The notes under the pieces: model-generated
Database searches by the model: none
Told to the model about the DNA's origin: nothing
Seen by the model: only the letters and a program-made list of their open reading frames with translations
From: a virus
Lineage: Duplodnaviria > Caudoviricetes
Strand: one strand, 5' to 3'
DNA: 64,000 nucleotides
Virus record (IMG/VR): IMGVR_UViG_2788500220_000013
Coordinates: 1 to 64,000 of that record
Part shown: piece after piece, positions 1 through 64,000 of the stretch
Layout of the letters: each line of letters opens with the position of its first letter
Position numbering within the stretch: the stretch's first letter is position 1
Translations under genes and position numbers: made by a program

Positions 1-391
1 GGAGCTTTTCTTTCCATTGATCAGATGCTACATGAAGGATCGGATGATTAGGATCAATATCAGAACCAGGGGTTACATCAAATATCTCAATTGCTAATCC
101 ACCGTCTCCAGACCACTCATCTTCTAACATAAGAGCTGCCTTATGACCGCCGTCCTTAAGATATATGTTAAATGCATATGACATTAGGCCTTGCTGTTCA
201 AAATCAAACCACTGGCCGTCAACAATAGTTTCCCAACCATCACCCATGCCATCGCCGTCAAGATCACCTCTTACTGCTAACTTTGTCTCATCCCAGTCAG
301 TATAACCATCTGCCCAAACGACGACAGCTAGTTTTCTATCCCATGGTTCAGATTTTTTCTTTTTTAATTTTTGTCTAAACTCATTTTTCAT
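1..391 (-). CDS. Hypothetical acidic protein, 5' part only (runs off the left edge of the window)
   Basis: Hand translation from ATG at 391 gives MKNEFRQKLKKKKSEPWDRKLAVVVWADGYTDWDE...ASDQWKEKL with no stop to position 1. A GAGGAG RBS lies just upstream. Absent from the ORF track because it is truncated. Confidence 0.8.
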   Translation of the reverse strand, partial: MKNEFRQKLKKKKSEPWDRKLAVVVWADGYTDWDETKLAVRGDLDGDGMGDGWETIVDGQWFDFEQQGLMSYAFNIYLKDGGHKAALMLEDEWSGDGGLAIEIFDVTPGSDIDPNHPILHVASDQWKEKL

Positions 392-440
392 TAGTTTTCT
401 CCTCTTACTAATTTATTGTTAATACGATAACGAAACGAAG

Positions 441-614
441 CTCATGACACAAAAAAACAGCCGATACACCAATATGTTACACCTAGAAACTAGACTAACA
501 AATAAAACGTATGACTGTTACATTAACGTTGTGCCGAACCGGAGAACGACTAACTTGACTCATCAAAACCAAACTCTGTAGGTTCGGTCGATTCCCTTAT
601 AAATATGGAGCTCG
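441..614 (-). promoter_or_regulatory. Conserved non-coding leader element, copy 1 (putative late promoter plus structured 5' UTR)
   Basis: Shares ordered sense-strand blocks with 5938-6091: CTCCATAYTTATAA, TTAGTC..TCC, CGTTA..GTAACAGTCA, and TCGGCTGTTTTTTTGTG. Confidence 0.65.
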
Positions 615-630
615 ACCGAATTCCTACAGA
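575..630 (-). terminator. Long imperfect hairpin after the 620-aa gene, probable intrinsic terminator, with the late-promoter motif in its loop
   Basis: Inverted repeats tctgtagg/cctacaga, ttcggtcga/tcgaccgaa and tcc/gga flank a cttataaatat loop. The minus strand continues GTTTGGTTTTG. Confidence 0.55.
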
Positions 631-640
631 TAAAACTTAA

Positions 641-2503
641 TTAACCTATCATTCTCATGCGGACTAAGCCTCCACACTCGACGACTTTAACATACCTTAT
701 TAATTCATCAGCAGCATTGCCGGCCGAGTCCTTAACATTGTATGTAATCTGGTAGTCTCCTGCCTCGGACAGATCAACTGGCGCGCCAGATACTTCAATC
801 GATTTTGATATATCTGATATATTCCCGTCAGCATCTTCATCTTCAGCAGTAGCACCTTCATCGCTGTATTCAGCATCATCCGTTCTACAGATTACCAATG
901 GGCTATCTTTATCAAACCCATCGCCTGTACCACGAAGTATAGGCTTAATTGTATCTGGTTTCTTAAGCAGTTCGATGTACCGCTCTGCAGAGGCTACATT
1001 ACCTGAGGCATCTATTGCCATATAAGACACTGTAAATGATCCATCCTTTCCGCTAGCTAATGCATCTTGGATAGCTTTTACATCTGCCTGACTTGGATTG
1101 GCAACAACATCTTGATCAATACTATCTGATGCATCTGCACCATACTCAACATATGAGCCACCAAATTCAATTTCTAAAGGCTCGGCAATAGTACTACCGG
1201 GCCCAAGGATTGTTATGACGGGTGGTAATGTGTCAACAAAAGTTACTAACCTAGTTCTCTTTGTTTCATTTCCGCTATCATCAATTGCTGTGTATACGAC
1301 TTCAGTTGTACCTGGGACAAGCGGGTCAATCTCATCTAATTCTGGATTTATAGATACATTGACGTCGATGTCCTCATCATCTGATACACTATATTCGTCA
1401 AAAGAAGGTGGCCATGGGCTACCTGCTTCTAAAACAATATTGACTGAGTCACCGAATGGTAACAACGTCAAATCTGGGTCAGTAATATCTGCTGCTTCCA
1501 CAGAAAACATCTCAGTAACCGTCTGGCCGTCTGCATCTGTTATAACACAAGACATGGTAATGGATTCGCCGGTAGGCAGCTCAGATATATCAAGAACTGT
1601 CCCTTGTAAGGTTTCACCGTTTTCCCACAAGTATGCATAGGGTTTTGTACCACCAGCAGCGGTTACTTGAAACTCAGCACGCTGTGTCTCTCTATCCGCG
1701 GATACCACTACGTTACCATCAATTTGAGCAACCAAAGGATCTGGTACTACTTCACCTTCAATAACAACAGTGCGTATAGCGGATGGTATTGTAATCTTAT
1801 ATGAGTAGGGATCGTCGCCATAACGGCCATAGGACTTGTCATAATTAATAAAGTAACCCTGGCTCATATACGAGGCCATTCTTGCATAGACTGCAATAGA
1901 ATATTGATAATCCCTATGATATTTCCTGAATAGTTCAGGATGATCCGTAGTATCATCTGGCCAGACAAACTTATAAGATCCGTTAAGCGGTGCACTATCT
2001 AATAGCTTAAAAACCATAGTGGTTAAAATATACCTACCGTCGCTACCATCTGATTCAGGGACTATATCACCATGTCCATGGTACCTGGAGGACCAGTCGA
2101 ATTTATAAGCATAGATATACTCACCATGGGTATCGGTATGATAATGTCTTACATATCCTCCTGTATTTAAGTCACCGGTTTTGATTAATCCGTCGGCGAC
2201 ACTGGTCGATGGCTTTTCGATCCATCCGTGATCGTCCCCGGTCTCATGAAGTGCTTGTATGCGCGCGCGGTGCTCTTCAGTAAATCGTGCAGTGTGACCA
2301 GGTCCGTTTTCAAAGCCGTAGAAAAACATACTTTCATGTTGGTATCCGGGGACACTCAACATAGTGAAAAAACCCTTATCAATCTGTGAGGGTGTCGGAT
2401 CCTTTATAATCACTGGCAGCTTAACAATATTTTCACCAAAAATAGGATCATTAGCATGATATTCTGGTGTACCTAATTCAATATGATGATCTAAATAAGA
2501 CAT
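641..2503 (-). CDS. Ig-like repeat (DUF5011/HYR-like) protein, probable virion surface protein, C-terminal GLVRMRMIG tag
   Basis: Three repeats of the type DT.PP.I.L.G...Y.E.GA.A.D..D...Y.A.D.SGN....R.V, preceded by a PKD/SprB-like AGGTKPYAYLWENG segment. Confidence 0.7.
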   Translation of the reverse strand: MSYLDHHIELGTPEYHANDPIFGENIVKLPVIIKDPTPSQIDKGFFTMLSVPGYQHESMFFYGFENGPGHTARFTEEHRARIQALHETGDDHGWIEKPSTSVADGLIKTGDLNTGGYVRHYHTDTHGEYIYAYKFDWSSRYHGHGDIVPESDGSDGRYILTTMVFKLLDSAPLNGSYKFVWPDDTTDHPELFRKYHRDYQYSIAVYARMASYMSQGYFINYDKSYGRYGDDPYSYKITIPSAIRTVVIEGEVVPDPLVAQIDGNVVVSADRETQRAEFQVTAAGGTKPYAYLWENGETLQGTVLDISELPTGESITMSCVITDADGQTVTEMFSVEAADITDPDLTLLPFGDSVNIVLEAGSPWPPSFDEYSVSDDEDIDVNVSINPELDEIDPLVPGTTEVVYTAIDDSGNETKRTRLVTFVDTLPPVITILGPGSTIAEPLEIEFGGSYVEYGADASDSIDQDVVANPSQADVKAIQDALASGKDGSFTVSYMAIDASGNVASAERYIELLKKPDTIKPILRGTGDGFDKDSPLVICRTDDAEYSDEGATAEDEDADGNISDISKSIEVSGAPVDLSEAGDYQITYNVKDSAGNAADELIRYVKVVECGGLVRMRMIG

Positions 2504-2781
2504 TATTCATTTCCTCCCGCAAGTTGTTGCATTATCTGATCATTTAGTTCAACACCAATACCTGCGTTCAGGCCGTTGGTGTCACAATGCCGTATCATGT
2601 CTAGCACAACAATGGAGCCCATGAATAAAGAGATATCATCCTCAAATTCTGAGAGATCTGTCTCTGCATGTGCCTCCTTAGCATCTTCAACAGCAGCAAG
2701 AAGTGCTGCCCTATATTGTTCATCTTCAACTTTTGCAATTTCATCAAGCAAAGGTTGAATATCACTATTTTCAATAGCCAT
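2503..2781 (-). CDS. Hypothetical acidic helical protein
   Basis: 92-aa ORF with AGGAG RBS. Its stop overlaps the next start. Confidence 0.65.
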   Translation of the reverse strand: MAIENSDIQPLLDEIAKVEDEQYRAALLAAVEDAKEAHAETDLSEFEDDISLFMGSIVVLDMIRHCDTNGLNAGIGVELNDQIMQQLAGGNE

Positions 2782-2838
2782 TTTATTTCTCCTTTTTATT
2801 TTTTGTTTGTTTCATAACTTAACTTAACGACAAATTGT

Positions 2839-4101
2839 TTACTCTTGAGGTTGTGGGGCCTGACCACCAAACATACCCTGTACAGCATTTGAGAACATCT
2901 GCTGCATCGAGACGAATGTGTCATGCCTTAATTGCACTTCATAAACTGCCTGATCTCTTTCTTCTATTTTCTCTTGCCTTTCTGCTTCTTTGCTCTCTAA
3001 CTCCGCTTTCTTGATATTTATGTCGGATAGCGAGATCGCGATTTCTTGCTCAAGTACAGTCTTTAAATCATTAAAGATTTGATGATTTGGCGCAATCGTA
3101 AGAAAATGATAATCGTCAGTTATACTATCAGGATCAATAACAGTATCTGGTTCAATTTGGGCCCAGGAAACTCCATCAGGTAACAAACCAGGTGTATGCT
3201 TATCTGCAATTCCAGTCAGGCCAATGAATTGAATACCATCTCCAAGAATAAGATTCATGATTTGTGATATCTTATTAACTAAGGAGTTAGAAACAACTGA
3301 TTTTTCATGCTGCTTTTCCTGACGCTGATCCTGGAGGGTATTCAACTGAGCGGTGTTTTCGACAATTTGGTGTATATAATTGCTACGAGCATTTTCAATA
3401 TCGCCGAGTACGGTCTGCGGTATCGAGGCCTCCTGGCCGTCCCAAGCGGGATTAAAGACTTGATAAGCCTCGAGGAAACGACTCCGAATTTCTGCATCAT
3501 CTGAATTAATATAGGCTTTATAATGGCCCATAAGAACCTCAACTGAACGATGGCCATCGTTAGCAATCTCAATGTTGGCCGTGGCGGAATTAATTAAACC
3601 AATTATACTGACTATATCTGCTTGCAATGAAGACCAAAGTTCGAAATCGGTTGTATATTCTTGCTGGATAGATGCTACTTCGTTTAACATCTGCGTTGTT
3701 GATCTAAGATCTCCCTTAAGTTCAATCTCCACCCGGCGTTCTTGAGCTTGGATCAATGCAGAAAGCTCTGTGCAGATCTGAACGAGCGTCCGGAGTTCCG
3801 TTTCCGTAGTATTACGTTGGGAAACTGCCTCTGACCATGCTTCCCTGACTGCCTCAACTTCTTCAATAAGGCCAATTATCATAGGCTCATATGGCTCAAT
3901 CGCATGAAGAGTTTCGATTCTTTCCTCAAGTTGTATTATCTTTACTTGAAGTCCTGAAATTACTTCAGCGTAATCAGACAGCGGTTTACCATCAACGTAG
4001 ATTCTCTCTGCGTGAACCTCTGACCATTGTTTGTCAATTTTCCCAAGTGCACCGCCGTTGTGTACCCGAGGAACGAAATTTAATTTATTATCTTCTGGCA
4101 T
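2839..4101 (-). CDS. Coiled-coil protein with an N-terminal tail-fibre-like motif
   Basis: N-terminus FVPRVHNGGALGKIDKQWSEVHA resembles the P......LG....W...A motif of phage fibre proteins, followed by long heptad-rich E/Q/L segments. GGAG RBS. Confidence 0.55.
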   Translation of the reverse strand: MPEDNKLNFVPRVHNGGALGKIDKQWSEVHAERIYVDGKPLSDYAEVISGLQVKIIQLEERIETLHAIEPYEPMIIGLIEEVEAVREAWSEAVSQRNTTETELRTLVQICTELSALIQAQERRVEIELKGDLRSTTQMLNEVASIQQEYTTDFELWSSLQADIVSIIGLINSATANIEIANDGHRSVEVLMGHYKAYINSDDAEIRSRFLEAYQVFNPAWDGQEASIPQTVLGDIENARSNYIHQIVENTAQLNTLQDQRQEKQHEKSVVSNSLVNKISQIMNLILGDGIQFIGLTGIADKHTPGLLPDGVSWAQIEPDTVIDPDSITDDYHFLTIAPNHQIFNDLKTVLEQEIAISLSDINIKKAELESKEAERQEKIEERDQAVYEVQLRHDTFVSMQQMFSNAVQGMFGGQAPQPQE

Positions 4102-4118
4102 TTTATTCTCCTTTTAGT

Positions 4119-4535
4119 TTAAATTTTTATGGTGTAGTCATTATCAACCAGTATGAGTAATGACTCGCCAGATCCCTCGGGATCAAATGTTATATCTAAG
4201 TCTTCATCAAGCTTAATAGATGCATCTAATTCAACTTTTTTAGAATTAAGTGATATATCTCCAGAGCATGAATAATAGACTAACGGTTCTTCAAAAACTT
4301 CAACTTGTAACTTACTGCTAGGTAGCACATCATCAGAAATGCCTTGTAACAAAGAATCCTCATATATAGAATTGCTTAGTATAATATCTCTATCTGTATC
4401 TAAATCTACACCTGAGTCTAGTTCAACATTCCTAGAGTTTAATATTAAGTGACTAAGGCATTCATCCCATAGCAGGGGGGGAAGTAAAATAATATTAGAA
4501 CTTCCTGCCATTAATCTTAATCTAGCTAATTTCAT
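4119..4535 (-). CDS. Hypothetical acidic protein with N-terminal LARLRLMAG motif and an internal duplicated repeat
   Basis: 138-aa ORF with AAGGAG RBS. Internal repeat LNSRNVELDSGVDLDTDRDI / LNSKKVELDASIKLDEDLDI. Confidence 0.65.
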   Translation of the reverse strand: MKLARLRLMAGSSNIILLPPLLWDECLSHLILNSRNVELDSGVDLDTDRDIILSNSIYEDSLLQGISDDVLPSSKLQVEVFEEPLVYYSCSGDISLNSKKVELDASIKLDEDLDITFDPEGSGESLLILVDNDYTIKI

Positions 4536-4560
4536 TTATTTCTCCTTAATTTTAAAATGC

Positions 4561-5289
4561 TTAACTTAATAACCGTAAACGAACTAATCCCGGCTTTTCA
4601 TTTACTAATGCTAAGATTTCTTCTTCAGAAAACTCACAATCATAAAATTTAAAATAGTCGAAATATTCAAATAACTGAGTGGCGTTGCTTTCAAAATCTA
4701 AAGAACTCTTACGGTTCCCTATGACGGTAAGATAATTGTCTTCGTCCTGTGCAACGTTCACGTCATACGTGCACGCGAGGAGACCGTCAATATAAATTTT
4801 TGTTTTAGAACCAGAACCAACTACTGCCATGTGATGCCACTCATTATCATTGCATGTAGATAGATCTATATCACAACCGATATACATCGTTTCATTAATA
4901 TCACTCCAGTCTCTCTTAGTTAGTCTGGTACCACCCATCTTATTGTCTGGGGTAACATATACCAAGTGACTAGCCCTTCCGTCTGGATCATTTTCGTTAC
5001 ATAGTTGTAATATCGTCCTGTGTGTCCCAACAGTCTTGATACCTTTAAAGAAAAATGAAAAAGTCCATCCTAAACCGGCCGAACATAGTCTTGTTTTTAC
5101 TTGATTAAATTTGCTTAGGTTTCCAGTGTCACCAGTAAACTGAAGTGAATACTTTCCGAACTTTGAATCATTACTAGACACTACGGCACCATTATGAAAA
5201 TACCAGCCGCCTGGGCCTTTTCCCATGCCGGACTTACTGGACTCAGTTGGAGACTCAAAGTCTAAATAATGTTTTAAGTTTTTAATCAT
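4561..5289 (-). CDS. LamG/concanavalin-A-like jelly-roll protein with C-terminal GLVRLRLLS tag
   Basis: SKFGKYSLQF, WTFSFFFK, NEWHHMAVV...KIYIDG and FDYFKFYDCEFSEEEI match the Laminin_G_3 pattern. Confidence 0.75.
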   Translation of the reverse strand: MIKNLKHYLDFESPTESSKSGMGKGPGGWYFHNGAVVSSNDSKFGKYSLQFTGDTGNLSKFNQVKTRLCSAGLGWTFSFFFKGIKTVGTHRTILQLCNENDPDGRASHLVYVTPDNKMGGTRLTKRDWSDINETMYIGCDIDLSTCNDNEWHHMAVVGSGSKTKIYIDGLLACTYDVNVAQDEDNYLTVIGNRKSSLDFESNATQLFEYFDYFKFYDCEFSEEEILALVNEKPGLVRLRLLS

Positions 5290-5297
5290 TATATACC

Positions 5298-5906
5298 TTA
5301 TGCTAGCATTCTCATACGAACAAGCCCTTCCACAGATGGTTTAGGTTCATCTTTAGGATTCGCCTTAGAATGACCGATGATCTTTAATGCATTATAATAT
5401 GCAGCCTTATCAACATCACTCTCAGAATATATAAAGATCTGACCATCTTCCGGGGTCACTGGTTCAAAAATTGCAAATTCAGTTGACACGGTATCCTGTA
5501 TACAGACGTCTTTTATTCTCAATAAGACATCTGAAATTTCGCTAGTCCCTCTATGCTGAATTCGAAATCCCACAACATCACCGACCCTGTAGGGGCTATA
5601 TAAGGCACCATCATCGTTTGTTGTGTAGAATTCATTTGCATTCTTAATTGCATCTTTCATACCATCCGGGGTGTCTTCACAAAGACGGCCGTCTTCTGCA
5701 AAGCGCTGGGGCGACGTATTCCACCTAAACACGAAAGAACTGTATACTTTTCCATCATTTTCAATATCGTTTTGAGGGAAAAAATGGTTGACGGCTTGCC
5801 GGGGGCGGTTAAAATTACTGGCATGCATATTGGGATCTTCTTTTCCCACAGGATAATGTATATCATCACCAATGGCCCAAAACATACCTTCTTCAATTAA
5901 ATTCAT
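5298..5906 (-). CDS. Hypothetical protein with C-terminal GLVRMRMLA tag
   Basis: 202-aa ORF with AAGGAG RBS. It is the first gene after leader copy 2. Confidence 0.7.
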   Translation of the reverse strand: MNLIEEGMFWAIGDDIHYPVGKEDPNMHASNFNRPRQAVNHFFPQNDIENDGKVYSSFVFRWNTSPQRFAEDGRLCEDTPDGMKDAIKNANEFYTTNDDGALYSPYRVGDVVGFRIQHRGTSEISDVLLRIKDVCIQDTVSTEFAIFEPVTPEDGQIFIYSESDVDKAAYYNALKIIGHSKANPKDEPKPSVEGLVRMRMLA

Positions 5907-5937
5907 TTTATATCTCCTTAAATTGTTAAAACATCAA

Positions 5938-6091
5938 ACTCAACGCACAAAAAAACAGCCGAAGCACTTATCTTTATGCAATACAGCAACAAAAATAAAC
6001 TTGACTGTTACTAACGGAGTCTACAACTAAAGGAGACTAAATTAAAACGTAATTCGTGATTTGCTCACGACAATTATAAGTATGGAGTTCA
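5938..6091 (-). promoter_or_regulatory. Conserved non-coding leader element, copy 2
   Basis: Same ordered blocks as 441-614, plus a small tcgtga/tcacga hairpin at 6054-6070. Confidence 0.65.
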
Positions 6092-6101
6092 ATAGTTTTT
6101 T

Positions 6102-6494
6102 TTAACTGTCGTCGTCTTTACCAGAGATGAATCGAGCTCTAACAATACCGCCTGTACCCATTAATCTCATCCTATTCAACACAGGGACAGTATAAAAAAA
6201 ATCAATAAAAGTAGAAAAATTTTCTGCATCAGCATCTATACCTTCGATTCCCAAAGTAACCGTACCAGATCCAGATAACGAAATAACATCTGCTAACACT
6301 AAGCCATATGTACCTCGGCCATTTATGTCATGGGTTCCGGTCGTACCTGCAACCTGATCCTTAACATCAGGTCCGGCATCTATAGAAAATGATGTAATCT
6401 CCCAACTAGAACTTGCCTGATTATCGCTAAGTGTTAAATTAACCTTTTTAGAGCTTATTGTCTGCAGGTCCCAATTGTCTGTTACTAATGCCAT
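6102..6494 (-). CDS. Hypothetical beta-rich protein ending in two copies of the R-x-R tag
   Basis: C-terminus VLNRMRLMG-TG-GIVRARFISG-KDDDS. Confidence 0.65.
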   Translation of the reverse strand: MALVTDNWDLQTISSKKVNLTLSDNQASSSWEITSFSIDAGPDVKDQVAGTTGTHDINGRGTYGLVLADVISLSGSGTVTLGIEGIDADAENFSTFIDFFYTVPVLNRMRLMGTGGIVRARFISGKDDDS

Positions 6495-6507
6495 GCTCTT
6501 CCGCTAA

Positions 6508-6747
6508 TTAAGACTTATATAAAATTTTCTTTAAATTACGTACATGATTATCAAATTTGCAACAATCAGAATTTACAAACTCTACTGATTTAGCTCGAGC
6601 TTTATTGTCTGCATCATCAAACTCAAAATAAAACCTACCATCTGGAAGCCGCTTACACTCAGTAAGCGAGAACCCGTGGGTCGCTAAATACGCTGCTATA
6701 GCAATATCTGATGTCACAAAAACATTATTTTGTGATGATGTAGTCAT
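6508..6747 (-). CDS. DUF5659-like small phage protein
   Basis: Pattern FVTSDIAIAAYL..G..L......GRFYFEF recognised by eye. Confidence 0.55.
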   Translation of the reverse strand: MTTSSQNNVFVTSDIAIAAYLATHGFSLTECKRLPDGRFYFEFDDADNKARAKSVEFVNSDCCKFDNHVRNLKKILYKS

Positions 6748-6825
6748 TAATCCTCGGCTCCTTAAACGTCCTAATCCACAACTTTAAATATGGAGATGAT
6801 TTAATTCTTGACAGTATACTAACCG

Positions 6826-7902
6826 TCAATTTAGAATCAATACAGTTATAACGTCATCTGGCTCAAGGTCATAGTTAAATGTAATTCCGTCTACTTGATC
6901 AACAGTATAGTCAGCCGATGTTCCATTAACCTGAAGGACACCGTTCACAAAAATATCCCATCTTTGATCATCAAATTCAAATTCTGCCATATTCAATCCA
7001 GGCACAACAACAGGGGTTCCTTCATCAATAAGCTCTTCTATTTCGCCAACAAACTTGAACCTGCCTACCATTAATGCAGAAACTGTAGTTTGGCCGGTTA
7101 ATGGATCAGCAGAAACATCAATACCAGGTCCAGAAACTAGAAATGGTGAAGTACCGTCTGGGCAAAAAATATCTTTAATAGCTAATGTATCGGCAGAGAT
7201 TGATGTAGAAGATATTGCATCTGCTGTTAAATTATCTACTGTTAAATCTTGGGCAGACATCACGTTAGATGTTATATTACTTGCCGTTACTTCTTGAAAA
7301 GCCCCAGACAAGGAAGACACTATGCCAGCAGTAACTCCGGCTGTGGCATTTACCGACTGTGCAGTAATAGAACCACTTGCAAAAATTGAGGCCTCTGAAA
7401 ATAGGCTACCTATATGAAGCGCCTTAAAATCTTGTGAACTAGGATCTGGAAATATATTAAGTTCTGCTGAGCCGGTATTAATTGTGCTAGTATCAACACC
7501 TGCTAACCTAAACTCGTCTGCACTTTTGTCCCAGAAGAATGAAGGGTCATTTGATCCCTCAACATTAAACACTAATCCTCTATCACCCTGTATAGAAGAT
7601 GCTGTAGCACCATACCCTATAAAGATTACTGTAGACTCTACTGATAGGGTTGAGACTTCAATTTCGCTTACTTCACCATGATTTATAAAATCGCCGTATA
7701 AATGAATATCGCCAGTTACTGTAACATCTTGGCTAAATTCATTATCTTCGACAAATATATTCGCAGCCGACAAGAACGGCACCTGCACAGATTCACCGGT
7801 AGGAATTGATCCACTAAATATTAGATCATCGATTTGTGGGTGGGTTAATCTCCCTATCCCATCTAAATCTTCATGATTATCGATTACGACTACTGCGGTC
7901 AT
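6826..7902 (-). CDS. Putative tail fibre/virion structural protein
   Basis: N-terminal HEDLDGIGRLTHPQID motif, S/A/T-rich beta-repeat middle, and C-terminal IFVNGVLQ..G...DY...ITF..DLEPDD.I domain typical of fibre/baseplate-associated proteins. Confidence 0.55.
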   Translation of the reverse strand: MTAVVVIDNHEDLDGIGRLTHPQIDDLIFSGSIPTGESVQVPFLSAANIFVEDNEFSQDVTVTGDIHLYGDFINHGEVSEIEVSTLSVESTVIFIGYGATASSIQGDRGLVFNVEGSNDPSFFWDKSADEFRLAGVDTSTINTGSAELNIFPDPSSQDFKALHIGSLFSEASIFASGSITAQSVNATAGVTAGIVSSLSGAFQEVTASNITSNVMSAQDLTVDNLTADAISSTSISADTLAIKDIFCPDGTSPFLVSGPGIDVSADPLTGQTTVSALMVGRFKFVGEIEELIDEGTPVVVPGLNMAEFEFDDQRWDIFVNGVLQVNGTSADYTVDQVDGITFNYDLEPDDVITVLILN

Positions 7903-7949
7903 TATAAGCCTCGATATAAATTTACACTAAAATCATGTCCTGTAACTTC

Positions 7950-8417
7950 TTATAATAATATTAAAGCACAGGCCAGAAGGTTATTTGACATATGTGCAAA
8001 TATACCAGGTATAACTGAATTTGTTTTTAGTCTTAACCATCCAAAAAATATTGCCAGCGGAAAAACTCCCAAAACATGGATTGGGTCAATATGTGCTGCT
8101 GCAAATAAAATTGATGTTGCATAAAATACAAACAGATCACTAAAACGACAAAACTTTAAGAGTTTCCATAAAAGGCCCCTGAATACTAATTCTTCGATTA
8201 TCGGCATGACTACGCCAATTATCAATACGGCGTATAGTATCTCAATGCCAGATATCTGTGTAATGAGATTTTGAAACTCACTAAGACTCTCTGACTTAAT
8301 CCTAAATGTATTAGAGACTAATGTAATAAATGCGCTGGAAGCTAATCCAATTAAAGGAGCTCCCAATATTGCTAATAACCAAGTTCTTTTTATTTTCCTA
8401 AATAAGCTTTGCCGCAA
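7950..8417 (-). CDS. CPBP (CAAX protease/Rce1/Abi) family intramembrane glutamic endopeptidase
   Basis: Motifs PIIEELVFRG (EExxxR), FAAAH (FxxxH) and HMSNN (HxxxN), with several hydrophobic helices. TTG start after GAGG. Confidence 0.9.
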   Translation of the reverse strand: MRQSLFRKIKRTWLLAILGAPLIGLASSAFITLVSNTFRIKSESLSEFQNLITQISGIEILYAVLIIGVVMPIIEELVFRGLLWKLLKFCRFSDLFVFYATSILFAAAHIDPIHVLGVFPLAIFFGWLRLKTNSVIPGIFAHMSNNLLACALILL

Positions 8418-8430
8418 ATATTACCTCGAT

Positions 8431-9081
8431 TCATGAACTACGAGCAAAGCCCTCAAGCCTTGTTTGCAAATCCATGTTATGCTCAAAACGCCTGACGACA
8501 GAAGGGTATCTTCCAACATTTCCCTCTACCGTACATAAAATTCCATTTTCAAGCTTCTCAACAAACCCAATATGCCCCTGCCAAGATCCCTTAACACCTC
8601 GGTCCCAACATACAACATCACCAGGTTGAGGTGAATTTATAAAATTCCCTGATTCACCGACATTTCTAAACAGTCTTTTGGCACCATGAGATGTGTTAAA
8701 TGATAATGGGATCCCAGTTCGTTTTGATGCTTCTTTAAAACACCAGCTAACAAATGATGCGCACCATGCACCGTCGTCGTCAGGGTCACCATCATCAAGA
8801 ATTCCCTTATATTTAGCAATGTAGGGCCCGCTATTATTTCCGCCGACCTCGCCATTCCCAAGCTCTTCAATTGCAATATTTAAAGCAACAACACCTAATG
8901 AATTATTCTCAGGCGCTTCTGGTAATCTCTCAGAATCCATTGATGCACGAGTATCTGGTCCGCAATACCCATCTTCCGTTAAGTCATGACATTTTTGCCA
9001 GCATTCTGTTAATTGAACTAAGTGCTTACCCGTAATTAGCCCGTCCTCAAATTGCCTTCTATTATAATTTTCCGCACTCAT
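8431..9081 (-). CDS. Endolysin: peptidoglycan-binding-like N-terminus plus CHAP domain
   Basis: WQK.H.LTEDGYCGPDT (PG_binding_1-like) and WCASFVSWC, GHIGFVE, TVEGN (CHAP). Confidence 0.85.
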   Translation of the reverse strand: MSAENYNRRQFEDGLITGKHLVQLTECWQKCHDLTEDGYCGPDTRASMDSERLPEAPENNSLGVVALNIAIEELGNGEVGGNNSGPYIAKYKGILDDGDPDDDGAWCASFVSWCFKEASKRTGIPLSFNTSHGAKRLFRNVGESGNFINSPQPGDVVCWDRGVKGSWQGHIGFVEKLENGILCTVEGNVGRYPSVVRRFEHNMDLQTRLEGFARSS

Positions 9082-9105
9082 AATATTCCTCCGATGAACT
9101 AAATA

Positions 9106-9708
9106 TTATTCAAAATCGATATCAACGCTAATATCGATATTAATCTTTGGTACCCTAAGTTGATTTGCTAATCCATGCTTTTTCGCTTCTTCAGCATCTA
9201 AAAACCAATCAGCATGACCTTTCTTATGAACTAGCTTTAAAAAATAATCATCTTTCTTACCACAATTCTCGGCCATCATCTTATATACAATTTTATTCAA
9301 GCGATCCGTCTCTTCAGCGCTGGCTTTAATCTCTTCTACCTTGCCATATTCCATCGAAGAAACATCATGAATCATTAACGTTGCATTTGGATCCATAAAC
9401 CTTTTTCCATCTTCGCCAAACGTAAATAGTATCGCCCCGCAACTCATTGCCTTTCCTTCAATGATTGTAGCAACAGGAATCTCTGCATGCTTAATGGCAC
9501 TTATCATGGCCATTAAGCTATAAACTTGGCCACCATATGAATCAATAACAACCGGAATAACCTTTTGGCCGGTATTATGAGCTTGAGCCATTTCTAAAGA
9601 AAACTTCTTCGCTGACTCTTCGTCAAACTTATTAACCCTAACAATTACAGGATTTTTCCTAAGTTCAATTTCCTTAATAAGCGGAGATATCTTTGTTGTC
9701 CATTTCAT
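9106..9708 (-). CDS. clpP: ClpP-family serine protease
   Basis: IDSYGGQV, catalytic Ser in AMSCGA, His in MIHDV, Asp in DWFLDAEEA. Confidence 0.85.
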   Translation of the reverse strand: MKWTTKISPLIKEIELRKNPVIVRVNKFDEESAKKFSLEMAQAHNTGQKVIPVVIDSYGGQVYSLMAMISAIKHAEIPVATIIEGKAMSCGAILFTFGEDGKRFMDPNATLMIHDVSSMEYGKVEEIKASAEETDRLNKIVYKMMAENCGKKDDYFLKLVHKKGHADWFLDAEEAKKHGLANQLRVPKINIDISVDIDFE

Positions 9709-9719
9709 TTAAATTTCCT

Positions 9720-12173
9720 TTATGAGCATGCGCTGTAGCTACAAGCAGTACATAATACACAACCCTCTTGATAGACTAGTGTATCTTCAGCACTGCAATT
9801 ACCACAAACTGTTTTTCCTGGCCGGGTGCCATCTTCTATATATGTCTTAAGAACTCGAGCAATTACCTTAGAGAAAGAAAATAAGTCTGCATCTCTATCT
9901 TTTTGAAGTTGTTCTACGACATAGTTTATTGGGGCACCATGGCGAAGTGCCAACGAAATAGTCCTTGTAAAAGCAGAATGATTTGGATTATCAAACAACG
10001 AAACAATATTCTTTAATATTACCTCATCACCATTTTCGCCAAACCTTAAATCATAAATAGAATTAACTGATTTTCTAGGGTGTTTGGTAATTTCGCCATG
10101 TTTATACTTTCGCGGAATTTCTACAAATTGTGCAAGTCCACCCATTACCTCATACGGCCTATTATTTAGTAGGCCAATCAAAATTGTCCAGGCTTCACCC
10201 TTAATTGTAGCATGATGAATATCACACTCGAGGCTTACTGGGCGCTTTGGGGCACTATTGGCATTAAATGTCTGGTCACGATCTTGGCTGACTAAAACAC
10301 CTGTCCTACAACCATCTCGGTATACCGTTACACCCTTGCAACCAGACTTCCACCCAGCCATATAAACATCTTTGACGGTTTCAGTAGTAACATCAGCAGG
10401 TAAATTTGTTGTATTTGATATTGCATGACATATCCACTTTTGGGCTGCTGCTTGAAGCTTAACTTTTTGCACCCAGTTAATGTCATTTGTTAGTGCGTTG
10501 TGATACGGGGATGATTTTACACTAGATTTACCGGTAACATTCATCCATTCCTGAAATCCATGATGGTATACATTATACTCTTGCCATTTATCTCCGACAT
10601 CATCAATAAAGTCAACCTTCCCATCAACATCATTCTCTGTTAGTTTTTTTCTACGTGTATATTTTAAAAGATACGCCGGCTCAATACCTGATGTAGTTTG
10701 TGTCAACGTGGAAACAGAGCCGGCGGGAGCAGTTGTCGTCAAAGCGATATTTCTTCTGCCTGTTTTTTGACACATTTCCTTAATATCAGGAGATGCATCC
10801 CAAATCCTGGTCAAAAATTCATGGCCACGTTCTAAATCATGATCATGAATGGGGAAGGCGCCTCTTTCTTTAGCCATTATACATGAAGACTTATATGCAT
10901 TAACAGTCAACGTCTTATAAAATTTTTCAACTACCTTTATAGACTCGTTTGAACCGTATCTAATACCAAGAGCAGCCAAAGCATCTCCAACAGCCGTAAC
11001 ACCTAAACCTGTACGTCTTCCTAATTGAGCTTGCTTCTTTACTTTTAACCACAAGTCTCTTTCAATTGCTTTTGTCTCTTTTGGTTCAGGATCACCCTTA
11101 ATTTTTTTAAGAATCTTATCAACTTGCTCAATTTCTAGGTCAATCATATCATCCATCAACCTTTGGGCCTTTTGGGAGACGCTAGCTAGCTGATCAAAGT
11201 TAAACCATGCATTTTTCGTAAACGGGTCTTCAACAAATGCTAATAAATTAACAACCATGAGCCGGCAACTGTCATATGGGCTCAAAATAATCTCCCCACA
11301 TGGATTTGTTGATGTTGAACCGAACCCGTATTCAGAATATGCATCAGAAGGTGTAGTTCTTATGGCATTATCCCAAAAAAGCAGCCCCGGTTCAGCGCAT
11401 GCGTGTGCGCACTCAATAATTTCATCCCAAAGCTCAAGTGCATCAACATTTAAAGACATATTTGGTTCTTTCGAGTCGACTGGAAACCGTAATTCAACGC
11501 TGGAGCCGCTTTCTACAGCTTTTAAAAATTCATCCGTTAATCTCACAGAAATATTTGCACCGGTAACCCTAGATAAATCCTTTTTTATACGTATAAAATC
11601 TCTAATTTGAGGATGATGAACAGAAATTGTTAACATTAAAGCGCCGCGGCGGCCACCTTGGGCAACTTCTCGACAAGAATTGGAAAATCTATCCATAAAA
11701 ACTTCAATTCCGTCTGTAGTTCTAGCACAATTTCCAGTTGCTCGGCCCTTGGGGCGGATTGTTGATATGTCAAATCCAACACCGCCGCGGCGTTTAGCAA
11801 TTTGAACTAATTCTTGATCGGATTTTAAAATCCCTCCGTAAGAATCCCAAGGAGATTCGATTACGAAGCAGTTAGATATCGATTGAACCTGATATGGGTT
11901 CCCAATTCCAGACATGGGAGAACCCTGGGGCACTATGTATTTAAAATCCTTAAACAACTCATAAATTTCATTTTCAGATAATGGATTTGGGTAGTTAGAT
12001 TCTATTCTTGCATATTCCTTTGCCAACCTACGATGCATATCATCCGGAGTTGCTTCATGAATGACACCATTCTTATCGGTCAATGCATATTTTGTTACAA
12101 ATACATTAGCAGCTAAATCATCACCATCAAAATATTCTAAAGATTGCTTAATTGCGTCATCAAATTTAATCAT
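9720..12173 (-). CDS. nrdJ: Adenosylcobalamin-dependent (class II) ribonucleotide reductase
   Basis: SNCFV, GGVG, QGGRRGA, TNPCGE, SCRL, TAPAGS, and a C-terminal Cys-rich tail EGCVLCTACSYSACS. No beta subunit gene nearby. Confidence 0.92.
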   Translation of the reverse strand: MIKFDDAIKQSLEYFDGDDLAANVFVTKYALTDKNGVIHEATPDDMHRRLAKEYARIESNYPNPLSENEIYELFKDFKYIVPQGSPMSGIGNPYQVQSISNCFVIESPWDSYGGILKSDQELVQIAKRRGGVGFDISTIRPKGRATGNCARTTDGIEVFMDRFSNSCREVAQGGRRGALMLTISVHHPQIRDFIRIKKDLSRVTGANISVRLTDEFLKAVESGSSVELRFPVDSKEPNMSLNVDALELWDEIIECAHACAEPGLLFWDNAIRTTPSDAYSEYGFGSTSTNPCGEIILSPYDSCRLMVVNLLAFVEDPFTKNAWFNFDQLASVSQKAQRLMDDMIDLEIEQVDKILKKIKGDPEPKETKAIERDLWLKVKKQAQLGRRTGLGVTAVGDALAALGIRYGSNESIKVVEKFYKTLTVNAYKSSCIMAKERGAFPIHDHDLERGHEFLTRIWDASPDIKEMCQKTGRRNIALTTTAPAGSVSTLTQTTSGIEPAYLLKYTRRKKLTENDVDGKVDFIDDVGDKWQEYNVYHHGFQEWMNVTGKSSVKSSPYHNALTNDINWVQKVKLQAAAQKWICHAISNTTNLPADVTTETVKDVYMAGWKSGCKGVTVYRDGCRTGVLVSQDRDQTFNANSAPKRPVSLECDIHHATIKGEAWTILIGLLNNRPYEVMGGLAQFVEIPRKYKHGEITKHPRKSVNSIYDLRFGENGDEVILKNIVSLFDNPNHSAFTRTISLALRHGAPINYVVEQLQKDRDADLFSFSKVIARVLKTYIEDGTRPGKTVCGNCSAEDTLVYQEGCVLCTACSYSACS

Positions 12174-12188
12174 TAACCCACCTATTAG

Positions 12189-13595
12189 TTAGTTGCGATT
12201 AAGACCGCTAACTTCCTTCCACTTTTTCTTCAAGATATTCTTCATAGCATTTTCATCTTGCTCTACAGCTTCATTTAAAGTTAATTCAGGCTCATCTACT
12301 ATTTCTATTGTAGACATTGATGTGTCAATGTGAATAGGAAAAACCAACCCATCCTTTCCTGCGCGATTTTTTGCAATAAAAAGCCTACCAGTTCCTGTCG
12401 ATTTTTCCATCGCTTTTCTTGATAAAGATATTACAACATCTGCGACCATTGCTTTACCATATGCCTCTGACATATTCTCAAGGCCAACAATTTCTGAATT
12501 TGCTGATTCTCTATTTGCTTGTGATGCTGTCCAAACTGGTAATCCAAGATCCATAGCTAAATTACGAAGTTCTTCATAAATTAATTTTAACTCATGACGT
12601 AGTGAATCATAATTTCTACTAGATCTCATAATATCAGCATAGTCAATAATGATGACGCCAGGACTAAATCCTTTTAATGCTAATTTTTCAATATGGTTTC
12701 TAATCGTTAATACAGAGGCTGAGCCGGTCGGGTATTCTTTGATAATTAACCTTCCGAGATCTGAGTTCTTTTTATAAAATTCCTTTACCCTGTCTTTGTT
12801 ATCTTGCACGTCATTACTTGGGATCTTACAAAGATTTGAATCATATCTTAGCCCAACAGCATGCTCAGTTAGTTCAAATGTGTAATGTAAAACATTCTTC
12901 CCTGTTAACATGGCATTAGCACCCATGGCAACCAACCAGTGGCTCTTACCTACACCGGTATTTGCGGTAATAACACCAATTTCGCCACGTCCTAAACCCC
13001 CTCCAAGGATGTCTGAGGCATCTAGACGATCAATTCCTGTAGGACATACATGTCTATTAATTTTAATAAATCTTGCATCTAAATCTTCAAAAAAATCATG
13101 ACCGACGGTGCTCGGAATTCCAGCAGCACAAGCAGTTTTCATTCTCTCTACGACAGTCTCATATTTGCCTTCATTAATATCATCTACAGATTGTACTAGG
13201 GCTTCCTTCAAGGCCTGCCTTTTACAGAAATCAAGGGCCTTATCTTTTACATATTTTATGTCCCCCATATCTGGGTTGTGGCGAATCCTATGTAGGAACT
13301 CAACTATCTGATCTCTTAAAATAATATCAGATCCGTTTGATAAATCATCCTTAATAATCGATATTAGCAATGATAACGTCGGAAATGCCTTATATTTTCC
13401 AAAATAAACGAAATATTTCTCTGTTAAATATGCAAGGTATTTTACTTCAAAAAAATCAGGACTCATTACCTCAACCATTTGTGCAGCCCACTTATGATCT
13501 GTTAATAATCCTTGAAAAATCTTTTCCTGAAACGTTTTGCCATATTGGCCAAAATGTGGTGTACCCTGCTCACTTAGTTTTACTGCGGTCTGCAT
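12189..13595 (-). CDS. Replicative DNA helicase (DnaB/T4 gp41-like)
   Basis: Walker A ANTGVGKS, FEL, Walker B IIIDYAD, TASQANR and KNRAG. Confidence 0.92.
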   Translation of the reverse strand: MQTAVKLSEQGTPHFGQYGKTFQEKIFQGLLTDHKWAAQMVEVMSPDFFEVKYLAYLTEKYFVYFGKYKAFPTLSLLISIIKDDLSNGSDIILRDQIVEFLHRIRHNPDMGDIKYVKDKALDFCKRQALKEALVQSVDDINEGKYETVVERMKTACAAGIPSTVGHDFFEDLDARFIKINRHVCPTGIDRLDASDILGGGLGRGEIGVITANTGVGKSHWLVAMGANAMLTGKNVLHYTFELTEHAVGLRYDSNLCKIPSNDVQDNKDRVKEFYKKNSDLGRLIIKEYPTGSASVLTIRNHIEKLALKGFSPGVIIIDYADIMRSSRNYDSLRHELKLIYEELRNLAMDLGLPVWTASQANRESANSEIVGLENMSEAYGKAMVADVVISLSRKAMEKSTGTGRLFIAKNRAGKDGLVFPIHIDTSMSTIEIVDEPELTLNEAVEQDENAMKNILKKKWKEVSGLNRN

Positions 13596-13605
13596 TAATA
13601 ATCCT

Positions 13606-14568
13606 CTACGTTCTAGAAACGAAGTTTAATGACATAAAAAAAGAGTCTGCGTCAAATTTTGATAAGCCCTCGCGGACTAAAATCCTCATTAAGCCAATTT
13701 TATTACGTGAAGGTTGAAAAGTATCGATATTATAATCAATTTTTGAAATCTGTGTCGCCGCTAAATTTGAAACATCAAGATACATTAATTTCCAATTTCT
13801 TCTAACAATATCAGATGCAGCTATAGCATTATGATACAATTTAATTTTACTGGTCGGAGCTCTTTGCACGCACAATTTAAGTATGTCATCTACAGATATA
13901 AAACTATCCATTGTTATCTCTGGAACTCTCTTTGCGAGTGTTTTAAACCCAGCGCCTTGTACACCTTCAATATTATCTGACTTGTCTCCACAAAAACATC
14001 TTGCAACACAAAAATTGTGCACGGGTATACCATACTTTTGTAATACAGCTTCAGGTGTTACAAACGCGCGTTGGCCCGGGGACCATTGGCGGATATTCGG
14101 AGATAATAATTGGTAAAAATCCTTATCTGACGAAACTATTACACAGCCATCACTATAGCGGTACTTCGCAAGATAACCTATAACATCATCTGCTTCACAG
14201 TCTGATATATAGATCTGGGATACAGGCGTGCATCTTAGCATCTCTATTATTAATGCTATTTGATAATCCCTATTATTAGTAGAATCAGGTAGATCCTTAC
14301 CATAAAAACGATTTAGCTTTTGTGGTTTTCTATTGGCCTTATACCCTGAATATATTGTCCTTCGACGAGTGGATCCGCCACCTTCCCATACAACAACAAT
14401 CTCTTTAGGATTAACTTTATCTGCTAATAACCTAATTGCTTTTAAAAACCCGACAGCACCGCCAACATGTTGGCCCTGTGCATTCATTGTAGGGTTTGCA
14501 GCAAAATGACGCATAAACAAATTTAGTGCATCAATGATTAATACCGGTGAATCTTTTGTTAGGTCCAC
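13606..14568 (-). CDS. 5'-3' exonuclease/flap endonuclease (T4 RNase H-like)
   Basis: IIDALN, YKANR, EADDVI, SSDKDF and H3TH motif GDKSDNIEGVQGAG. Confidence 0.92.
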   Translation of the reverse strand: MDLTKDSPVLIIDALNLFMRHFAANPTMNAQGQHVGGAVGFLKAIRLLADKVNPKEIVVVWEGGGSTRRRTIYSGYKANRKPQKLNRFYGKDLPDSTNNRDYQIALIIEMLRCTPVSQIYISDCEADDVIGYLAKYRYSDGCVIVSSDKDFYQLLSPNIRQWSPGQRAFVTPEAVLQKYGIPVHNFCVARCFCGDKSDNIEGVQGAGFKTLAKRVPEITMDSFISVDDILKLCVQRAPTSKIKLYHNAIAASDIVRRNWKLMYLDVSNLAATQISKIDYNIDTFQPSRNKIGLMRILVREGLSKFDADSFFMSLNFVSRT

Positions 14569-15750
14569 CTATGCCTCCGGGTCTAAAATATCTTCATTCA
14601 ACTCCATTGCGATTGAACGAACTTCTTCATAAGACTCGGCATCAATATCAATATTCTCTGCAGTTACTGATTCTCGAACTAATGCTTTCTCAAGTAATTG
14701 ATCAATATATACACCATACTCTGGGTCTTTCATTAATTCTTCAAAGTCATTCTTATAGAACTTCTTTTCTAAAACAGTTTTCTTTGTTTTTTCATCGATA
14801 ACCGTCAATGTTTTCCACGCTGATGTTCCTGCGATGGTGACAGTCTTACCATCGATTGTCTCAGAACCATGTTTTCTTAATACATCAAATACCTGTTCAT
14901 GCTCTTTAATCCCAAGACCAAAGTGAATTTCAAAATTGCATGATCTAAAGGGTGCTGAAACTTTATTTTTAATCGTTTTTGCCGAAACATGAATGCCGAT
15001 AACTTCCTTATTCTTATTCTCAATTCTTTGGCCGGCTCCGAGCTTAATTCTTACTGATGAATGAAATGGAATTGCTTTCCCACCAGGTGTTGTTGTGGGG
15101 TCTCCATACATCACACCAATCTTTGTCCTAATTTGATTTAGGATAAGAAATAGCACGTTTTGATTTGCGATAACACCCGTGATCTTTCTCATTCCCTTTG
15201 AGATTGCACGGGCCTGTAGCCCGATCGATTCTTTATCATAGTCGCCAATAAGTTCAGCCTTGGGTGAACTAGCTGCAACGGAATCCCAGACAATTGTAAT
15301 TGGGACATCTTTATCCATTGCCTTCGCCTTCATGATGGTTGACTCCGCAATTGAAAGTACTTCTTCTGTACAATGTGTGTCAACATAAACAAACCGTTTA
15401 CTAATATCTACACCGAGAAGCCTAAGATTCTCAACAGATGTAGCATTCTCGGTGTCAATATAGACAACAATTCCCCCCATCTGTTGCGTTGATCTTGCAA
15501 CCTGAATCGCTAAGTGCGACTTTCCAATTCCAGGAGGCCCGAAAACCTCAACGATTCTTCCTTCTGGAAGACCACCGTTTGATCTATTCGCAACAATATA
15601 ATCAAGCTGCTTACACCCGGTTGAGACCCAACGTTTAACATGTGTTGGGGATTCATCATAAGCAAGGTTATATGCAACCTTATTTCCTGCCTCCTTATTA
15701 AGAGACTTAATCAAGTCGCTGGTAAAATCTTCCGTCTTATTTTTTGCCAT
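14569..15750 (-). CDS. recA: RecA/UvsX-like recombinase
   Basis: GGLPEGRIVE, Walker A GPPGIGKS, IDTE, WDSVAA, NQIR.KIG.MYGDP.TTPGG. Confidence 0.93.
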   Translation of the reverse strand: MAKNKTEDFTSDLIKSLNKEAGNKVAYNLAYDESPTHVKRWVSTGCKQLDYIVANRSNGGLPEGRIVEVFGPPGIGKSHLAIQVARSTQQMGGIVVYIDTENATSVENLRLLGVDISKRFVYVDTHCTEEVLSIAESTIMKAKAMDKDVPITIVWDSVAASSPKAELIGDYDKESIGLQARAISKGMRKITGVIANQNVLFLILNQIRTKIGVMYGDPTTTPGGKAIPFHSSVRIKLGAGQRIENKNKEVIGIHVSAKTIKNKVSAPFRSCNFEIHFGLGIKEHEQVFDVLRKHGSETIDGKTVTIAGTSAWKTLTVIDEKTKKTVLEKKFYKNDFEELMKDPEYGVYIDQLLEKALVRESVTAENIDIDAESYEEVRSIAMELNEDILDPEA

Positions 15751-15773
15751 ATTATGCTCCGAATGTTAATCAA

Positions 15774-15802
15774 CTATACACACAACTGCAGCCCTTGTTC
15801 AA
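15774..15802 (-). promoter_or_regulatory. Sigma70-like promoter upstream of recA
   Basis: Sense TTGAAC-N18-TATAGT with a TGn extended -10. Confidence 0.45.
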
Positions 15803-15805
15803 CCT

Positions 15806-15838
15806 AAAAAAAAGGGGGAGGAACAAAGTTCCTCCCCC
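15806..15838 (-). terminator. Rho-independent terminator after the SSB gene
   Basis: 11-bp stem gggggaggaac/gttcctccccc with a 3-nt loop, followed by 8 T on the minus strand. Confidence 0.9.
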
Positions 15839-15862
15839 CTAGCCTAATCTGCAGAGGGGATC

Positions 15863-16672
15863 TTAGAGATCCTCTAGATCGGCGAATGCCTCATCCAAAC
15901 TGCGAAATTGATTATTAGACTTAGTTGATGTTGTGGTCTCATCAGTGTCATCAGTTTCAGTGAAGGCAACGGTTGGGCCGCGGGTGGTTCCAACATTATC
16001 AGAGCTGTTATCATCTGTATCACCAGACAACCAATCATTTACAATCTTTTCAAGCTCATCATATGACTTAAGTGTGTACATATCGTCAATGTTAGGAATT
16101 GCGTTAGTCCATTCCGTAGTTTGCTCAGGATCAGAAGAAAGAGGTGTTGCCTTTCCTCGAGGACGAACCGTTGTGGTTGCCCACATTCGACCAGGTGGCT
16201 TATTACAAACAACCTTTACGTCACGGCCGTCATTCGGATCTGTGATATCACCATAGTCTTCATCAAGCATAATGTTTAGAAGTGATTGATAAACTGTTTT
16301 ACCAAAAGACCAGAGGCGTACACCCTTATCTTCTTCACCCCGTACAACTACAGGGGCAAAACAGCGCATCTTAGGATAAAGCTTCTTTGCCAATTCGTAA
16401 GAATCCTTTGAAGCATCATCTCGAAGCTTATTAATAAGTTCCTGAATGGGATCTGGCTTGCCAAACTGCTTTGGTGCCAAAAGTCCAGGATTGTTTCCAA
16501 TATTATAATAGAACCAAAGTTCCTTAAATGGTTGTCCGTCATTACCTGGAAATGAAAGTAAACGAACGGTGGCTTCTTCACCCTCCTGGGGGCGCCACAT
16601 TGTATTACGCCGAGAACTAGTCCCGGAAAGCTGATTTAGCTTATTCCGAATTGCATCAAAATCAATTGCCAT
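15863..16672 (-). CDS. Single-stranded DNA-binding protein (T4 gp32-like)
   Basis: W.P..G...VRLL, GVRLWSFGKTVY, DITDPNDGRD and an acidic C-tail ending DEAFADLEDL. Adjacent to recA. Confidence 0.85.
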   Translation of the reverse strand: MAIDFDAIRNKLNQLSGTSSRRNTMWRPQEGEEATVRLLSFPGNDGQPFKELWFYYNIGNNPGLLAPKQFGKPDPIQELINKLRDDASKDSYELAKKLYPKMRCFAPVVVRGEEDKGVRLWSFGKTVYQSLLNIMLDEDYGDITDPNDGRDVKVVCNKPPGRMWATTTVRPRGKATPLSSDPEQTTEWTNAIPNIDDMYTLKSYDELEKIVNDWLSGDTDDNSSDNVGTTRGPTVAFTETDDTDETTTSTKSNNQFRSLDEAFADLEDL

Positions 16673-16772
16673 TTTTTTAACTCCTTAATGTTTAATTTGC
16701 AACTTTTCTATGGCCACCACGACCATGTTAGTACTGTACTAATTTATTGTTAATTGTATAAACGTATCTTTA

Positions 16773-17030
16773 TTATTTTGGCCACTTATCAATTGGGCAC
16801 TTTTTTCGTGGCGCATAAACCATTGCAGGAAATGCACAACCACACTTTCCGCAACGATATCTTGAAATCTTTTTACCCATAACTGTAACCGGTTGGCTTC
16901 GAAGAAATGGGCATGCCTTACAAATCTCTGCGCGCTTAATCGACATCTCTTCAATTTCCGGAGGTAAACCCTTGGGTTTTTTACTTTTTATAAAGTTGAT
17001 CCAACCCTCTGCAATATTTCGAAGACTCAT
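16773..17030 (-). CDS. Small Cys-rich zinc-binding protein (DUF6171-like)
   Basis: RAEICKACP...RCGKCGC...KKCPIDKW. Confidence 0.65.
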   Translation of the reverse strand: MSLRNIAEGWINFIKSKKPKGLPPEIEEMSIKRAEICKACPFLRSQPVTVMGKKISRYRCGKCGCAFPAMVYAPRKKCPIDKWPK

Positions 17031-17272
17031 TTACTTTTACCTAGCTTCTTCTTTGTCTTTTTTTTCTTTTTCTTTGGATATGTCGAATCAGTCCCAAGTG
17101 GTGTAACAGCACCTGGAACACCGCCTACTGCTAACTCATTTTTATCAGATGATTTAGCATCATCTGGTTCAACTAATAGCTTGTCACTCTTATCATTATC
17201 CTCATCTTCATCATGATGAGATTCAAATATTTCTAATAAAGAACGTATATAGTTTCGTAATAAATTACTCAT
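17027..17272 (-). CDS. Hypothetical small protein, possible internal head protein
   Basis: N-terminal LLRNYIRSLLE helix, acidic middle and Lys-rich tail. GAGG RBS and late-promoter motif upstream. Confidence 0.6.
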   Translation of the reverse strand: MSNLLRNYIRSLLEIFESHHDEDEDNDKSDKLLVEPDDAKSSDKNELAVGGVPGAVTPLGTDSTYPKKKKKKTKKKLGKSK

Positions 17273-17307
17273 TTTGAATACCTCTTTTTTAAATATTGTA
17301 TAGGATG

Positions 17308-17637
17308 TTATTCCTCTACTACACTCTCAAGAATATATCCTCGTTCAAACTCTCCCCGCTGAATTGCTTTCTCAGTTCGAATAATCTCAAGATCCATATG
17401 GCAAAAACCCATTCTGTCTTGAATAGCCATTAGTACTTGCTGAATGTCTGCTAATTCCTCAATACTAGGTTTTTCTAGAAACTCTGTAACTTCTTCCTGC
17501 AGCTTTTCACATAGCTTATCCCAATATTCTCCATCATTTGCGACCCTATAAGAAAACTCTTTTTCTTTTGCGCGTAAAATATCCGGAATCTTATCCCTAA
17601 CTAATTTATCATACGTTAGTACCATTTTAGTCGTCAT
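17308..17637 (-). CDS. MazG-like / PRA-PH-like nucleotide pyrophosphohydrolase
   Basis: YDKLVRDKIP, KLQEEVTEF, EELADI and K..RG.F..G. Confidence 0.85.
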   Translation of the reverse strand: MTTKMVLTYDKLVRDKIPDILRAKEKEFSYRVANDGEYWDKLCEKLQEEVTEFLEKPSIEELADIQQVLMAIQDRMGFCHMDLEIIRTEKAIQRGEFERGYILESVVEE

Positions 17638-18232
17638 TATTTTTTGCCTCTAGAATAATCATCTGTTTAGCTTGCTGTAAGATCACAGCAAGAAGTGGTT
17701 CATTACGAATATAAAAACGATTCTCATCTAAATGAGAACCCTGAGATAGGTGTATGGCTAGCCATTCATCCCTTGTTAGTTGTATACAAAAATATTGTAA
17801 TAAAAATAGCGTTAGATGGGGAACTGCCATTTTTGGTAATTCTTCATTGTATTTATACATTTGCCCTAGCTTTTCGCGGTGCCAATTCGAATCCTGCTCT
17901 ACAAAGAGATCTTCCTCTAAGTCACCTATCTTTCCAAGTTCATGAAGTAATCCAACACGAAGAATTGACTTTACATCTATAGATACTTCATGAGCAGCTG
18001 CTAGCTTGCGCATGCGTGATGTTACAGTTAATGCATGCTCAATTAAACCACCGGGATATGCACCATACTGATCTAGCTTTGTTGATGCAGGGCAAACAGA
18101 AGCGCGTTCACCTAGATTATCTAGCAATTCTGAAATTAGGTCTGCCTGATCTGTTTCAAATGCTTTGCGGCACAATCGATCAAACGTTTCCCAATTTGTT
18201 TTAATCTGATCAAATTCTAATTCTGTAGACAT
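17627..18232 (-). CDS. HD-superfamily phosphohydrolase-like protein (HE variant)
   Basis: PAS...GAYPGGLIEH, LLHELGK and EWLAI.. Confidence 0.75.
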   Translation of the reverse strand: MSTELEFDQIKTNWETFDRLCRKAFETDQADLISELLDNLGERASVCPASTKLDQYGAYPGGLIEHALTVTSRMRKLAAAHEVSIDVKSILRVGLLHELGKIGDLEEDLFVEQDSNWHREKLGQMYKYNEELPKMAVPHLTLFLLQYFCIQLTRDEWLAIHLSQGSHLDENRFYIRNEPLLAVILQQAKQMIILEAKNNDD

Positions 18233-18252
18233 ATTAATAACCCTTTTGCTGT

Positions 18253-18261
18253 ATTATACCA
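18253..18261 (-). promoter_or_regulatory. Extended -10 promoter upstream of the HD gene
   Basis: Sense TGGTATAAT, about 20 nt before the ATG. Confidence 0.55.
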
Positions 18262-18275
18262 CAGCATGGGGTAAT

Positions 18276-18842
18276 TTATAAATCAGTATCAGGAATATAT
18301 TCAATTGAGCCGGGCTGCTCGCGCCACATATAGTCTTTCTTTCCAAGATAAACTATCACACCTTCTCCTGCCTTTTCTACATGAAGGTCTTCCTCAATAC
18401 CCTGTAAGAATCCTGAACGATATGCTCCATAGAGTGTATGTGACATATACTTCGTTGCGTCCCTAACATCTAGCTCACCAGGTTGAATCGCTATGGCAAT
18501 CAAATCACCCTTTTTAACTGCATGGGTCTTATTATATGCCTGTTGCATTGCATCTGCGCCAGAAACTGCTTGATCTATTACATCCTTAATTTTTTCCATT
18601 GAAGACCCACCGGGTGGTTGTTTAATTTGTAGATTCTTCATTAGCTGGCCGGGATTTACCTCCGCTAAGGCACCGGCTTCGCGGACGGGATTAGAAAAGC
18701 TGCCACGGCCGGTATGGGCCTTTACCTTTTTCTTTTTTTCTTTTTCCGGTTGCTCTTCTTTATCTTCAGAAATAATTTTTCGAATCTGAGCCCTGATAAA
18801 ATCTTCTGTTGTTAAACTTGGCATAACATTTTCCTTTACCAT
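18276..18842 (-). CDS. Hypothetical protein (true start probably ATG at 18824)
   Basis: 188-aa ORF. An AAGGAA RBS precedes MPSLTTEDFIRAQIRKIISE. Confidence 0.65.
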   Translation of the reverse strand: MVKENVMPSLTTEDFIRAQIRKIISEDKEEQPEKEKKKKVKAHTGRGSFSNPVREAGALAEVNPGQLMKNLQIKQPPGGSSMEKIKDVIDQAVSGADAMQQAYNKTHAVKKGDLIAIAIQPGELDVRDATKYMSHTLYGAYRSGFLQGIEEDLHVEKAGEGVIVYLGKKDYMWREQPGSIEYIPDTDL

Positions 18843-18848
18843 TAAATA

Positions 18849-20072
18849 TTACCCTGGTGATCTAATAGCATCGATATCAATCGGAAATTTCCCTAAGCCG
18901 TCGATATGAAGACCTTCCTCTGAAAACTTACAGATTTTTGAAAGATCATCAGGGTGCACATCTAAAACTAGCGCATCATGAATAACAAATAGTGGTTGAG
19001 CCCTTAGCTCGGCTAGCATTATCTTCTTTACAAAGTTTGAGAACCCCAGTAAAGATACATCAACAGCAGAAGATTGCAAGTAGTGGTTGACCATTATATT
19101 GTTGTCAGCAGACTGAGTAGAAAGTGATCGACCGAAGAAATTTTGAATCTTTCCAGAAGTAAGCATATCATTTCTAAGCTTGGCAATAAGATCAGAGATG
19201 CCAAAATAGTCTTTAATTTTCGATATTGCTAGTTCAGGGTTAAACTGATTATCTAAAACAGCTCTAAGCTTATTAGCTGATGCGCCATACAATGCACATA
19301 AAACAGCAATTTTTACATGCTCCCTGTCTAGGCCTCCGTTAAATAAGTTATCTGAAATTTCGTTGTATAAATCTCTACTAGATTCGTGGGCATATAATAA
19401 CCTTGCTAAGCGAGGCTCTAAAGAAACAAAATCAACTTGAATTACAGATCCGCCTGGATATCTCGACATTAAAATGTCCCTATGTCTCTTAGGAAGAGTC
19501 AAAATAGACGGACCTGACTTTACTGTTAAACGCCCAGTAGTTGTAGCCAGTTGATCATAGCTAACTTTTTTTGCATAGTTTTCCCCATCTGGTAAAAAAG
19601 ATCTCAAAATACCTTTAATTGTTGGGTTATTCTCTGCTGCCATGTACCTTGCTAACAATTGTTTATCTACCAGAGCCCTTGAAAGGCCCAGGAGAAGGCT
19701 CCTCTCAGCTACAAAGGTTTCCCCATAGGGACATTTATGAAGGACCTCAAGGGCCTTGGAGAGGACAACAAGTATATCTTGGATTATACTATAAAACTTA
19801 CGAGCTGGTAGCACATTATGCCAAGGAATATTAGTATTATTAATGCCTAAGGCCTTAAATGATTGAGCATATTCTTTTGGAATGGGTTGAGGTATATTTT
19901 TGTTATATAAAGATAAGATAACATCCAGGCTATTGGGTACGGTTGTGTCTCCAAAAACCCAATCGCTGTTAGATATATTAGTTACCCAAGCATATGATCC
20001 GGTTGCAGTATCATACCGAAGATATTTCGATGTCCCTAGAACACTTGGGTGTATGCATAAGATCATACCCAA
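18849..20072 (-). CDS. Compact family-A DNA polymerase-like protein (polymerase domain only)
   Basis: TTTGRL, motif A DFVSLEPR, motif B R..VK......LYG, NHYLQS and motif C VIHDAL. Start may be ATG at 20066. Confidence 0.82.
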   Translation of the reverse strand: MGMILCIHPSVLGTSKYLRYDTATGSYAWVTNISNSDWVFGDTTVPNSLDVILSLYNKNIPQPIPKEYAQSFKALGINNTNIPWHNVLPARKFYSIIQDILVVLSKALEVLHKCPYGETFVAERSLLLGLSRALVDKQLLARYMAAENNPTIKGILRSFLPDGENYAKKVSYDQLATTTGRLTVKSGPSILTLPKRHRDILMSRYPGGSVIQVDFVSLEPRLARLLYAHESSRDLYNEISDNLFNGGLDREHVKIAVLCALYGASANKLRAVLDNQFNPELAISKIKDYFGISDLIAKLRNDMLTSGKIQNFFGRSLSTQSADNNIMVNHYLQSSAVDVSLLGFSNFVKKIMLAELRAQPLFVIHDALVLDVHPDDLSKICKFSEEGLHIDGLGKFPIDIDAIRSPG

Positions 20073-20114
20073 ATATAAGCATAATCAGATAAGTGTATCA
20101 TGTATGCCAATGGT

Positions 20115-23100
20115 TTATCTTGTCTCGTTCAAAACCCTTTCGACATGATTAAGTGTCGATTCATATTTTGAAAGACCATCTGATTGCACAAAACTAAGTT
20201 TTGACTTAAATTCACCAGGAGAAATTGTATGTGTTATTCCAGTAATTGAATAAATGTTATCTATAGTTGTGCCGGTACCAAAGTCCCAAAATAATTGTTG
20301 CGTAAATCTAAAAAATGGAAATCCAATTGTTTCCGCAGATAAAGATACAGGTGAAACAGACACCGGGAGACCTTGGTCTAGGGCTCTTGATGAATCCCTT
20401 GCCGCGGCATTGTTTCTTCTCAGCATCTGAATGGATGATAATTCAGAACTATTATTGCTGGCCACAGTTGCGCTTAAAATAGCAGAGTTCATTGAACCAT
20501 ATGTGACGGACGGCATCGTTCGTTTAATAAACTGTTTCATCTGATGGAACCCACCTTTTAGCCTTAGGTATGCATCAGGATTTGCTGGATTAGAACTAAG
20601 GTCAGCAAGACGATCACCTGCTGAGGCACCGGCTACAGGTGGTACAATCTCTAAGAGCCCTGCATCGATAGCTTGCTGTAATACGGCAGCTACATTTTGA
20701 CGGTGCGTAGATCGAGCAGGTGTTTCACTAGCTGATAATTCTCTTGCTGAAGAATTAATTTGGTTTAGCCTATTATCCCTTGATGCATTAAGCATCTCTT
20801 GCTGCCCCAAATATTTTGTACATTGCCTATCATATATGTGGACCTTTAAGATTGTTTTTCCAGGTTGGGGGCGGCCGGCATTGTCATGGCCAGGTGGATA
20901 AACTGCAGGAATTGCCTCCAAAGACATTCCGATATTAGGTTGGCGGAAAATTAAATCTTGCACTGGGGCGCTGGATCCATCGCCAGGAGTATATGCATCC
21001 GCTAGCCTCTGGTTCCTACGTTCAGCCAATATGGTGGCATCCATATCATTTACTCTAAGTTCCCTATTTAACTCACGATTAATATGATATAAGTCATTTA
21101 GCCCCCAAGCATCTGCTGCAGGGTCACGCATAAACTTCTCTATTAAAAATGCTAAAAATTGCCGTAATGAAATAGTGGTTGATGCCTTCATTAATTCTCT
21201 AATCTCAAGCTGAAATAACCTTGCATTAATCGGAAACTCTGCTATATTGTGGTCTCTGACATACGATGCATAATGATTAAACGGATAAAAAATTAATTGA
21301 ACTTCATCAAAGTTTCCTGTGGCCGCTAGAGGCTGACCTACAAATAACATCATTAACTTTCCTAATGATACATAGTGTGGGTCAGTGTCTTGAAAATAAT
21401 CATCATTATGCCGATCAGCGCCGCGGCGGTCTCTACCCGCATTCCAGGGTGTATTATCTCCCGTCCTTAAATCTGTAACGGTCCAACCGGTGGCGCCGGC
21501 GCCGGCCATATCTCGTTGACTACGTATACAAGCTGCCTTTTCAATTGACCTAACTGTATATGTAGCATTGGAACTACCTGGTTCATTAGGGACAATCCTG
21601 CCAGTGCCACTTCGAATTATTCTTCGATGAAATGGATCACCACTTTTATAATCATATATTAATGATAGTTTTTTCCCTAAGCTTGTATCAATTATCTGTG
21701 CCAATGATTGTCTTGACCCTTCTCTTGCCGGTTGGTGGCCGCGCTGTCCGCGTCGGCCAACAGCTGGTGTACCGAAAATTTCATCAATAGCGGCGAGAGC
21801 ATTACGTGCATCAGCTGATACTGCGGTTGTTGTATCTTCTACAGTAGCTCGAAGTGCATTTTGAAAGGTTCGTAATTTTTCTAAATTATCCGTGCTAATT
21901 GTCATTGCACCTCTTACAGAACTCATAGAGGCTAGCCATGTATTTCCGGAAACGTCAGATGATGATGATGATGAGTCGCCGGTTGATGATGGTGTTGACA
22001 TCGTTCTACCATATCTTCTAATGGCCTCAAGCATATCACTCATTCGGGTTTGCTGTCGTACTACACTCTCATCTTCATGAATAGATGAAGTATCTACATT
22101 GATTGTGCCCATCATACTCAAATTAATAACAATCTTAACCTGACCATCATCTTGAAAACTAAAACTTGAGTTTGTAACCTGAAATTTTTCGGTCATTTTA
22201 AGTGAATTTATAAACTGGCCCATCGGATTCTCTGATGCTGCTGAACCCTCTGGGTGGTTCCACCCATATTCTATTAATAAATGTGTAGAGCTATATAGTG
22301 ATGGTTTTACTAATCCTGCTACCTCAGATAACCTCGAACGATCATGAACTATGATATTTAATGTGCCACTTTTGTGAGCCATGGCACCACCGGCAGGAGT
22401 AACTGTCAACTCTAATGACTCAATCGTCATAAACGGTCGAAATGGGTCTATTATTGGGGCTGCCCTAGGGCCACCGGCAGCAGCCGCTGTAGCTCCATTA
22501 GGAGTAACAAAGGCAGAATAATTTGGCTCATCAGCATTTACTAGCGTCTGTGGCGATGTGAATAATTCCATCCCTGCAACTTGGATTTGAGAATCTGCAT
22601 CAAACCCCATTATCTGATTAATGTTCTCCCCTGTACCGTATACGGGTAACGCATCAATAAAATACGCATCCTCTGAACCATCTGGCGCAGCGGTTGAGCC
22701 TTGAAGGAATCTGAACATGGAAATGCCCTGGGCTCGATTTGTACCTACTGCACGAGGCTTAAACTTTGAAACAATATTAACATTTAGACATGGTACACAT
22801 TTAGACAACTCTAATGTAGGCACATTTTCTAAAAAATATTGTGTTGCCCCAGAATCCCTAACAGCATATGTTAACCTTGAAGGCCTAACTAATATTGCAC
22901 ATAATGAAGGTGCAGACTTTGATGGGTCAGTTGGTGAACTATTTATTGTCTGAACACCGTCACGATCCCAAACTTCTGAACTAGTTGGCGCGCCCCGAAT
23001 CATACCTATTACTGATGCAAACTTATTGTTTAAACCACCAGGTTGTTGCGATTCATTCCCTGGTTCTCCATCAGCAAAGTTATTGATGTATACGTTGCCG

Positions 23101-23576
23101 CCGACTTCATTGATGGCGGCCCCGTGACGCACGGAAAGGCAAGGTGTAGCTTCGTCGTCGTTACCAACGAGGCCACCAGCAAATACACTGGGTTCATAAA
23201 AAATATCTGCGACGCCGAATAAGTGGTCAAGATCTGAGTCCATGATTAGTGAGCGGTCGGAGGCCTCGGTGATGGCGGTGCCAGCATTAGCACCAGACGC
23301 TAGTTCTTTTAATTTCTCTATAACATCTTTTATAAAGAGACCGCCGTCATGGACATCCAACAAAAACTTTCCAACAAAATGCTCTTCTGGGGTACCATTT
23401 TCTCCAGAACTCGATGCACTAAAACTTGATAGGTCGGCAGGGGGATCATCAGGCTGCCGATCAGCATCAATTGCATTCATGTAAGATAATCTATCAAGAA
23501 ATTCGCTGGGTGAAGCGATACCATAGAATTCAGATAATTTTTCTAATGATTTATCTAAATCGTAATTACGGCCCAT
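20115..23576 (-). CDS. Putative baseplate hub/tail-associated protein
   Basis: Lies after the LysM-like gene. LLIEYGW in the middle and C-terminal IGFP.......F.DFGTGT.IDNIY.ITGITHTISPGEF are reminiscent of hub proteins. Confidence 0.55.
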   Translation of the reverse strand: MGRNYDLDKSLEKLSEFYGIASPSEFLDRLSYMNAIDADRQPDDPPADLSSFSASSSGENGTPEEHFVGKFLLDVHDGGLFIKDVIEKLKELASGANAGTAITEASDRSLIMDSDLDHLFGVADIFYEPSVFAGGLVGNDDEATPCLSVRHGAAINEVGGNVYINNFADGEPGNESQQPGGLNNKFASVIGMIRGAPTSSEVWDRDGVQTINSSPTDPSKSAPSLCAILVRPSRLTYAVRDSGATQYFLENVPTLELSKCVPCLNVNIVSKFKPRAVGTNRAQGISMFRFLQGSTAAPDGSEDAYFIDALPVYGTGENINQIMGFDADSQIQVAGMELFTSPQTLVNADEPNYSAFVTPNGATAAAAGGPRAAPIIDPFRPFMTIESLELTVTPAGGAMAHKSGTLNIIVHDRSRLSEVAGLVKPSLYSSTHLLIEYGWNHPEGSAASENPMGQFINSLKMTEKFQVTNSSFSFQDDGQVKIVINLSMMGTINVDTSSIHEDESVVRQQTRMSDMLEAIRRYGRTMSTPSSTGDSSSSSSDVSGNTWLASMSSVRGAMTISTDNLEKLRTFQNALRATVEDTTTAVSADARNALAAIDEIFGTPAVGRRGQRGHQPAREGSRQSLAQIIDTSLGKKLSLIYDYKSGDPFHRRIIRSGTGRIVPNEPGSSNATYTVRSIEKAACIRSQRDMAGAGATGWTVTDLRTGDNTPWNAGRDRRGADRHNDDYFQDTDPHYVSLGKLMMLFVGQPLAATGNFDEVQLIFYPFNHYASYVRDHNIAEFPINARLFQLEIRELMKASTTISLRQFLAFLIEKFMRDPAADAWGLNDLYHINRELNRELRVNDMDATILAERRNQRLADAYTPGDGSSAPVQDLIFRQPNIGMSLEAIPAVYPPGHDNAGRPQPGKTILKVHIYDRQCTKYLGQQEMLNASRDNRLNQINSSARELSASETPARSTHRQNVAAVLQQAIDAGLLEIVPPVAGASAGDRLADLSSNPANPDAYLRLKGGFHQMKQFIKRTMPSVTYGSMNSAILSATVASNNSSELSSIQMLRRNNAAARDSSRALDQGLPVSVSPVSLSAETIGFPFFRFTQQLFWDFGTGTTIDNIYSITGITHTISPGEFKSKLSFVQSDGLSKYESTLNHVERVLNETR

Positions 23577-23869
23577 TATGACACCAACGCAGCTACTTCA
23601 TTAATATTAGTGGGAATTCTTAAAGATGTCCCAGGGGGTACTTGCATAGACCAGCCTATACCACTTGCAGCTGCAATTACCCACCATAGCCTAGCATTAC
23701 CGTATACCCGGCCGGCAATTATATCCAACCTATCACTTTCCTTAAGAACGAACCTTCTTGACTTGATCTGCCCTGTCTCTACAGCATTATAAATAATTGT
23801 AGGCTGAATCGTTCCTAACGATTTTCCCATCCTTAATACTGGTGCCCTTACATATCTTCCTATTGCCAT
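23576..23869 (-). CDS. LysM-like baseplate wedge/tail X protein
   Basis: DRLDIIAGRVYGNARLWWVIAAA...VPPGTSLRIP. Confidence 0.8.
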   Translation of the reverse strand: MAIGRYVRAPVLRMGKSLGTIQPTIIYNAVETGQIKSRRFVLKESDRLDIIAGRVYGNARLWWVIAAASGIGWSMQVPPGTSLRIPTNINEVAALVS

Positions 23870-23878
23870 TTATAATAC

Positions 23879-26800
23879 CTAATCATCTGATTCTTCTATA
23901 TTCGCAGGTTTATTATTCCCTGCGCTTTGATCAGTTGCAGTTACCCTTTCATCTCTTGTCATCAGCCTACCATGTATATCATGCCCCGTTGATGCATTTA
24001 ATATATTACCCACTTGATATACAGGGGCCCGATTAAATCCGTCAGAGTCAAGTCCAGGTGCAATATCATGAATCGGAGCAAAGCCGAGGTTAACCTTTAA
24101 CCATTGTGGGGCTCGGGATCCGATATCCATCTCCCATGGGGATTCTAAATAATCAAAACTTAAACTGGTAATATGACCGGCAAGGCCGCGACCAGCTGTT
24201 GATTCGAATGACTTGATAACAACATTTTTTTCAGGTGAAAAGAAACCTTCGCCCTTTGAGCCTGTTAACCCAACTGTCTCAGCCCCCTCCATTGCCGTAC
24301 GACCCTCTGCTGCCTTAATTATTTGGGCAGACGTCATAGTCAACTTTTCAGAATATAAAAAGACTTCACCATTAAACTCTGGCGGATCTGGTAGTTCGGG
24401 ATTGTTTTCGTTTTCGCGCTGCGCGGCGACCTCCTGTTGGCGCTCAGTGTTTATCTGCGCAGTATGTTTATCATGAAGCTTAACCTTGTAGCCTGGACGA
24501 GTGGGAGATGAAGATAAATCAGCCCCTGCGGCTGCAATTGCGAATAGGGGCCCTGCACCAGAATAATAAGGGGAGCCATCGATTTCGCCTACCCAACCTG
24601 ATCTAAGAGATACATCCTGGTATCTGTCTCGTTGACCGGAATCTTCGTCAAGATCTTCAAATGCAGCAACAGTTGCCGGTGTATTATCCCTAAGTGTCAC
24701 CTCCCAGCCATCTGTAAAACCAGCTATATTACCTTTAGCATCAACTGCTTCTGATATTGGACCGAAAAAAGGAATAGACGCACCGGTGGGCATCTGTACA
24801 ACTCTATTAATCTGAGCCTTAATTTCCTTAACTCTGTCAAGGTGCTTAATATACTTATCATATGAGTCGGATGCAGTAGTCGTTATGCTGTCTATTTTAA
24901 AACTTGAATTTTCGGCGTTTTTCTCACCGATACCAAAAAGCCTGGCCATATTAAACCTGCTATAATTAGACTTAATCATGTCACCAAGACGCATCCTTAC
25001 AAGGGGAGTTGCAGTTGGGATCTGCGACATAGGCATTATAAAGTTTCGATCGCCTGATTTTACGCTTGTGCCCTTAGACCAGGTTGGGTATATCATCGTT
25101 AGTAATTTATTTAATGATACCCACATGATATCAAAATCTTCCGGACTTGTCGACGCAACTATAAATTGGATATTGATGCTTCTACTTGTCTTTTTCCATA
25201 TTTTAACATCATCGACCCTTCCATAGCCAGCTACAGAACTATATTCAGGAGAAAAATCATCAGAAAGTGAAGATAAAAATGCATGAAATGAAACTATTTC
25301 ATTTGTTCGGATATCTTGAAAATAAAATGGCATATATTCACACTCTAATTGGTTTTCAATTTTCTCTACCATCTCCCTCTTAATTCTAGGGCCTGCTTCA
25401 TTATAGCCATTCTTAGAATTAGGCGCTACGAGTGTCTTCTTATTTTTACTGGCACCGCCGCGAAGAGCAAACCCAGTAACATATGCATCAATACCTGTAC
25501 CAACTGGAAGTGAAAATTGCTCAGTTGCTATTCTAAATGAATCTGGCATTAAAAATGCGGCCGGCAGAACACTATGCCGCCAAACCAGGCGACCGTCGCC
25601 AGCTTTTACATCACGACTTTGGCCCGGGCGGTTTTCTGGTGTTGTGTCCTTATTATCAACAGCATATTTTTTAGCACCGGACTTGAGGCTGACTATTACG
25701 TCACCAAGTTTAATAAGTGTTATAAAAAACGTTACAGTTTTTGAACTAAAAAATGCGTTTAATATCCCGATCACTGATGAGATTGCACCTGTCACACTAT
25801 TCGGCATTGCCAAAATAGCATCAGACATTTGTTCAACATCTCTTATGACACCCCTTGTTATCGTCGCATAGTAGCCGGCCGATATTATATTATTCATTAA
25901 TGCGTCTAGAACATCTTTGGCAACAGGTGCACCTGTATTTTCAACATTAATCCCATAAAATGCCATTAGGCCGCGCCACACGAATGAAAATGGCCCTCCG
26001 GAGCTATTTTTTTGATTTTTTAATTCAGGAATTCCGCATAGGGATGAAAACATGGAAAACCATGGATTTTGCTTTAAGTGTCTACCTTTTTCTAGATTCC
26101 AGGGTGTTTTGGGATCAACGTCGGGAGATGCAGCCGGTTGTAACATTGCTAATGCAGTCATAATTGTTCCTAAGACCGCGGCGCCTGCTGCCATGGCAAC
26201 GAAGTTAGCTGCAGCCACCTGTATCATTCCCATAGGCAGGGGACCTGAAAATGGCTCACCTGGATGATTTAAGTGTCCGTATGATTTATTATTATTTTCT
26301 AATAAATCTGTTGCACCCTCTTCTCCAGCCATAAGTGTATCTGCAAATCCCTTTGTTGCATCTCCACTATTTCCTCCTTCTAGAAAATCCATATGTGTAT
26401 AGTCAGTTGTGCCTTCTTTGTCCATGACATACTGAGCACGAAGTTCATGAGCTTCAGGTAATAATGGAACATAAGGAATTCCCATCTGACCAAGAGGGTT
26501 GATTACAGCACCATCGACACTATCATCCATCATTTGAAAGTCTGCAGTACCTGCCATCATTAGACGGCGACCTATTTTTCTAAGCTCTGAAACTTTCATT
26601 AAATCTGTTGGGCTTGCTTGCCCTTCTACAGTAGGTTGATTTGTGTATTTCCCTAATTCTCTATGAAGACCACCTAATGTACCCTGGGTTGCAGAAGAAA
26701 AACCACCGTCCTTAATATAGGGGCTACCTTCGACAGGATGGAATCGATTATTCTTTAATATAGCGCTGGTTCGTTTTTGAATTACGGTAGGTGCATCTGA

Positions 26801-27394
26801 TTCTGCCCACGTTTTTCCCTGGGGGTTCTTTATTTCACCCGGGACCTCAGGGATATTGCTATATAGTGTATGACCGATACCGTGGTGTCGCTTAAAGGCT
26901 GGTTTTATTGCTGGAACTTCATGATTACCACCAAAATCTGATTCCCCTAATCTGTCAAAATGATGCTCCTGAACCCCTCCTGGAATATTTTCAGCAGCCT
27001 TAAGTACATCATCAACAAATGTCCTTGTTGTCCCATCAGCAGGATTCCCTGATTGGTGTGATGGAGTTAATGCCGGCGTCCCTTTCCTAACTTGTACCCT
27101 AGAGGTACCTGCAAGTACTTCACCTTCGGTAAACGTCATATCGTTACCTGTGGGTGTTGTATGTACAGGTGAATCTACGAAAGTATCGGAAATGTTATAA
27201 TTGTTTTCCCTGGTAAGGTTCCCTAAGTAAGAGCCTAATGTCTCTTTAGTAGCAACTTTACCCGGGTTCTCTGCCAAAGTATCAGGAATATCATCACCTG
27301 AGTTTAGTTTAGAGTCGTCACCACCGGTGCTTGGGTCAGGATTCAAGACTGGCCCATACTGTTGTTCATCAAATGGCGGCTTCGGAGAGGACAT
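23879..27394 (-). CDS. Putative baseplate/tail-tube-initiator protein
   Basis: Follows the tape measure. Tube-like segment PFYFQD...FHAFLSSLSDDFSPEY....GYGRVD.V.....TSRSI.I.F and C-terminal ITSLSFDY..SPWE...APQW..V.L.F.PIHD. Confidence 0.55.
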   Translation of the reverse strand: MSSPKPPFDEQQYGPVLNPDPSTGGDDSKLNSGDDIPDTLAENPGKVATKETLGSYLGNLTRENNYNISDTFVDSPVHTTPTGNDMTFTEGEVLAGTSRVQVRKGTPALTPSHQSGNPADGTTRTFVDDVLKAAENIPGGVQEHHFDRLGESDFGGNHEVPAIKPAFKRHHGIGHTLYSNIPEVPGEIKNPQGKTWAESDAPTVIQKRTSAILKNNRFHPVEGSPYIKDGGFSSATQGTLGGLHRELGKYTNQPTVEGQASPTDLMKVSELRKIGRRLMMAGTADFQMMDDSVDGAVINPLGQMGIPYVPLLPEAHELRAQYVMDKEGTTDYTHMDFLEGGNSGDATKGFADTLMAGEEGATDLLENNNKSYGHLNHPGEPFSGPLPMGMIQVAAANFVAMAAGAAVLGTIMTALAMLQPAASPDVDPKTPWNLEKGRHLKQNPWFSMFSSLCGIPELKNQKNSSGGPFSFVWRGLMAFYGINVENTGAPVAKDVLDALMNNIISAGYYATITRGVIRDVEQMSDAILAMPNSVTGAISSVIGILNAFFSSKTVTFFITLIKLGDVIVSLKSGAKKYAVDNKDTTPENRPGQSRDVKAGDGRLVWRHSVLPAAFLMPDSFRIATEQFSLPVGTGIDAYVTGFALRGGASKNKKTLVAPNSKNGYNEAGPRIKREMVEKIENQLECEYMPFYFQDIRTNEIVSFHAFLSSLSDDFSPEYSSVAGYGRVDDVKIWKKTSRSINIQFIVASTSPEDFDIMWVSLNKLLTMIYPTWSKGTSVKSGDRNFIMPMSQIPTATPLVRMRLGDMIKSNYSRFNMARLFGIGEKNAENSSFKIDSITTTASDSYDKYIKHLDRVKEIKAQINRVVQMPTGASIPFFGPISEAVDAKGNIAGFTDGWEVTLRDNTPATVAAFEDLDEDSGQRDRYQDVSLRSGWVGEIDGSPYYSGAGPLFAIAAAGADLSSSPTRPGYKVKLHDKHTAQINTERQQEVAAQRENENNPELPDPPEFNGEVFLYSEKLTMTSAQIIKAAEGRTAMEGAETVGLTGSKGEGFFSPEKNVVIKSFESTAGRGLAGHITSLSFDYLESPWEMDIGSRAPQWLKVNLGFAPIHDIAPGLDSDGFNRAPVYQVGNILNASTGHDIHGRLMTRDERVTATDQSAGNNKPANIEESDD

Positions 27395-27395
27395 T

Positions 27396-27719
27396 CTATT
27401 TCTCTTCTTTACTCATCTCTTTAATAATATCATCATATGATTTTTCGGGTTTAAGTTTATGCAAGTTTTTTTGCAATTCTTCCCTAGATGATGGATCATT
27501 AATTAGTTCTGCTAATTTAATTATCATGGGTTGAAAATCGTTGAGAATTTTTCTTCCTTGGGCCATAATAGCTTCTCGATTTTCATCTGTCAATTCTTCA
27601 CCAGATTCTTTTGCGGCTTGTGCAGCTGCCTCCAGTGTTGTTTTAATCTCTGGAGACTCTTCAAACTGCTTACGCATATTATCAATAAGTTCCTGTGTAT
27701 CAATTAATTTTTCACTCAT
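27396..27719 (-). CDS. Hypothetical helical protein
   Basis: 107-aa ORF with AAGGA RBS, packed between tail genes. Confidence 0.65.
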   Translation of the reverse strand: MSEKLIDTQELIDNMRKQFEESPEIKTTLEAAAQAAKESGEELTDENREAIMAQGRKILNDFQPMIIKLAELINDPSSREELQKNLHKLKPEKSYDDIIKEMSKEEK

Positions 27720-27733
27720 TTTATATCCTTTTT

Positions 27734-30700
27734 TTAGCGTGTATCGGCCGTAACATTCGACATACTGGTTGCGCTGCCCCTATCTGTTGAAGCTATAGCG
27801 TTGCGATCGGCAACGTTTAACCTTGTTACCCTAAACGCAGGATCCTGTTGCGTAGCAAGGCCTGTAGATATATCTTTCGCGTCCATGGTAAGATTTAATA
27901 CAACGTTGACATTAATGGGAGAATGACGTATACGTACTGTTTGTTCATCTAATCTTAGATTCCTTCCGAATCTATCAAGGTTTGCAGACAAACGTACCGG
28001 TGACGTATTTTGCAGGCTTTCAGAAATTACATTATAATCAGTAATCATTTGTGTAATAGCCCTGATCGTTGTGCCACTTACCCTTGTATCTAGACTATCT
28101 TTTGCAGTCTCGATAAATTCTGCGTACTTTTCAGTAAAACTAGCTAGCCTTGATACTGCTGAGCGACTACGGCCCATACCTCTACTGTGTTGTGCAATTC
28201 CGGAGGTGGCTATTACTTCAATTAGCTTTGGTATTGTATTAGGGTTTGATCCTGATGCAGGTGAAAATACCTGAATCATTGTGCCTACAAGGCTTCTAAT
28301 AACTGCAGCTGATGAAGAATCTGTTTCACCCTTCAGGCCTTTTAGTTTTTCTAATGTATCACCAAACTTAACGACGGCTTCCATCGCCATTCCAACAATC
28401 TTCATTTTGTATATAACGCGGCGGGGATTCTGGATGGATTCTGCAGCCTCTGTAACTGAGCTTATTAAACGAGGCAAATGACTACGCACTGCCCAAACGA
28501 TATCAGATATTGTTGATGTCATTGTAGATATGCGCCTGGAAAAACTAGCATCAGGCATTTCATCTTCTGATGGCATTAAACCGTATAGTTTCTTTATTGT
28601 GGTACCAAACTTGACAACCATATCCATTGCCATACCGACAATCTTCATCTTAGGCTCCATTGCTGCCGGATCGGTTATAGATTCAGCAGCTTGTACTACC
28701 GCGGTGACTAAGCTTCTCATATTAGTTCTCATTGCACTTGAAACTACACTCATAACTGTAGAGAATCGACTCATCATCTCAGAGATTGGGGGTGGATCAT
28801 CTAAGAATCCTGTCTCACCGGCCATATCCTGCGCAATCTTAAACATTGTCTTCATGGTCTTACCAACCTTTGAAACAACTTCGATAGCCATGCCGACAAT
28901 CTTCATCTTAGGCTCCATTTCAGCAGGATTTGTAATTGAATCGGCCGCTGCTTTAACATGGCGTACCATCTCTGGAATATATGATGATACGGCGCGCATA
29001 ATTGTACGAATAAAGTCGGCCATGGCCCTTATAACCTCTGGTGCATTTCCGGAAGCCGTTGTCGTTGAACTTGAAGAAGAAGAAAAGATTCCTGAGGATG
29101 ATCTTTTTGTTACTTTCTTAATTGCATCAAAAAATGAATCTGGAGGCATCATAGATTGAACCATAGTTCCAATAGCACCCATCAATTTTCCTACTGATGC
29201 AGCTTTGGCCATATCATCTTCTGAGAAGTCTTTGACTATTTCAATAATTGATGTAATAAGTGTACTAACACCGGATATTAAACCGTTTATCATTCCGGAT
29301 GCTGCATCAATTACAGCACCAGCTGCGCTAGCATCACTAAACTTAGATACATCAACATTGACTAGCTGTACAGCAACGTTGGCTAGCGTTCCTATGATTT
29401 CAAATGCTGCACCTAAAGCTTCCATCTTCGAAGATAGACTAGCTGGATCATTTATCTCTATTGCTGATAACGCACCAACTGCTGGGGCAAACTCGCCGGC
29501 TATCTTATCACCGAAATCCCCGATCTTATTAAATCCTTTCATAAGGATTTTGCCGATAAACGGAAGTGTAAATGGTAATAACGCAATTGATAAAAGTGCT
29601 GCCTTACCAATCACACCAAAAAATTCACCTAATACTTTCGTCTGCTCTGATAGGGCGGGGGTTAAAACACCTCTGGTTGCAGAACTAAACTCTCCAAGCT
29701 TTGTTAAAAACCCACCTTCTTTTGTTAGAGCACCCACAAATGCAACAACACCTGGAATCATTTTTGAACCGATGTATCCGCCAACCCCCGCTAAAACAGC
29801 AGCTAGGCCGGCTATACCGACATTTGCAAATATACTCCCAAGATAGGCAAACATTTTATTTGTTTTCCCCCATTTTACAGACTTGCCGGCATCATATACA
29901 GCTTTTATCTTACCTATAGTGTCTGGTAGGCCTAACAACATGGGTGCCATCAAGACTAGCCCTAGGACACCGATCAATGCGCCGGCTCCGCCGACAATTG
30001 CTGCTAAGCCGGCTGAACCAAGATCATAAAATAAATCTCCCATGGATCCAAAAACTTTCGCAGTCTTCTTCCAGTCAATATTCATCCCTTGAATCATTCC
30101 TACAACATTGTTTAGAAACTCTAATACGGGAGGAAGAGCTAATAAGAAATATACCATAAGGCCGAGGCCAACTGCACCAACTATAGCTGATAAGCCTCCG
30201 AGTGCGGCCGCGGACGCAGCTATGGCTAATGACCCAAACATTGAAGCTACCCGGACAAATGTTTTTGCAGTCTTCTTCCAGTCAATATTCATTGAAGATA
30301 GTTGGGTGCCGACAGCGCCGATTGCATCAACAATACTTGGCATTGCAGCAAGAAAAAGTGCACCGGCAACTACACCCGCAATTGCAATTGGAAATTGGGG
30401 AAGCATTAACCCTATTAATGTTACTGCACCGACCAGCGCTGCCAATGCTATAGCACCGATAGCAACAGCACCAAGGCCCATTGCAACTGCTTTAGGATCT
30501 GATATTTGTTTTGCTTGTTCGCCTACGGCAATTAATGCATGAATAAAGCCTCGCGCAGCAGCATATAGTAAGACTGGTGCCAATAAAATACCAGCTGTGG
30601 CTAATAGCATAGCTGGGCCGGTTGCACCCAAGGCAGCGCCGACCGCAATAAGGCCGAGTAACGCTAGAGCAGCCATGCCTAACGCGGCCATACCCCAGAC

Positions 30701-33385
30701 AACCTTTATTGGATCCAGCATTGCCATTGATGCAGAAACAGCCAATAATGCTAGGGCAAAGGCGACCCCACCGACTGTCAACAATGCGGCGCCGGCTAGC
30801 ATACCAACTAATGAAGCAACCATTAGCTCTTTAGTTGCACCAAGACCAGCGGTAACCGCAATCATCAATGCTAAAGCACCAGATGCCATGGCTAACCCTA
30901 AGAAACCCATTACTAATTGCATAGGTGGAACTAATGATATTATTTTTGCAACTGCGACCATTGCCAATGAGAATAATATCATTGATGTTCCCATTACTAC
31001 AGCTAATGCTGCCATAGCAAGGCCGGCTTTTATAATTGTGCCTGGTTTTAGATTGGCAATACGTTCAAAAAATCCCTTAATACCTTCTGCCAAAGCGCCG
31101 AAGCCGCTCTTTAAAGCTTTTCCCAAACTGCCTGCCTGTGTTCCGCTTCCTACCTGTGATGCAGCCGATGATGTTGCAGATCCAAAAAACCCAGCAATTA
31201 CACTGCCAACTTTTGCAGCAACAGCGCCTTTAACAGCTGAAAGTGTTGCAACTAACAACATCTTTCCTATTACAACACTAGCATATGCTGCACCGATTTT
31301 AACAATTGGGCCTTTGTACTTTGTCCAGATCGTCATTAAAAGATTCTTAACAGCATCGACTAAAACTGGAACTGCTTCCTGAATTGCTGCCCATGAAGCT
31401 ATGAACGCGTTCTTTAGGGCTTCCCCCATAGATCCCATAGCTGGAGATCCAGGGTTTGCTATAAAATCTGCTATCTTATTAATGACACTTGTTAAACCCT
31501 GAATTACCATTGGAATAGCTGCCATGAACATAATAGCTAATGTTCCAAAAAATTTCTTTGCACCATCTAAGAACATAGAGCCGGCGCCACCATTGGATGC
31601 AAAGAAATCAGAAAAATTTTGTTTTAATCCGTCCAGCAACGTCCCTATGCCTGCCTGGGGATCTGTCTTTAGTCTATCACAAAAATCCCTAAATGTCCGT
31701 ATTACACCTTGCATTAGGTCATGGAACTTTACGGGATCAAACATGTCCCGCAAAGCTTTCACCATATCTATTACACCCGGAAACCTTGTTATAAACAAGT
31801 TCCCTAATGCCATGGCACCGTGAAAAACTACTCTCAGAGAAGCGCGCAGATTCTGGAGCAGCTCCCTAAATTCTTTTGTATACATGACCCCACGCATGAA
31901 GCCTTTTATTAACGCATCAAAGAATCCTGTAAATTGATGACCCAATTCTACTGCACGTTCAATAGACTTTGACAATGTCTTCATTGCCTCAGCTTGGCTC
32001 ATGGGGCCTTTCTCAGCTTTCTTACTTTCTTTTAAGACATCATCATACCCCAGATTCTGGTTTGATAATGCCAACTTCGTTGCATTTTCATCAAGGCCCA
32101 TCTGGCTAGATAATAACTTAAGTTCTTGCCGGCTAAGATCCTCAACACTTTTCCCTGTCTGGAAAAATGCATTACGTAACATTTCCATACGCTTCGCCGG
32201 ATCTTGTTCTTGCATCATCTTCATAGCATCAACATTCATGCCAAATGCCTGTGACAACATTGATGCAGACTTTGCAGCATCCTCAAAGTTGTCAAACTTA
32301 TCGATTAACCCAGTTAACGCCTTGACTTCAATCCCTAGCTTGTGTGCATAAACTGAAACTTGTGCTAGTTGTTTGGGAGCCATTTGGCCGAAGTGACCAA
32401 CATCGGCAGCCATTTGTGCCATGTCTTGTGCAATTTCTTTGCCTGCTATACCGAAAGCGTCACCCATTTGTAGGGAGTAATTTGATACTTCTTGTAATGT
32501 CTCTTTTAATGACCTACCGGTTGTCCTCGCAAGATTAGCAAGGGCACCAGTCTGTTCTCCAGATATCCCTAATCCCTTAGTAAATGCAACAAACTCTGGA
32601 CCCATTGCAGCAATTTCACTTTTAAAATGATGAAATGCAGGACCCATTCCATGAGCTTGCTCACCAAGATAAGCTAAAGCCTTTGCTGCTCCCTCTGGGC
32701 CGAACCCAAACATTTTGGACATTGATAGGCCAGTACCTGCAACATTGCCAGCCTCAGACTTAAGTGATTTGAAACTACCAATTACAGCCTTACCGGGACC
32801 ACTAGACAGATCTCCGAATTGCTTTCTTACATTTTCATACTCTTGACGTAAAGCTAGTCCAGCCTGAGCTGCATCATTGGCCATTTGAGTCAGGCCACCA
32901 AGTAATCTAAATGGTGCCTTTATAATTGCAGTACCGACACCGGCAATGCCACTAGTTAGGCTACCTATAAATTTAAGTGTAGATCTAATTTGGGCGCCGG
33001 CGCCACGGAATGCATCAACAAGTCCGACGCCTAGTCCGACTGCACCAACCCGGGCGGGTGTAAAAGCTTTTGTTAGCTTTTGTAATGCGGTTTGGCTTTG
33101 CTGTATTTTCTTATTAGATTTTGTTGTAGAATCGCCAAGCGATGTTTGGGCAGTTGCCATATCAGACGCTGCATCGGCCGCGGCTGCCATGCCCTTACGA
33201 ATACCCTCAATGCGCTCTTCCATGCCATCAAGATCTTGACAGTCGAGTGCTGAACAAAGTTCTTTGGCTAGCTTAGCTTGCCCAGTAACATATGCTTCCT
33301 GCTGCTTTAGCATAGAGGAACGCTTAGCAAGAACTGAATTAATTTCTTGTTGTATTTTTAACTGTGCGCCAAGATCATCAGCCAT
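27734..33385 (-). CDS. Tail tape measure protein
   Basis: 1883 aa, Ala/Gly-rich and helical, with hydrophobic stretches and internal repeats. Downstream of tube and chaperone genes. Confidence 0.85.
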   Translation of the reverse strand: MADDLGAQLKIQQEINSVLAKRSSMLKQQEAYVTGQAKLAKELCSALDCQDLDGMEERIEGIRKGMAAAADAASDMATAQTSLGDSTTKSNKKIQQSQTALQKLTKAFTPARVGAVGLGVGLVDAFRGAGAQIRSTLKFIGSLTSGIAGVGTAIIKAPFRLLGGLTQMANDAAQAGLALRQEYENVRKQFGDLSSGPGKAVIGSFKSLKSEAGNVAGTGLSMSKMFGFGPEGAAKALAYLGEQAHGMGPAFHHFKSEIAAMGPEFVAFTKGLGISGEQTGALANLARTTGRSLKETLQEVSNYSLQMGDAFGIAGKEIAQDMAQMAADVGHFGQMAPKQLAQVSVYAHKLGIEVKALTGLIDKFDNFEDAAKSASMLSQAFGMNVDAMKMMQEQDPAKRMEMLRNAFFQTGKSVEDLSRQELKLLSSQMGLDENATKLALSNQNLGYDDVLKESKKAEKGPMSQAEAMKTLSKSIERAVELGHQFTGFFDALIKGFMRGVMYTKEFRELLQNLRASLRVVFHGAMALGNLFITRFPGVIDMVKALRDMFDPVKFHDLMQGVIRTFRDFCDRLKTDPQAGIGTLLDGLKQNFSDFFASNGGAGSMFLDGAKKFFGTLAIMFMAAIPMVIQGLTSVINKIADFIANPGSPAMGSMGEALKNAFIASWAAIQEAVPVLVDAVKNLLMTIWTKYKGPIVKIGAAYASVVIGKMLLVATLSAVKGAVAAKVGSVIAGFFGSATSSAASQVGSGTQAGSLGKALKSGFGALAEGIKGFFERIANLKPGTIIKAGLAMAALAVVMGTSMILFSLAMVAVAKIISLVPPMQLVMGFLGLAMASGALALMIAVTAGLGATKELMVASLVGMLAGAALLTVGGVAFALALLAVSASMAMLDPIKVVWGMAALGMAALALLGLIAVGAALGATGPAMLLATAGILLAPVLLYAAARGFIHALIAVGEQAKQISDPKAVAMGLGAVAIGAIALAALVGAVTLIGLMLPQFPIAIAGVVAGALFLAAMPSIVDAIGAVGTQLSSMNIDWKKTAKTFVRVASMFGSLAIAASAAALGGLSAIVGAVGLGLMVYFLLALPPVLEFLNNVVGMIQGMNIDWKKTAKVFGSMGDLFYDLGSAGLAAIVGGAGALIGVLGLVLMAPMLLGLPDTIGKIKAVYDAGKSVKWGKTNKMFAYLGSIFANVGIAGLAAVLAGVGGYIGSKMIPGVVAFVGALTKEGGFLTKLGEFSSATRGVLTPALSEQTKVLGEFFGVIGKAALLSIALLPFTLPFIGKILMKGFNKIGDFGDKIAGEFAPAVGALSAIEINDPASLSSKMEALGAAFEIIGTLANVAVQLVNVDVSKFSDASAAGAVIDAASGMINGLISGVSTLITSIIEIVKDFSEDDMAKAASVGKLMGAIGTMVQSMMPPDSFFDAIKKVTKRSSSGIFSSSSSSTTTASGNAPEVIRAMADFIRTIMRAVSSYIPEMVRHVKAAADSITNPAEMEPKMKIVGMAIEVVSKVGKTMKTMFKIAQDMAGETGFLDDPPPISEMMSRFSTVMSVVSSAMRTNMRSLVTAVVQAAESITDPAAMEPKMKIVGMAMDMVVKFGTTIKKLYGLMPSEDEMPDASFSRRISTMTSTISDIVWAVRSHLPRLISSVTEAAESIQNPRRVIYKMKIVGMAMEAVVKFGDTLEKLKGLKGETDSSSAAVIRSLVGTMIQVFSPASGSNPNTIPKLIEVIATSGIAQHSRGMGRSRSAVSRLASFTEKYAEFIETAKDSLDTRVSGTTIRAITQMITDYNVISESLQNTSPVRLSANLDRFGRNLRLDEQTVRIRHSPINVNVVLNLTMDAKDISTGLATQQDPAFRVTRLNVADRNAIASTDRGSATSMSNVTADTR

Positions 33386-33455
33386 TTAAGCAAACCTCAC
33401 CTGTAATAACCTTATATGAGTATATAGGCTAGTAGTAAAATTTCTAGACTGTTCT

Positions 33456-33710
33456 TTATAGCAACCAGGGTGTACCTACTACTTCTAGAAATTGCCTAGA
33501 GGCAACCCTCTTTTTATCTAGTAGCTCAACGACCCTTTCCATACTAGCGGTTGAACTAGTTAATTCTTCGTATAGATTTTTAGATGTTGTAATTACATTT
33601 TGGCAGGTTTTTATTTTTTCCGGACTACCACTTAAACGTACATTGGTCTCTTTGCCCAATATATACGCTGCAGCTGCTGCCTGAAACCGTTTCATATTAT
33701 TTGTGGCCAT
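33456..33710 (-). CDS. Hypothetical protein
   Basis: 84-aa ORF with GGGAG RBS and late-promoter motif upstream. Confidence 0.65.
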   Translation of the reverse strand: MATNNMKRFQAAAAAYILGKETNVRLSGSPEKIKTCQNVITTSKNLYEELTSSTASMERVVELLDKKRVASRQFLEVVGTPWLL

Positions 33711-33747
33711 AATTAACTCCCTTAATACTTTATTAACTATGGCGGTC

Positions 33748-33960
33748 CTAAGTGAAACGCCTTAATCTAGATGGTACTTGTGCACGCTGCCTACCCATCA
33801 GTGACCTAGCATCAGGAGAATTTGCATGTGCTGCCCTAGATGCGCCCTGATTACTTTCATTGGCGCGTTTAATTTCCTTATTAATTCTATCTAAAAACCA
33901 TAGTCTTTCCCAAATAGGAAGCATATATGCCTCTGAATAGGTAAAACCCATGTAATACAT
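33748..33960 (-). CDS. Tail assembly chaperone C-terminal ORF (gpT-like), probably reached by frameshift
   Basis: GFTYSEAYMLPIWERLWFL pattern. The frame stays open upstream to the T7 run at 34012-34018, and the ATG has no correctly spaced RBS. Confidence 0.7.
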   Translation of the reverse strand: MYYMGFTYSEAYMLPIWERLWFLDRINKEIKRANESNQGASRAAHANSPDARSLMGRQRAQVPSRLRRFT

Positions 33961-33994
33961 TAATAAGAAAATTTGTTCTAAGTATACTTCCTTA

Positions 33995-34843
33995 TCACTC
34001 GGCGTCAGGCCAAAAAAACGAAGCGCCCATCGGTAGGCGCACCTCCGATGTCTCCAAGCAGTGGGGACAGTCCATCCAGGATTTCATCTCAATCCCTGGC
34101 TCGCTTTTGTCTATATGGCGGCGGAGGGCTAACGAATCCCTTGCCGGCATATTCCGAATGAATGTATCAATCTTACCTTTGTCAGTAACATTATCAATAG
34201 CAGTGATGGCATGCTTAAGGCGAGTTGTAACCAGGTTCTCACCAGAAAGACCAGATTTCTTTTTTCTTTCTTCCATTACCATGATGTTTGTTTCTGCATG
34301 ACCATCTAGAAAACTAAACCTTACAACCTTCTTTGTAATAGGTAGCGTAAACTCAAATGCGTTTGACCCATCAGCGATGGGATTTGTTTCAAGTCGCTTA
34401 ATTGGTAACTCTGCAAGATTAAATGCCTGCTTGGACCTGGTACTACATGCAGGGCAATCTACTTCAACATTATAATCCGTACCATAACCGGTGATTCGCA
34501 GTGCTGTCATTACTGCATTTCTATCACCAGCTAGCATATCGTCAGGATTAATATCTTTATTGACCATACATGATTTAAGCAAGTGTGAAATAACAGTACC
34601 CTTTTTAATAAGGGCTTTAGAAGTTAAAATATCTTCTTCTCGGGCTGTCATAGCCCTAATTTCGATCGTTTCTTTACCATATAGTGGACTATCAACAGGA
34701 TAACATACACCACGTGATGGAAGGGGCACAGCCTCAACAGGAATCTCAAACCCGAAATCGTCTTTCATTACATTACGAGTCGGCATACCCTGTGCTTGCG
34801 CAGCCTTAAATATTTCATTTTCAGTTCTGGTTTTATCAGACAC
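33995..34843 (-). CDS. Baseplate hub/tail assembly chaperone (T4 gp26-like)
   Basis: LPSRG..YP, IRAMTAREEDIL, two CxxC motifs (CPAC, CPHC) and C-terminal FFWP. Lies between tube and tape measure. Confidence 0.78.
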   Translation of the reverse strand: MSDKTRTENEIFKAAQAQGMPTRNVMKDDFGFEIPVEAVPLPSRGVCYPVDSPLYGKETIEIRAMTAREEDILTSKALIKKGTVISHLLKSCMVNKDINPDDMLAGDRNAVMTALRITGYGTDYNVEVDCPACSTRSKQAFNLAELPIKRLETNPIADGSNAFEFTLPITKKVVRFSFLDGHAETNIMVMEERKKKSGLSGENLVTTRLKHAITAIDNVTDKGKIDTFIRNMPARDSLALRRHIDKSEPGIEMKSWMDCPHCLETSEVRLPMGASFFWPDAE

Positions 34844-34931
34844 AGTTTCTCTCCGTTCAATTATTATTGTGCCCTATCGCACGTGCAAATTAAATATCAC
34901 CATTCTAAGATTTCTTGTAAACTATTAGGAT

Positions 34932-34965
34932 AAAAAAAAAGAAAGCTCCGGAAAGGAGCTTTCTT
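34932..34965 (-). terminator. Rho-independent terminator after the tail tube gene
   Basis: Stem aagaaagctcc/ggagctttctt followed by a T-run on the minus strand. Confidence 0.85.
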
Positions 34966-34988
34966 ATAAACCGAGATTAAATTTTGAT

Positions 34989-35477
34989 TTAGTACTGTAG
35001 TACTGCGTTGTCGAATCGAACAGTTAATGAAATCTCTGTAGGATCTTCTGCACCATAATCCAGGTCACCAAATGCTGCTGAAGTTAGGAAACAACCTTTA
35101 AGGTCCCATAATTCAACAACTGTGCCGACAGGATCAAGCAGCTTAAGCTGACAATCGCGCTTATAAAAATCTGCATAACCAGAGCGGCCTGATACGGATT
35201 CAAAGTGGGTGCGAATCCACTCCATTACTTGCTGTGAACCAGATGGTGCAATTGGATCATGTAGTGTTAAACTAATTGCATCAAACTTTGTTTTACCTGC
35301 AAGGTAACGAGTAGAGTTCATATAAGGAACTTCTTGTTCCGCTGTATTAATAGTTGGTCTAGCAGCAGTCTTCATTAAGAATGCGTCTATTCCCTCGATA
35401 GCAAATACCCACCTAAACTTACGCTTGGGTTCAAACTTGTTAGGTAGCATATCGGTAACTGATAGTGTCTCGGCCAT
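34989..35477 (-). CDS. Tail tube protein (T4 gp19-like)
   Basis: FEPKRKFRW, YLAGKTKF, LLDPVG.VVE.W.L.G.F and FGDLDY...ISLTVRFD. Directly follows the sheath genes. Confidence 0.9.
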   Translation of the reverse strand: MAETLSVTDMLPNKFEPKRKFRWVFAIEGIDAFLMKTAARPTINTAEQEVPYMNSTRYLAGKTKFDAISLTLHDPIAPSGSQQVMEWIRTHFESVSGRSGYADFYKRDCQLKLLDPVGTVVELWDLKGCFLTSAAFGDLDYGAEDPTEISLTVRFDNAVLQY

Positions 35478-35532
35478 TTCTAAAATCTCCTATGATTTCG
35501 TTTCGTATTATAAATATTCATCTCTACCGAAT

Positions 35533-38500
35533 TTATACTTCAAATTGTCCTGCATTCTTGACAACAAAGTCAAGTGCGATGAACTCAACAGTCCTCGTCG
35601 GTTGTAAGAAGATCTTACCGCGAACCGTATTATTTTCAACATCCGCTTGAGTAGTTGTTGTGGTATCAATGATTACCTTAAACTTATCCAAGCCTTGCTG
35701 GGCCTGAATTCTTGCCAATATTGGATTTACAGCAGCAGAGAATCTCGCCAATGTAGCTTCACGATTCGGTTCGAATAAAATTCTATTACCGACAGCGCGA
35801 ACTCGCCGGCGGACTTCAATAAGCAACCGACGAACATTAACTCTGTCAAGAGAACTCTTTGCCTTCTGTAACGTTTTCTGGCCCCATACCACAACACCTG
35901 GAGTGTGTGGGAAGGCCGCTAGAGGATTAATATCTGCCTCGTATAGTGTATCAAGGTTTGCTCGACTTAGCTTCACCTGGGCCTCTATGACTGTGTCTAG
36001 GGCACCGCGGGTAAACCCTGCCGGGGCATACCATGGATGAGCAACAGAATCGTTAAGTGCAAAGGCACCTAATACTGCAACTGACGGTGGGCAAACTACT
36101 GCTGAGCCTAAGGCTGGATCGTTTACTACAACATCTGGATAATATACTGCTGCGAATGAAGAGTCAAGATTTCTGCCTAGTAATCTATCAGTCGTATTTG
36201 TAACACTTGGGTTTGTGTTAGTTGAATCAACAATTAGATTATTTTCAGAATCCATTTCTTCTGCATCTGCAATTAGCATTGCGTCGAATCGATTCTCAAC
36301 AACATCAATTGCATAATCTACAATACTTGGATCTCTAAGGCCTGGAATTGCTAACAACTTGATATCTACGTCAGCGGTTTCCTGCATTACATCCAATGCT
36401 TTTCGATATGCAGCAACTGTTGGGCCCTTAGTAGCCCCTTGCTGAGTTGAATCAATCATTTCTCTTACAGCTGCAAGGTTTGACAATTTGCCTTTTTCTC
36501 TATCAAGAATATTGACACCATCAAATCCACCTTGTAGGAAGAAACTGAATTTCATGTATTTCTTCATCGGTAGTGATGTAAAGTCGTCCTGGAAATTTAG
36601 GCGACCTAAGAATCTGGATGTTGTACCACCCTGAGCAAGCGTACCATCTCTACGATATTCTGCCGCGGCCCATTGTTTATTGTCAACATCGCCATCTGAT
36701 TCAAGTAATACTTCAACGTTCTCTAGGGAGAATGCATTATTATTAAATCTATCAGAGTCAAGTACTGTTGTTAACCACTCAGCCCCTAAAGCATCATCAG
36801 GAGTACCAGCATTATCACCAGCGACAACATCTAGATTTACTTCTTGAAAATCTGGAAAGTACTTACCGAATGAAAGAAGAGATTTATCAAATTTGTTATT
36901 CTTATTTTGTTGTAGAACATCATCATTGACCTGGAATTGCACACCCCAACAAAGTGCAGAATTAACTTTTTCCTTAGGTGAAACACCTGTTTTAATATTA
37001 TTTCTCATTGGAATGGGGAGCTGTACGACCTCATTCCAGATTGTAGGCTGTAATATCGATGCTAACGGAGGGCTAATTAATGGTCCATCCCCTACCTCAT
37101 TTGAAGATGTTGCAGCACCAGAAGCCCCAAGTTCTCCGGAAGTGATTAAGTGATCATGGCCTCTAAACCCTACTGGCAGTGCCGTAGCATCAATCGTTCC
37201 ATTATCAACCGTACTATCCATTTCTACCCTAATATATGTAGAGCGGCTTGGGTGCACACCTTCAATTACTAGCTTTTGAGCGCCCTGAGGTTTATCAAAA
37301 TCATAATATGCATACATATCACCAATTACCCTGGCAATGTATCTTTCAGATGATGGATTTAGATCAAGCTTAGCAAACTTCTCAAAAACAACTGGGTCAT
37401 TATCATTATCAGTCATACTCCTGACCAGTACATCAAATGTCCCATACTTAGTTGCTTCAGAATTTGAGGCCTGAACATTATCAATCGTAATCTTAAATTT
37501 GCCAGAACCGGCTGTGCCATCGTCTAATGCGTGTACCTTGAAGAGATTCTTTGGCTTGCCACCGAACATCTGGGATGTAACCCAAGGTGAACGTGCTGTT
37601 CTATATCTATCTTCAAAGTTTTCGTAGTTAGGAACACCTTGGTTCCCTCGGTTATGATCTGCTGAACCTGTTAACAAGAATGCAGCAACCTCTCCGAGGT
37701 TCGGAACCCCTGTACCAGGATCAACACCATGGCCATTATCAACATTTAAGACCTGGCTTCCTGTGACGACTGCATGGGAGGGATGGATATCATAATGTGC
37801 GTATAGATAATGTCCTGCATGTTCTATACAACCAGCATCTTGGTTTAAGATGTTTGGAAAGTAATCTGGGCGTTGCGGGTTTAAAGATGCCGTAATAATA
37901 TTTGGATTATCGGGTGTGTTTGTATGACCGTTTAAGATCATAACGAATTGATCTGCATCGCCTGTTAGGTCAACTGTTCCTAAGTGGTAGCCACCGTCGA
38001 GGGCTGCCCCGAATTCGCCAGTTGCGCCTGCTGCTGGAGCATTATTTGCGCCGGCGACTTCCGAACACGAAAGTGCAAGAACAACACCGGAAGGTGCCAT
38101 TATTACACCTCGGACGATTGGAACTGTAGAGGAGTCTCCTCCTGAAAATCCTGTGAGTGTAATGCCTGGATTTGAGGGTGTATTGACCATGCTAACATTA
38201 CCTGATGCACCTTCAATTGCTTGCTCCAGACTTAGGCTACCTACGCCACCCCCTGGGGAAGTGTCAGTAACAATAATCTTATCACCTGGTGTTCCGGCAT
38301 TGTGGCCGTTTGCGGAGTCTATTGCTATTTTCAATTCCGCAGCAATGGCAGGTTGAAGTCCTGTAGCGTCAACGTATATTTTGGTCGTCATCGCCTCAAC
38401 AAACGTGTCACCAGAGCTAAGTGCGGGCCCCCCCCAGTGTGAACCGTCATCATTGCAGAACTTGTATATCTTCTCCGTACCCTCTGCGTCTGTTATTACT

Positions 38501-39084
38501 AGATCAGTGTGATGAAACACTCCGGCGCCGCCGGTGATGCCGATCGTTCCTGTTGCAGCAGCAGAATCAACAAGACCTGCGCCGCTAAGCAACGTTGAGC
38601 CGTTTGTTTCTGCCATTAAGGCCCCGAGGAAGTATGTTCTACCCTCAGCAGACCCATTACCGATGAATGTACCGGCATGGATATTAGCATTAACCATGCC
38701 ATCCGTTACGCCGGCAACTGTAAGTGGCTGTACTTGTTCGCTACCAACGATAAAGCCAGCATTATTTACTCGTCCTGAGTTATTGGCATCTGTTAAGTCT
38801 CGGCGTAGGCCATCACCTGTGCCGAGGACGCGTACATAAGTTCCTGATCTGGATCGTCTCATCCACTCGTGCATAGCTATCGGGCCGAACTTCTTACCGT
38901 CGGTCGGTCCAAACTCTGCAACGAAATCTTGATATGTAGCGACTGTTACTGGGACAAAAGCAGGTCCCTTTAGTGCAGTACCAATAACGCCTGCAGGGAC
39001 TCCCTGTGGCTGTACAGCCGAGGGTCCACTAAGGTCAATTTCTTTGGTTGATACACCAGCGCTCTTAAAGGTCAATTCAGCCAT
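35533..39084 (-). CDS. Contractile tail sheath protein, paralog 2
   Basis: SAGVSTKEIDLS, GTALKGPAFVP, PWYAPAGFTRG, VVWGQKTLQ, DRVNVRRLL, FEPN and PTRTVEFI. Confidence 0.92.
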   Translation of the reverse strand: MAELTFKSAGVSTKEIDLSGPSAVQPQGVPAGVIGTALKGPAFVPVTVATYQDFVAEFGPTDGKKFGPIAMHEWMRRSRSGTYVRVLGTGDGLRRDLTDANNSGRVNNAGFIVGSEQVQPLTVAGVTDGMVNANIHAGTFIGNGSAEGRTYFLGALMAETNGSTLLSGAGLVDSAAATGTIGITGGAGVFHHTDLVITDAEGTEKIYKFCNDDGSHWGGPALSSGDTFVEAMTTKIYVDATGLQPAIAAELKIAIDSANGHNAGTPGDKIIVTDTSPGGGVGSLSLEQAIEGASGNVSMVNTPSNPGITLTGFSGGDSSTVPIVRGVIMAPSGVVLALSCSEVAGANNAPAAGATGEFGAALDGGYHLGTVDLTGDADQFVMILNGHTNTPDNPNIITASLNPQRPDYFPNILNQDAGCIEHAGHYLYAHYDIHPSHAVVTGSQVLNVDNGHGVDPGTGVPNLGEVAAFLLTGSADHNRGNQGVPNYENFEDRYRTARSPWVTSQMFGGKPKNLFKVHALDDGTAGSGKFKITIDNVQASNSEATKYGTFDVLVRSMTDNDNDPVVFEKFAKLDLNPSSERYIARVIGDMYAYYDFDKPQGAQKLVIEGVHPSRSTYIRVEMDSTVDNGTIDATALPVGFRGHDHLITSGELGASGAATSSNEVGDGPLISPPLASILQPTIWNEVVQLPIPMRNNIKTGVSPKEKVNSALCWGVQFQVNDDVLQQNKNNKFDKSLLSFGKYFPDFQEVNLDVVAGDNAGTPDDALGAEWLTTVLDSDRFNNNAFSLENVEVLLESDGDVDNKQWAAAEYRRDGTLAQGGTTSRFLGRLNFQDDFTSLPMKKYMKFSFFLQGGFDGVNILDREKGKLSNLAAVREMIDSTQQGATKGPTVAAYRKALDVMQETADVDIKLLAIPGLRDPSIVDYAIDVVENRFDAMLIADAEEMDSENNLIVDSTNTNPSVTNTTDRLLGRNLDSSFAAVYYPDVVVNDPALGSAVVCPPSVAVLGAFALNDSVAHPWYAPAGFTRGALDTVIEAQVKLSRANLDTLYEADINPLAAFPHTPGVVVWGQKTLQKAKSSLDRVNVRRLLIEVRRRVRAVGNRILFEPNREATLARFSAAVNPILARIQAQQGLDKFKVIIDTTTTTQADVENNTVRGKIFLQPTRTVEFIALDFVVKNAGQFEV

Positions 39085-39133
39085 TTGTCTATGCTCCTAC
39101 CTGTTAATCCTTTTATTCTACTATAGGTATACA

Positions 39134-42100
39134 TCATGCGAATATTACACCGCTATTCGTAATAATAAAATCGATTGCGATAAACTCGATTGCTCTCGTT
39201 GGTACCACAACAATCCTACCATTTAGTCTGTTATTTTCGTAATCTTCCTGAGAATTATTAGTGTCATCCATTATGACCTGGAACTTCTCAATACCAGCTT
39301 GTGCTTGTACCAGTGCTAATAATGGAGTAACAGAACCAATAAATCTTGCCCGAGTTTGTGGTGTATTAGGCTCGAATAAGATTCTGTTGGCAACACCAAC
39401 AATTTGTCTCTTAACCTCAAGCAACATTCTTCTTACGTTAACCCTGTCCAACGCCGATTTGTTCATTTGGAGAGTTTTCTGTCCAAAGATTACAAATCCA
39501 CCAGATGGGAATACTGCAATTGGGTTAATTCTTGCATCATATAAAGTATCTCTATCACCAGCAGACAATCGTGTTGTTACGTTTGAAACAAATGATAAGG
39601 CACCTCTATTAAAACCAGCTGGAGCAAACCATGGATAAGATACTTTGTCATTGTATCCTAAGGCAGCCAAAGCAGCAACAGATGCAGGAACTCTAACCTT
39701 GAGATTGTTCATAGGATCATCAATATATACATCTGGGAAATACGTTGCGCTGTAGTTGTTATCTACCGCACGAGATTCAAACTCCTCAGAAGTATTTCTT
39801 ACATCAGGCTTAAGCTCATCATGGACTAAAGATCCAACGAACATCCTTGTTCCGTCCTCTGCAACATTTGGAATGTCCATCACATACATAGCTTTGGAAT
39901 ATTCCTTTGTTCTATCAGCTGCAAAGTCTGTAACAAATGAATCCCTAATTCCTGGGATTGCCAAGAGGTTTGTATTCACTGTTAATGGATCAGTCATCTG
40001 GCGGACAGCAACGTTGTATGAATTTACAATGTTATTATCTCTACCTTCACCAGTAATCAATGTACCTCCAAGACCATCATCCTCAAATCCCTCTGCGGCC
40101 AGACCGTCAAGATCACTAGAACTTGCACGATCTGTCATTAGCGCATTGTCTTTATCAAGGATGTTAAGCCCATCGAATCCACCGTAGAATGGTAATGTGA
40201 ATTTCGCATAAGGTGTGAAACGGTTAAACTTAATAGCATCATTATGAACAAGCGATGCTAGTGTAACTCTATCACCAGCCCCTGGATCGTTAACAGTATA
40301 TGTTGCAGCATCCGGAACACCATTTCTAATATATGCCGTTTCTAGCATATGAGTCTTTGCTGTTCCATCAACATCAGCAATTGCTGTTTCATTAAGGGCA
40401 ACCCTGGCCAGGGTGAACTTATTGTTGTTGAATGTGTCAGCACCTGAACCTGTTACCAGTGTATCTAGTTTTGCAATACCCATAAATTTTGTGTATGCAG
40501 AAACTAACGGATTAGGTGTTGAAGAAAGATTTGCATTTAGAATTGCACGATCCATTGACCCTGTGGTTGGAAGTCTTTCAAACTTAACACCCCAGTATAG
40601 TCTAGAGTCGGCGCGTTCATCATTGCCTGATTGGCCTATATGTGTAACGGTTCCACCTTCACAAGAGCTCATAACATGCCCTCTAGTGCATTTGAACCTC
40701 AGTGGTAATGGTGGTACAATGGCATTTTGTAAATCACCTGTTGCACCTACACCTGCAAGGCGTGTATCTTGACCAGCTGGACCAAGTGTATCTGGACCAA
40801 GTGTCAATGCTAGAGCATTTTCATGTGTTAATGAATCAGCGGTCTTAATTGTCGGGATCCCCAAGAAACCGAATGGCATTATATCTTCTGGAAGACATGC
40901 ATCACCTGTGTCTACTGACTCATGTACAATGACCCTAATATGGTGAGACCGATTAGGATATTTTCCGCTAACAACCAATCTACGTTCATCAATTTGATCA
41001 GCGTCAAAATCATACAGGACTTTATAATCACCAATTAATCGGCCGATGTACCTATCACTCTGTGGATCTAGGTTACAATCTGGATATGCTTCAATGATCT
41101 CTCTTGTCATGTCAGTATCGCCAAAGCGCCTGACCTGAACTTCGAATGAACATGTCTTATTATTCGGATCTGTTGAGGCTCGAAGATTTGCAATAGAAAT
41201 CTTTATCTTATCATTAGCATATGCACCATCTGTTAGTGTTTCAAATCTGAATAATGGGTACTCTGTCCCACCATATGGCTGTGATACAATCCATGGTGTG
41301 GTAGGTGTAGTATAACGTGTGTCATACCTACCGTATAATTGTCTAAACGTTTCATCAGCAGTAAGTGGGCAATCCGCGGAGGTTGCTCCGGAGCCAGATA
41401 ATATTGCAACAGCCTTTGTAGCTTCAGTTACAACTCTTGCTAGCTCATCCTCAACTGCAAAATCTGCATAGAGATAATGTTCTAATGTTTGGAATTTATT
41501 AGGGTCCCTGTTAAGAATTTTTCCGACATATGTACTGGCAGATGGGTCCAGTGAGGCTGTCATAATTTTGATACCAGCCAGGCCGTCATCTTCTGCAAAC
41601 GTCTTTCCTGTTGAGGAAGAAATTATTAGCTTGAATGTCTTGTGGTCACCAGGGTTAAGGCCTGCGCAGTCATCCATACTTGACAAGTTTGAACCTGCTA
41701 GGTCTTCATCACCATTAGCAATCATGACGCGTGACCCGGAAGGGGTCATAATAACTGCCCTAACAAGATTTACCTCATCACCGGCTCCAGCAAGTCCTGC
41801 GAAACTATCATTATCACTAAATGCTGGATAACCTTCCATCTCACCACAAGAACTAGAAACCTGATGTCTTGCTACTAAGAATTGTGTTACGCCAGAATGT
41901 CGCCCTTGGGTTTCCGATGGATCCCAGTTAATTGCTCCAGTACCACCAAGAACAAATCCTGCGTTCTTTACGGTACCAAGCCTTTTTGTATTATCAATAT
42001 CAACTAGGGTGTCATTTGCTCCTGCCCCTAGCACTCTCATATATGTCACCGCGGTGCGATTTTTTAAGAATTCACGAACCGCATATGGTCCGAATCTATC

Positions 42101-42286
42101 TGGACTTAAGCCGCCAAATCTTGTTTGGAAATCGGCAAAAGAACCAACGGTTACCGGCACGAAGGCTGGGCCTTTCTCTGCGGTACCAATTATTCCGGCG
42201 GGGGTTCCAACTGGACCCACTTTTCTAGAAGATAGGTCAATTTCCTTCTCAAAAAACCCGGGTGATCGAAATGTCTGCTCAGCCAT
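39134..42286 (-). CDS. Contractile tail sheath protein, paralog 1
   Basis: SPGFFEKEIDLS, KGPAFVP, PWFAPAGFNRG, FGQKTLQ, DRVNVRRML and PTRAIEFI. Confidence 0.92.
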   Translation of the reverse strand: MAEQTFRSPGFFEKEIDLSSRKVGPVGTPAGIIGTAEKGPAFVPVTVGSFADFQTRFGGLSPDRFGPYAVREFLKNRTAVTYMRVLGAGANDTLVDIDNTKRLGTVKNAGFVLGGTGAINWDPSETQGRHSGVTQFLVARHQVSSSCGEMEGYPAFSDNDSFAGLAGAGDEVNLVRAVIMTPSGSRVMIANGDEDLAGSNLSSMDDCAGLNPGDHKTFKLIISSSTGKTFAEDDGLAGIKIMTASLDPSASTYVGKILNRDPNKFQTLEHYLYADFAVEDELARVVTEATKAVAILSGSGATSADCPLTADETFRQLYGRYDTRYTTPTTPWIVSQPYGGTEYPLFRFETLTDGAYANDKIKISIANLRASTDPNNKTCSFEVQVRRFGDTDMTREIIEAYPDCNLDPQSDRYIGRLIGDYKVLYDFDADQIDERRLVVSGKYPNRSHHIRVIVHESVDTGDACLPEDIMPFGFLGIPTIKTADSLTHENALALTLGPDTLGPAGQDTRLAGVGATGDLQNAIVPPLPLRFKCTRGHVMSSCEGGTVTHIGQSGNDERADSRLYWGVKFERLPTTGSMDRAILNANLSSTPNPLVSAYTKFMGIAKLDTLVTGSGADTFNNNKFTLARVALNETAIADVDGTAKTHMLETAYIRNGVPDAATYTVNDPGAGDRVTLASLVHNDAIKFNRFTPYAKFTLPFYGGFDGLNILDKDNALMTDRASSSDLDGLAAEGFEDDGLGGTLITGEGRDNNIVNSYNVAVRQMTDPLTVNTNLLAIPGIRDSFVTDFAADRTKEYSKAMYVMDIPNVAEDGTRMFVGSLVHDELKPDVRNTSEEFESRAVDNNYSATYFPDVYIDDPMNNLKVRVPASVAALAALGYNDKVSYPWFAPAGFNRGALSFVSNVTTRLSAGDRDTLYDARINPIAVFPSGGFVIFGQKTLQMNKSALDRVNVRRMLLEVKRQIVGVANRILFEPNTPQTRARFIGSVTPLLALVQAQAGIEKFQVIMDDTNNSQEDYENNRLNGRIVVVPTRAIEFIAIDFIITNSGVIFA

Positions 42287-42413
42287 CGAATATATCTCCT
42301 TAGACTAGTGTCACTCTTTAATTAAGTATTGGGTTGAATATCAAACTTCTAGACTACTATTCATTCAAGCACATCATATTATGTATAATGTCATCGTGTA
42401 GCGTCATACCCAT

Positions 42414-43751
42414 CTAACTCTTAAAAGACCGTAAAACAGTCTCTCCTTTTCTACGATTTTTAGTTTTAACTTTTACCAATGTCTTTACCTCTTTCCCAGT
42501 AAACGGGTCTTTAGAAATTTTAAAAATTGTAATACCGCCCGGATTTGCAGTATGCCCGCCAACAGTCGTTGATGAGCTACCAGGAACCGCATAACCATCC
42601 GGACTATTATTATTTATTGCTCTAGAATCGCTAGTTGCCACAGATGATCCAATTTGTGGATGTCCGGCAGCATTATATGATGATGCTATCCCGGAAGATC
42701 CGATTGAATCACCAGGAACCGGTCCATGAATTGTTGCAAAATCCTGCAAAATATAGCTATCTGGGTCACCGCTGGGTAACGACCCTCTTTGGTCTGTATA
42801 AATACTAGAATTTCCAAGATCACTATGTTCAAATGAAATAATTGGTGCAGATACAAACTTTCGTAATGGAATACCGGCACCTGGATGATCTGATGCTAAA
42901 ACATACGCCGGTACGCTTATCTCAAAGCTATACCTCACTAGTCTCTCATCATCTGTGAAATCTTCGTAGTTATTACCTGGTGATAGCTCACTAGCAACAT
43001 ATGCAATAAACCAGTATCCCTTATCTGTTTCAATCCTGAATGTTCGCCTATGATTATCCATATATGAACTAAGGACAGCCATCATCATATCATTCATCTG
43101 CTGTGTATATTGAGCCCAAAACGTCACTTGGTATGTTGCACTATAAAACTTAACAGGGGGCATTGTTACAATTTCAAATATATTATCGGAAAGCTCTAAT
43201 TCTAATAACTGGCCTGATCTTGACCCAGTCGTTCTTGGTGCAGAATTTCTTCTAGTGGCTACAGTGCCTGGTTCTGTACCATCACCTTTTCCATCGATCT
43301 TATGAAGATCATGAGAAATATTATCTTGGTTCTTTAAACCCAGCCGATTAATAAGTGCCTGATAGGCGGGATCTGATTTTTCTAATCTTTTTCTTATAAT
43401 CATCGGCGAGCTCTGGCCTGGGCCGATGCCGCGATCGATATCCTGCGCTATACCTGTTCTCATTATAGAAACAAGGGGAAGTATTAATGCACCTGATTTA
43501 TCTCTAAGTGGCCGTTTTCGTCTAAGGACGGCAAATCTTTCGCCGGTTGCAAATATGACAGGAATACGCTTAGCTTCTTTTCCCTGATTAAAGATTAAGG
43601 GAAGCTCTTTATTAAAAAGATTAAAGATAGCCCTATCTACATCCTCTACAGTACATGAAGGTAATACCATATCCTCAGGAATATTATTTCCCTCATAACC
43701 AGTAGGGACGGATACCGAATCTGTGGATGTCTTGCTTGTCTTTATGGTCAT
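42414..43751 (-). CDS. Putative tail completion/sheath-stabiliser protein (gp15-like position)
   Basis: Between neck and sheath genes. IPVIFATGERF, LILPLVSI.R, Y.VTFW..Y..QMN and ERLVRYSF. Confidence 0.55.
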   Translation of the reverse strand: MTIKTSKTSTDSVSVPTGYEGNNIPEDMVLPSCTVEDVDRAIFNLFNKELPLIFNQGKEAKRIPVIFATGERFAVLRRKRPLRDKSGALILPLVSIMRTGIAQDIDRGIGPGQSSPMIIRKRLEKSDPAYQALINRLGLKNQDNISHDLHKIDGKGDGTEPGTVATRRNSAPRTTGSRSGQLLELELSDNIFEIVTMPPVKFYSATYQVTFWAQYTQQMNDMMMAVLSSYMDNHRRTFRIETDKGYWFIAYVASELSPGNNYEDFTDDERLVRYSFEISVPAYVLASDHPGAGIPLRKFVSAPIISFEHSDLGNSSIYTDQRGSLPSGDPDSYILQDFATIHGPVPGDSIGSSGIASSYNAAGHPQIGSSVATSDSRAINNNSPDGYAVPGSSSTTVGGHTANPGGITIFKISKDPFTGKEVKTLVKVKTKNRRKGETVLRSFKS

Positions 43752-44422
43752 TAGCAGTCATCTCCATAAAATGATGAATCTGTTGTTGCAACACCGGGGT
43801 CATTATTCGATACTTCATGAGGCCCTGAAATAGGTGCTTCAAGTTTTTCATTCTCTTGAAGACTTCTAATATCGCCTGTTTCTCCAAGCCTATTTTCAGA
43901 AACTCCCCGCTGTTGTACAAATTCGGTTTGTACTGCATCATCATCTGAATATTCTTCACCAGTTGGGCCAATTGGTTTGATATTAATTTGTCCCTTACGT
44001 GCCTGCTTGCCTACTAATTTCACGCCAGTTTTATGTTCAACTTGGCCGTAGACATTTTTATCGGCAATTACAGACGTTATCTCAAAAAACATTGCACCGT
44101 AACTAAAATAATCACCTTGCAAAACCTTTATCTCTTTATCTAGTAAGTCTCTAGAATGCAGATATATTTCAATTGTAGCAATTTCTTCACTGCCAAATTG
44201 GTTCGTTCTAATAACTTCTGGCTGCCAGTCAACCAGCGCATCGATTTCGATTGGTGGATTAAAAATCTTTTCCGGAGCTTCTTCATATACATCATGTACA
44301 TTAGTTAGATCTTCCCTAACCTTGTAATAAAAGATTTTTTGACCAATAATATCTTTTGTAACTTCTTTTGTTAGATCAGATATATAGTCAATCTCTCGTG
44401 GTGTTATGAATAGACGTGCCAT
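43751..44422 (-). CDS. Putative neck/head-closure protein (gp14-like)
   Basis: Position after the gp13-like gene. GQKIFYY...HDVYEEA..KIF.PP and GDYF.Y...FFEI. Confidence 0.6.
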   Translation of the reverse strand: MARLFITPREIDYISDLTKEVTKDIIGQKIFYYKVREDLTNVHDVYEEAPEKIFNPPIEIDALVDWQPEVIRTNQFGSEEIATIEIYLHSRDLLDKEIKVLQGDYFSYGAMFFEITSVIADKNVYGQVEHKTGVKLVGKQARKGQINIKPIGPTGEEYSDDDAVQTEFVQQRGVSENRLGETGDIRSLQENEKLEAPISGPHEVSNNDPGVATTDSSFYGDDC

Positions 44423-44432
44423 TTAAAATCCG

Positions 44433-45629
44433 TTAACCAACTATTATTGCCTTGCCACCAGGAACCGGAATATGTCTTAGAATTTTCTGCATACTCTCAA
44501 CAGCCGAGGCCTCATCCTCAATCATTTTGCTGTATGTTAATTTAGTTAGCATTTCATTAAGGCTAGTTTTTAAGTTTGATTGTTCTTCTCTGCCCTGCGA
44601 TATAAGGTCAGACCCATTTAAACTAAGATCTCCTCCAGGAATAGGCACTGAAGAAAATTTAGACCTGATTAGTCCTAACATTTCTTTGCAGGCAGCTAAT
44701 GTATATTGTCTGACCCATTGGCGGCCCATGCTATTCACATTTTGAAATCTTAGATTCCCGTATGGAATATTAGACAAGTTACTGACACCATATATCTGGG
44801 CGTCTGGATAGCTGGGGTTAAACGGATTGGGACTAAATGCAATTCGCATCCACAACTTTTTAGGATTTGATTGGGTAGGTCGGGGAAAAACCCTAATTTT
44901 TGTACCAGAAATTCTGTAACTATAATTTGATCTTCTTACCCTATTAGATATATCCATTTGTCCTGCTCGAAGAATATCTTCAAAGACTGGTAGCACATAG
45001 AATACTGTTTCTGGGGTAAATGATTCAAAGCTAAATTCATTGTTAAGATAATTTATTGCAGATGTTGTATCAAAGAATCTATATGCAGCCTGAGGTGAAA
45101 AATGGTATACATCAAGAATCTTTATTTTTGTCTGGGGATCATTTTGTGCGCTGTCAAATAATGCATCACCGTTCTCGTCTTTAAGCTCAGAATATATATC
45201 ATAATCTTGTTGATCTTGTACTAACTGAATAGATCCTGACATCGTGTTATATGATCCACCTATGCCGGCTTCCATCGCATATGGCTCTGCGCGGCGTAAT
45301 AAAAATTCTAAATTTTCAAGTGGAAATAGCTGTTCTTTTCCATGGGGGCCTACATCATATGATCCAGACATATTGCTGCCAGTAGGAAATCCTAGCAGGT
45401 TCATTAAGTGAGACTCTGCCTGAAATTCGTTAACAATCTTGCCATATTCTAAAAATGATTCTTCAAAACATGTCCAAATTTGTTTTTTTGTTAGCTCTAC
45501 GCTTAGTATGTCATCCCCAAGCTTTCTTTTAACAAAAGTAACTAATGCATCGGCCTCAAATTGAAATGAAGCGTCGTCATCAAAGAAACCAAAAGGAGTC
45601 GGATTAAGTGTGTTTATAAATGATGCCAT
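44433..45629 (-). CDS. Putative neck/head-tail adaptor protein (gp13-like)
   Basis: RKLG...L.VELT..QI and WVRQYTLA..KEMLG.IRSKF..VPIPGG...LNG. Confidence 0.75.
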   Translation of the reverse strand: MASFINTLNPTPFGFFDDDASFQFEADALVTFVKRKLGDDILSVELTKKQIWTCFEESFLEYGKIVNEFQAESHLMNLLGFPTGSNMSGSYDVGPHGKEQLFPLENLEFLLRRAEPYAMEAGIGGSYNTMSGSIQLVQDQQDYDIYSELKDENGDALFDSAQNDPQTKIKILDVYHFSPQAAYRFFDTTSAINYLNNEFSFESFTPETVFYVLPVFEDILRAGQMDISNRVRRSNYSYRISGTKIRVFPRPTQSNPKKLWMRIAFSPNPFNPSYPDAQIYGVSNLSNIPYGNLRFQNVNSMGRQWVRQYTLAACKEMLGLIRSKFSSVPIPGGDLSLNGSDLISQGREEQSNLKTSLNEMLTKLTYSKMIEDEASAVESMQKILRHIPVPGGKAIIVG

Positions 45630-45741
45630 TAAGATACTCCGATTCGCTAAATCACTAATAAATATGTAGCTTCGACTATGGTTGACAGAACCAACTCAAT
45701 AAGCGGCTCAAGAATATCATAAGAATGAAAAAAAAGTAGAT

Positions 45742-45774
45742 AAAACAAAAGCGGCTCCTAAAAAGGAGCCGCTT
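45742..45774 (-). terminator. Rho-independent terminator after the major capsid gene
   Basis: Stem aagcggctcct/aggagccgctt followed by T-rich sequence on the minus strand. Confidence 0.8.
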
Positions 45775-45798
45775 GGAAGGTTGGTTTTAAACTATCTG

Positions 45799-47664
45799 TT
45801 AGATAACGTCAAGATCTAGAACCGTAACTGTACCGTAGAAGTCAGCACGAACCATCTTCTTACCATACCGGGTCATTACGCCCTTACGAGGAGTGAAATC
45901 CTCAGGAGCGAAAATAGTCGGTGTGACAATCAATGGAACATATGGCGCGTAGACGTAACCGGTCTCAAGGTAGCTTCCACCCTTATACCCAACAAGAATC
46001 TTGTTGCGTGGGAAGTAAGGATCCTTGTAAACCGTAAAGCGGTTACTAAGTGTACCCACCTTCTCAGCACCAAGACTCATTGGGGCACCAACCTGACCAT
46101 CGCCGTCAAGGCTATAGGAAGGCCGGTAAAGGACGGAAGACTCAAGGATGGTAGCCACATCAGGACCAACAACCATGAAGTTCGCCGAACCCCTAAGGGT
46201 CTTACGGTGGATTGTATTTGCACAATCAATTACAGTCTCAGTAAGAGTCTCATACCACTCGCGGACGGTACCAGTAAACTGTGGACCAGGGGCACCGGCA
46301 GGAGTCTGGGTCTGGAAGACCTCAGCGCCGGAATTCTTATTAACAAACTTACCAGGTGCGCGACTCCAGAAGAGATTAGCACCAGAAGCCGAGGTAAGAA
46401 GATCGTTGAGGATTTCACGGTCAAGCTCTAGAGCAATCTGCTCAGAGAGAATCTGCGTAAGCTCAACCTCTGCATCAAGGCTGTGATAAGCGTTAAGATC
46501 CTGTGCAAGTTCCGGACTCCAACGAGCTCGTAACTTACGAGTTACTGCGGTAACAGCAATTGATTCAATCTTGATATCAATTTCTGGAATCTCAGGGGAA
46601 GGCTCAGTATCAAAATCTGATTCAAAGGATGGTACAACCAAACTATCACCAGAATCGCCAGATGCTCTTGTAGGAGCCTGAACAAATGATACTGCCATGC
46701 CAGCTGCTTGAGTAGCGGTATCGCCAACAATTACCAAAAGCTCGTCTCCGCTCATTGCATTTGGCGTCCACGGATTCGTAAGATTGCTTGGATCCCAATC
46801 ACCACGCTGATTAAGGCGTCGGATATTTTGGATACTAGTACCATGCTCTTGTAAGCCTCCTGGAAGTGCGCCTGCATCAGCATGCCCATGAACTGCAAAA
46901 TCCTTAATCATTGTTTTGTCTGCACGATTGAAATCGGAACCAGATATATCAATAATCAAGGCGCTGAAACCCTCACCGTCGTCGTCGATCGATGCTAGGA
47001 CAGCAGGATCAAATTGAAGCAGTTTGGCATCTTTACCAGCACTATCAAGTGTAGCACCATCAACGAATGCACCGTTTGTAGCACCATGAGCGCCACAAGA
47101 AACTCCGGCTGTTACGGTTACATTCTCATGTACTCGAGAATAACCGCTACCAGCAAGATTGTACATACCACCGAGAGCATCAGAACCAGCCTGAATGTTT
47201 CCTACAGGCGAGCTATAAATAGATGCACCCGCTGAGTATGTATGTGTTCCATCAGCTGGTGTTCCGCCTGTTGGACTTGCACTTGCACCGACGTTTGAGC
47301 CGTATGTATAGTCAAGATAGAAAAGAAGCCCACTGGGGAGGCTCATTGGTTGAATAGAAACGAGCTCGTTTGCTACTAGGCCACCGAATACACGGCGAAC
47401 GATTGGGAACGCAATATTGGTAAAACCACGAATATCACCACTAGCAACGCCAGTGCCGCTACCATCACCAAGTGAGTTAGCCTCTCGTAGCTGCTGTGCA
47501 GCCTGGTTTTCGAGTAGCATAGCCATATTTTCACGATATACGCTATCCAGACCACGAAGCAAACCAGTACGAGACCACTTTTCCACCAAGCGGCGGTTAG
47601 CCGTTCCAAGATGTCGCTGGCGAATTCCTTCGGTCAGCTGTTCTAAAGTAAAAGTCTTCGACAT
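45799..47664 (-). CDS. Major capsid protein (T4 gp23-like)
   Basis: MAMLLENQ, FPIVRRVF, VSIQPMSLPSGL.F, RKLRARWSPELAQDL.AYH.LDAE.EL, YAPYVPL and PRKGVMTRY. Confidence 0.95.
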   Translation of the reverse strand: MSKTFTLEQLTEGIRQRHLGTANRRLVEKWSRTGLLRGLDSVYRENMAMLLENQAAQQLREANSLGDGSGTGVASGDIRGFTNIAFPIVRRVFGGLVANELVSIQPMSLPSGLLFYLDYTYGSNVGASASPTGGTPADGTHTYSAGASIYSSPVGNIQAGSDALGGMYNLAGSGYSRVHENVTVTAGVSCGAHGATNGAFVDGATLDSAGKDAKLLQFDPAVLASIDDDGEGFSALIIDISGSDFNRADKTMIKDFAVHGHADAGALPGGLQEHGTSIQNIRRLNQRGDWDPSNLTNPWTPNAMSGDELLVIVGDTATQAAGMAVSFVQAPTRASGDSGDSLVVPSFESDFDTEPSPEIPEIDIKIESIAVTAVTRKLRARWSPELAQDLNAYHSLDAEVELTQILSEQIALELDREILNDLLTSASGANLFWSRAPGKFVNKNSGAEVFQTQTPAGAPGPQFTGTVREWYETLTETVIDCANTIHRKTLRGSANFMVVGPDVATILESSVLYRPSYSLDGDGQVGAPMSLGAEKVGTLSNRFTVYKDPYFPRNKILVGYKGGSYLETGYVYAPYVPLIVTPTIFAPEDFTPRKGVMTRYGKKMVRADFYGTVTVLDLDVI

Positions 47665-47707
47665 TGTTAAATTCTCCTATTTGTTGTGTTAGACATATTA
47701 AATGCGT

Positions 47708-49570
47708 CTACTTTTTAATTCCCGCTAGAACTTGCCAGCGGTTATCTGCCTCAACACCACTTTTGGCCGGAGCTGCCGACCGGGTTGATCTGGAAGACGA
47801 ACCTGAAGTTCGAATACGACTCTCTTTTAACGTTGACGCTGAACGTCGTTGGAGTGAGGAAGTTAGGCTCTTATAAAGGAGCTTGGCTTCTCTAAGTGTC
47901 TTTGCCTCATCGAGAGCTTGGACAACTTGTCGCTGTTGTTTTGCCGTAATATTACGATTCTGCATAAGCTTATTTGCATAAAGCAACTTCGCATTAAACA
48001 GATTCATCTCAGAAAGCTGTGAACGCAGAGTCTTTACGGCCTTAGCGTATTCTGCTAGCTTCTTCTTAAGAGCTCGATTAGTCCGGCTCTCATTGGTCCT
48101 GTTTCTGCGCCGGCGCCGGGTCTCAGCAACAGCAGCAGCTGCGCTTCCGCTAGCGGCGGTCACACTCCCTAGCTCATCAGCTAAGGCATTTAAAAGCGTA
48201 TCTTCATCGACATCAACGAATGCTTCATCATCGACATCACCACCACCAAATGCATCGGCAGTCTGTGATGGATCATCTACACCAGATGTCTCTTCTCGAA
48301 TGTGGCGACGGCGAGTGCGGCTAGTTTCTTTAAGCTTCTTCATCCGGCGTAGTTCACTACGAAGCATAGCCTCATCAATCTCTACAACATCAGACTCATC
48401 AACTTCATCAACCTCGTCGACTTCATCGAATTCGTACATTCCCTCTCCGAGGTCAAAGTCATCGTCTCCACCCTCTTCTTCAGGGGCTTCCTCACCGACT
48501 TCGGCTTCTTCATCGCCACCCTCTTCTTCAGAAGGCTCTTCGATTTCGAGGTCTATATCTAAATCAGCAAGAACATCCTCTACTGTTTCTGCTTCATCCT
48601 CTTCAGGCGTTAGGGTCAGCACGGCATCCAACTCAGCAAGTTCTAACCGATCTGACTCAAAAAGCCTTGCAAATTTACTGTTACGGCTATTTGACATTAT
48701 TTTCATCTCCTTAATAATTGCAATTGCACGTTGACGGAGCCGACTTGAACTTGACTCTCCTTCACTAAATATTACGTGTCCTTTCAAACTTCCCACTTCT
48801 TTTAACAACTTTATGTAATAATTGCGCATAATCTCTCTCTGGGAGGAACTTAGTTTCCTTCCTTCGAATGCCTCAATTATACGTTTAAAGTTACTAACCT
48901 TATTTCCCAACTTATATATTTTTTTCTCAAGAACTACTCGTTGGGAAGTTTGCTCTCTTTTCCGCAACAAAAGCGCAAGCGCCTCAGCTATTGGTTCATC
49001 AAGCAACAAATCTTCTTCTCCGTCATCTTCTGCGCTTTCTTCATCAGAAGTAGCAAGGTCAATATTAACCTTGCTTGTGTCGACGTTAACACCACCGTCT
49101 GAAGAAACTTGTACATCAACATCAGCACCAACAGGAACTGTAAGTGATGGGCCGGTCTCATCAGCATCTAATTGCACCCCAGAATCATCAAGGCCGGACA
49201 TATCCGGGTCTAAAGCATCTGTGGAACTTAAATCATCTAAATTGATTGTCATCATCTCTGTATCGCCAGTACCATCAGTTGGCGAGTCAGTCCCTGCAGG
49301 ACCCTCAGGCGATGCCAAAGTCTCTGTGTCATCTGACAACCCTAAATCATCTAATTCTAGATCTTCAGATTCACCAGATTCTTCACTGCTGTCCTCCCCT
49401 AATAACTCACGCTCAATCATGCGCCGAATTTTTGGAGTAACTGCATCTATGATTCTATTTTTTGCATTACGTTCAGCCATCTCTTTTAACTGTTTGGCTT
49501 CGGCTATTGCTTCATGATATAGGCTAGCTGACATAAATTTCTCCCGTGTATCCATTAAATATATCGTCAC
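47708..49570 (-). CDS. Prohead core/scaffolding protein (true start probably ATG at 49534)
   Basis: Very acidic, coiled-coil C-terminus with LSEMNLFNAKLLY, ending RWQVLAGIKK. Immediately upstream of the capsid gene. GGGAG RBS precedes MSASLYHEA. Confidence 0.75.
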   Translation of the reverse strand: MTIYLMDTREKFMSASLYHEAIAEAKQLKEMAERNAKNRIIDAVTPKIRRMIERELLGEDSSEESGESEDLELDDLGLSDDTETLASPEGPAGTDSPTDGTGDTEMMTINLDDLSSTDALDPDMSGLDDSGVQLDADETGPSLTVPVGADVDVQVSSDGGVNVDTSKVNIDLATSDEESAEDDGEEDLLLDEPIAEALALLLRKREQTSQRVVLEKKIYKLGNKVSNFKRIIEAFEGRKLSSSQREIMRNYYIKLLKEVGSLKGHVIFSEGESSSSRLRQRAIAIIKEMKIMSNSRNSKFARLFESDRLELAELDAVLTLTPEEDEAETVEDVLADLDIDLEIEEPSEEEGGDEEAEVGEEAPEEEGGDDDFDLGEGMYEFDEVDEVDEVDESDVVEIDEAMLRSELRRMKKLKETSRTRRRHIREETSGVDDPSQTADAFGGGDVDDEAFVDVDEDTLLNALADELGSVTAASGSAAAAVAETRRRRRNRTNESRTNRALKKKLAEYAKAVKTLRSQLSEMNLFNAKLLYANKLMQNRNITAKQQRQVVQALDEAKTLREAKLLYKSLTSSLQRRSASTLKESRIRTSGSSSRSTRSAAPAKSGVEADNRWQVLAGIKK

Positions 49571-49605
49571 GTGTAAAAGTTACATATCAGACATCATAAC
49601 GATTA

Positions 49606-50208
49606 CTATAATTCCTTCTCGGTTTCTTGTTGATAAAAGATATTGGCTATTAATTTCCTGAGATCTTTAATCGTTAACTCATCATCTGATGTTAAATTTT
49701 CTAATTCGTATACTGGGTCATCTTCAACGACGTCAACATGCACAGGCTTAGACCACCCTATCTTGCTACCGGTTGGCCGGCCACTTGGATGATAGCCTGG
49801 TGGATGGAAATTGGCAGGGGATGCGCCCCCACCAGCGGAGGCAGTTCTTTTTTTATAAAGGTCAGGAATAGGACTTAACCCAGTTGATATCCCTTGTGCA
49901 CGTTCTTTCAATTTATTATTACCTGCCACAAAATAAAATGGATCTCCGCTTGCTGCATCTAAATAATCTACTGGATTGTAACCAATGTTAACCATCTTAA
50001 CAAACAAATCTATATCATCATCATCGATAGGTAAATCTATATCATCATCTAATTCTATATCATCATCAATATAAGGAAAAACGCCCTGCAGTTGGCGGGG
50101 CGTTTGAAATTTAGGCTCCAGGATTCCGTACCCTAGACCTTTGCGGTCATCATAGGATCCTATGCCTTGTTTATATCCTTGTAATTTTGCGTCTTGTCTT
50201 TTAGGCAT
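49606..50208 (-). CDS. Hypothetical head-module protein
   Basis: 200-aa ORF in the head gene block. Confidence 0.65.
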   Translation of the reverse strand: MPKRQDAKLQGYKQGIGSYDDRKGLGYGILEPKFQTPRQLQGVFPYIDDDIELDDDIDLPIDDDDIDLFVKMVNIGYNPVDYLDAASGDPFYFVAGNNKLKERAQGISTGLSPIPDLYKKRTASAGGGASPANFHPPGYHPSGRPTGSKIGWSKPVHVDVVEDDPVYELENLTSDDELTIKDLRKLIANIFYQQETEKEL

Positions 50209-50223
50209 ATTCTGGCCACCTTA

Positions 50224-50763
50224 TCAACCGGTAGGAGAAGAACCTAATATATAATCATTGACAGTAAACGTATCAATCTTTGCAGAAGAGCGGGCAGGTG
50301 ACAATACTGCACCTTCCCCAGAGCCCGGTGTTGATGCGGATGGCACAGCTTTCTCCATCCAGGCAGGAGGAGAAGACATTGCATCCCACGGGCTGCCGGC
50401 AGGGGCTGATGCTGCGACATTCGGGCCCCACGGACTACCAGGATCAGAATTTCCACCAGTTTTAAAAGCGGTGTTTACATCACCGTAATTAAAATTACTA
50501 GCATGTGCGGCAAACTCTCGACTATAATCAGCCATTCCCCAATGTGCTAATGCACCGGGGCCTTGAGGGGCCCCATCAATTACCAATTTCTGAAAATTGA
50601 CTAGAAGATCTTTTCGACCGTTATCACTGGTAATCCATTTGGGTGTATTAGGAAAACATGCCGTCAAAGATGCCTTATTTGATCTAGATATCCCGCTAAT
50701 TGGGCCAAGGCCGCCATCAGCACCTGGTCTGGTGTCTACCGTATTTTGACCTGCTGAAGGCAT
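50224..50763 (-). CDS. Hypothetical Gly/Pro/Ser-rich protein, paralog of 50778-51257
   Basis: Shares colinear motifs with the neighbouring gene. Confidence 0.7.
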   Translation of the reverse strand: MPSAGQNTVDTRPGADGGLGPISGISRSNKASLTACFPNTPKWITSDNGRKDLLVNFQKLVIDGAPQGPGALAHWGMADYSREFAAHASNFNYGDVNTAFKTGGNSDPGSPWGPNVAASAPAGSPWDAMSSPPAWMEKAVPSASTPGSGEGAVLSPARSSAKIDTFTVNDYILGSSPTG

Positions 50764-50777
50764 TCAAGAATCCTTTA

Positions 50778-51257
50778 TTAGCTTGGCTGGCTTTTTCCAA
50801 ACCCATAATCACCAAGCGTCTGGCCAGATTGAGCTTTCGAAGAGGTTTTTGGATTTAATTGTGATCCAACACCAGAGCCCCATGTATCGCTCGGCGTTTC
50901 TCCATAACCTTTAGGCGCCTCGCCTTGTTTTGTTGGGTCTAGGCCGTTTCCTTCTCCAGGACTTGTTGGATTAGGCATCCAAGCGCTAGCAGGAAGACCG
51001 CCGCCGCCGGTTTCTACATCGCCGAAATCTGGGGCATCAGCATAATCTCTGCTAAAAACGCCAAAAGTATGTCCTTGATCGTTGACCGTTCCATCCAAAA
51101 CATTTTTTTGATAATCATCTTCTACGCTTTCTTTTGTAAGCGACCCATCATGGATAGGGCTAGAAGAATATATATCTGACATACTTTGTGATGCAGACTT
51201 GCCTAATGACCGATCTGTTACAACTGCTTCAACAGTTACTTGCTTATGTGTAGGCAT
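50778..51257 (-). CDS. Hypothetical Gly/Pro/Ser-rich protein, paralog of 50224-50763
   Basis: AAGGAG RBS and motifs shared with the neighbouring gene. Confidence 0.7.
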   Translation of the reverse strand: MPTHKQVTVEAVVTDRSLGKSASQSMSDIYSSSPIHDGSLTKESVEDDYQKNVLDGTVNDQGHTFGVFSRDYADAPDFGDVETGGGGLPASAWMPNPTSPGEGNGLDPTKQGEAPKGYGETPSDTWGSGVGSQLNPKTSSKAQSGQTLGDYGFGKSQPS

Positions 51258-51280
51258 TTAATATCTCCTTAAATTTAAAT

Positions 51281-51568
51281 TTATAGTTTTCTTAAAACTT
51301 TTCTACGGAGCTTCTTTCTGGCCTCATTTACTTTTGCTGCTCTGCGTTGCAAACGCTTCATTTCAACTTTAAGCACCTTAAGGTGGTCTAAATCTTTTTC
51401 AAGAGCACCTGCTTGCTCATCAGCATCTAATTCTTGAGCATCAACCTTCTCAGGATCATCCTTACCTTGCTCCAGTGTTTCCAAGCGGATTCTGCGGGCC
51501 AGTTTTCTTTTTTCTTCTAGCACCAAACGCCGTAGCATTTTAGGGGTTAACTTTCGTACATTCGCCAT
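51281..51568 (-). CDS. Hypothetical coiled-coil protein, possible internal head protein
   Basis: N-terminal LTPKMLRRLVLEE helix. AGGAG RBS. Confidence 0.65.
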   Translation of the reverse strand: MANVRKLTPKMLRRLVLEEKRKLARRIRLETLEQGKDDPEKVDAQELDADEQAGALEKDLDHLKVLKVEMKRLQRRAAKVNEARKKLRRKVLRKL

Positions 51569-51640
51569 GATTTTAGTCTCCTATTAATTTAAACAAAACG
51601 AAACGATTCTATTATACATATTTCGTTGATGGGATTTATT

Positions 51641-52051
51641 CTAATTACCTTCTGTTTTTTTAGCATCAGAAAATGCTAGCGCTGCCCAATTTTGTGCAGC
51701 CTCTCCAAATGTATCATCTACACTCTCGACCGACGGTGTATCAATAATATCTGATTTTACATTTGAGCGTGGCTCATGAACCTGTTGTTCTTGCAGTGTT
51801 GTTGCAGCTGTATCAGCAAAAATTGATGCCATAGTACTATCACTAGTTAATGCATTAACCGTTCTATTGACAGCACTTTCAAATTGCTTCGTAGGACGAG
51901 ACTGAGTTCGAGTAGTTGGGCGAGCCCTTAGATCTCTTGATTCTTTAAGTGCTGATGTACTTTGGCTTTGACCGGTAAGGCCTTCTTCTAGTATTTCAAC
52001 AAGACATTCCTTAACAATCGACTTAAGTTGGCTTCTAGATAATTTTGCCAT
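51641..52051 (-). CDS. Hypothetical protein, possible internal head protein
   Basis: N-terminal LSRSQLKSIVKECLVEILEE helix. Confidence 0.65.
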   Translation of the reverse strand: MAKLSRSQLKSIVKECLVEILEEGLTGQSQSTSALKESRDLRARPTTRTQSRPTKQFESAVNRTVNALTSDSTMASIFADTAATTLQEQQVHEPRSNVKSDIIDTPSVESVDDTFGEAAQNWAALAFSDAKKTEGN

Positions 52052-52398
52052 TATGCAACACTTCCTAAATTATTCTGATCAATTGCAGGCAATGCCTTGG
52101 CAGGAATGCCTGTTACTTCTGCACAAACTGAAACTCCTCCGTCGTTGACAGTGACCTCTATTTGTTTACATTTTACTTCAAATCTGACCGGGGTTCCGTT
52201 GGGCAGTGTAAAGACACCGTCATTTAAATTACCAAAGGCGACTGAATTGTCATCCCCGGTGGAACAAACAACAACAGCACTAGTAACAAACTCTAGGTCA
52301 ACAGTGTAAGATGAGGTGTCAGACGTTATAAAAGGTACACCTGATGATTGAAATTCAGCGGTTGAACCTATTCCTGGCTTATGATAATTTAAAGGCAT
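52051..52398 (-). CDS. Hypothetical beta-rich virion protein
   Basis: 115-aa ORF translationally coupled to the prohead protease gene. Confidence 0.65.
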   Translation of the reverse strand: MPLNYHKPGIGSTAEFQSSGVPFITSDTSSYTVDLEFVTSAVVVCSTGDDNSVAFGNLNDGVFTLPNGTPVRFEVKCKQIEVTVNDGGVSVCAEVTGIPAKALPAIDQNNLGSVA

Positions 52399-53027
52399 TA
52401 TTTATTCTCCCAATTCATGATATCGTTGAAAATCCTATCAATGCGATCTGACTTTGTAAAGAATTTATCCAGGTCCCCGCGTGAAACTAAAATATCCTTA
52501 CCTTCCTGCATCATAAAAGCGCCAGGGGTTGAAGGTTCCGAAACAAAATCCCAGCAAATTAATTGAAAATCGTCTTGTACTACCTGGTAGTCACCCTCTG
52601 ACCGGGTGGAGCCTACACCTCTTGATGATATCCCTAATGTAACACCAGCCTCAACAAGATTTTGGAGAATCTTTCCACATGGGGTATCTAATAATTCGAC
52701 AGTCCCCTTACATACATCACCCTCCATCCAGGCCTCTCGTATAATATGGGAAACATTCTTTAGCTCTACAACTGATGAATCTGGATGGTCACATTCTCCC
52801 AAGGCACGATTTTCTTTAATAAACTTTTGATAATTTCTTACTTCTCTTTCCAAAATAGTCCGTGGGTATATTCTGCCATTCTGGTTTAGTGTATCAGACT
52901 TTTGAAGAATCCCCTTCATAACAATCTTACCATCATTATTATCTCGGGATTCCTTAATCATATCTGGTGTGTATTCCCAAGGAGTCCACCCTGTAAGCAG
53001 CTTTAATTTCGGCTCAGCCATTTTCAC
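52398..53027 (-). CDS. Prohead core protease (T4 gp21-like)
   Basis: NQNGRIYP, ALGECDHP, VSH, TPCG.I, LGISSRGVGS and DFVSEPSTPGA. Confidence 0.93.
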   Translation of the reverse strand: MKMAEPKLKLLTGWTPWEYTPDMIKESRDNNDGKIVMKGILQKSDTLNQNGRIYPRTILEREVRNYQKFIKENRALGECDHPDSSVVELKNVSHIIREAWMEGDVCKGTVELLDTPCGKILQNLVEAGVTLGISSRGVGSTRSEGDYQVVQDDFQLICWDFVSEPSTPGAFMMQEGKDILVSRGDLDKFFTKSDRIDRIFNDIMNWENK

Positions 53028-53868
53028 TCTCCAATAATTCTTTCTTTAGGCCTGACACTAACAAGAACTTTGCTATTACGTCATCGTCTATAGAAGTAAA
53101 CTTAAAGTCGTTCACATTTTCTCTTACAACATTGATTTTTTCATTTAAAACATCATTATCACAGGTCTCAGAAAAATAATCAATTTCGCTTAATGTCGAC
53201 TCCCTTAAGTATTCTAAATATTTCCTAAATTGCCCCGTATCTCCGCTAGATAAGCTAAAAACATACTCTTGAATTAATTTTGCCTGATCACTGTTTAGGG
53301 CCTGGCCATATTTCTTATTAAACTTTTCTGTCATAATCTTAACTGATAGTGAGTTAACATCTTCATCACGATGGTATGACACGTCTTCTTCCACACGCTC
53401 AGTCATTAGCCACTCACAGACAATATCTTCATACTTTGCTATCCTTACTAAATCCGAAGCCCTTTCGCGGCGCCAATCATTTAATAAGGTTTGAATGGTC
53501 GCATATGACCTATAATCACCAACATGTTGGTGGTAAAAATTTTGATCATCTATTCGATAATTAATCTCTTTTATTAATGCTGCCTTTTCGCGGCGTAGCT
53601 GATCTTTATCAAATCCAATAGCGGCTTTTTTGGCCTCACCTAAAATTCTTGTAGCTAAAGACTCAGACTTAACAGTCGTCTTAACTAGCGCATTAAATAA
53701 TCTAAATTCTCTATATAATTGTGAGCCAGGTTTAAAATGCTTTTTTAAGATCTCTGATGTAACCTTGGCCTTGAGTTCATCGCCCTCAACCAAAGACTCA
53801 GAAATACATCTAAGTAACTGCTCATATATTATTCCAACATTACGTTTTTTATTATGTGCTTTTGCCAT
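53014..53868 (-). CDS. Hypothetical helical protein between portal and protease
   Basis: 284-aa ORF starting HNKKRNVGIIYEQL and overlapping both neighbours. Confidence 0.7.
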   Translation of the reverse strand: MAKAHNKKRNVGIIYEQLLRCISESLVEGDELKAKVTSEILKKHFKPGSQLYREFRLFNALVKTTVKSESLATRILGEAKKAAIGFDKDQLRREKAALIKEINYRIDDQNFYHQHVGDYRSYATIQTLLNDWRRERASDLVRIAKYEDIVCEWLMTERVEEDVSYHRDEDVNSLSVKIMTEKFNKKYGQALNSDQAKLIQEYVFSLSSGDTGQFRKYLEYLRESTLSEIDYFSETCDNDVLNEKINVVRENVNDFKFTSIDDDVIAKFLLVSGLKKELLESENG

Positions 53869-55960
53869 TGTTCTTAGAATTTCCTTCTTCTAAATCAATT
53901 TCTAATTCGATGTCATCATCCACCATGCCTGTTTCAGCAAGGAGACCCTTCTTAGGAATACTTATTGCGCTACCAAGCTTACTTAACGTAGATTCAATCT
54001 CTTTAGTCATCTTAGCATGTTGAACTATCTTAGTATCCAAAAATTCATCCAATGCTGGATTGTATATCAAGTCTTCAGCATTTTCTCTAAATGGATTTCT
54101 CGTTACGGAACCCTTATCATACGGGTCATTCATTGAATCTTGAGTTCTTGCAGGTTTCCCTACAGAAGTCATCTTAACAAAATCTGGCATATGCGTTGAG
54201 CGGGGCCCCGAAGTAACCTTTCGTTTCTTTTTGATGGGTTGATTAAAGACATTCCTAATTTGCTTTTGAGCTTTAGCTGGTGAATCTTCATCATCTATCG
54301 ACAATCTAACTATGCTGTCTTCATCTTCATCGTCATCGTCGTCATCGTCATCAGAATTTAACGATGGTGTTAATGAAGTTAATAAGTCACCGGGGCTTAA
54401 ATCAGATGCAAATATGTCTCCGCCCTCTTCGCCACCCTCGTCGCCGGCGGCGTCGCCGCCTTCATCATCTCCAAAAAGACCACCGCCGGCATCACCGCCG
54501 GCATCACCGCCACCGGCATCAGGCATAGGGCCGGGGAGTTTAATAGCCTCTGATTCTGGTAATTGAGTTTGTTCAACCCTAAGATCATCAAGTTTATCAT
54601 CTAACTGGTCATCACGAATTTTTTGGATCTCTTCTGCTCGAAGGCCAATGACGTTTTTCCGAACCCATTCCCTTGATAAAACGCCTTCAGGCGCCTGGCC
54701 AGCTATTTCAAACTTTCTAGCAATTAGCTCTAACTTTTGCTGTTGGGCAACTGATGAAGGATTCGACAGCTTTAACTCAAAGTCAATTAGGTCTTCACCC
54801 TCATAACCATGTGAATATAAATGTATCATTGCCAATTTATTTAATTCAGCAAGTATTGTTTTCTGAATCCTTTGGATAGTCCTAGAAAATCGTATATCTT
54901 CCTGGGCCAACGTAGCCTTTGATCCAACATCTTCATCGTAGCCAAGATATGCACGGGGGATTTTTAATGCAGCAAAAAGCTTCTTCTGGATATATTCAAC
55001 ATCTTCAATTGCAGCAGTATTTGTTCCGCCGGCCAGCGTCTCAATTTTTGTACCGGATTCACCCCCGCGTACGGGAAGAAAATAATCCTCATCGACGCTA
55101 AGCGGATTATAACGTAGATCTACCTGTCCGGTCGTTTTATCAACAATCGCATTTCTTTTAAGCGATGACTGGGCTTGTTCAAGATAATTTGCAACATTTT
55201 CAGGCGGGACGTTACCAACATCAATATAAAATACTCGTCTTTCAGGCGCACGAATGACACGATATACAAGCATTGCATCCTCAATAAGGATTAACTGGCG
55301 CCAGATACGGCGCGCTGCTTCTAATACTGAGGATCCGTATGGTAAAAATGCATCATTTCCCAGCAGCCTAAAATGTGTAACCTGCCAGTTCTCTAATACC
55401 TGATTCCCTTGTGTAATCCACCTAAAACGAACAGCTGCCGGATCATTTGGGTCAAAGCCTTCCTCACGTTCAATCTCTGATATGGGTATTGGAAACGCAT
55501 TTAAAACACCAAACTCAGGTGAAACATCATTGAATAAGAAAAAATCACCGTATTTACATAAGTTCCTTACCCATAATACCAGATTAAAATCTATATTAAG
55601 AGTATCATAAAAAACGGTCTCAAGTAATTCCTGTATTTTTCTATTTTCTGAGTAAATGTGGAGCATGTGCCCCTTCTCATCTGTTGAGACAGTCTCCTCA
55701 GAGTATATATCTAATGCAGATGCTATCTCAGGAGTTGATTCCATCTCGCTAAAATCGCTATACCTGGACATTCTATCAAATGCACCGTATGCGCTTAGAG
55801 TGCTATTATAAACATCACTGTGAGCACGTTTAAACATCTCCATAGCAGATGATGCAGGCTTAGATGTAGAAACGTCGCGGACCCTTCTTTTAACAATCGG
55901 ACCAGATCGAAATAGTCTGGTTAATCTTTGAAACAAGTTTGGATTTTTCTTTGAAGCCAT
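53852..55960 (-). CDS. Portal protein (T4 gp20-like) with a long acidic C-terminal extension
   Basis: EDAMLVYRVIRAPERRVFYIDVGNVP, EDYFLPVRG, IETLAGG, LFAALKIP and EDIRF. Confidence 0.95.
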   Translation of the reverse strand: MASKKNPNLFQRLTRLFRSGPIVKRRVRDVSTSKPASSAMEMFKRAHSDVYNSTLSAYGAFDRMSRYSDFSEMESTPEIASALDIYSEETVSTDEKGHMLHIYSENRKIQELLETVFYDTLNIDFNLVLWVRNLCKYGDFFLFNDVSPEFGVLNAFPIPISEIEREEGFDPNDPAAVRFRWITQGNQVLENWQVTHFRLLGNDAFLPYGSSVLEAARRIWRQLILIEDAMLVYRVIRAPERRVFYIDVGNVPPENVANYLEQAQSSLKRNAIVDKTTGQVDLRYNPLSVDEDYFLPVRGGESGTKIETLAGGTNTAAIEDVEYIQKKLFAALKIPRAYLGYDEDVGSKATLAQEDIRFSRTIQRIQKTILAELNKLAMIHLYSHGYEGEDLIDFELKLSNPSSVAQQQKLELIARKFEIAGQAPEGVLSREWVRKNVIGLRAEEIQKIRDDQLDDKLDDLRVEQTQLPESEAIKLPGPMPDAGGGDAGGDAGGGLFGDDEGGDAAGDEGGEEGGDIFASDLSPGDLLTSLTPSLNSDDDDDDDDEDEDSIVRLSIDDEDSPAKAQKQIRNVFNQPIKKKRKVTSGPRSTHMPDFVKMTSVGKPARTQDSMNDPYDKGSVTRNPFRENAEDLIYNPALDEFLDTKIVQHAKMTKEIESTLSKLGSAISIPKKGLLAETGMVDDDIELEIDLEEGNSKNNGKST
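54481..54521. repeat. Short GC-rich tandem repeat (12-15 bp unit) encoding DAGG repeats in the portal tail
   Basis: caccgccggcat twice, then caccgccaccggcat. Confidence 0.6.
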
Positions 55961-56013
55961 GTCGTTCCCTATTCTCTTCTACCCAAATATACTAGTTTTT
56001 GTAAAAGAATAAA

Positions 56014-57603
56014 TTATTTCAATAACCATGACATATCACCTAATGGACCATCAGAGCCTGAAACTGGTGCACTTCCAATGCTAATTGGTTTAAATGGGTT
56101 TTGGTTCATGTTATTCCATGAACTAAATACCGATTTATCTGTAGAGTTACTATTTACAGCAAATGCCTGAAGCATTGCAGCGTTAATATCAACAGTGTGT
56201 TTATTGTATTCAGGTTTTGTATCATACAACCAAACACCTATAGCTAATGCTATTACTAAGTCATCATTTGCTCCTCTTTGAGCCTGAGCTTTGTTTCCTT
56301 TCCATATAAACGTCTTAAGTTCATCGTATAAACGAGAGGAATACGCATTAACTTGCCTATTTCTTAAAACCTCTTCAAGCTTTGTTAAGATCTGTACCCT
56401 TGACACACCTGATGTCGTGAAGCCGGCCTTGGAGATATTTCCTTCTCCATACATCGCAGCAAATTTATCTTTTTGATTTTTATAATAAAGATTTGGATAC
56501 CCAAGCTCCTGTAGTTTCATAATAACTGCATAACCATATGAATTATTTTCTGGACATATAACTGCCTTGTTATACCTCATCCCTGCTTCATTTAAAAGTG
56601 TAGCAAATTGATCAGGAGGTATTTTCCCTTTATATTCTGCAACTATCTCAGATTCGTTAGTATCTATAACATGAAATGTAGAATAATCAGCTGCATCTCC
56701 TCTAGAAACATCTGCTGAAATAATATATTTGTGTTCTGTCAATGCATATTTCCAGACCCATACCCCCATGTCGGGGCCCCATTTTTCTAACGGGTTTTTT
56801 ATACGGGTACGTATATATTCAATATCTTCAGCTGATAAAAATGTGTCTCCGGAGGCTGCAAAGTCACACAACAACTCTTGCGCAATTTGTTTATTTGTTA
56901 AATTTTTACATTCGTCCTCAAACCACTCATCGCTTCTTTCTGGGTGTACATCCCATGGTAGCTTCGTAGGATGAAACTCATTTTCCCCACTTGCTGCCTT
57001 CATATAGAGATCATAGTACTGACCACCTACGCCGTTAGGGGTCGACAAGACAATGGCACGGCCGCCCGTTGACAGGGTAGGATATAACCCCATCCATAAC
57101 TCATCAAAGTTTCTTACAAATGCGGCCTCATCGACGATTAGCAAAGACAATGCCTCTGATCTACCTGCATCATCAGATGTTGGTACTGCCTTTATTTGAG
57201 ATCCATTTGAAAACTCAATTGACTGCTTATTATTTGAAACTATCTCTGATAGCATCATCCATGGTGGTAGACTCTTAATACCTACCTTTACCTTTTTAAT
57301 AAAGTTCATTGCCACAGAAAGCTTTGTGGCAATTACTAATATGTTCTTATCTTTATAAAAAAGAGCTAACCATGTAGCATATGCAGCAGACAATGTAGAA
57401 ATACCCAGCTGCCTAGACTTCAAAATAACATTAAACCGGTTATCAACAAAGCTTTTAACACAATCATCTTGAAAATCATATGTATTAAAAGGAATTAGTC
57501 CTCTAGTGGGATGTTGAATCTTCATATATTTATTGAAAAAATATACGGGATCTTTTCCACACCGAACAATTTCTTTTACTTGTCTTTGTTTATTAACTGG
57601 CAC
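56014..57603 (-). CDS. terL: Terminase large subunit (T4 gp17-like)
   Basis: KSRQLGIST, Walker B LLIVDEAAF, LSTPNG, and nuclease motifs ISADVSRG..DYS, ENNS.G and NDDLVIA. Confidence 0.95.
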   Translation of the reverse strand: MPVNKQRQVKEIVRCGKDPVYFFNKYMKIQHPTRGLIPFNTYDFQDDCVKSFVDNRFNVILKSRQLGISTLSAAYATWLALFYKDKNILVIATKLSVAMNFIKKVKVGIKSLPPWMMLSEIVSNNKQSIEFSNGSQIKAVPTSDDAGRSEALSLLIVDEAAFVRNFDELWMGLYPTLSTGGRAIVLSTPNGVGGQYYDLYMKAASGENEFHPTKLPWDVHPERSDEWFEDECKNLTNKQIAQELLCDFAASGDTFLSAEDIEYIRTRIKNPLEKWGPDMGVWVWKYALTEHKYIISADVSRGDAADYSTFHVIDTNESEIVAEYKGKIPPDQFATLLNEAGMRYNKAVICPENNSYGYAVIMKLQELGYPNLYYKNQKDKFAAMYGEGNISKAGFTTSGVSRVQILTKLEEVLRNRQVNAYSSRLYDELKTFIWKGNKAQAQRGANDDLVIALAIGVWLYDTKPEYNKHTVDINAAMLQAFAVNSNSTDKSVFSSWNNMNQNPFKPISIGSAPVSGSDGPLGDMSWLLK

Positions 57604-57618
57604 CGTTTCATCTCTATT

Positions 57619-57996
57619 TTAGTTTTGTATTTCTAGCTCAATATCGCGCCGATAATACGCAACCTTACGAGGTGAATTTACTGTTGCAGATATTAGTTCA
57701 ACATTATCACGGTTTGAAAGCTCTGAAGTTTTTAATGTATTGCCAGTTCGGTCTTTAAACTGTGACTTAACATCGCCCACCGCATCATTCAATATTTGCA
57801 TTGATTCATCAATAAGCGCCTTGACTTGCTCTCTTAAAGCGATCTCAGACGCAAAATGAACAATTGTCTGAAATCTGAATGATACGATATCATCTTTAAG
57901 TTTGCATGTTACGCTGCGGCCATTTACTTCAGCAGATTTTCCCCACGTATGATTAACAATATCACCGAGTTGATTGATTTCTGTACTATTTAACAT
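57619..57996 (-). CDS. Hypothetical protein immediately upstream of terL
   Basis: 125-aa ORF with AGGAG RBS. Confidence 0.65.
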   Translation of the reverse strand: MLNSTEINQLGDIVNHTWGKSAEVNGRSVTCKLKDDIVSFRFQTIVHFASEIALREQVKALIDESMQILNDAVGDVKSQFKDRTGNTLKTSELSNRDNVELISATVNSPRKVAYYRRDIELEIQN

Positions 57997-57997
57997 A

Positions 57998-58036
57998 AGT
58001 TCTCCTGTGATTCCTCAGTTCTCCTGTGATTCCTCA
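57998..58036. repeat. Perfect 19-bp tandem duplication covering the RBS
   Basis: agttctcctgtgattcctc at 57998-58016 and 58017-58035. Confidence 0.9.
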
Positions 58037-58062
58037 TCATTAGTAATTATTTACCTTTATCA

Positions 58063-58362
58063 TTATTTAACTAGATAGGACGGTTGTAATAGTCTTTTCT
58101 CTTTTTCTTTTTCTATTTCATTGCTAGTCGGGCGCCTTCCTGCATGCCACCCGTCAATATCATATTCTACCCATTTCATAAAACAGCTAGCGCAACAACC
58201 GTATTTACTGTAAAGCGAGGCATCACTATAGTCACGCATTAAAAATCCACATATGTCACAATCTAAAGGAACTGTCTTCATGTGCCCTTCAGGAATTATA
58301 ATTTTAAATCCTGAAACGTCTTCTAGCATTTTTCTATTCTGTGTCAGTTTTTTCCAGACCAT
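58063..58362 (-). CDS. Small zinc-finger-like hypothetical protein
   Basis: PLDCDICG...YGCCASC...WVE....W..G.RP. Confidence 0.65.
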   Translation of the reverse strand: MVWKKLTQNRKMLEDVSGFKIIIPEGHMKTVPLDCDICGFLMRDYSDASLYSKYGCCASCFMKWVEYDIDGWHAGRRPTSNEIEKEKEKRLLQPSYLVK

Positions 58363-61300
58363 TACAAATTACCTGTGCATTTTTTCCGTTAGAAGATATT
58401 TCGATAGTATTATCAACAATATCCTTGACTCCATCAACATGAGAAATTACTAAAATATTCTTAAACCACCGTTTTAAAGACTTAAGCAGCCTATTACAAG
58501 ATTCAACATTCATATCATCTAATGCGCCAAATCCCTCATCAATTACCAGTAGATCAGTTTTTGGTAAAGAAGAAACATTAATAAGGGCTACTCGAATAGC
58601 TAAAGATGCCATCATTTTCTCCATCCCAGATCCGCATTCAATAATCCTACGTGAATCACCATAGTTTATGTAAATATCCATAGCATTCGACGTCGACTCA
58701 GCTTCGAGCTCCACAGTAAACCCAACAACATCCTGAAGAATTTTTGATATTTCTGCATTAATTGCAGGGAGTTGTGATGTTATAATTTGAAGTGGTATGC
58801 CTTTTTTTGAAACGGCATTCATAAATAATTCGTATGTTTTCCAGCTAGCCAATAACTCAGTGTACTTGTCCCTATCTGTCTTAAGCTTTATAATCTCATT
58901 TGATAAGCGGCCAATCAACTCACTTAAAGACATCCTCTTTGCATCAGTTGTGGTAATGTCATCAGTAAGAGAAACTATTTCACCCTTTATCTTTGTTATT
59001 TCAGCTGAAACATTGGCAGACGAAACCCTAAGCTTCATGTCATTTAAGATATTTGTATCTTTATCAATCTCAGAATCTAAAGAAGCTTCTCTAGATTGCA
59101 ATCCATGAAGCTCAACCGTTTTGCTTGAAACTGTTACCTTAAGCTCTGATTCCTGCTTTAAAACATCATCATACTTCTGTATTTTTGTACTTAAGTCTTC
59201 TAATAATAAAACGTCTAACGCTTTTTGTGCTACCTTTACCTGGCTTAATATCTCACCAGTCTTTTCTAGCTGCCCTGTTAATAATTTCTTGTTTTTATGT
59301 GATTCCTTTATAAATTTACATGTTGGAAATGAATCACCACAAGGGACTTCTTCAAGGCGCTTAATAGAATTCTTTTGTGTCTTTAATAACGTCTTTTCCC
59401 TCTCATGATCATGACGTAATTGAATTAGTGATCGCTCAAGACCAAGCTGCGCTGCTAATCTCTCTTTAAGATCATCAATCGGAAAGACATTTCTAATATT
59501 TTCAATTTTTACTAATTTTTCGTTTAATATAGTAATTTCATCATTAAGGGCAGATATCCTTGATCTTGCTTGTAGTAATTCATTATTAGCAGCATCAATT
59601 TTTTTCTGCTGAATAGTAACATCATCCGGTGTTACGATATCTTTATCTTTGTGAGTAGCCAAAGAAATCTTAAGACCTTGAAGCTTTTTCCTTAGCTTGG
59701 TTAATTCTGCATCAACTAAGTCGCGATCTTTTGCTTTTGCATCATGTTCAATTTGTGCTTCTAGAATCTTTGTTTCATATTCAATATTTGGGACTGATTT
59801 TAATAAAGCCTTAACGGTCGCAGATTCATCCTTAACTAGGTCTAACATATTCTCAAATATGTTTAGATCTAAAAAGTTTGTTAGTATTGACTTTCGCTGA
59901 GTTGCCTTGTGTTTTATAAATGCATTCATTTCACCCTGGCTGGCTAGTGACGTTAATAGAAAGTCATCGCTAGTACCAATAAGGCTACGTAGAACCTTCT
60001 CAGTCTCGCGGCGTTGCTCTTCTGTCATATCAATTGCTAAGCCATCGTCAATTTTATGCAAATTTAAGTGTGTCACAGCATGAAGCTTTCCAGCCCTAGT
60101 TTCATGCTTAACAGATTGACGTTCAACACGAAAGTTCTTACCAGAAATTGCGATATCAATCCCCGCCTTACAGAACCCCTTTCGTGAATTAATAATATGT
60201 AAATTTTTAATTGAACCCCTATCTGTTGTATTAAAAAGGCCATACATTATAGCGCCAGGGATTGATGATTTACCTATCCTGTTAGGGCCAAATAGGCCTG
60301 TGATTCCCCCTAAATTCTCAAAATCAATTACATTACCTTTACCATAGGAAAATATATTATCAAACTCTAAACGCCTAATAGACCACTTAATGTTTCTAGC
60401 AGCATCATTATGCGCTAGCTGATTTACGGTGGTTGTAGTTAGTTCCTCTAACTTATCCCACTCATCATCTGTTAAGTCTAAATCAGAATAATACTCTCTC
60501 ATTAACTTACAATGTGTCTTAGAGTCTCGTAGATCATCCTTAAAAAATGACGTTCCATTTGACTTAATAATTGTAACATCAGAGTCATACTCATTCTTAT
60601 ATACAACTTCAGTTGCATCCTTAAACTCTTTTAAAGCAGAATGTAATTGTTTTATCTCTGGTTGTGATATCGGTGAGTTCGTTCTAATTCTAAATCTAGA
60701 ACCATCTGGATATGTCTCTGCAAAGTCTAATGTTGACTGAACATCTTCACTCCAGTCAATCGTCACAAATGGTTGATCATGGGGAATTTCATAAAACGTA
60801 CTAGTGAAATTGTCTTTATCTTCAATTTCCCAAAACAAAAATCCCTTACCGGGTGTTTCCCCATAATTCTGCTGGATCGATGAACCACAATATGCCACAC
60901 GCTTATCATCGTCCAAATATTGTACCTTATGAATATCACCAAGCATAGTAAAGTCATAATTCTTAAAGAAATCTACATCTACTTCGCCCTCGATATTCCA
61001 ATTGATGTCTGTCTTTGAGCCCCTAACACCTCCATGGAATAATGCAATATTAATTTCGTTAGGAGTAGGCTTAACATTCGGCCAGTTTTCTTCATCAAAA
61101 CATGAAAATACTGACCAATTAAATCCCGGGATGCCAATCGGGTACGTACCAGAATTTTTGTATAAATGAATATTCGGATTATTTAATGCTGAAAGAATCG
61201 GGCTGATTGCATCTTGTCTATGCTTGTTTAAAATTAGGCCATCATGGTTCCCTAGAATGACATGTGTGGGGGCAATATCTGCTAGTGATGTAAACCACCA

Positions 61301-61492
61301 ATTTAATATATCAATTAACTCAGGTGATATCCCCTGTGTCTTCGAGTGAACAATGTCACCACCGACGTAAATAACATCCGGGTCAAGATCTTTTGCAATC
61401 TCAAAAAATTTCTCAAAAGACCTACGATATTCATCATGACGACTTAAGCCACGGAAATGAATATCCGAAATGTGTATACACTTTAAACTCAT
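58334..61492 (-). CDS. Fused Mre11/SbcD nuclease - Rad50/SbcC ATPase (gp47-gp46-like)
   Basis: N-terminal HISDIH, GGDIVH, LGNHD and LGDIH, then Walker A GPNRIGKSS, Q-loop SQG, coiled coil with PCGDSFPTC, signature GSGME, Walker B VIDEG and ISH. Confidence 0.9.
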   Translation of the reverse strand: MSLKCIHISDIHFRGLSRHDEYRRSFEKFFEIAKDLDPDVIYVGGDIVHSKTQGISPELIDILNWWFTSLADIAPTHVILGNHDGLILNKHRQDAISPILSALNNPNIHLYKNSGTYPIGIPGFNWSVFSCFDEENWPNVKPTPNEINIALFHGGVRGSKTDINWNIEGEVDVDFFKNYDFTMLGDIHKVQYLDDDKRVAYCGSSIQQNYGETPGKGFLFWEIEDKDNFTSTFYEIPHDQPFVTIDWSEDVQSTLDFAETYPDGSRFRIRTNSPISQPEIKQLHSALKEFKDATEVVYKNEYDSDVTIIKSNGTSFFKDDLRDSKTHCKLMREYYSDLDLTDDEWDKLEELTTTTVNQLAHNDAARNIKWSIRRLEFDNIFSYGKGNVIDFENLGGITGLFGPNRIGKSSIPGAIMYGLFNTTDRGSIKNLHIINSRKGFCKAGIDIAISGKNFRVERQSVKHETRAGKLHAVTHLNLHKIDDGLAIDMTEEQRRETEKVLRSLIGTSDDFLLTSLASQGEMNAFIKHKATQRKSILTNFLDLNIFENMLDLVKDESATVKALLKSVPNIEYETKILEAQIEHDAKAKDRDLVDAELTKLRKKLQGLKISLATHKDKDIVTPDDVTIQQKKIDAANNELLQARSRISALNDEITILNEKLVKIENIRNVFPIDDLKERLAAQLGLERSLIQLRHDHEREKTLLKTQKNSIKRLEEVPCGDSFPTCKFIKESHKNKKLLTGQLEKTGEILSQVKVAQKALDVLLLEDLSTKIQKYDDVLKQESELKVTVSSKTVELHGLQSREASLDSEIDKDTNILNDMKLRVSSANVSAEITKIKGEIVSLTDDITTTDAKRMSLSELIGRLSNEIIKLKTDRDKYTELLASWKTYELFMNAVSKKGIPLQIITSQLPAINAEISKILQDVVGFTVELEAESTSNAMDIYINYGDSRRIIECGSGMEKMMASLAIRVALINVSSLPKTDLLVIDEGFGALDDMNVESCNRLLKSLKRWFKNILVISHVDGVKDIVDNTIEISSNGKNAQVICNGLEKTDTE

Positions 61493-61509
61493 AAACTATC
61501 CTACAGGAT

Positions 61510-62481
61510 CTACAAAATTGATCCACTTTTTACCGTATCAAATAGATTATATAGTCTATCATCCGGCTGCCACTCTTTTGCCTTTTGCAATGCACATGCA
61601 AAATCCAATTTTGACATTTCCCCAACATCAGAAAACTGCCCTAAATCCAACATCCGAATTCGGATACCGTAAGATGATAATTTACGTGCATATTCCTGCG
61701 TCTTCAATTTAACATCCGGATCCAGTGCCATCAGCACAGGAGTTGAATTTTTAATAATTTGTTGAAATAACTTATAGTCTTCTGAGAAGTGTGAACCCAA
61801 CAGACACGTCGCATTATCATTACATTTTGTTAGATCAAAGGGCCCTTCTACCAAAGTTAACTCAGAAGACCAGTCGATATTAATTTCGTTAAAAATAACA
61901 TCTTTCTTTGGTACTTTTGCATTTAAGTACTTCATTTTTGAATCATCATCGATCGTTCTTGCAACAAAGTAATTTAGATCCCCATCAGCATTAAAAGATG
62001 GCATTATAGCGCGGCGGCGGTACCTGCCCCTAGTGCAGGTTCCGAACCTAAAATACCATAAGTCTTTTGATGTGAGGCCCCTATTTGACAAGTATCTAAT
62101 TGTGCTCCGAACGTCGGGGTCCTTGCTCGATAGACTAGCTGCTAAAAGTACAAAATTCTCTGGAACTGATACTAGAATTTCTTCTTCGACAATATCAATC
62201 GGTTTAAATGACTTTTTAGAAAACCTTGTTAAGTACTCAGATAAATGTCTAGGAAAATGTCTTTTTAAAAGATATGATAAGTTTCTACCTTTAAGGTCAC
62301 ATACCCAACAATGATATTGATCAGTATCAACTCGGATAATCAATTTTTTCTTAGATGAATTACCATATGTGCTACATTTTGGATTTGGGCAACAAACAGA
62401 CACGTTTATGCCATCATTGCCAAGCACACATGTACCAAAAACCCTACTCAAAAATGATATTTTATCGCTCGTTAAAGACAT
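61510..62481 (-). CDS. DNA primase (DnaG-type, zinc-binding plus TOPRIM)
   Basis: CCPNPKC...YHCWVC, YL..RGL, FVAR, KYLN, LVEGPFD and ALDPD. Confidence 0.88.
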   Translation of the reverse strand: MSLTSDKISFLSRVFGTCVLGNDGINVSVCCPNPKCSTYGNSSKKKLIIRVDTDQYHCWVCDLKGRNLSYLLKRHFPRHLSEYLTRFSKKSFKPIDIVEEEILVSVPENFVLLAASLSSKDPDVRSTIRYLSNRGLTSKDLWYFRFGTCTRGRYRRRAIMPSFNADGDLNYFVARTIDDDSKMKYLNAKVPKKDVIFNEINIDWSSELTLVEGPFDLTKCNDNATCLLGSHFSEDYKLFQQIIKNSTPVLMALDPDVKLKTQEYARKLSSYGIRIRMLDLGQFSDVGEMSKLDFACALQKAKEWQPDDRLYNLFDTVKSGSIL

Positions 62482-62549
62482 CTTACCTATAATATACCCA
62501 CTAATGGATAAGTGTTCATTTCAGATTATCCTAGCCCATTCGAACTAAA

Positions 62550-63101
62550 CTAATCTTTTGTTAGATAACCTGCTTGAGCAATTACATATGCATCTGCGGC
62601 ATCGTAGCATCCTGGTTCTAAAATTGTTTGATTCTTTCTAGGCCCTGATTTTAGTGTCTTGGTCGGCCAGTTGAAGGCTACCCGTTCAGAAACCCATGTA
62701 TGTACCTGTTCCTTTGTAGGAGCCCCACCCTTAGACTTGCGGACAATCTTTAGGCCAACTAGCTTCCTTGCCGCGTTGACATTAATATATTCTGGTTCAA
62801 AATCAAATTGTTGTTGTACTAAATAACCCACTATCCCATTAAACCTGGCCAATGTTAGCAGGGTCTTTGCAGAAGATAAACCAGGTCGAAATGCTTGAAG
62901 GTTCTCCTCAATATAGGTTTTAGTTATATTATACGGCGCGGCTATAATAGACAGATGTTCTGATGCTTCTTGTGCCTTCTTAAAGAGGCCTATATGTTTA
63001 GACAGTGGTATATACCCCATCGCAACTAGTTGGCCCTTAGGGCCTAATACACACCACCCAATACATGATGTTGATATATCAAGGCCTAAAATATTATCCA
63101 C
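62550..63101 (-). CDS. RuvC-like Holliday junction resolvase
   Basis: ILGLDISTSCIG, YIEE, LARFNG and D.ADAYVIA. Confidence 0.8.
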   Translation of the reverse strand: MDNILGLDISTSCIGWCVLGPKGQLVAMGYIPLSKHIGLFKKAQEASEHLSIIAAPYNITKTYIEENLQAFRPGLSSAKTLLTLARFNGIVGYLVQQQFDFEPEYINVNAARKLVGLKIVRKSKGGAPTKEQVHTWVSERVAFNWPTKTLKSGPRKNQTILEPGCYDAADAYVIAQAGYLTKD

Positions 63102-64000
63102 TAAAAATCTACCTTGACACGAAACACATACCCATCACTGTTTCTCTTAATAATAGGTCTAGCTAGGTTTGTTCTGGCTACAACATTCAAGTTTTCATCA
63201 TGAAAATTTAAACCGGTGATATAAACAAACTCTGATTCATTTTCACTGGCAAAATTTGATGCATATAATTTTTCAAACTGAGGGTTGGAGGAAGAGTTTA
63301 TTGTCCCTGCATCACAGGGAACATGGATCTCCATGATATGAATGTTTTGATCTCCTGCCATCTTTACCTCAAACTGTTCCTTACCATAATATGGTATAAC
63401 TGGAGATTTTATAACAGATATTCCTTCTTCATAAATTATACTACCTGCATCTGCCCACTTAGCGTGGGGTGTTTTAGCATCAGCACGATAAAGACCACCA
63501 ATCCCATTATCACGCATTCGAATTCTTACCTTACCATCAGAACCGGTAACATCAGAATCATATATTTCGTACGTGTTTGGTTGAATCGCATTTCCATAAA
63601 ATAAGTTTGATGCATCAAAAAACACAACTTCGTTCGACGACCCATCCCTAGTTCTCTGAAAAATTGTCAAAACAGAACCTGGTGCAATACCAGGATTTTC
63701 TGGAGAAGCACCCATAATTGCAGCCATGGTTCCAGATGCCTCTTCTGGTGTCCCTTCACCCAAGCTATCAACCTGAATAAGGCCTGGGTATAACGTTTCT
63801 TCAGGAATTAGGTTCGTCAAAGAAATCTTACTATAGTCTAAACTACCAAAATCGTTCGTATATTTCTCCGTTTCAGAACCAGAAACAGGGTGGGTTGTTA
63901 TTGAGCCAGAACTTAATAACCGAAACCCGGGAAAAAATAGACCGTTGTCACAAGGAAGTACAGTTAAATTACGCTTTCTAATTGATGACGTCGCAAACAA
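63101..64000 (-). CDS. Putative structural (baseplate-associated) protein, 3' part only
   Basis: Frame open from the right edge of the window. C-terminal VYITGLNFHDENLNVVARTNLARPIIKR...FRVKVDF. Confidence 0.55.
   Translation of the reverse strand: MFATSSIRKRNLTVLPCDNGLFFPGFRLLSSGSITTHPVSGSETEKYTNDFGSLDYSKISLTNLIPEETLYPGLIQVDSLGEGTPEEASGTMAAIMGASPENPGIAPGSVLTIFQRTRDGSSNEVVFFDASNLFYGNAIQPNTYEIYDSDVTGSDGKVRIRMRDNGIGGLYRADAKTPHAKWADAGSIIYEEGISVIKSPVIPYYGKEQFEVKMAGDQNIHIMEIHVPCDAGTINSSSNPQFEKLYASNFASENESEFVYITGLNFHDENLNVVARTNLARPIIKRNSDGYVFRVKVDF

What the first reader, a model, noticed from the sequence alone, without database searches (positions are those of the whole stretch)
641..6494. A shared terminal R-x-R peptide tag on five unrelated proteins: candidate undescribed docking or sorting system
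Seen in sequence: three proteins with unrelated bodies end in almost the same nonapeptide right before the stop. These are the Ig-like 620-aa protein (GLVRMRMIG*, 641-670), the LamG-like 242-aa protein (GLVRLRLLS*, 4561-4590) and the unknown 202-aa protein (GLVRMRMLA*, 5298-5327). A fourth protein carries two tandem copies near its end (VLNRMRLMG-TG-GIVRARFIS, ~6120-6183), and a fifth has the motif at its N-terminus (MKLARLRLMAG, 4503-4535). Codons differ at synonymous sites (GGC TTA GTC CGC / GGA TTA GTT CGT / GGG CTT GTT CGT), so the peptide rather than the DNA is conserved. The Arg/hydrophobic alternation suits a beta-strand and forms a basic patch on mostly acidic proteins. No transmembrane helix follows it, unlike LPXTG, PEP-CTERM or GlyGly-CTERM signals. 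Inference: it is a plug-in tag that attaches interchangeable adhesin or decoration domains to a virion scaffold by beta-strand addition, or it is a protease-recognition signal. I know of no described phage tag with this consensus.
Basis: partly seen in the sequence, partly recalled or inferred. Interest (0 to 1): 0.88.

Follow-up and report, generated by a model that had tools for sequence, protein, structure and literature searches.

The report
Shared terminal tag on phage adhesins
A group of uncultured marine T4-like phages puts the same nine-residue arginine/hydrophobic peptide on the very end of many otherwise unrelated sugar-binding-type proteins encoded inside their tail-fibre gene block; it most likely works as a common plug that fixes interchangeable adhesins to the virus particle, but the socket has not been found.

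Summary
In the window, five minus-strand proteins with unrelated bodies carry six copies of G-h-h-R-h-R-h-h-small. Three copies sit directly before the stop, two in tandem near the end of the 130-aa protein, and one at the N-terminus of the 138-aa protein. Chance, paralogy and DNA-level repeats are excluded.

A profile search with the 130-aa protein found relatives. Their contigs show the same gene block in at least five other marine phage lineages: fibre, DUF5659, 130-aa homologue, then LamG/Ig-like/beta-helix proteins. There, 19 of 22 block genes carry the R-h-R-h-h-small tag at a terminus, against 0 of 20 flanking genes. Orthologues only 45% identical keep it.

- Tags are more alike within a genome than between genomes.
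- The tail is flexible in an AlphaFold model.
- One carrier has a hypervariable N-terminal head with a constant tagged end.

Best reading (about 0.5): a terminal docking strand for interchangeable virion adhesins, a C-terminal counterpart of the N-terminal docking peptides of branched receptor-binding proteins. The receptor is unknown. The neighbouring CPBP and ClpP-like proteases do not track the tag.

The scan has noted shared terminal tags with other motifs in other phages.

The parts
641..2503 (-). 620-aa carrier: variable N-terminal head (aa 1-255), four Ig-like/HYR domains, and the tag as its last nine residues (644-670; stop 641-643)
   Evidence: ORF and tail. Pfam Bact_surface_Ig-like 5.7e-26 and HYR. 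The last Ig domain ends four to five residues before the tag. In strain variant L084 the head is about 30% identical while the rest is 99-100%.
4561..5289 (-). 242-aa LamG carrier; tag at 4564-4590
   Evidence: Five orthologues at 45-66% identity all keep R-h-R-h-h-S at the end (alignment A3).
5298..5906 (-). 202-aa carrier with no known relatives; Pro/Lys/Glu-rich linker, then the tag at 5301-5327
   Evidence: No homologue outside its own 90% cluster in 5.8 billion proteins.
6102..6494 (-). 130-aa protein: Ig/FN3-like sandwich (aa 1-104) plus two tandem tags (6156-6182 and 6123-6149) and a short acidic end. It is the conserved first gene of the tagged block.
   Evidence: Homologues at 38-53% identity keep both copies, with R110, L111, R119 and R121 invariant. 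AlphaFold with 7 sequences gives pLDDT 83, body 81-96, tail about 50 with no secondary structure. The fold is a generic Ig/FN3 sandwich.
4119..4535 (-). 138-aa carrier with the tag at its N-terminus (4503-4535)
   Evidence: AAGGAG lies 6 nt before the ATG. An unrelated 239-aa protein of another lineage (L191:4857-5576) also starts with the tag.
6826..7902 (-). 358-aa fibre-like protein, conserved directly upstream of the block in all tag-bearing lineages; candidate anchor
   Evidence: Homologues at 35-57% identity in L186 and L193; synteny. It shares a roughly 50-aa C-terminal domain with the 931-aa fibre/spike and with fibres of relative G002.
6508..6747 (-). 79-aa DUF5659 protein, conserved between the fibre gene and the 130-aa gene
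   Evidence: Pfam; synteny.
2839..4101 (-). 420-aa coiled-coil-rich protein inside the block, untagged; possible fibrous scaffold
   Evidence: no family match. The role is inferred from composition and position only.
2503..2781 (-). 92-aa acidic protein, translationally coupled to the 620-aa gene. Its C-terminal two thirds vary together with the head of the 620-aa protein.
2..391 (-). Start of a 387-aa protein cut off by the contig end; not a supported carrier. It is followed off-window by a 931-aa beta-helical fibre/spike.
   Evidence: L089 and L106. Pfam Gp5_trimer_C scores 29.2 bits, below the 30.9 cut-off.
7950..8417 (-). Rce1-like CPBP intramembrane protease with an intact motif set; not consistently linked to the tag
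   Evidence: Pfam 2.4e-19; NCBIfam matches all below cut-off. Replaced by thyX in L182, L186 and L190, present in L193. Not found in 5 distant relatives.
9106..9708 (-). ClpP-like protease. It is additional to the gp21-type prohead protease at 52398-53027 and is a core gene of the wider phage group.
   Evidence: Present at 58-78% identity in 5 of 5 relatives without tags.

Best explanation
**Claim.** The nonapeptide (consensus [G/S]-[L/I]-[V/T/S]-R-[L/I/M]-R-[L/M]-[I/L/V/T]-[S/G/A]) is a portable docking strand.

**Carriers.** A clade of uncultured marine T4-like myoviruses holds a variable set of adhesin-type proteins (LamG, Ig-like/HYR, NosD-type beta-helix and unknown bodies). Their genes sit in a block inserted in the fibre-gene module.

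**Proposed mechanism.**
- Each carrier bears the tag on a flexible end, usually the C-terminus, sometimes the N-terminus or in tandem.
- The tag is disordered on its own.
- On assembly it would add as an amphipathic beta-strand to one shared site on a virion component. One face (V/M/M-type residues) would be buried and the two arginines would pair with acidic groups.
- This would let different heads be swapped without changing the attachment.

**Candidate sockets.** The proteins that always accompany the tag: the 358-aa fibre family, and the Ig-like body of the 130-aa protein, which itself carries two tags and could act as an adaptor.

**Shown.** The tag, its clade-wide conservation at termini, its concerted evolution within genomes, the flexible tail, and the cargo types.

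**Inferred.** Virion location, strand addition, and the identity of the socket.
For: 1. **Enrichment and selection.**
   - Terminal enrichment in the window.
   - In relatives, 19 of 22 block ORFs carry the tag against 0 of 20 flanking ORFs, Fisher 3.5e-9.
   - Orthologues of the 242-aa protein at 45-66% identity and of the 130-aa protein at 38-53% keep the arginines and the spacing.
   - Synonymous sites inside the tags are nearly saturated while the peptide is kept.
2. **Portability.**
   - Bodies are unrelated within a genome and mostly non-orthologous between genomes.
   - The tag works at either terminus, on unrelated bodies.
   - One to seven extra residues after it are tolerated.
3. **One reader per genome.** Non-arginine positions are 34% identical within genomes and 24% between them, over 29 tags in 6 lineages (permutation p 0.0004).
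4. **Physical nature.**
   - The hydrophobic moment is 0.6-0.9 at strand periodicity against 0.1-0.3 at helix periodicity.
   - In the AlphaFold model of the 130-aa protein the Ig-like body is confident and complete. The 26-residue tail with both tags has pLDDT about 50 and no structure.
5. **Polarity.** In a co-occurring strain the N-terminal 255 aa of the 620-aa protein, together with the adjoining 92-aa protein, are about 30% identical. The flanks, Ig stalk included, are 99-100% identical. The variable end is therefore distal and the tagged end proximal.
6. **Context.**
   - Cargo domains are of the glycan-binding adhesin type.
   - The block lies between fibre genes. In relative G002 the same place holds fibre genes only.
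7. **Precedent.** Lineage-specific docking peptides of 7-11 residues attach secondary receptor-binding proteins in other phages (PMC6872550; PMC13352976).
Against: - No binding, virion proteomics or structure exists.
- No T4 gp10-like branching domain was detected.
- Within-genome similarity of tags could come from descent (new bodies fused to an existing tag) rather than co-evolution with a reader.
- The motif alone is too short to be distinctive. A profile built from relatives' tags scores random frames as well as the true copies.
- All evidence comes from metagenomic contigs of uncultured phages.
- Some block genes (420 aa, 92 aa, and 58 aa in L186) lack the tag.
Confidence: 0.5

Rival explanations
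1. The tags bind each other rather than a separate socket. Strands from several carriers would zip into a shared beta-sheet or annulus, giving hetero- or homo-oligomers. Carriers would include the tandem pair of the 130-aa protein and the N-terminal copies.
For: - Tandem copies separated by a Gly-rich turn are conserved in all 130-aa homologues, three copies in one.
- N-terminal and C-terminal versions coexist in one genome.
- Concerted within-genome evolution is what self-pairing predicts.
- The strands have strong beta amphipathicity.
Against: - In-register pairing would stack arginines on one face (inference).
- AlphaFold did not fold the tandem pair into a hairpin.
- No oligomer prediction could be run.
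Confidence: 0.15
2. The tag is a recognition signal for a protease or unfoldase. Candidates are the phage CPBP (an R-a-a-X box by analogy with CaaX), the phage ClpP-like protease with host ClpX/ClpA (a terminal degron), or the gp21-type prohead protease. The signal would serve maturation or removal of unassembled copies.
For: - A CPBP and a ClpP-like gene lie 1.5-3 kb upstream in the window.
- Most tags leave exactly three residues after the second arginine.
- Terminal signals at either end are typical of ClpX substrates (my own knowledge, not tested).
- CPBP relatives are annotated as sorting proteases for C-terminal signals in NCBIfam.
Against: - CPBP is replaced by thyX in tag-bearing L182, L186 and L190.
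- CPBP-linked sorting signals have a transmembrane helix and a signal peptide, and neither is present here.
- ClpP-like is present in 5 of 5 relatives without tag or 130-aa homologue, so it is not tag-specific.
- One lineage adds 1 to 4 residues after the tag, and 130-aa homologues add 1 to 6, so a fixed free end is not needed.
- Nine conserved residues are more than known terminal degrons use.
Confidence: 0.12
3. The tag is an export or surface-sorting signal that sends adhesin-like proteins out of, or onto, the infected cell rather than onto the virion.
For: - LamG, Ig-like and beta-helix proteins with C-terminal signals are common among secreted bacterial surface proteins.
- Bacterial homologues of the Ig stalk carry such tails.
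Against: - There are no N-terminal signal peptides and no transmembrane helix after the tag.
- Nine residues are far shorter than T9SS or T1SS signals (my own knowledge).
- The N-terminal and tandem versions do not fit.
- The genes sit in a fibre module.
Confidence: 0.05

Closest known systems
Conserved N-terminal docking peptides of secondary receptor-binding proteins in branched RBP systems (K1-5/K1E/SP6; Klebsiella KP32, KP34, Menlow and phiK64-1 groups)
   Same: - A short peptide (7-11 aa or somewhat longer) is shared by otherwise different host-recognition proteins of one phage.
- The peptide is specific to each phage group.
- It serves to plug interchangeable heads onto one anchor (PMC6872550); binding was validated experimentally in PMC13352976.
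- The genes are clustered in the tail-fibre region.
   Different: - Those peptides are N-terminal, lack positive charge in Klebsiella phages, and dock on a T4 gp10-like branching domain of a primary tailspike.
- Here the tag is mostly C-terminal and can also be N-terminal or tandem.
- It is built around two arginines.
- It sits on LamG/Ig-type proteins rather than recognised tailspikes.
- No gp10-like domain was detected.
T4 Hoc and other Ig-like phage decoration proteins
   Same: - A string of Ig-like domains projects a distal end outward, with attachment through the C-terminal end (my own knowledge).
- The 620-aa carrier gives a weak PHROG match to Hoc-like proteins (4.6e-5).
- The phage is T4-like.
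   Different: - Hoc binds through a folded C-terminal domain, not a nine-residue tail.
- One protein is involved, not a family of unrelated carriers.
- The genes here lie among fibre genes, not head genes.
Targeting peptides that load cargo into protein shells (T4 capsid-targeting sequence; encapsulin C-terminal cargo-loading peptides)
   Same: A short terminal peptide on unrelated cargo is read by one structural partner (T4 reviews found; encapsulins from my own knowledge).
   Different: - Those load internal cargo and, in T4, are removed by gp21.
- The carriers here are adhesin-type proteins expected on the outside.
- The sequences are unrelated.
Donor-strand complementation/exchange in chaperone-usher and type V pili
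   Same: A terminal strand with alternating hydrophobic residues completes or extends an Ig-like sandwich of another subunit (my own knowledge). Foldseek's best PDB hits for the 130-aa body are PapD-type chaperones (E 2.5e-4 to 1e-3, TM 0.43-0.50).
   Different: - The match is weak, and an exhaustive aligner finds only generic Ig/FN3 folds.
- The modelled Ig-like body is complete, with no missing strand.
- There is no sequence relation.

Membership tests
Branched-RBP docking peptide (anchor-branch systems) | Short peptide shared by different host-recognition proteins of one phage and conserved within the phage group | tested here: met
   Six copies in the window. 29 tags in six lineages, more alike within genomes than between.
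Branched-RBP docking peptide (anchor-branch systems) | Peptide at the N-terminus of the secondary RBP | tested here: not met
   Most copies are at or within seven residues of the C-terminus. Only two carriers have it N-terminally.
Branched-RBP docking peptide (anchor-branch systems) | A partner with a T4 gp10-like branching domain | tested here: inconclusive
   Pfam and PHROG scans of the block, the tail and the baseplate proteins gave no gp10-like match. No profile-profile or structure search of these large proteins was done.
Branched-RBP docking peptide (anchor-branch systems) | Physical binding of peptide to anchor | not testable with these tools
CaaX-type C-terminal processing by Rce1/CPBP protease | Cys-aliphatic-aliphatic-X exactly at the C-terminus | tested here: not met
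   Arg stands in place of Cys. Relatives add 1-5 residues after the tag, and tandem and N-terminal copies exist.
CaaX-type C-terminal processing by Rce1/CPBP protease | Protease co-occurs with its substrates | tested here: not met
   thyX occupies the CPBP position in L182, L186 and L190, which carry tags. CPBP is present in the window and in L193.
Tripartite C-terminal sorting signals (LPXTG, PEP-CTERM, MYXO-CTERM and similar) | Signature motif followed by a transmembrane helix and a basic cluster, on proteins with a signal peptide | tested here: not met
   The stop codon follows 1-7 residues after the tag, and the N-termini are not signal-peptide-like.
ClpX/ClpA terminal degron | Recognition depends on the extreme terminus; a dedicated protease partner | tested here: inconclusive
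   The variable extensions after the tag argue against dependence on the extreme terminus. The ClpP-like gene is not tag-specific.
Hoc-like head decoration protein | Ig-like domain array plus a folded C-terminal capsid-binding domain | tested here: not met
   The Ig-like array is present. After the last Ig domain only about 13 residues remain.
T9SS C-terminal domain | A beta-sandwich sorting domain of roughly 80 aa at the C-terminus | tested here: not met
   No such Pfam or NCBIfam match in any carrier. The tag is nine residues long.

The most novel reading that the evidence does not exclude
The tag is a terminus-independent plug for a previously unknown virion display system. One socket, on the conserved fibre or on the Ig-like 130-aa adaptor, would accept by strand addition any protein that carries the nonapeptide. 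The phage could then load a changeable repertoire of adhesins, six or more per genome, and tag and socket would drift together between lineages. It would be a natural plug-and-display device on the phage particle, usable as a small fusion tag.
Probability: 0.2. Interest if true: 0.8.

Novelty: new variant of a known kind. Interest (0 to 1): 0.62.

Why it matters
**If the docking reading holds**
- Short plug-in peptides for host-recognition proteins would extend from a few cultured enterobacterial phage groups to abundant uncultured marine T4-like phages.
- The logic would be shown to work from the C-terminus, with a different chemistry: an arginine-bearing amphipathic strand.
- It would explain how these phages carry and exchange large sets of LamG/Ig adhesins.
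- A nine-residue tag that loads proteins onto a particle would also be a practical display handle.

**Usable now**
- The R-h-R-h-h-small terminus, found just downstream of a DUF5659 gene and a 130-aa Ig-like gene, is a simple marker for adhesin cargo in metagenomic phage contigs that have no annotation.

Tried and rejected
**Searches for more copies**
- Near-identity DNA search of the region in cultured phages: no match.
- Single-protein locus searches with the 202-aa, 420-aa and CPBP proteins in IMG/VR: nothing.
- Strict back-translated tag-plus-stop patterns in IMG/VR and JGI metagenomes: 1, 29 and 33 hits, all in ORFs too short to be genes or out of frame, so chance. These patterns required the window-specific G-L-V prefix, which relatives lack.
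- Five long MCP relatives (about 65% MCP identity): no G-h-V-R-h-R-h pattern. One 318-kb relative, read in full, has no shared C-terminal tail. These relatives are simply outside the tag-bearing clade.
- 20 bacterial relatives of the binned host genome lack the phage.

**Weaker look-alikes, rejected as members**
- The candidates were an internal stretch of the 387-aa protein, the N-terminus of the 931-aa protein, and an internal strand of the 1171-aa protein (window 23879-27394).
- That last strand is conserved as P-h-h-R-h-R-h-G-D in five relatives.
- Exact-word and pattern matches are at chance level: 2 seen against 0.76 expected, and 1 against 0.23. A profile does not lift them above background.

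**Structure and fold**
- Single-sequence AlphaFold and the ESM Atlas model of the 130-aa protein were uninformative: pLDDT 36 and 0.30.
- Foldseek's PapD-type chaperone hits for the 130-aa body were not upheld by the exhaustive aligner or by BFVD, which give generic Ig/FN3 folds.
- PDB sequence search of the 1171-aa protein: nothing.

**Other checks**
- Phage records with a similar CPBP: only three unannotated gut contigs.
- Population variants are 98.7-100% identical, too close to test selection on the tag.
- Rfam on 1-12000: no family.

Full report
**1. The observation**

All genes of the region are on the minus strand. The tag copies are placed as follows.
- The 620-aa, 242-aa and 202-aa proteins end in G-L-V-R-(M/L)-R-(M/L)-(I/L)-(G/S/A), directly before TAA.
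- The 130-aa protein has two copies separated by Thr-Gly and followed by six residues.
- The 138-aa protein begins with M-K-L-A-R-L-R-L-M-A, behind a strong ribosome-binding site.

Codons differ at most synonymous positions while the amino acids are kept.

**2. Chance, paralogy and DNA repeats are excluded**
- The window is bases 1-64000 of a 108,871-bp contig (C13) in a 4.9-Mb, 33-contig assembly.
- Of 19 core-motif hits in ORFs of 60 aa or more in the whole assembly, six lie in 641-6494. Four of the six terminal hits are these proteins.
- I compared the last ten residues of all 116 ORFs of 80 aa or more on the contig, all against all. The three tails score 28-34. The next pair scores 21 and is a true shared 86-aa domain. 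The mean is -9 and the sd 6.7.
- A loose R-x-R-h-h pattern is expected 0.38 times in the last 12 residues of the 83 contig proteins and is seen four times.
- All-against-all BLASTP finds no similarity between the bodies.

**3. What the element is**
- The contig is a large T4-like myovirus.
  - Head and packaging genes: a gp23-type major capsid protein, portal, large terminase and a gp21-type prohead protease.
  - Tail genes: two sheath paralogues, a gp19-type tube, and gp25- and gp6-like wedge proteins.
  - Replication genes: UvsX, DnaB and ribonucleotide reductase.
- All 83 genes lie on one strand.
- Near-identical contigs come from Tara Oceans and other marine metagenomes.
- Two of these contigs (L089, L106) run past the window start.
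  - The truncated ORF at 2-391 is a 387-aa protein without the terminal tag.
  - It is followed by a 931-aa beta-helical fibre or spike.
  - After that come untagged genes.
- The tagged genes therefore lie between a 358-aa fibre-like gene and a 931-aa fibre-like gene. The two share a C-terminal domain.

**4. Relatives**
- Early searches suggested the tag was private to this phage. Those relatives and patterns were simply too distant or too strict.
- An exhaustive HMMER search with the 130-aa protein found four homologues at 38-52% identity. All keep the tandem motif, and R110, L111, R119 and R121 are invariant.
- Their contigs, and those of orthologues of the 242-aa protein, show one conserved arrangement. 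The order is ribonucleotide reductase, ClpP-like, CHAP, thyX or CPBP, fibre (343-403 aa), DUF5659, 130-aa homologue, and then a variable series of LamG, Ig-like/HYR and NosD-type proteins.
- Nearly all proteins of that series end in R-h-R-h-h-small.
  - In L186 this holds for the 350-, 768-, 248-, 680- and 288-aa proteins.
  - In L191 it holds for four proteins, and a fifth carries the tag at its N-terminus.
  - L190, L193 and L194/L184 add further carriers.
  - In total, 19 of 22 complete block ORFs carry a terminal tag against 0 of 20 flanking ORFs (Fisher 3.5e-9).
- Orthologues of the 242-aa protein down to 45% identity keep both arginines and the final serine.
- The G-L-V prefix is particular to the window phage and one close relative.

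**5. Properties that bear on mechanism**
- Position. The tag is usually one residue from the end. One lineage adds one to four residues after it, and the 130-aa family one to six. It also occurs at the N-terminus of two unrelated proteins. A free carboxylate at a fixed distance is therefore not required.
- Concerted evolution. Across 29 tags from six lineages, the non-arginine positions are 34% identical within genomes and 24% between them (permutation p 0.0004). For example, the residue before the first arginine is mostly V in the window phage, S/T in L194 and T in L190.
- Conformation. The hydrophobic moment peaks at strand periodicity, not helix periodicity.
- Fold of the 130-aa protein. 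With a seven-sequence alignment AlphaFold gives a confident seven-stranded Ig/FN3-like sandwich for residues 1-104. Both tags lie in an unstructured tail with low confidence. The fold matches are generic.
- Junction with the body. In the 620-aa and 242-aa proteins the Pfam domains end just before the tag. In the 202-aa protein a Pro/Lys/Glu-rich linker precedes it.
- Polarity. In strain variant L084 the last two thirds of the 92-aa protein and the first 255 residues of the 620-aa protein are only about 30% identical. The sequence on both sides is 99-100% identical. A hypervariable head on a constant Ig stalk with a constant tagged end is the pattern expected of a host-contact protein anchored by the tagged end.

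**6. The neighbouring proteases**
- CPBP gene (7950-8417). It is intact, but thyX replaces it in three tag-bearing lineages and it recurs in one.
- ClpP-like gene (9106-9708).
  - It is not the prohead protease, because a Peptidase_S77 gene lies at 52398-53027.
  - It is present at 58-78% identity in all five distant relatives. In those relatives I found neither the tag nor a 130-aa homologue.
- Gene content. In the closest of these relatives (G002), the site between DUF5659 and the next fibre gene holds no tagged block. The block is thus an insertion into a fibre-gene module. The genes that track the tag are the fibre family and the 130-aa family, not the proteases.

**7. Reading**
- The best-supported explanation is a terminal docking strand. 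It would attach a changeable set of adhesin-type proteins to one site on the particle, probably in the fibre or baseplate region.
- This works like the short docking peptides of branched receptor-binding-protein systems. Those are lineage-specific and as short as seven residues (PMC6872550; PMC13352976).
- It differs from them in position (mostly C-terminal, not N-terminal), in chemistry (two arginines in an amphipathic strand), and in cargo type. No detectable gp10-like branching domain is present either.
- Self-pairing of the tags, a protease or degron signal, and an export signal remain possible, in that order.
- Nothing here shows binding, virion location or the socket.

**8. Novelty**
- I found no paper with these peptides or this arrangement.
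- Earlier notes of this scan describe shared terminal tags with other motifs in other phages, so the general phenomenon recurs. This motif and this clade are new to the scan.
- I class it as a new variant of a known kind.

Noticed in passing
window 2503-2781 and 1740-2503; L084:3233-4494: A sharply bounded hypervariable cassette between co-occurring strains. The C-terminal two thirds of the 92-aa protein plus the first 255 aa of the 620-aa protein are about 30% identical, while the flanks are 99-100% identical. This suggests a head domain and a small partner that are exchanged together.
   Followed up: partly
window 392-640 and 5907-6101: Two related non-coding leaders (74% column identity). 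Shared blocks are CTCCATAYTTATAA, GTAACAGTCA, and a hairpin plus T-run. The first block recurs with two mismatches at 6782-6795 and at 45656-45669, after the capsid gene. They may be terminator-plus-late-promoter units. There is no Rfam match.
   Followed up: partly
window 23879-27394 (1171-aa protein, about aa 690-830): A domain conserved at 45-58% identity in five distant relatives contains an invariant-pattern strand, P-h-h-R-h-R-h-G-D. In this phage the strand shares five residues in a row with the tag. The match is at chance level, but the domain looks like a tube or hub-type fold and has no Pfam, PHROG or PDB sequence match.
   Followed up: partly
window 9106-9708 and 52398-53027: The phage encodes a ClpP-like protease in addition to a gp21-type (Peptidase_S77) prohead protease. 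The ClpP-like gene is a core gene of the wider group (5 of 5 relatives). Its role is unknown.
   Followed up: partly
window 7950-8417; L182:5289-5999, L186:3150-3854, L190:7785-8495: The slot between the CHAP lysin and the fibre gene holds a CPBP intramembrane protease in some lineages and thyX in others.
   Followed up: partly
window 6826-7902; L106:2607-5402; G002 68375-75921: Several fibre-like proteins of this phage and of relative G002 end in the same domain of roughly 50 aa (pattern F-x-F-x-L-x-x-x-D-x-I-x-V). It may be a common attachment or trimerisation module.
   Followed up: no
C13 63101-67613 (partly beyond the window): Adjacent 1023-aa and 444-aa proteins share an 86-aa C-terminal domain ending in a basic/hydrophobic strand. 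This is ordinary domain sharing, not a short tag.
   Followed up: partly
assembly contig C6 13800-27672 versus C13 96143-108869: A second strain of the same phage is present in the bin. Proteins range from 100% down to 72% identical across a sugar-nucleotide epimerase region, and C6 extends beyond the end of C13.
   Followed up: no
window 35533-42286: Two full-length sheath paralogues of 1050 and 1183 aa (33% identical over 930 aa) stand next to one tube gene.
   Followed up: no
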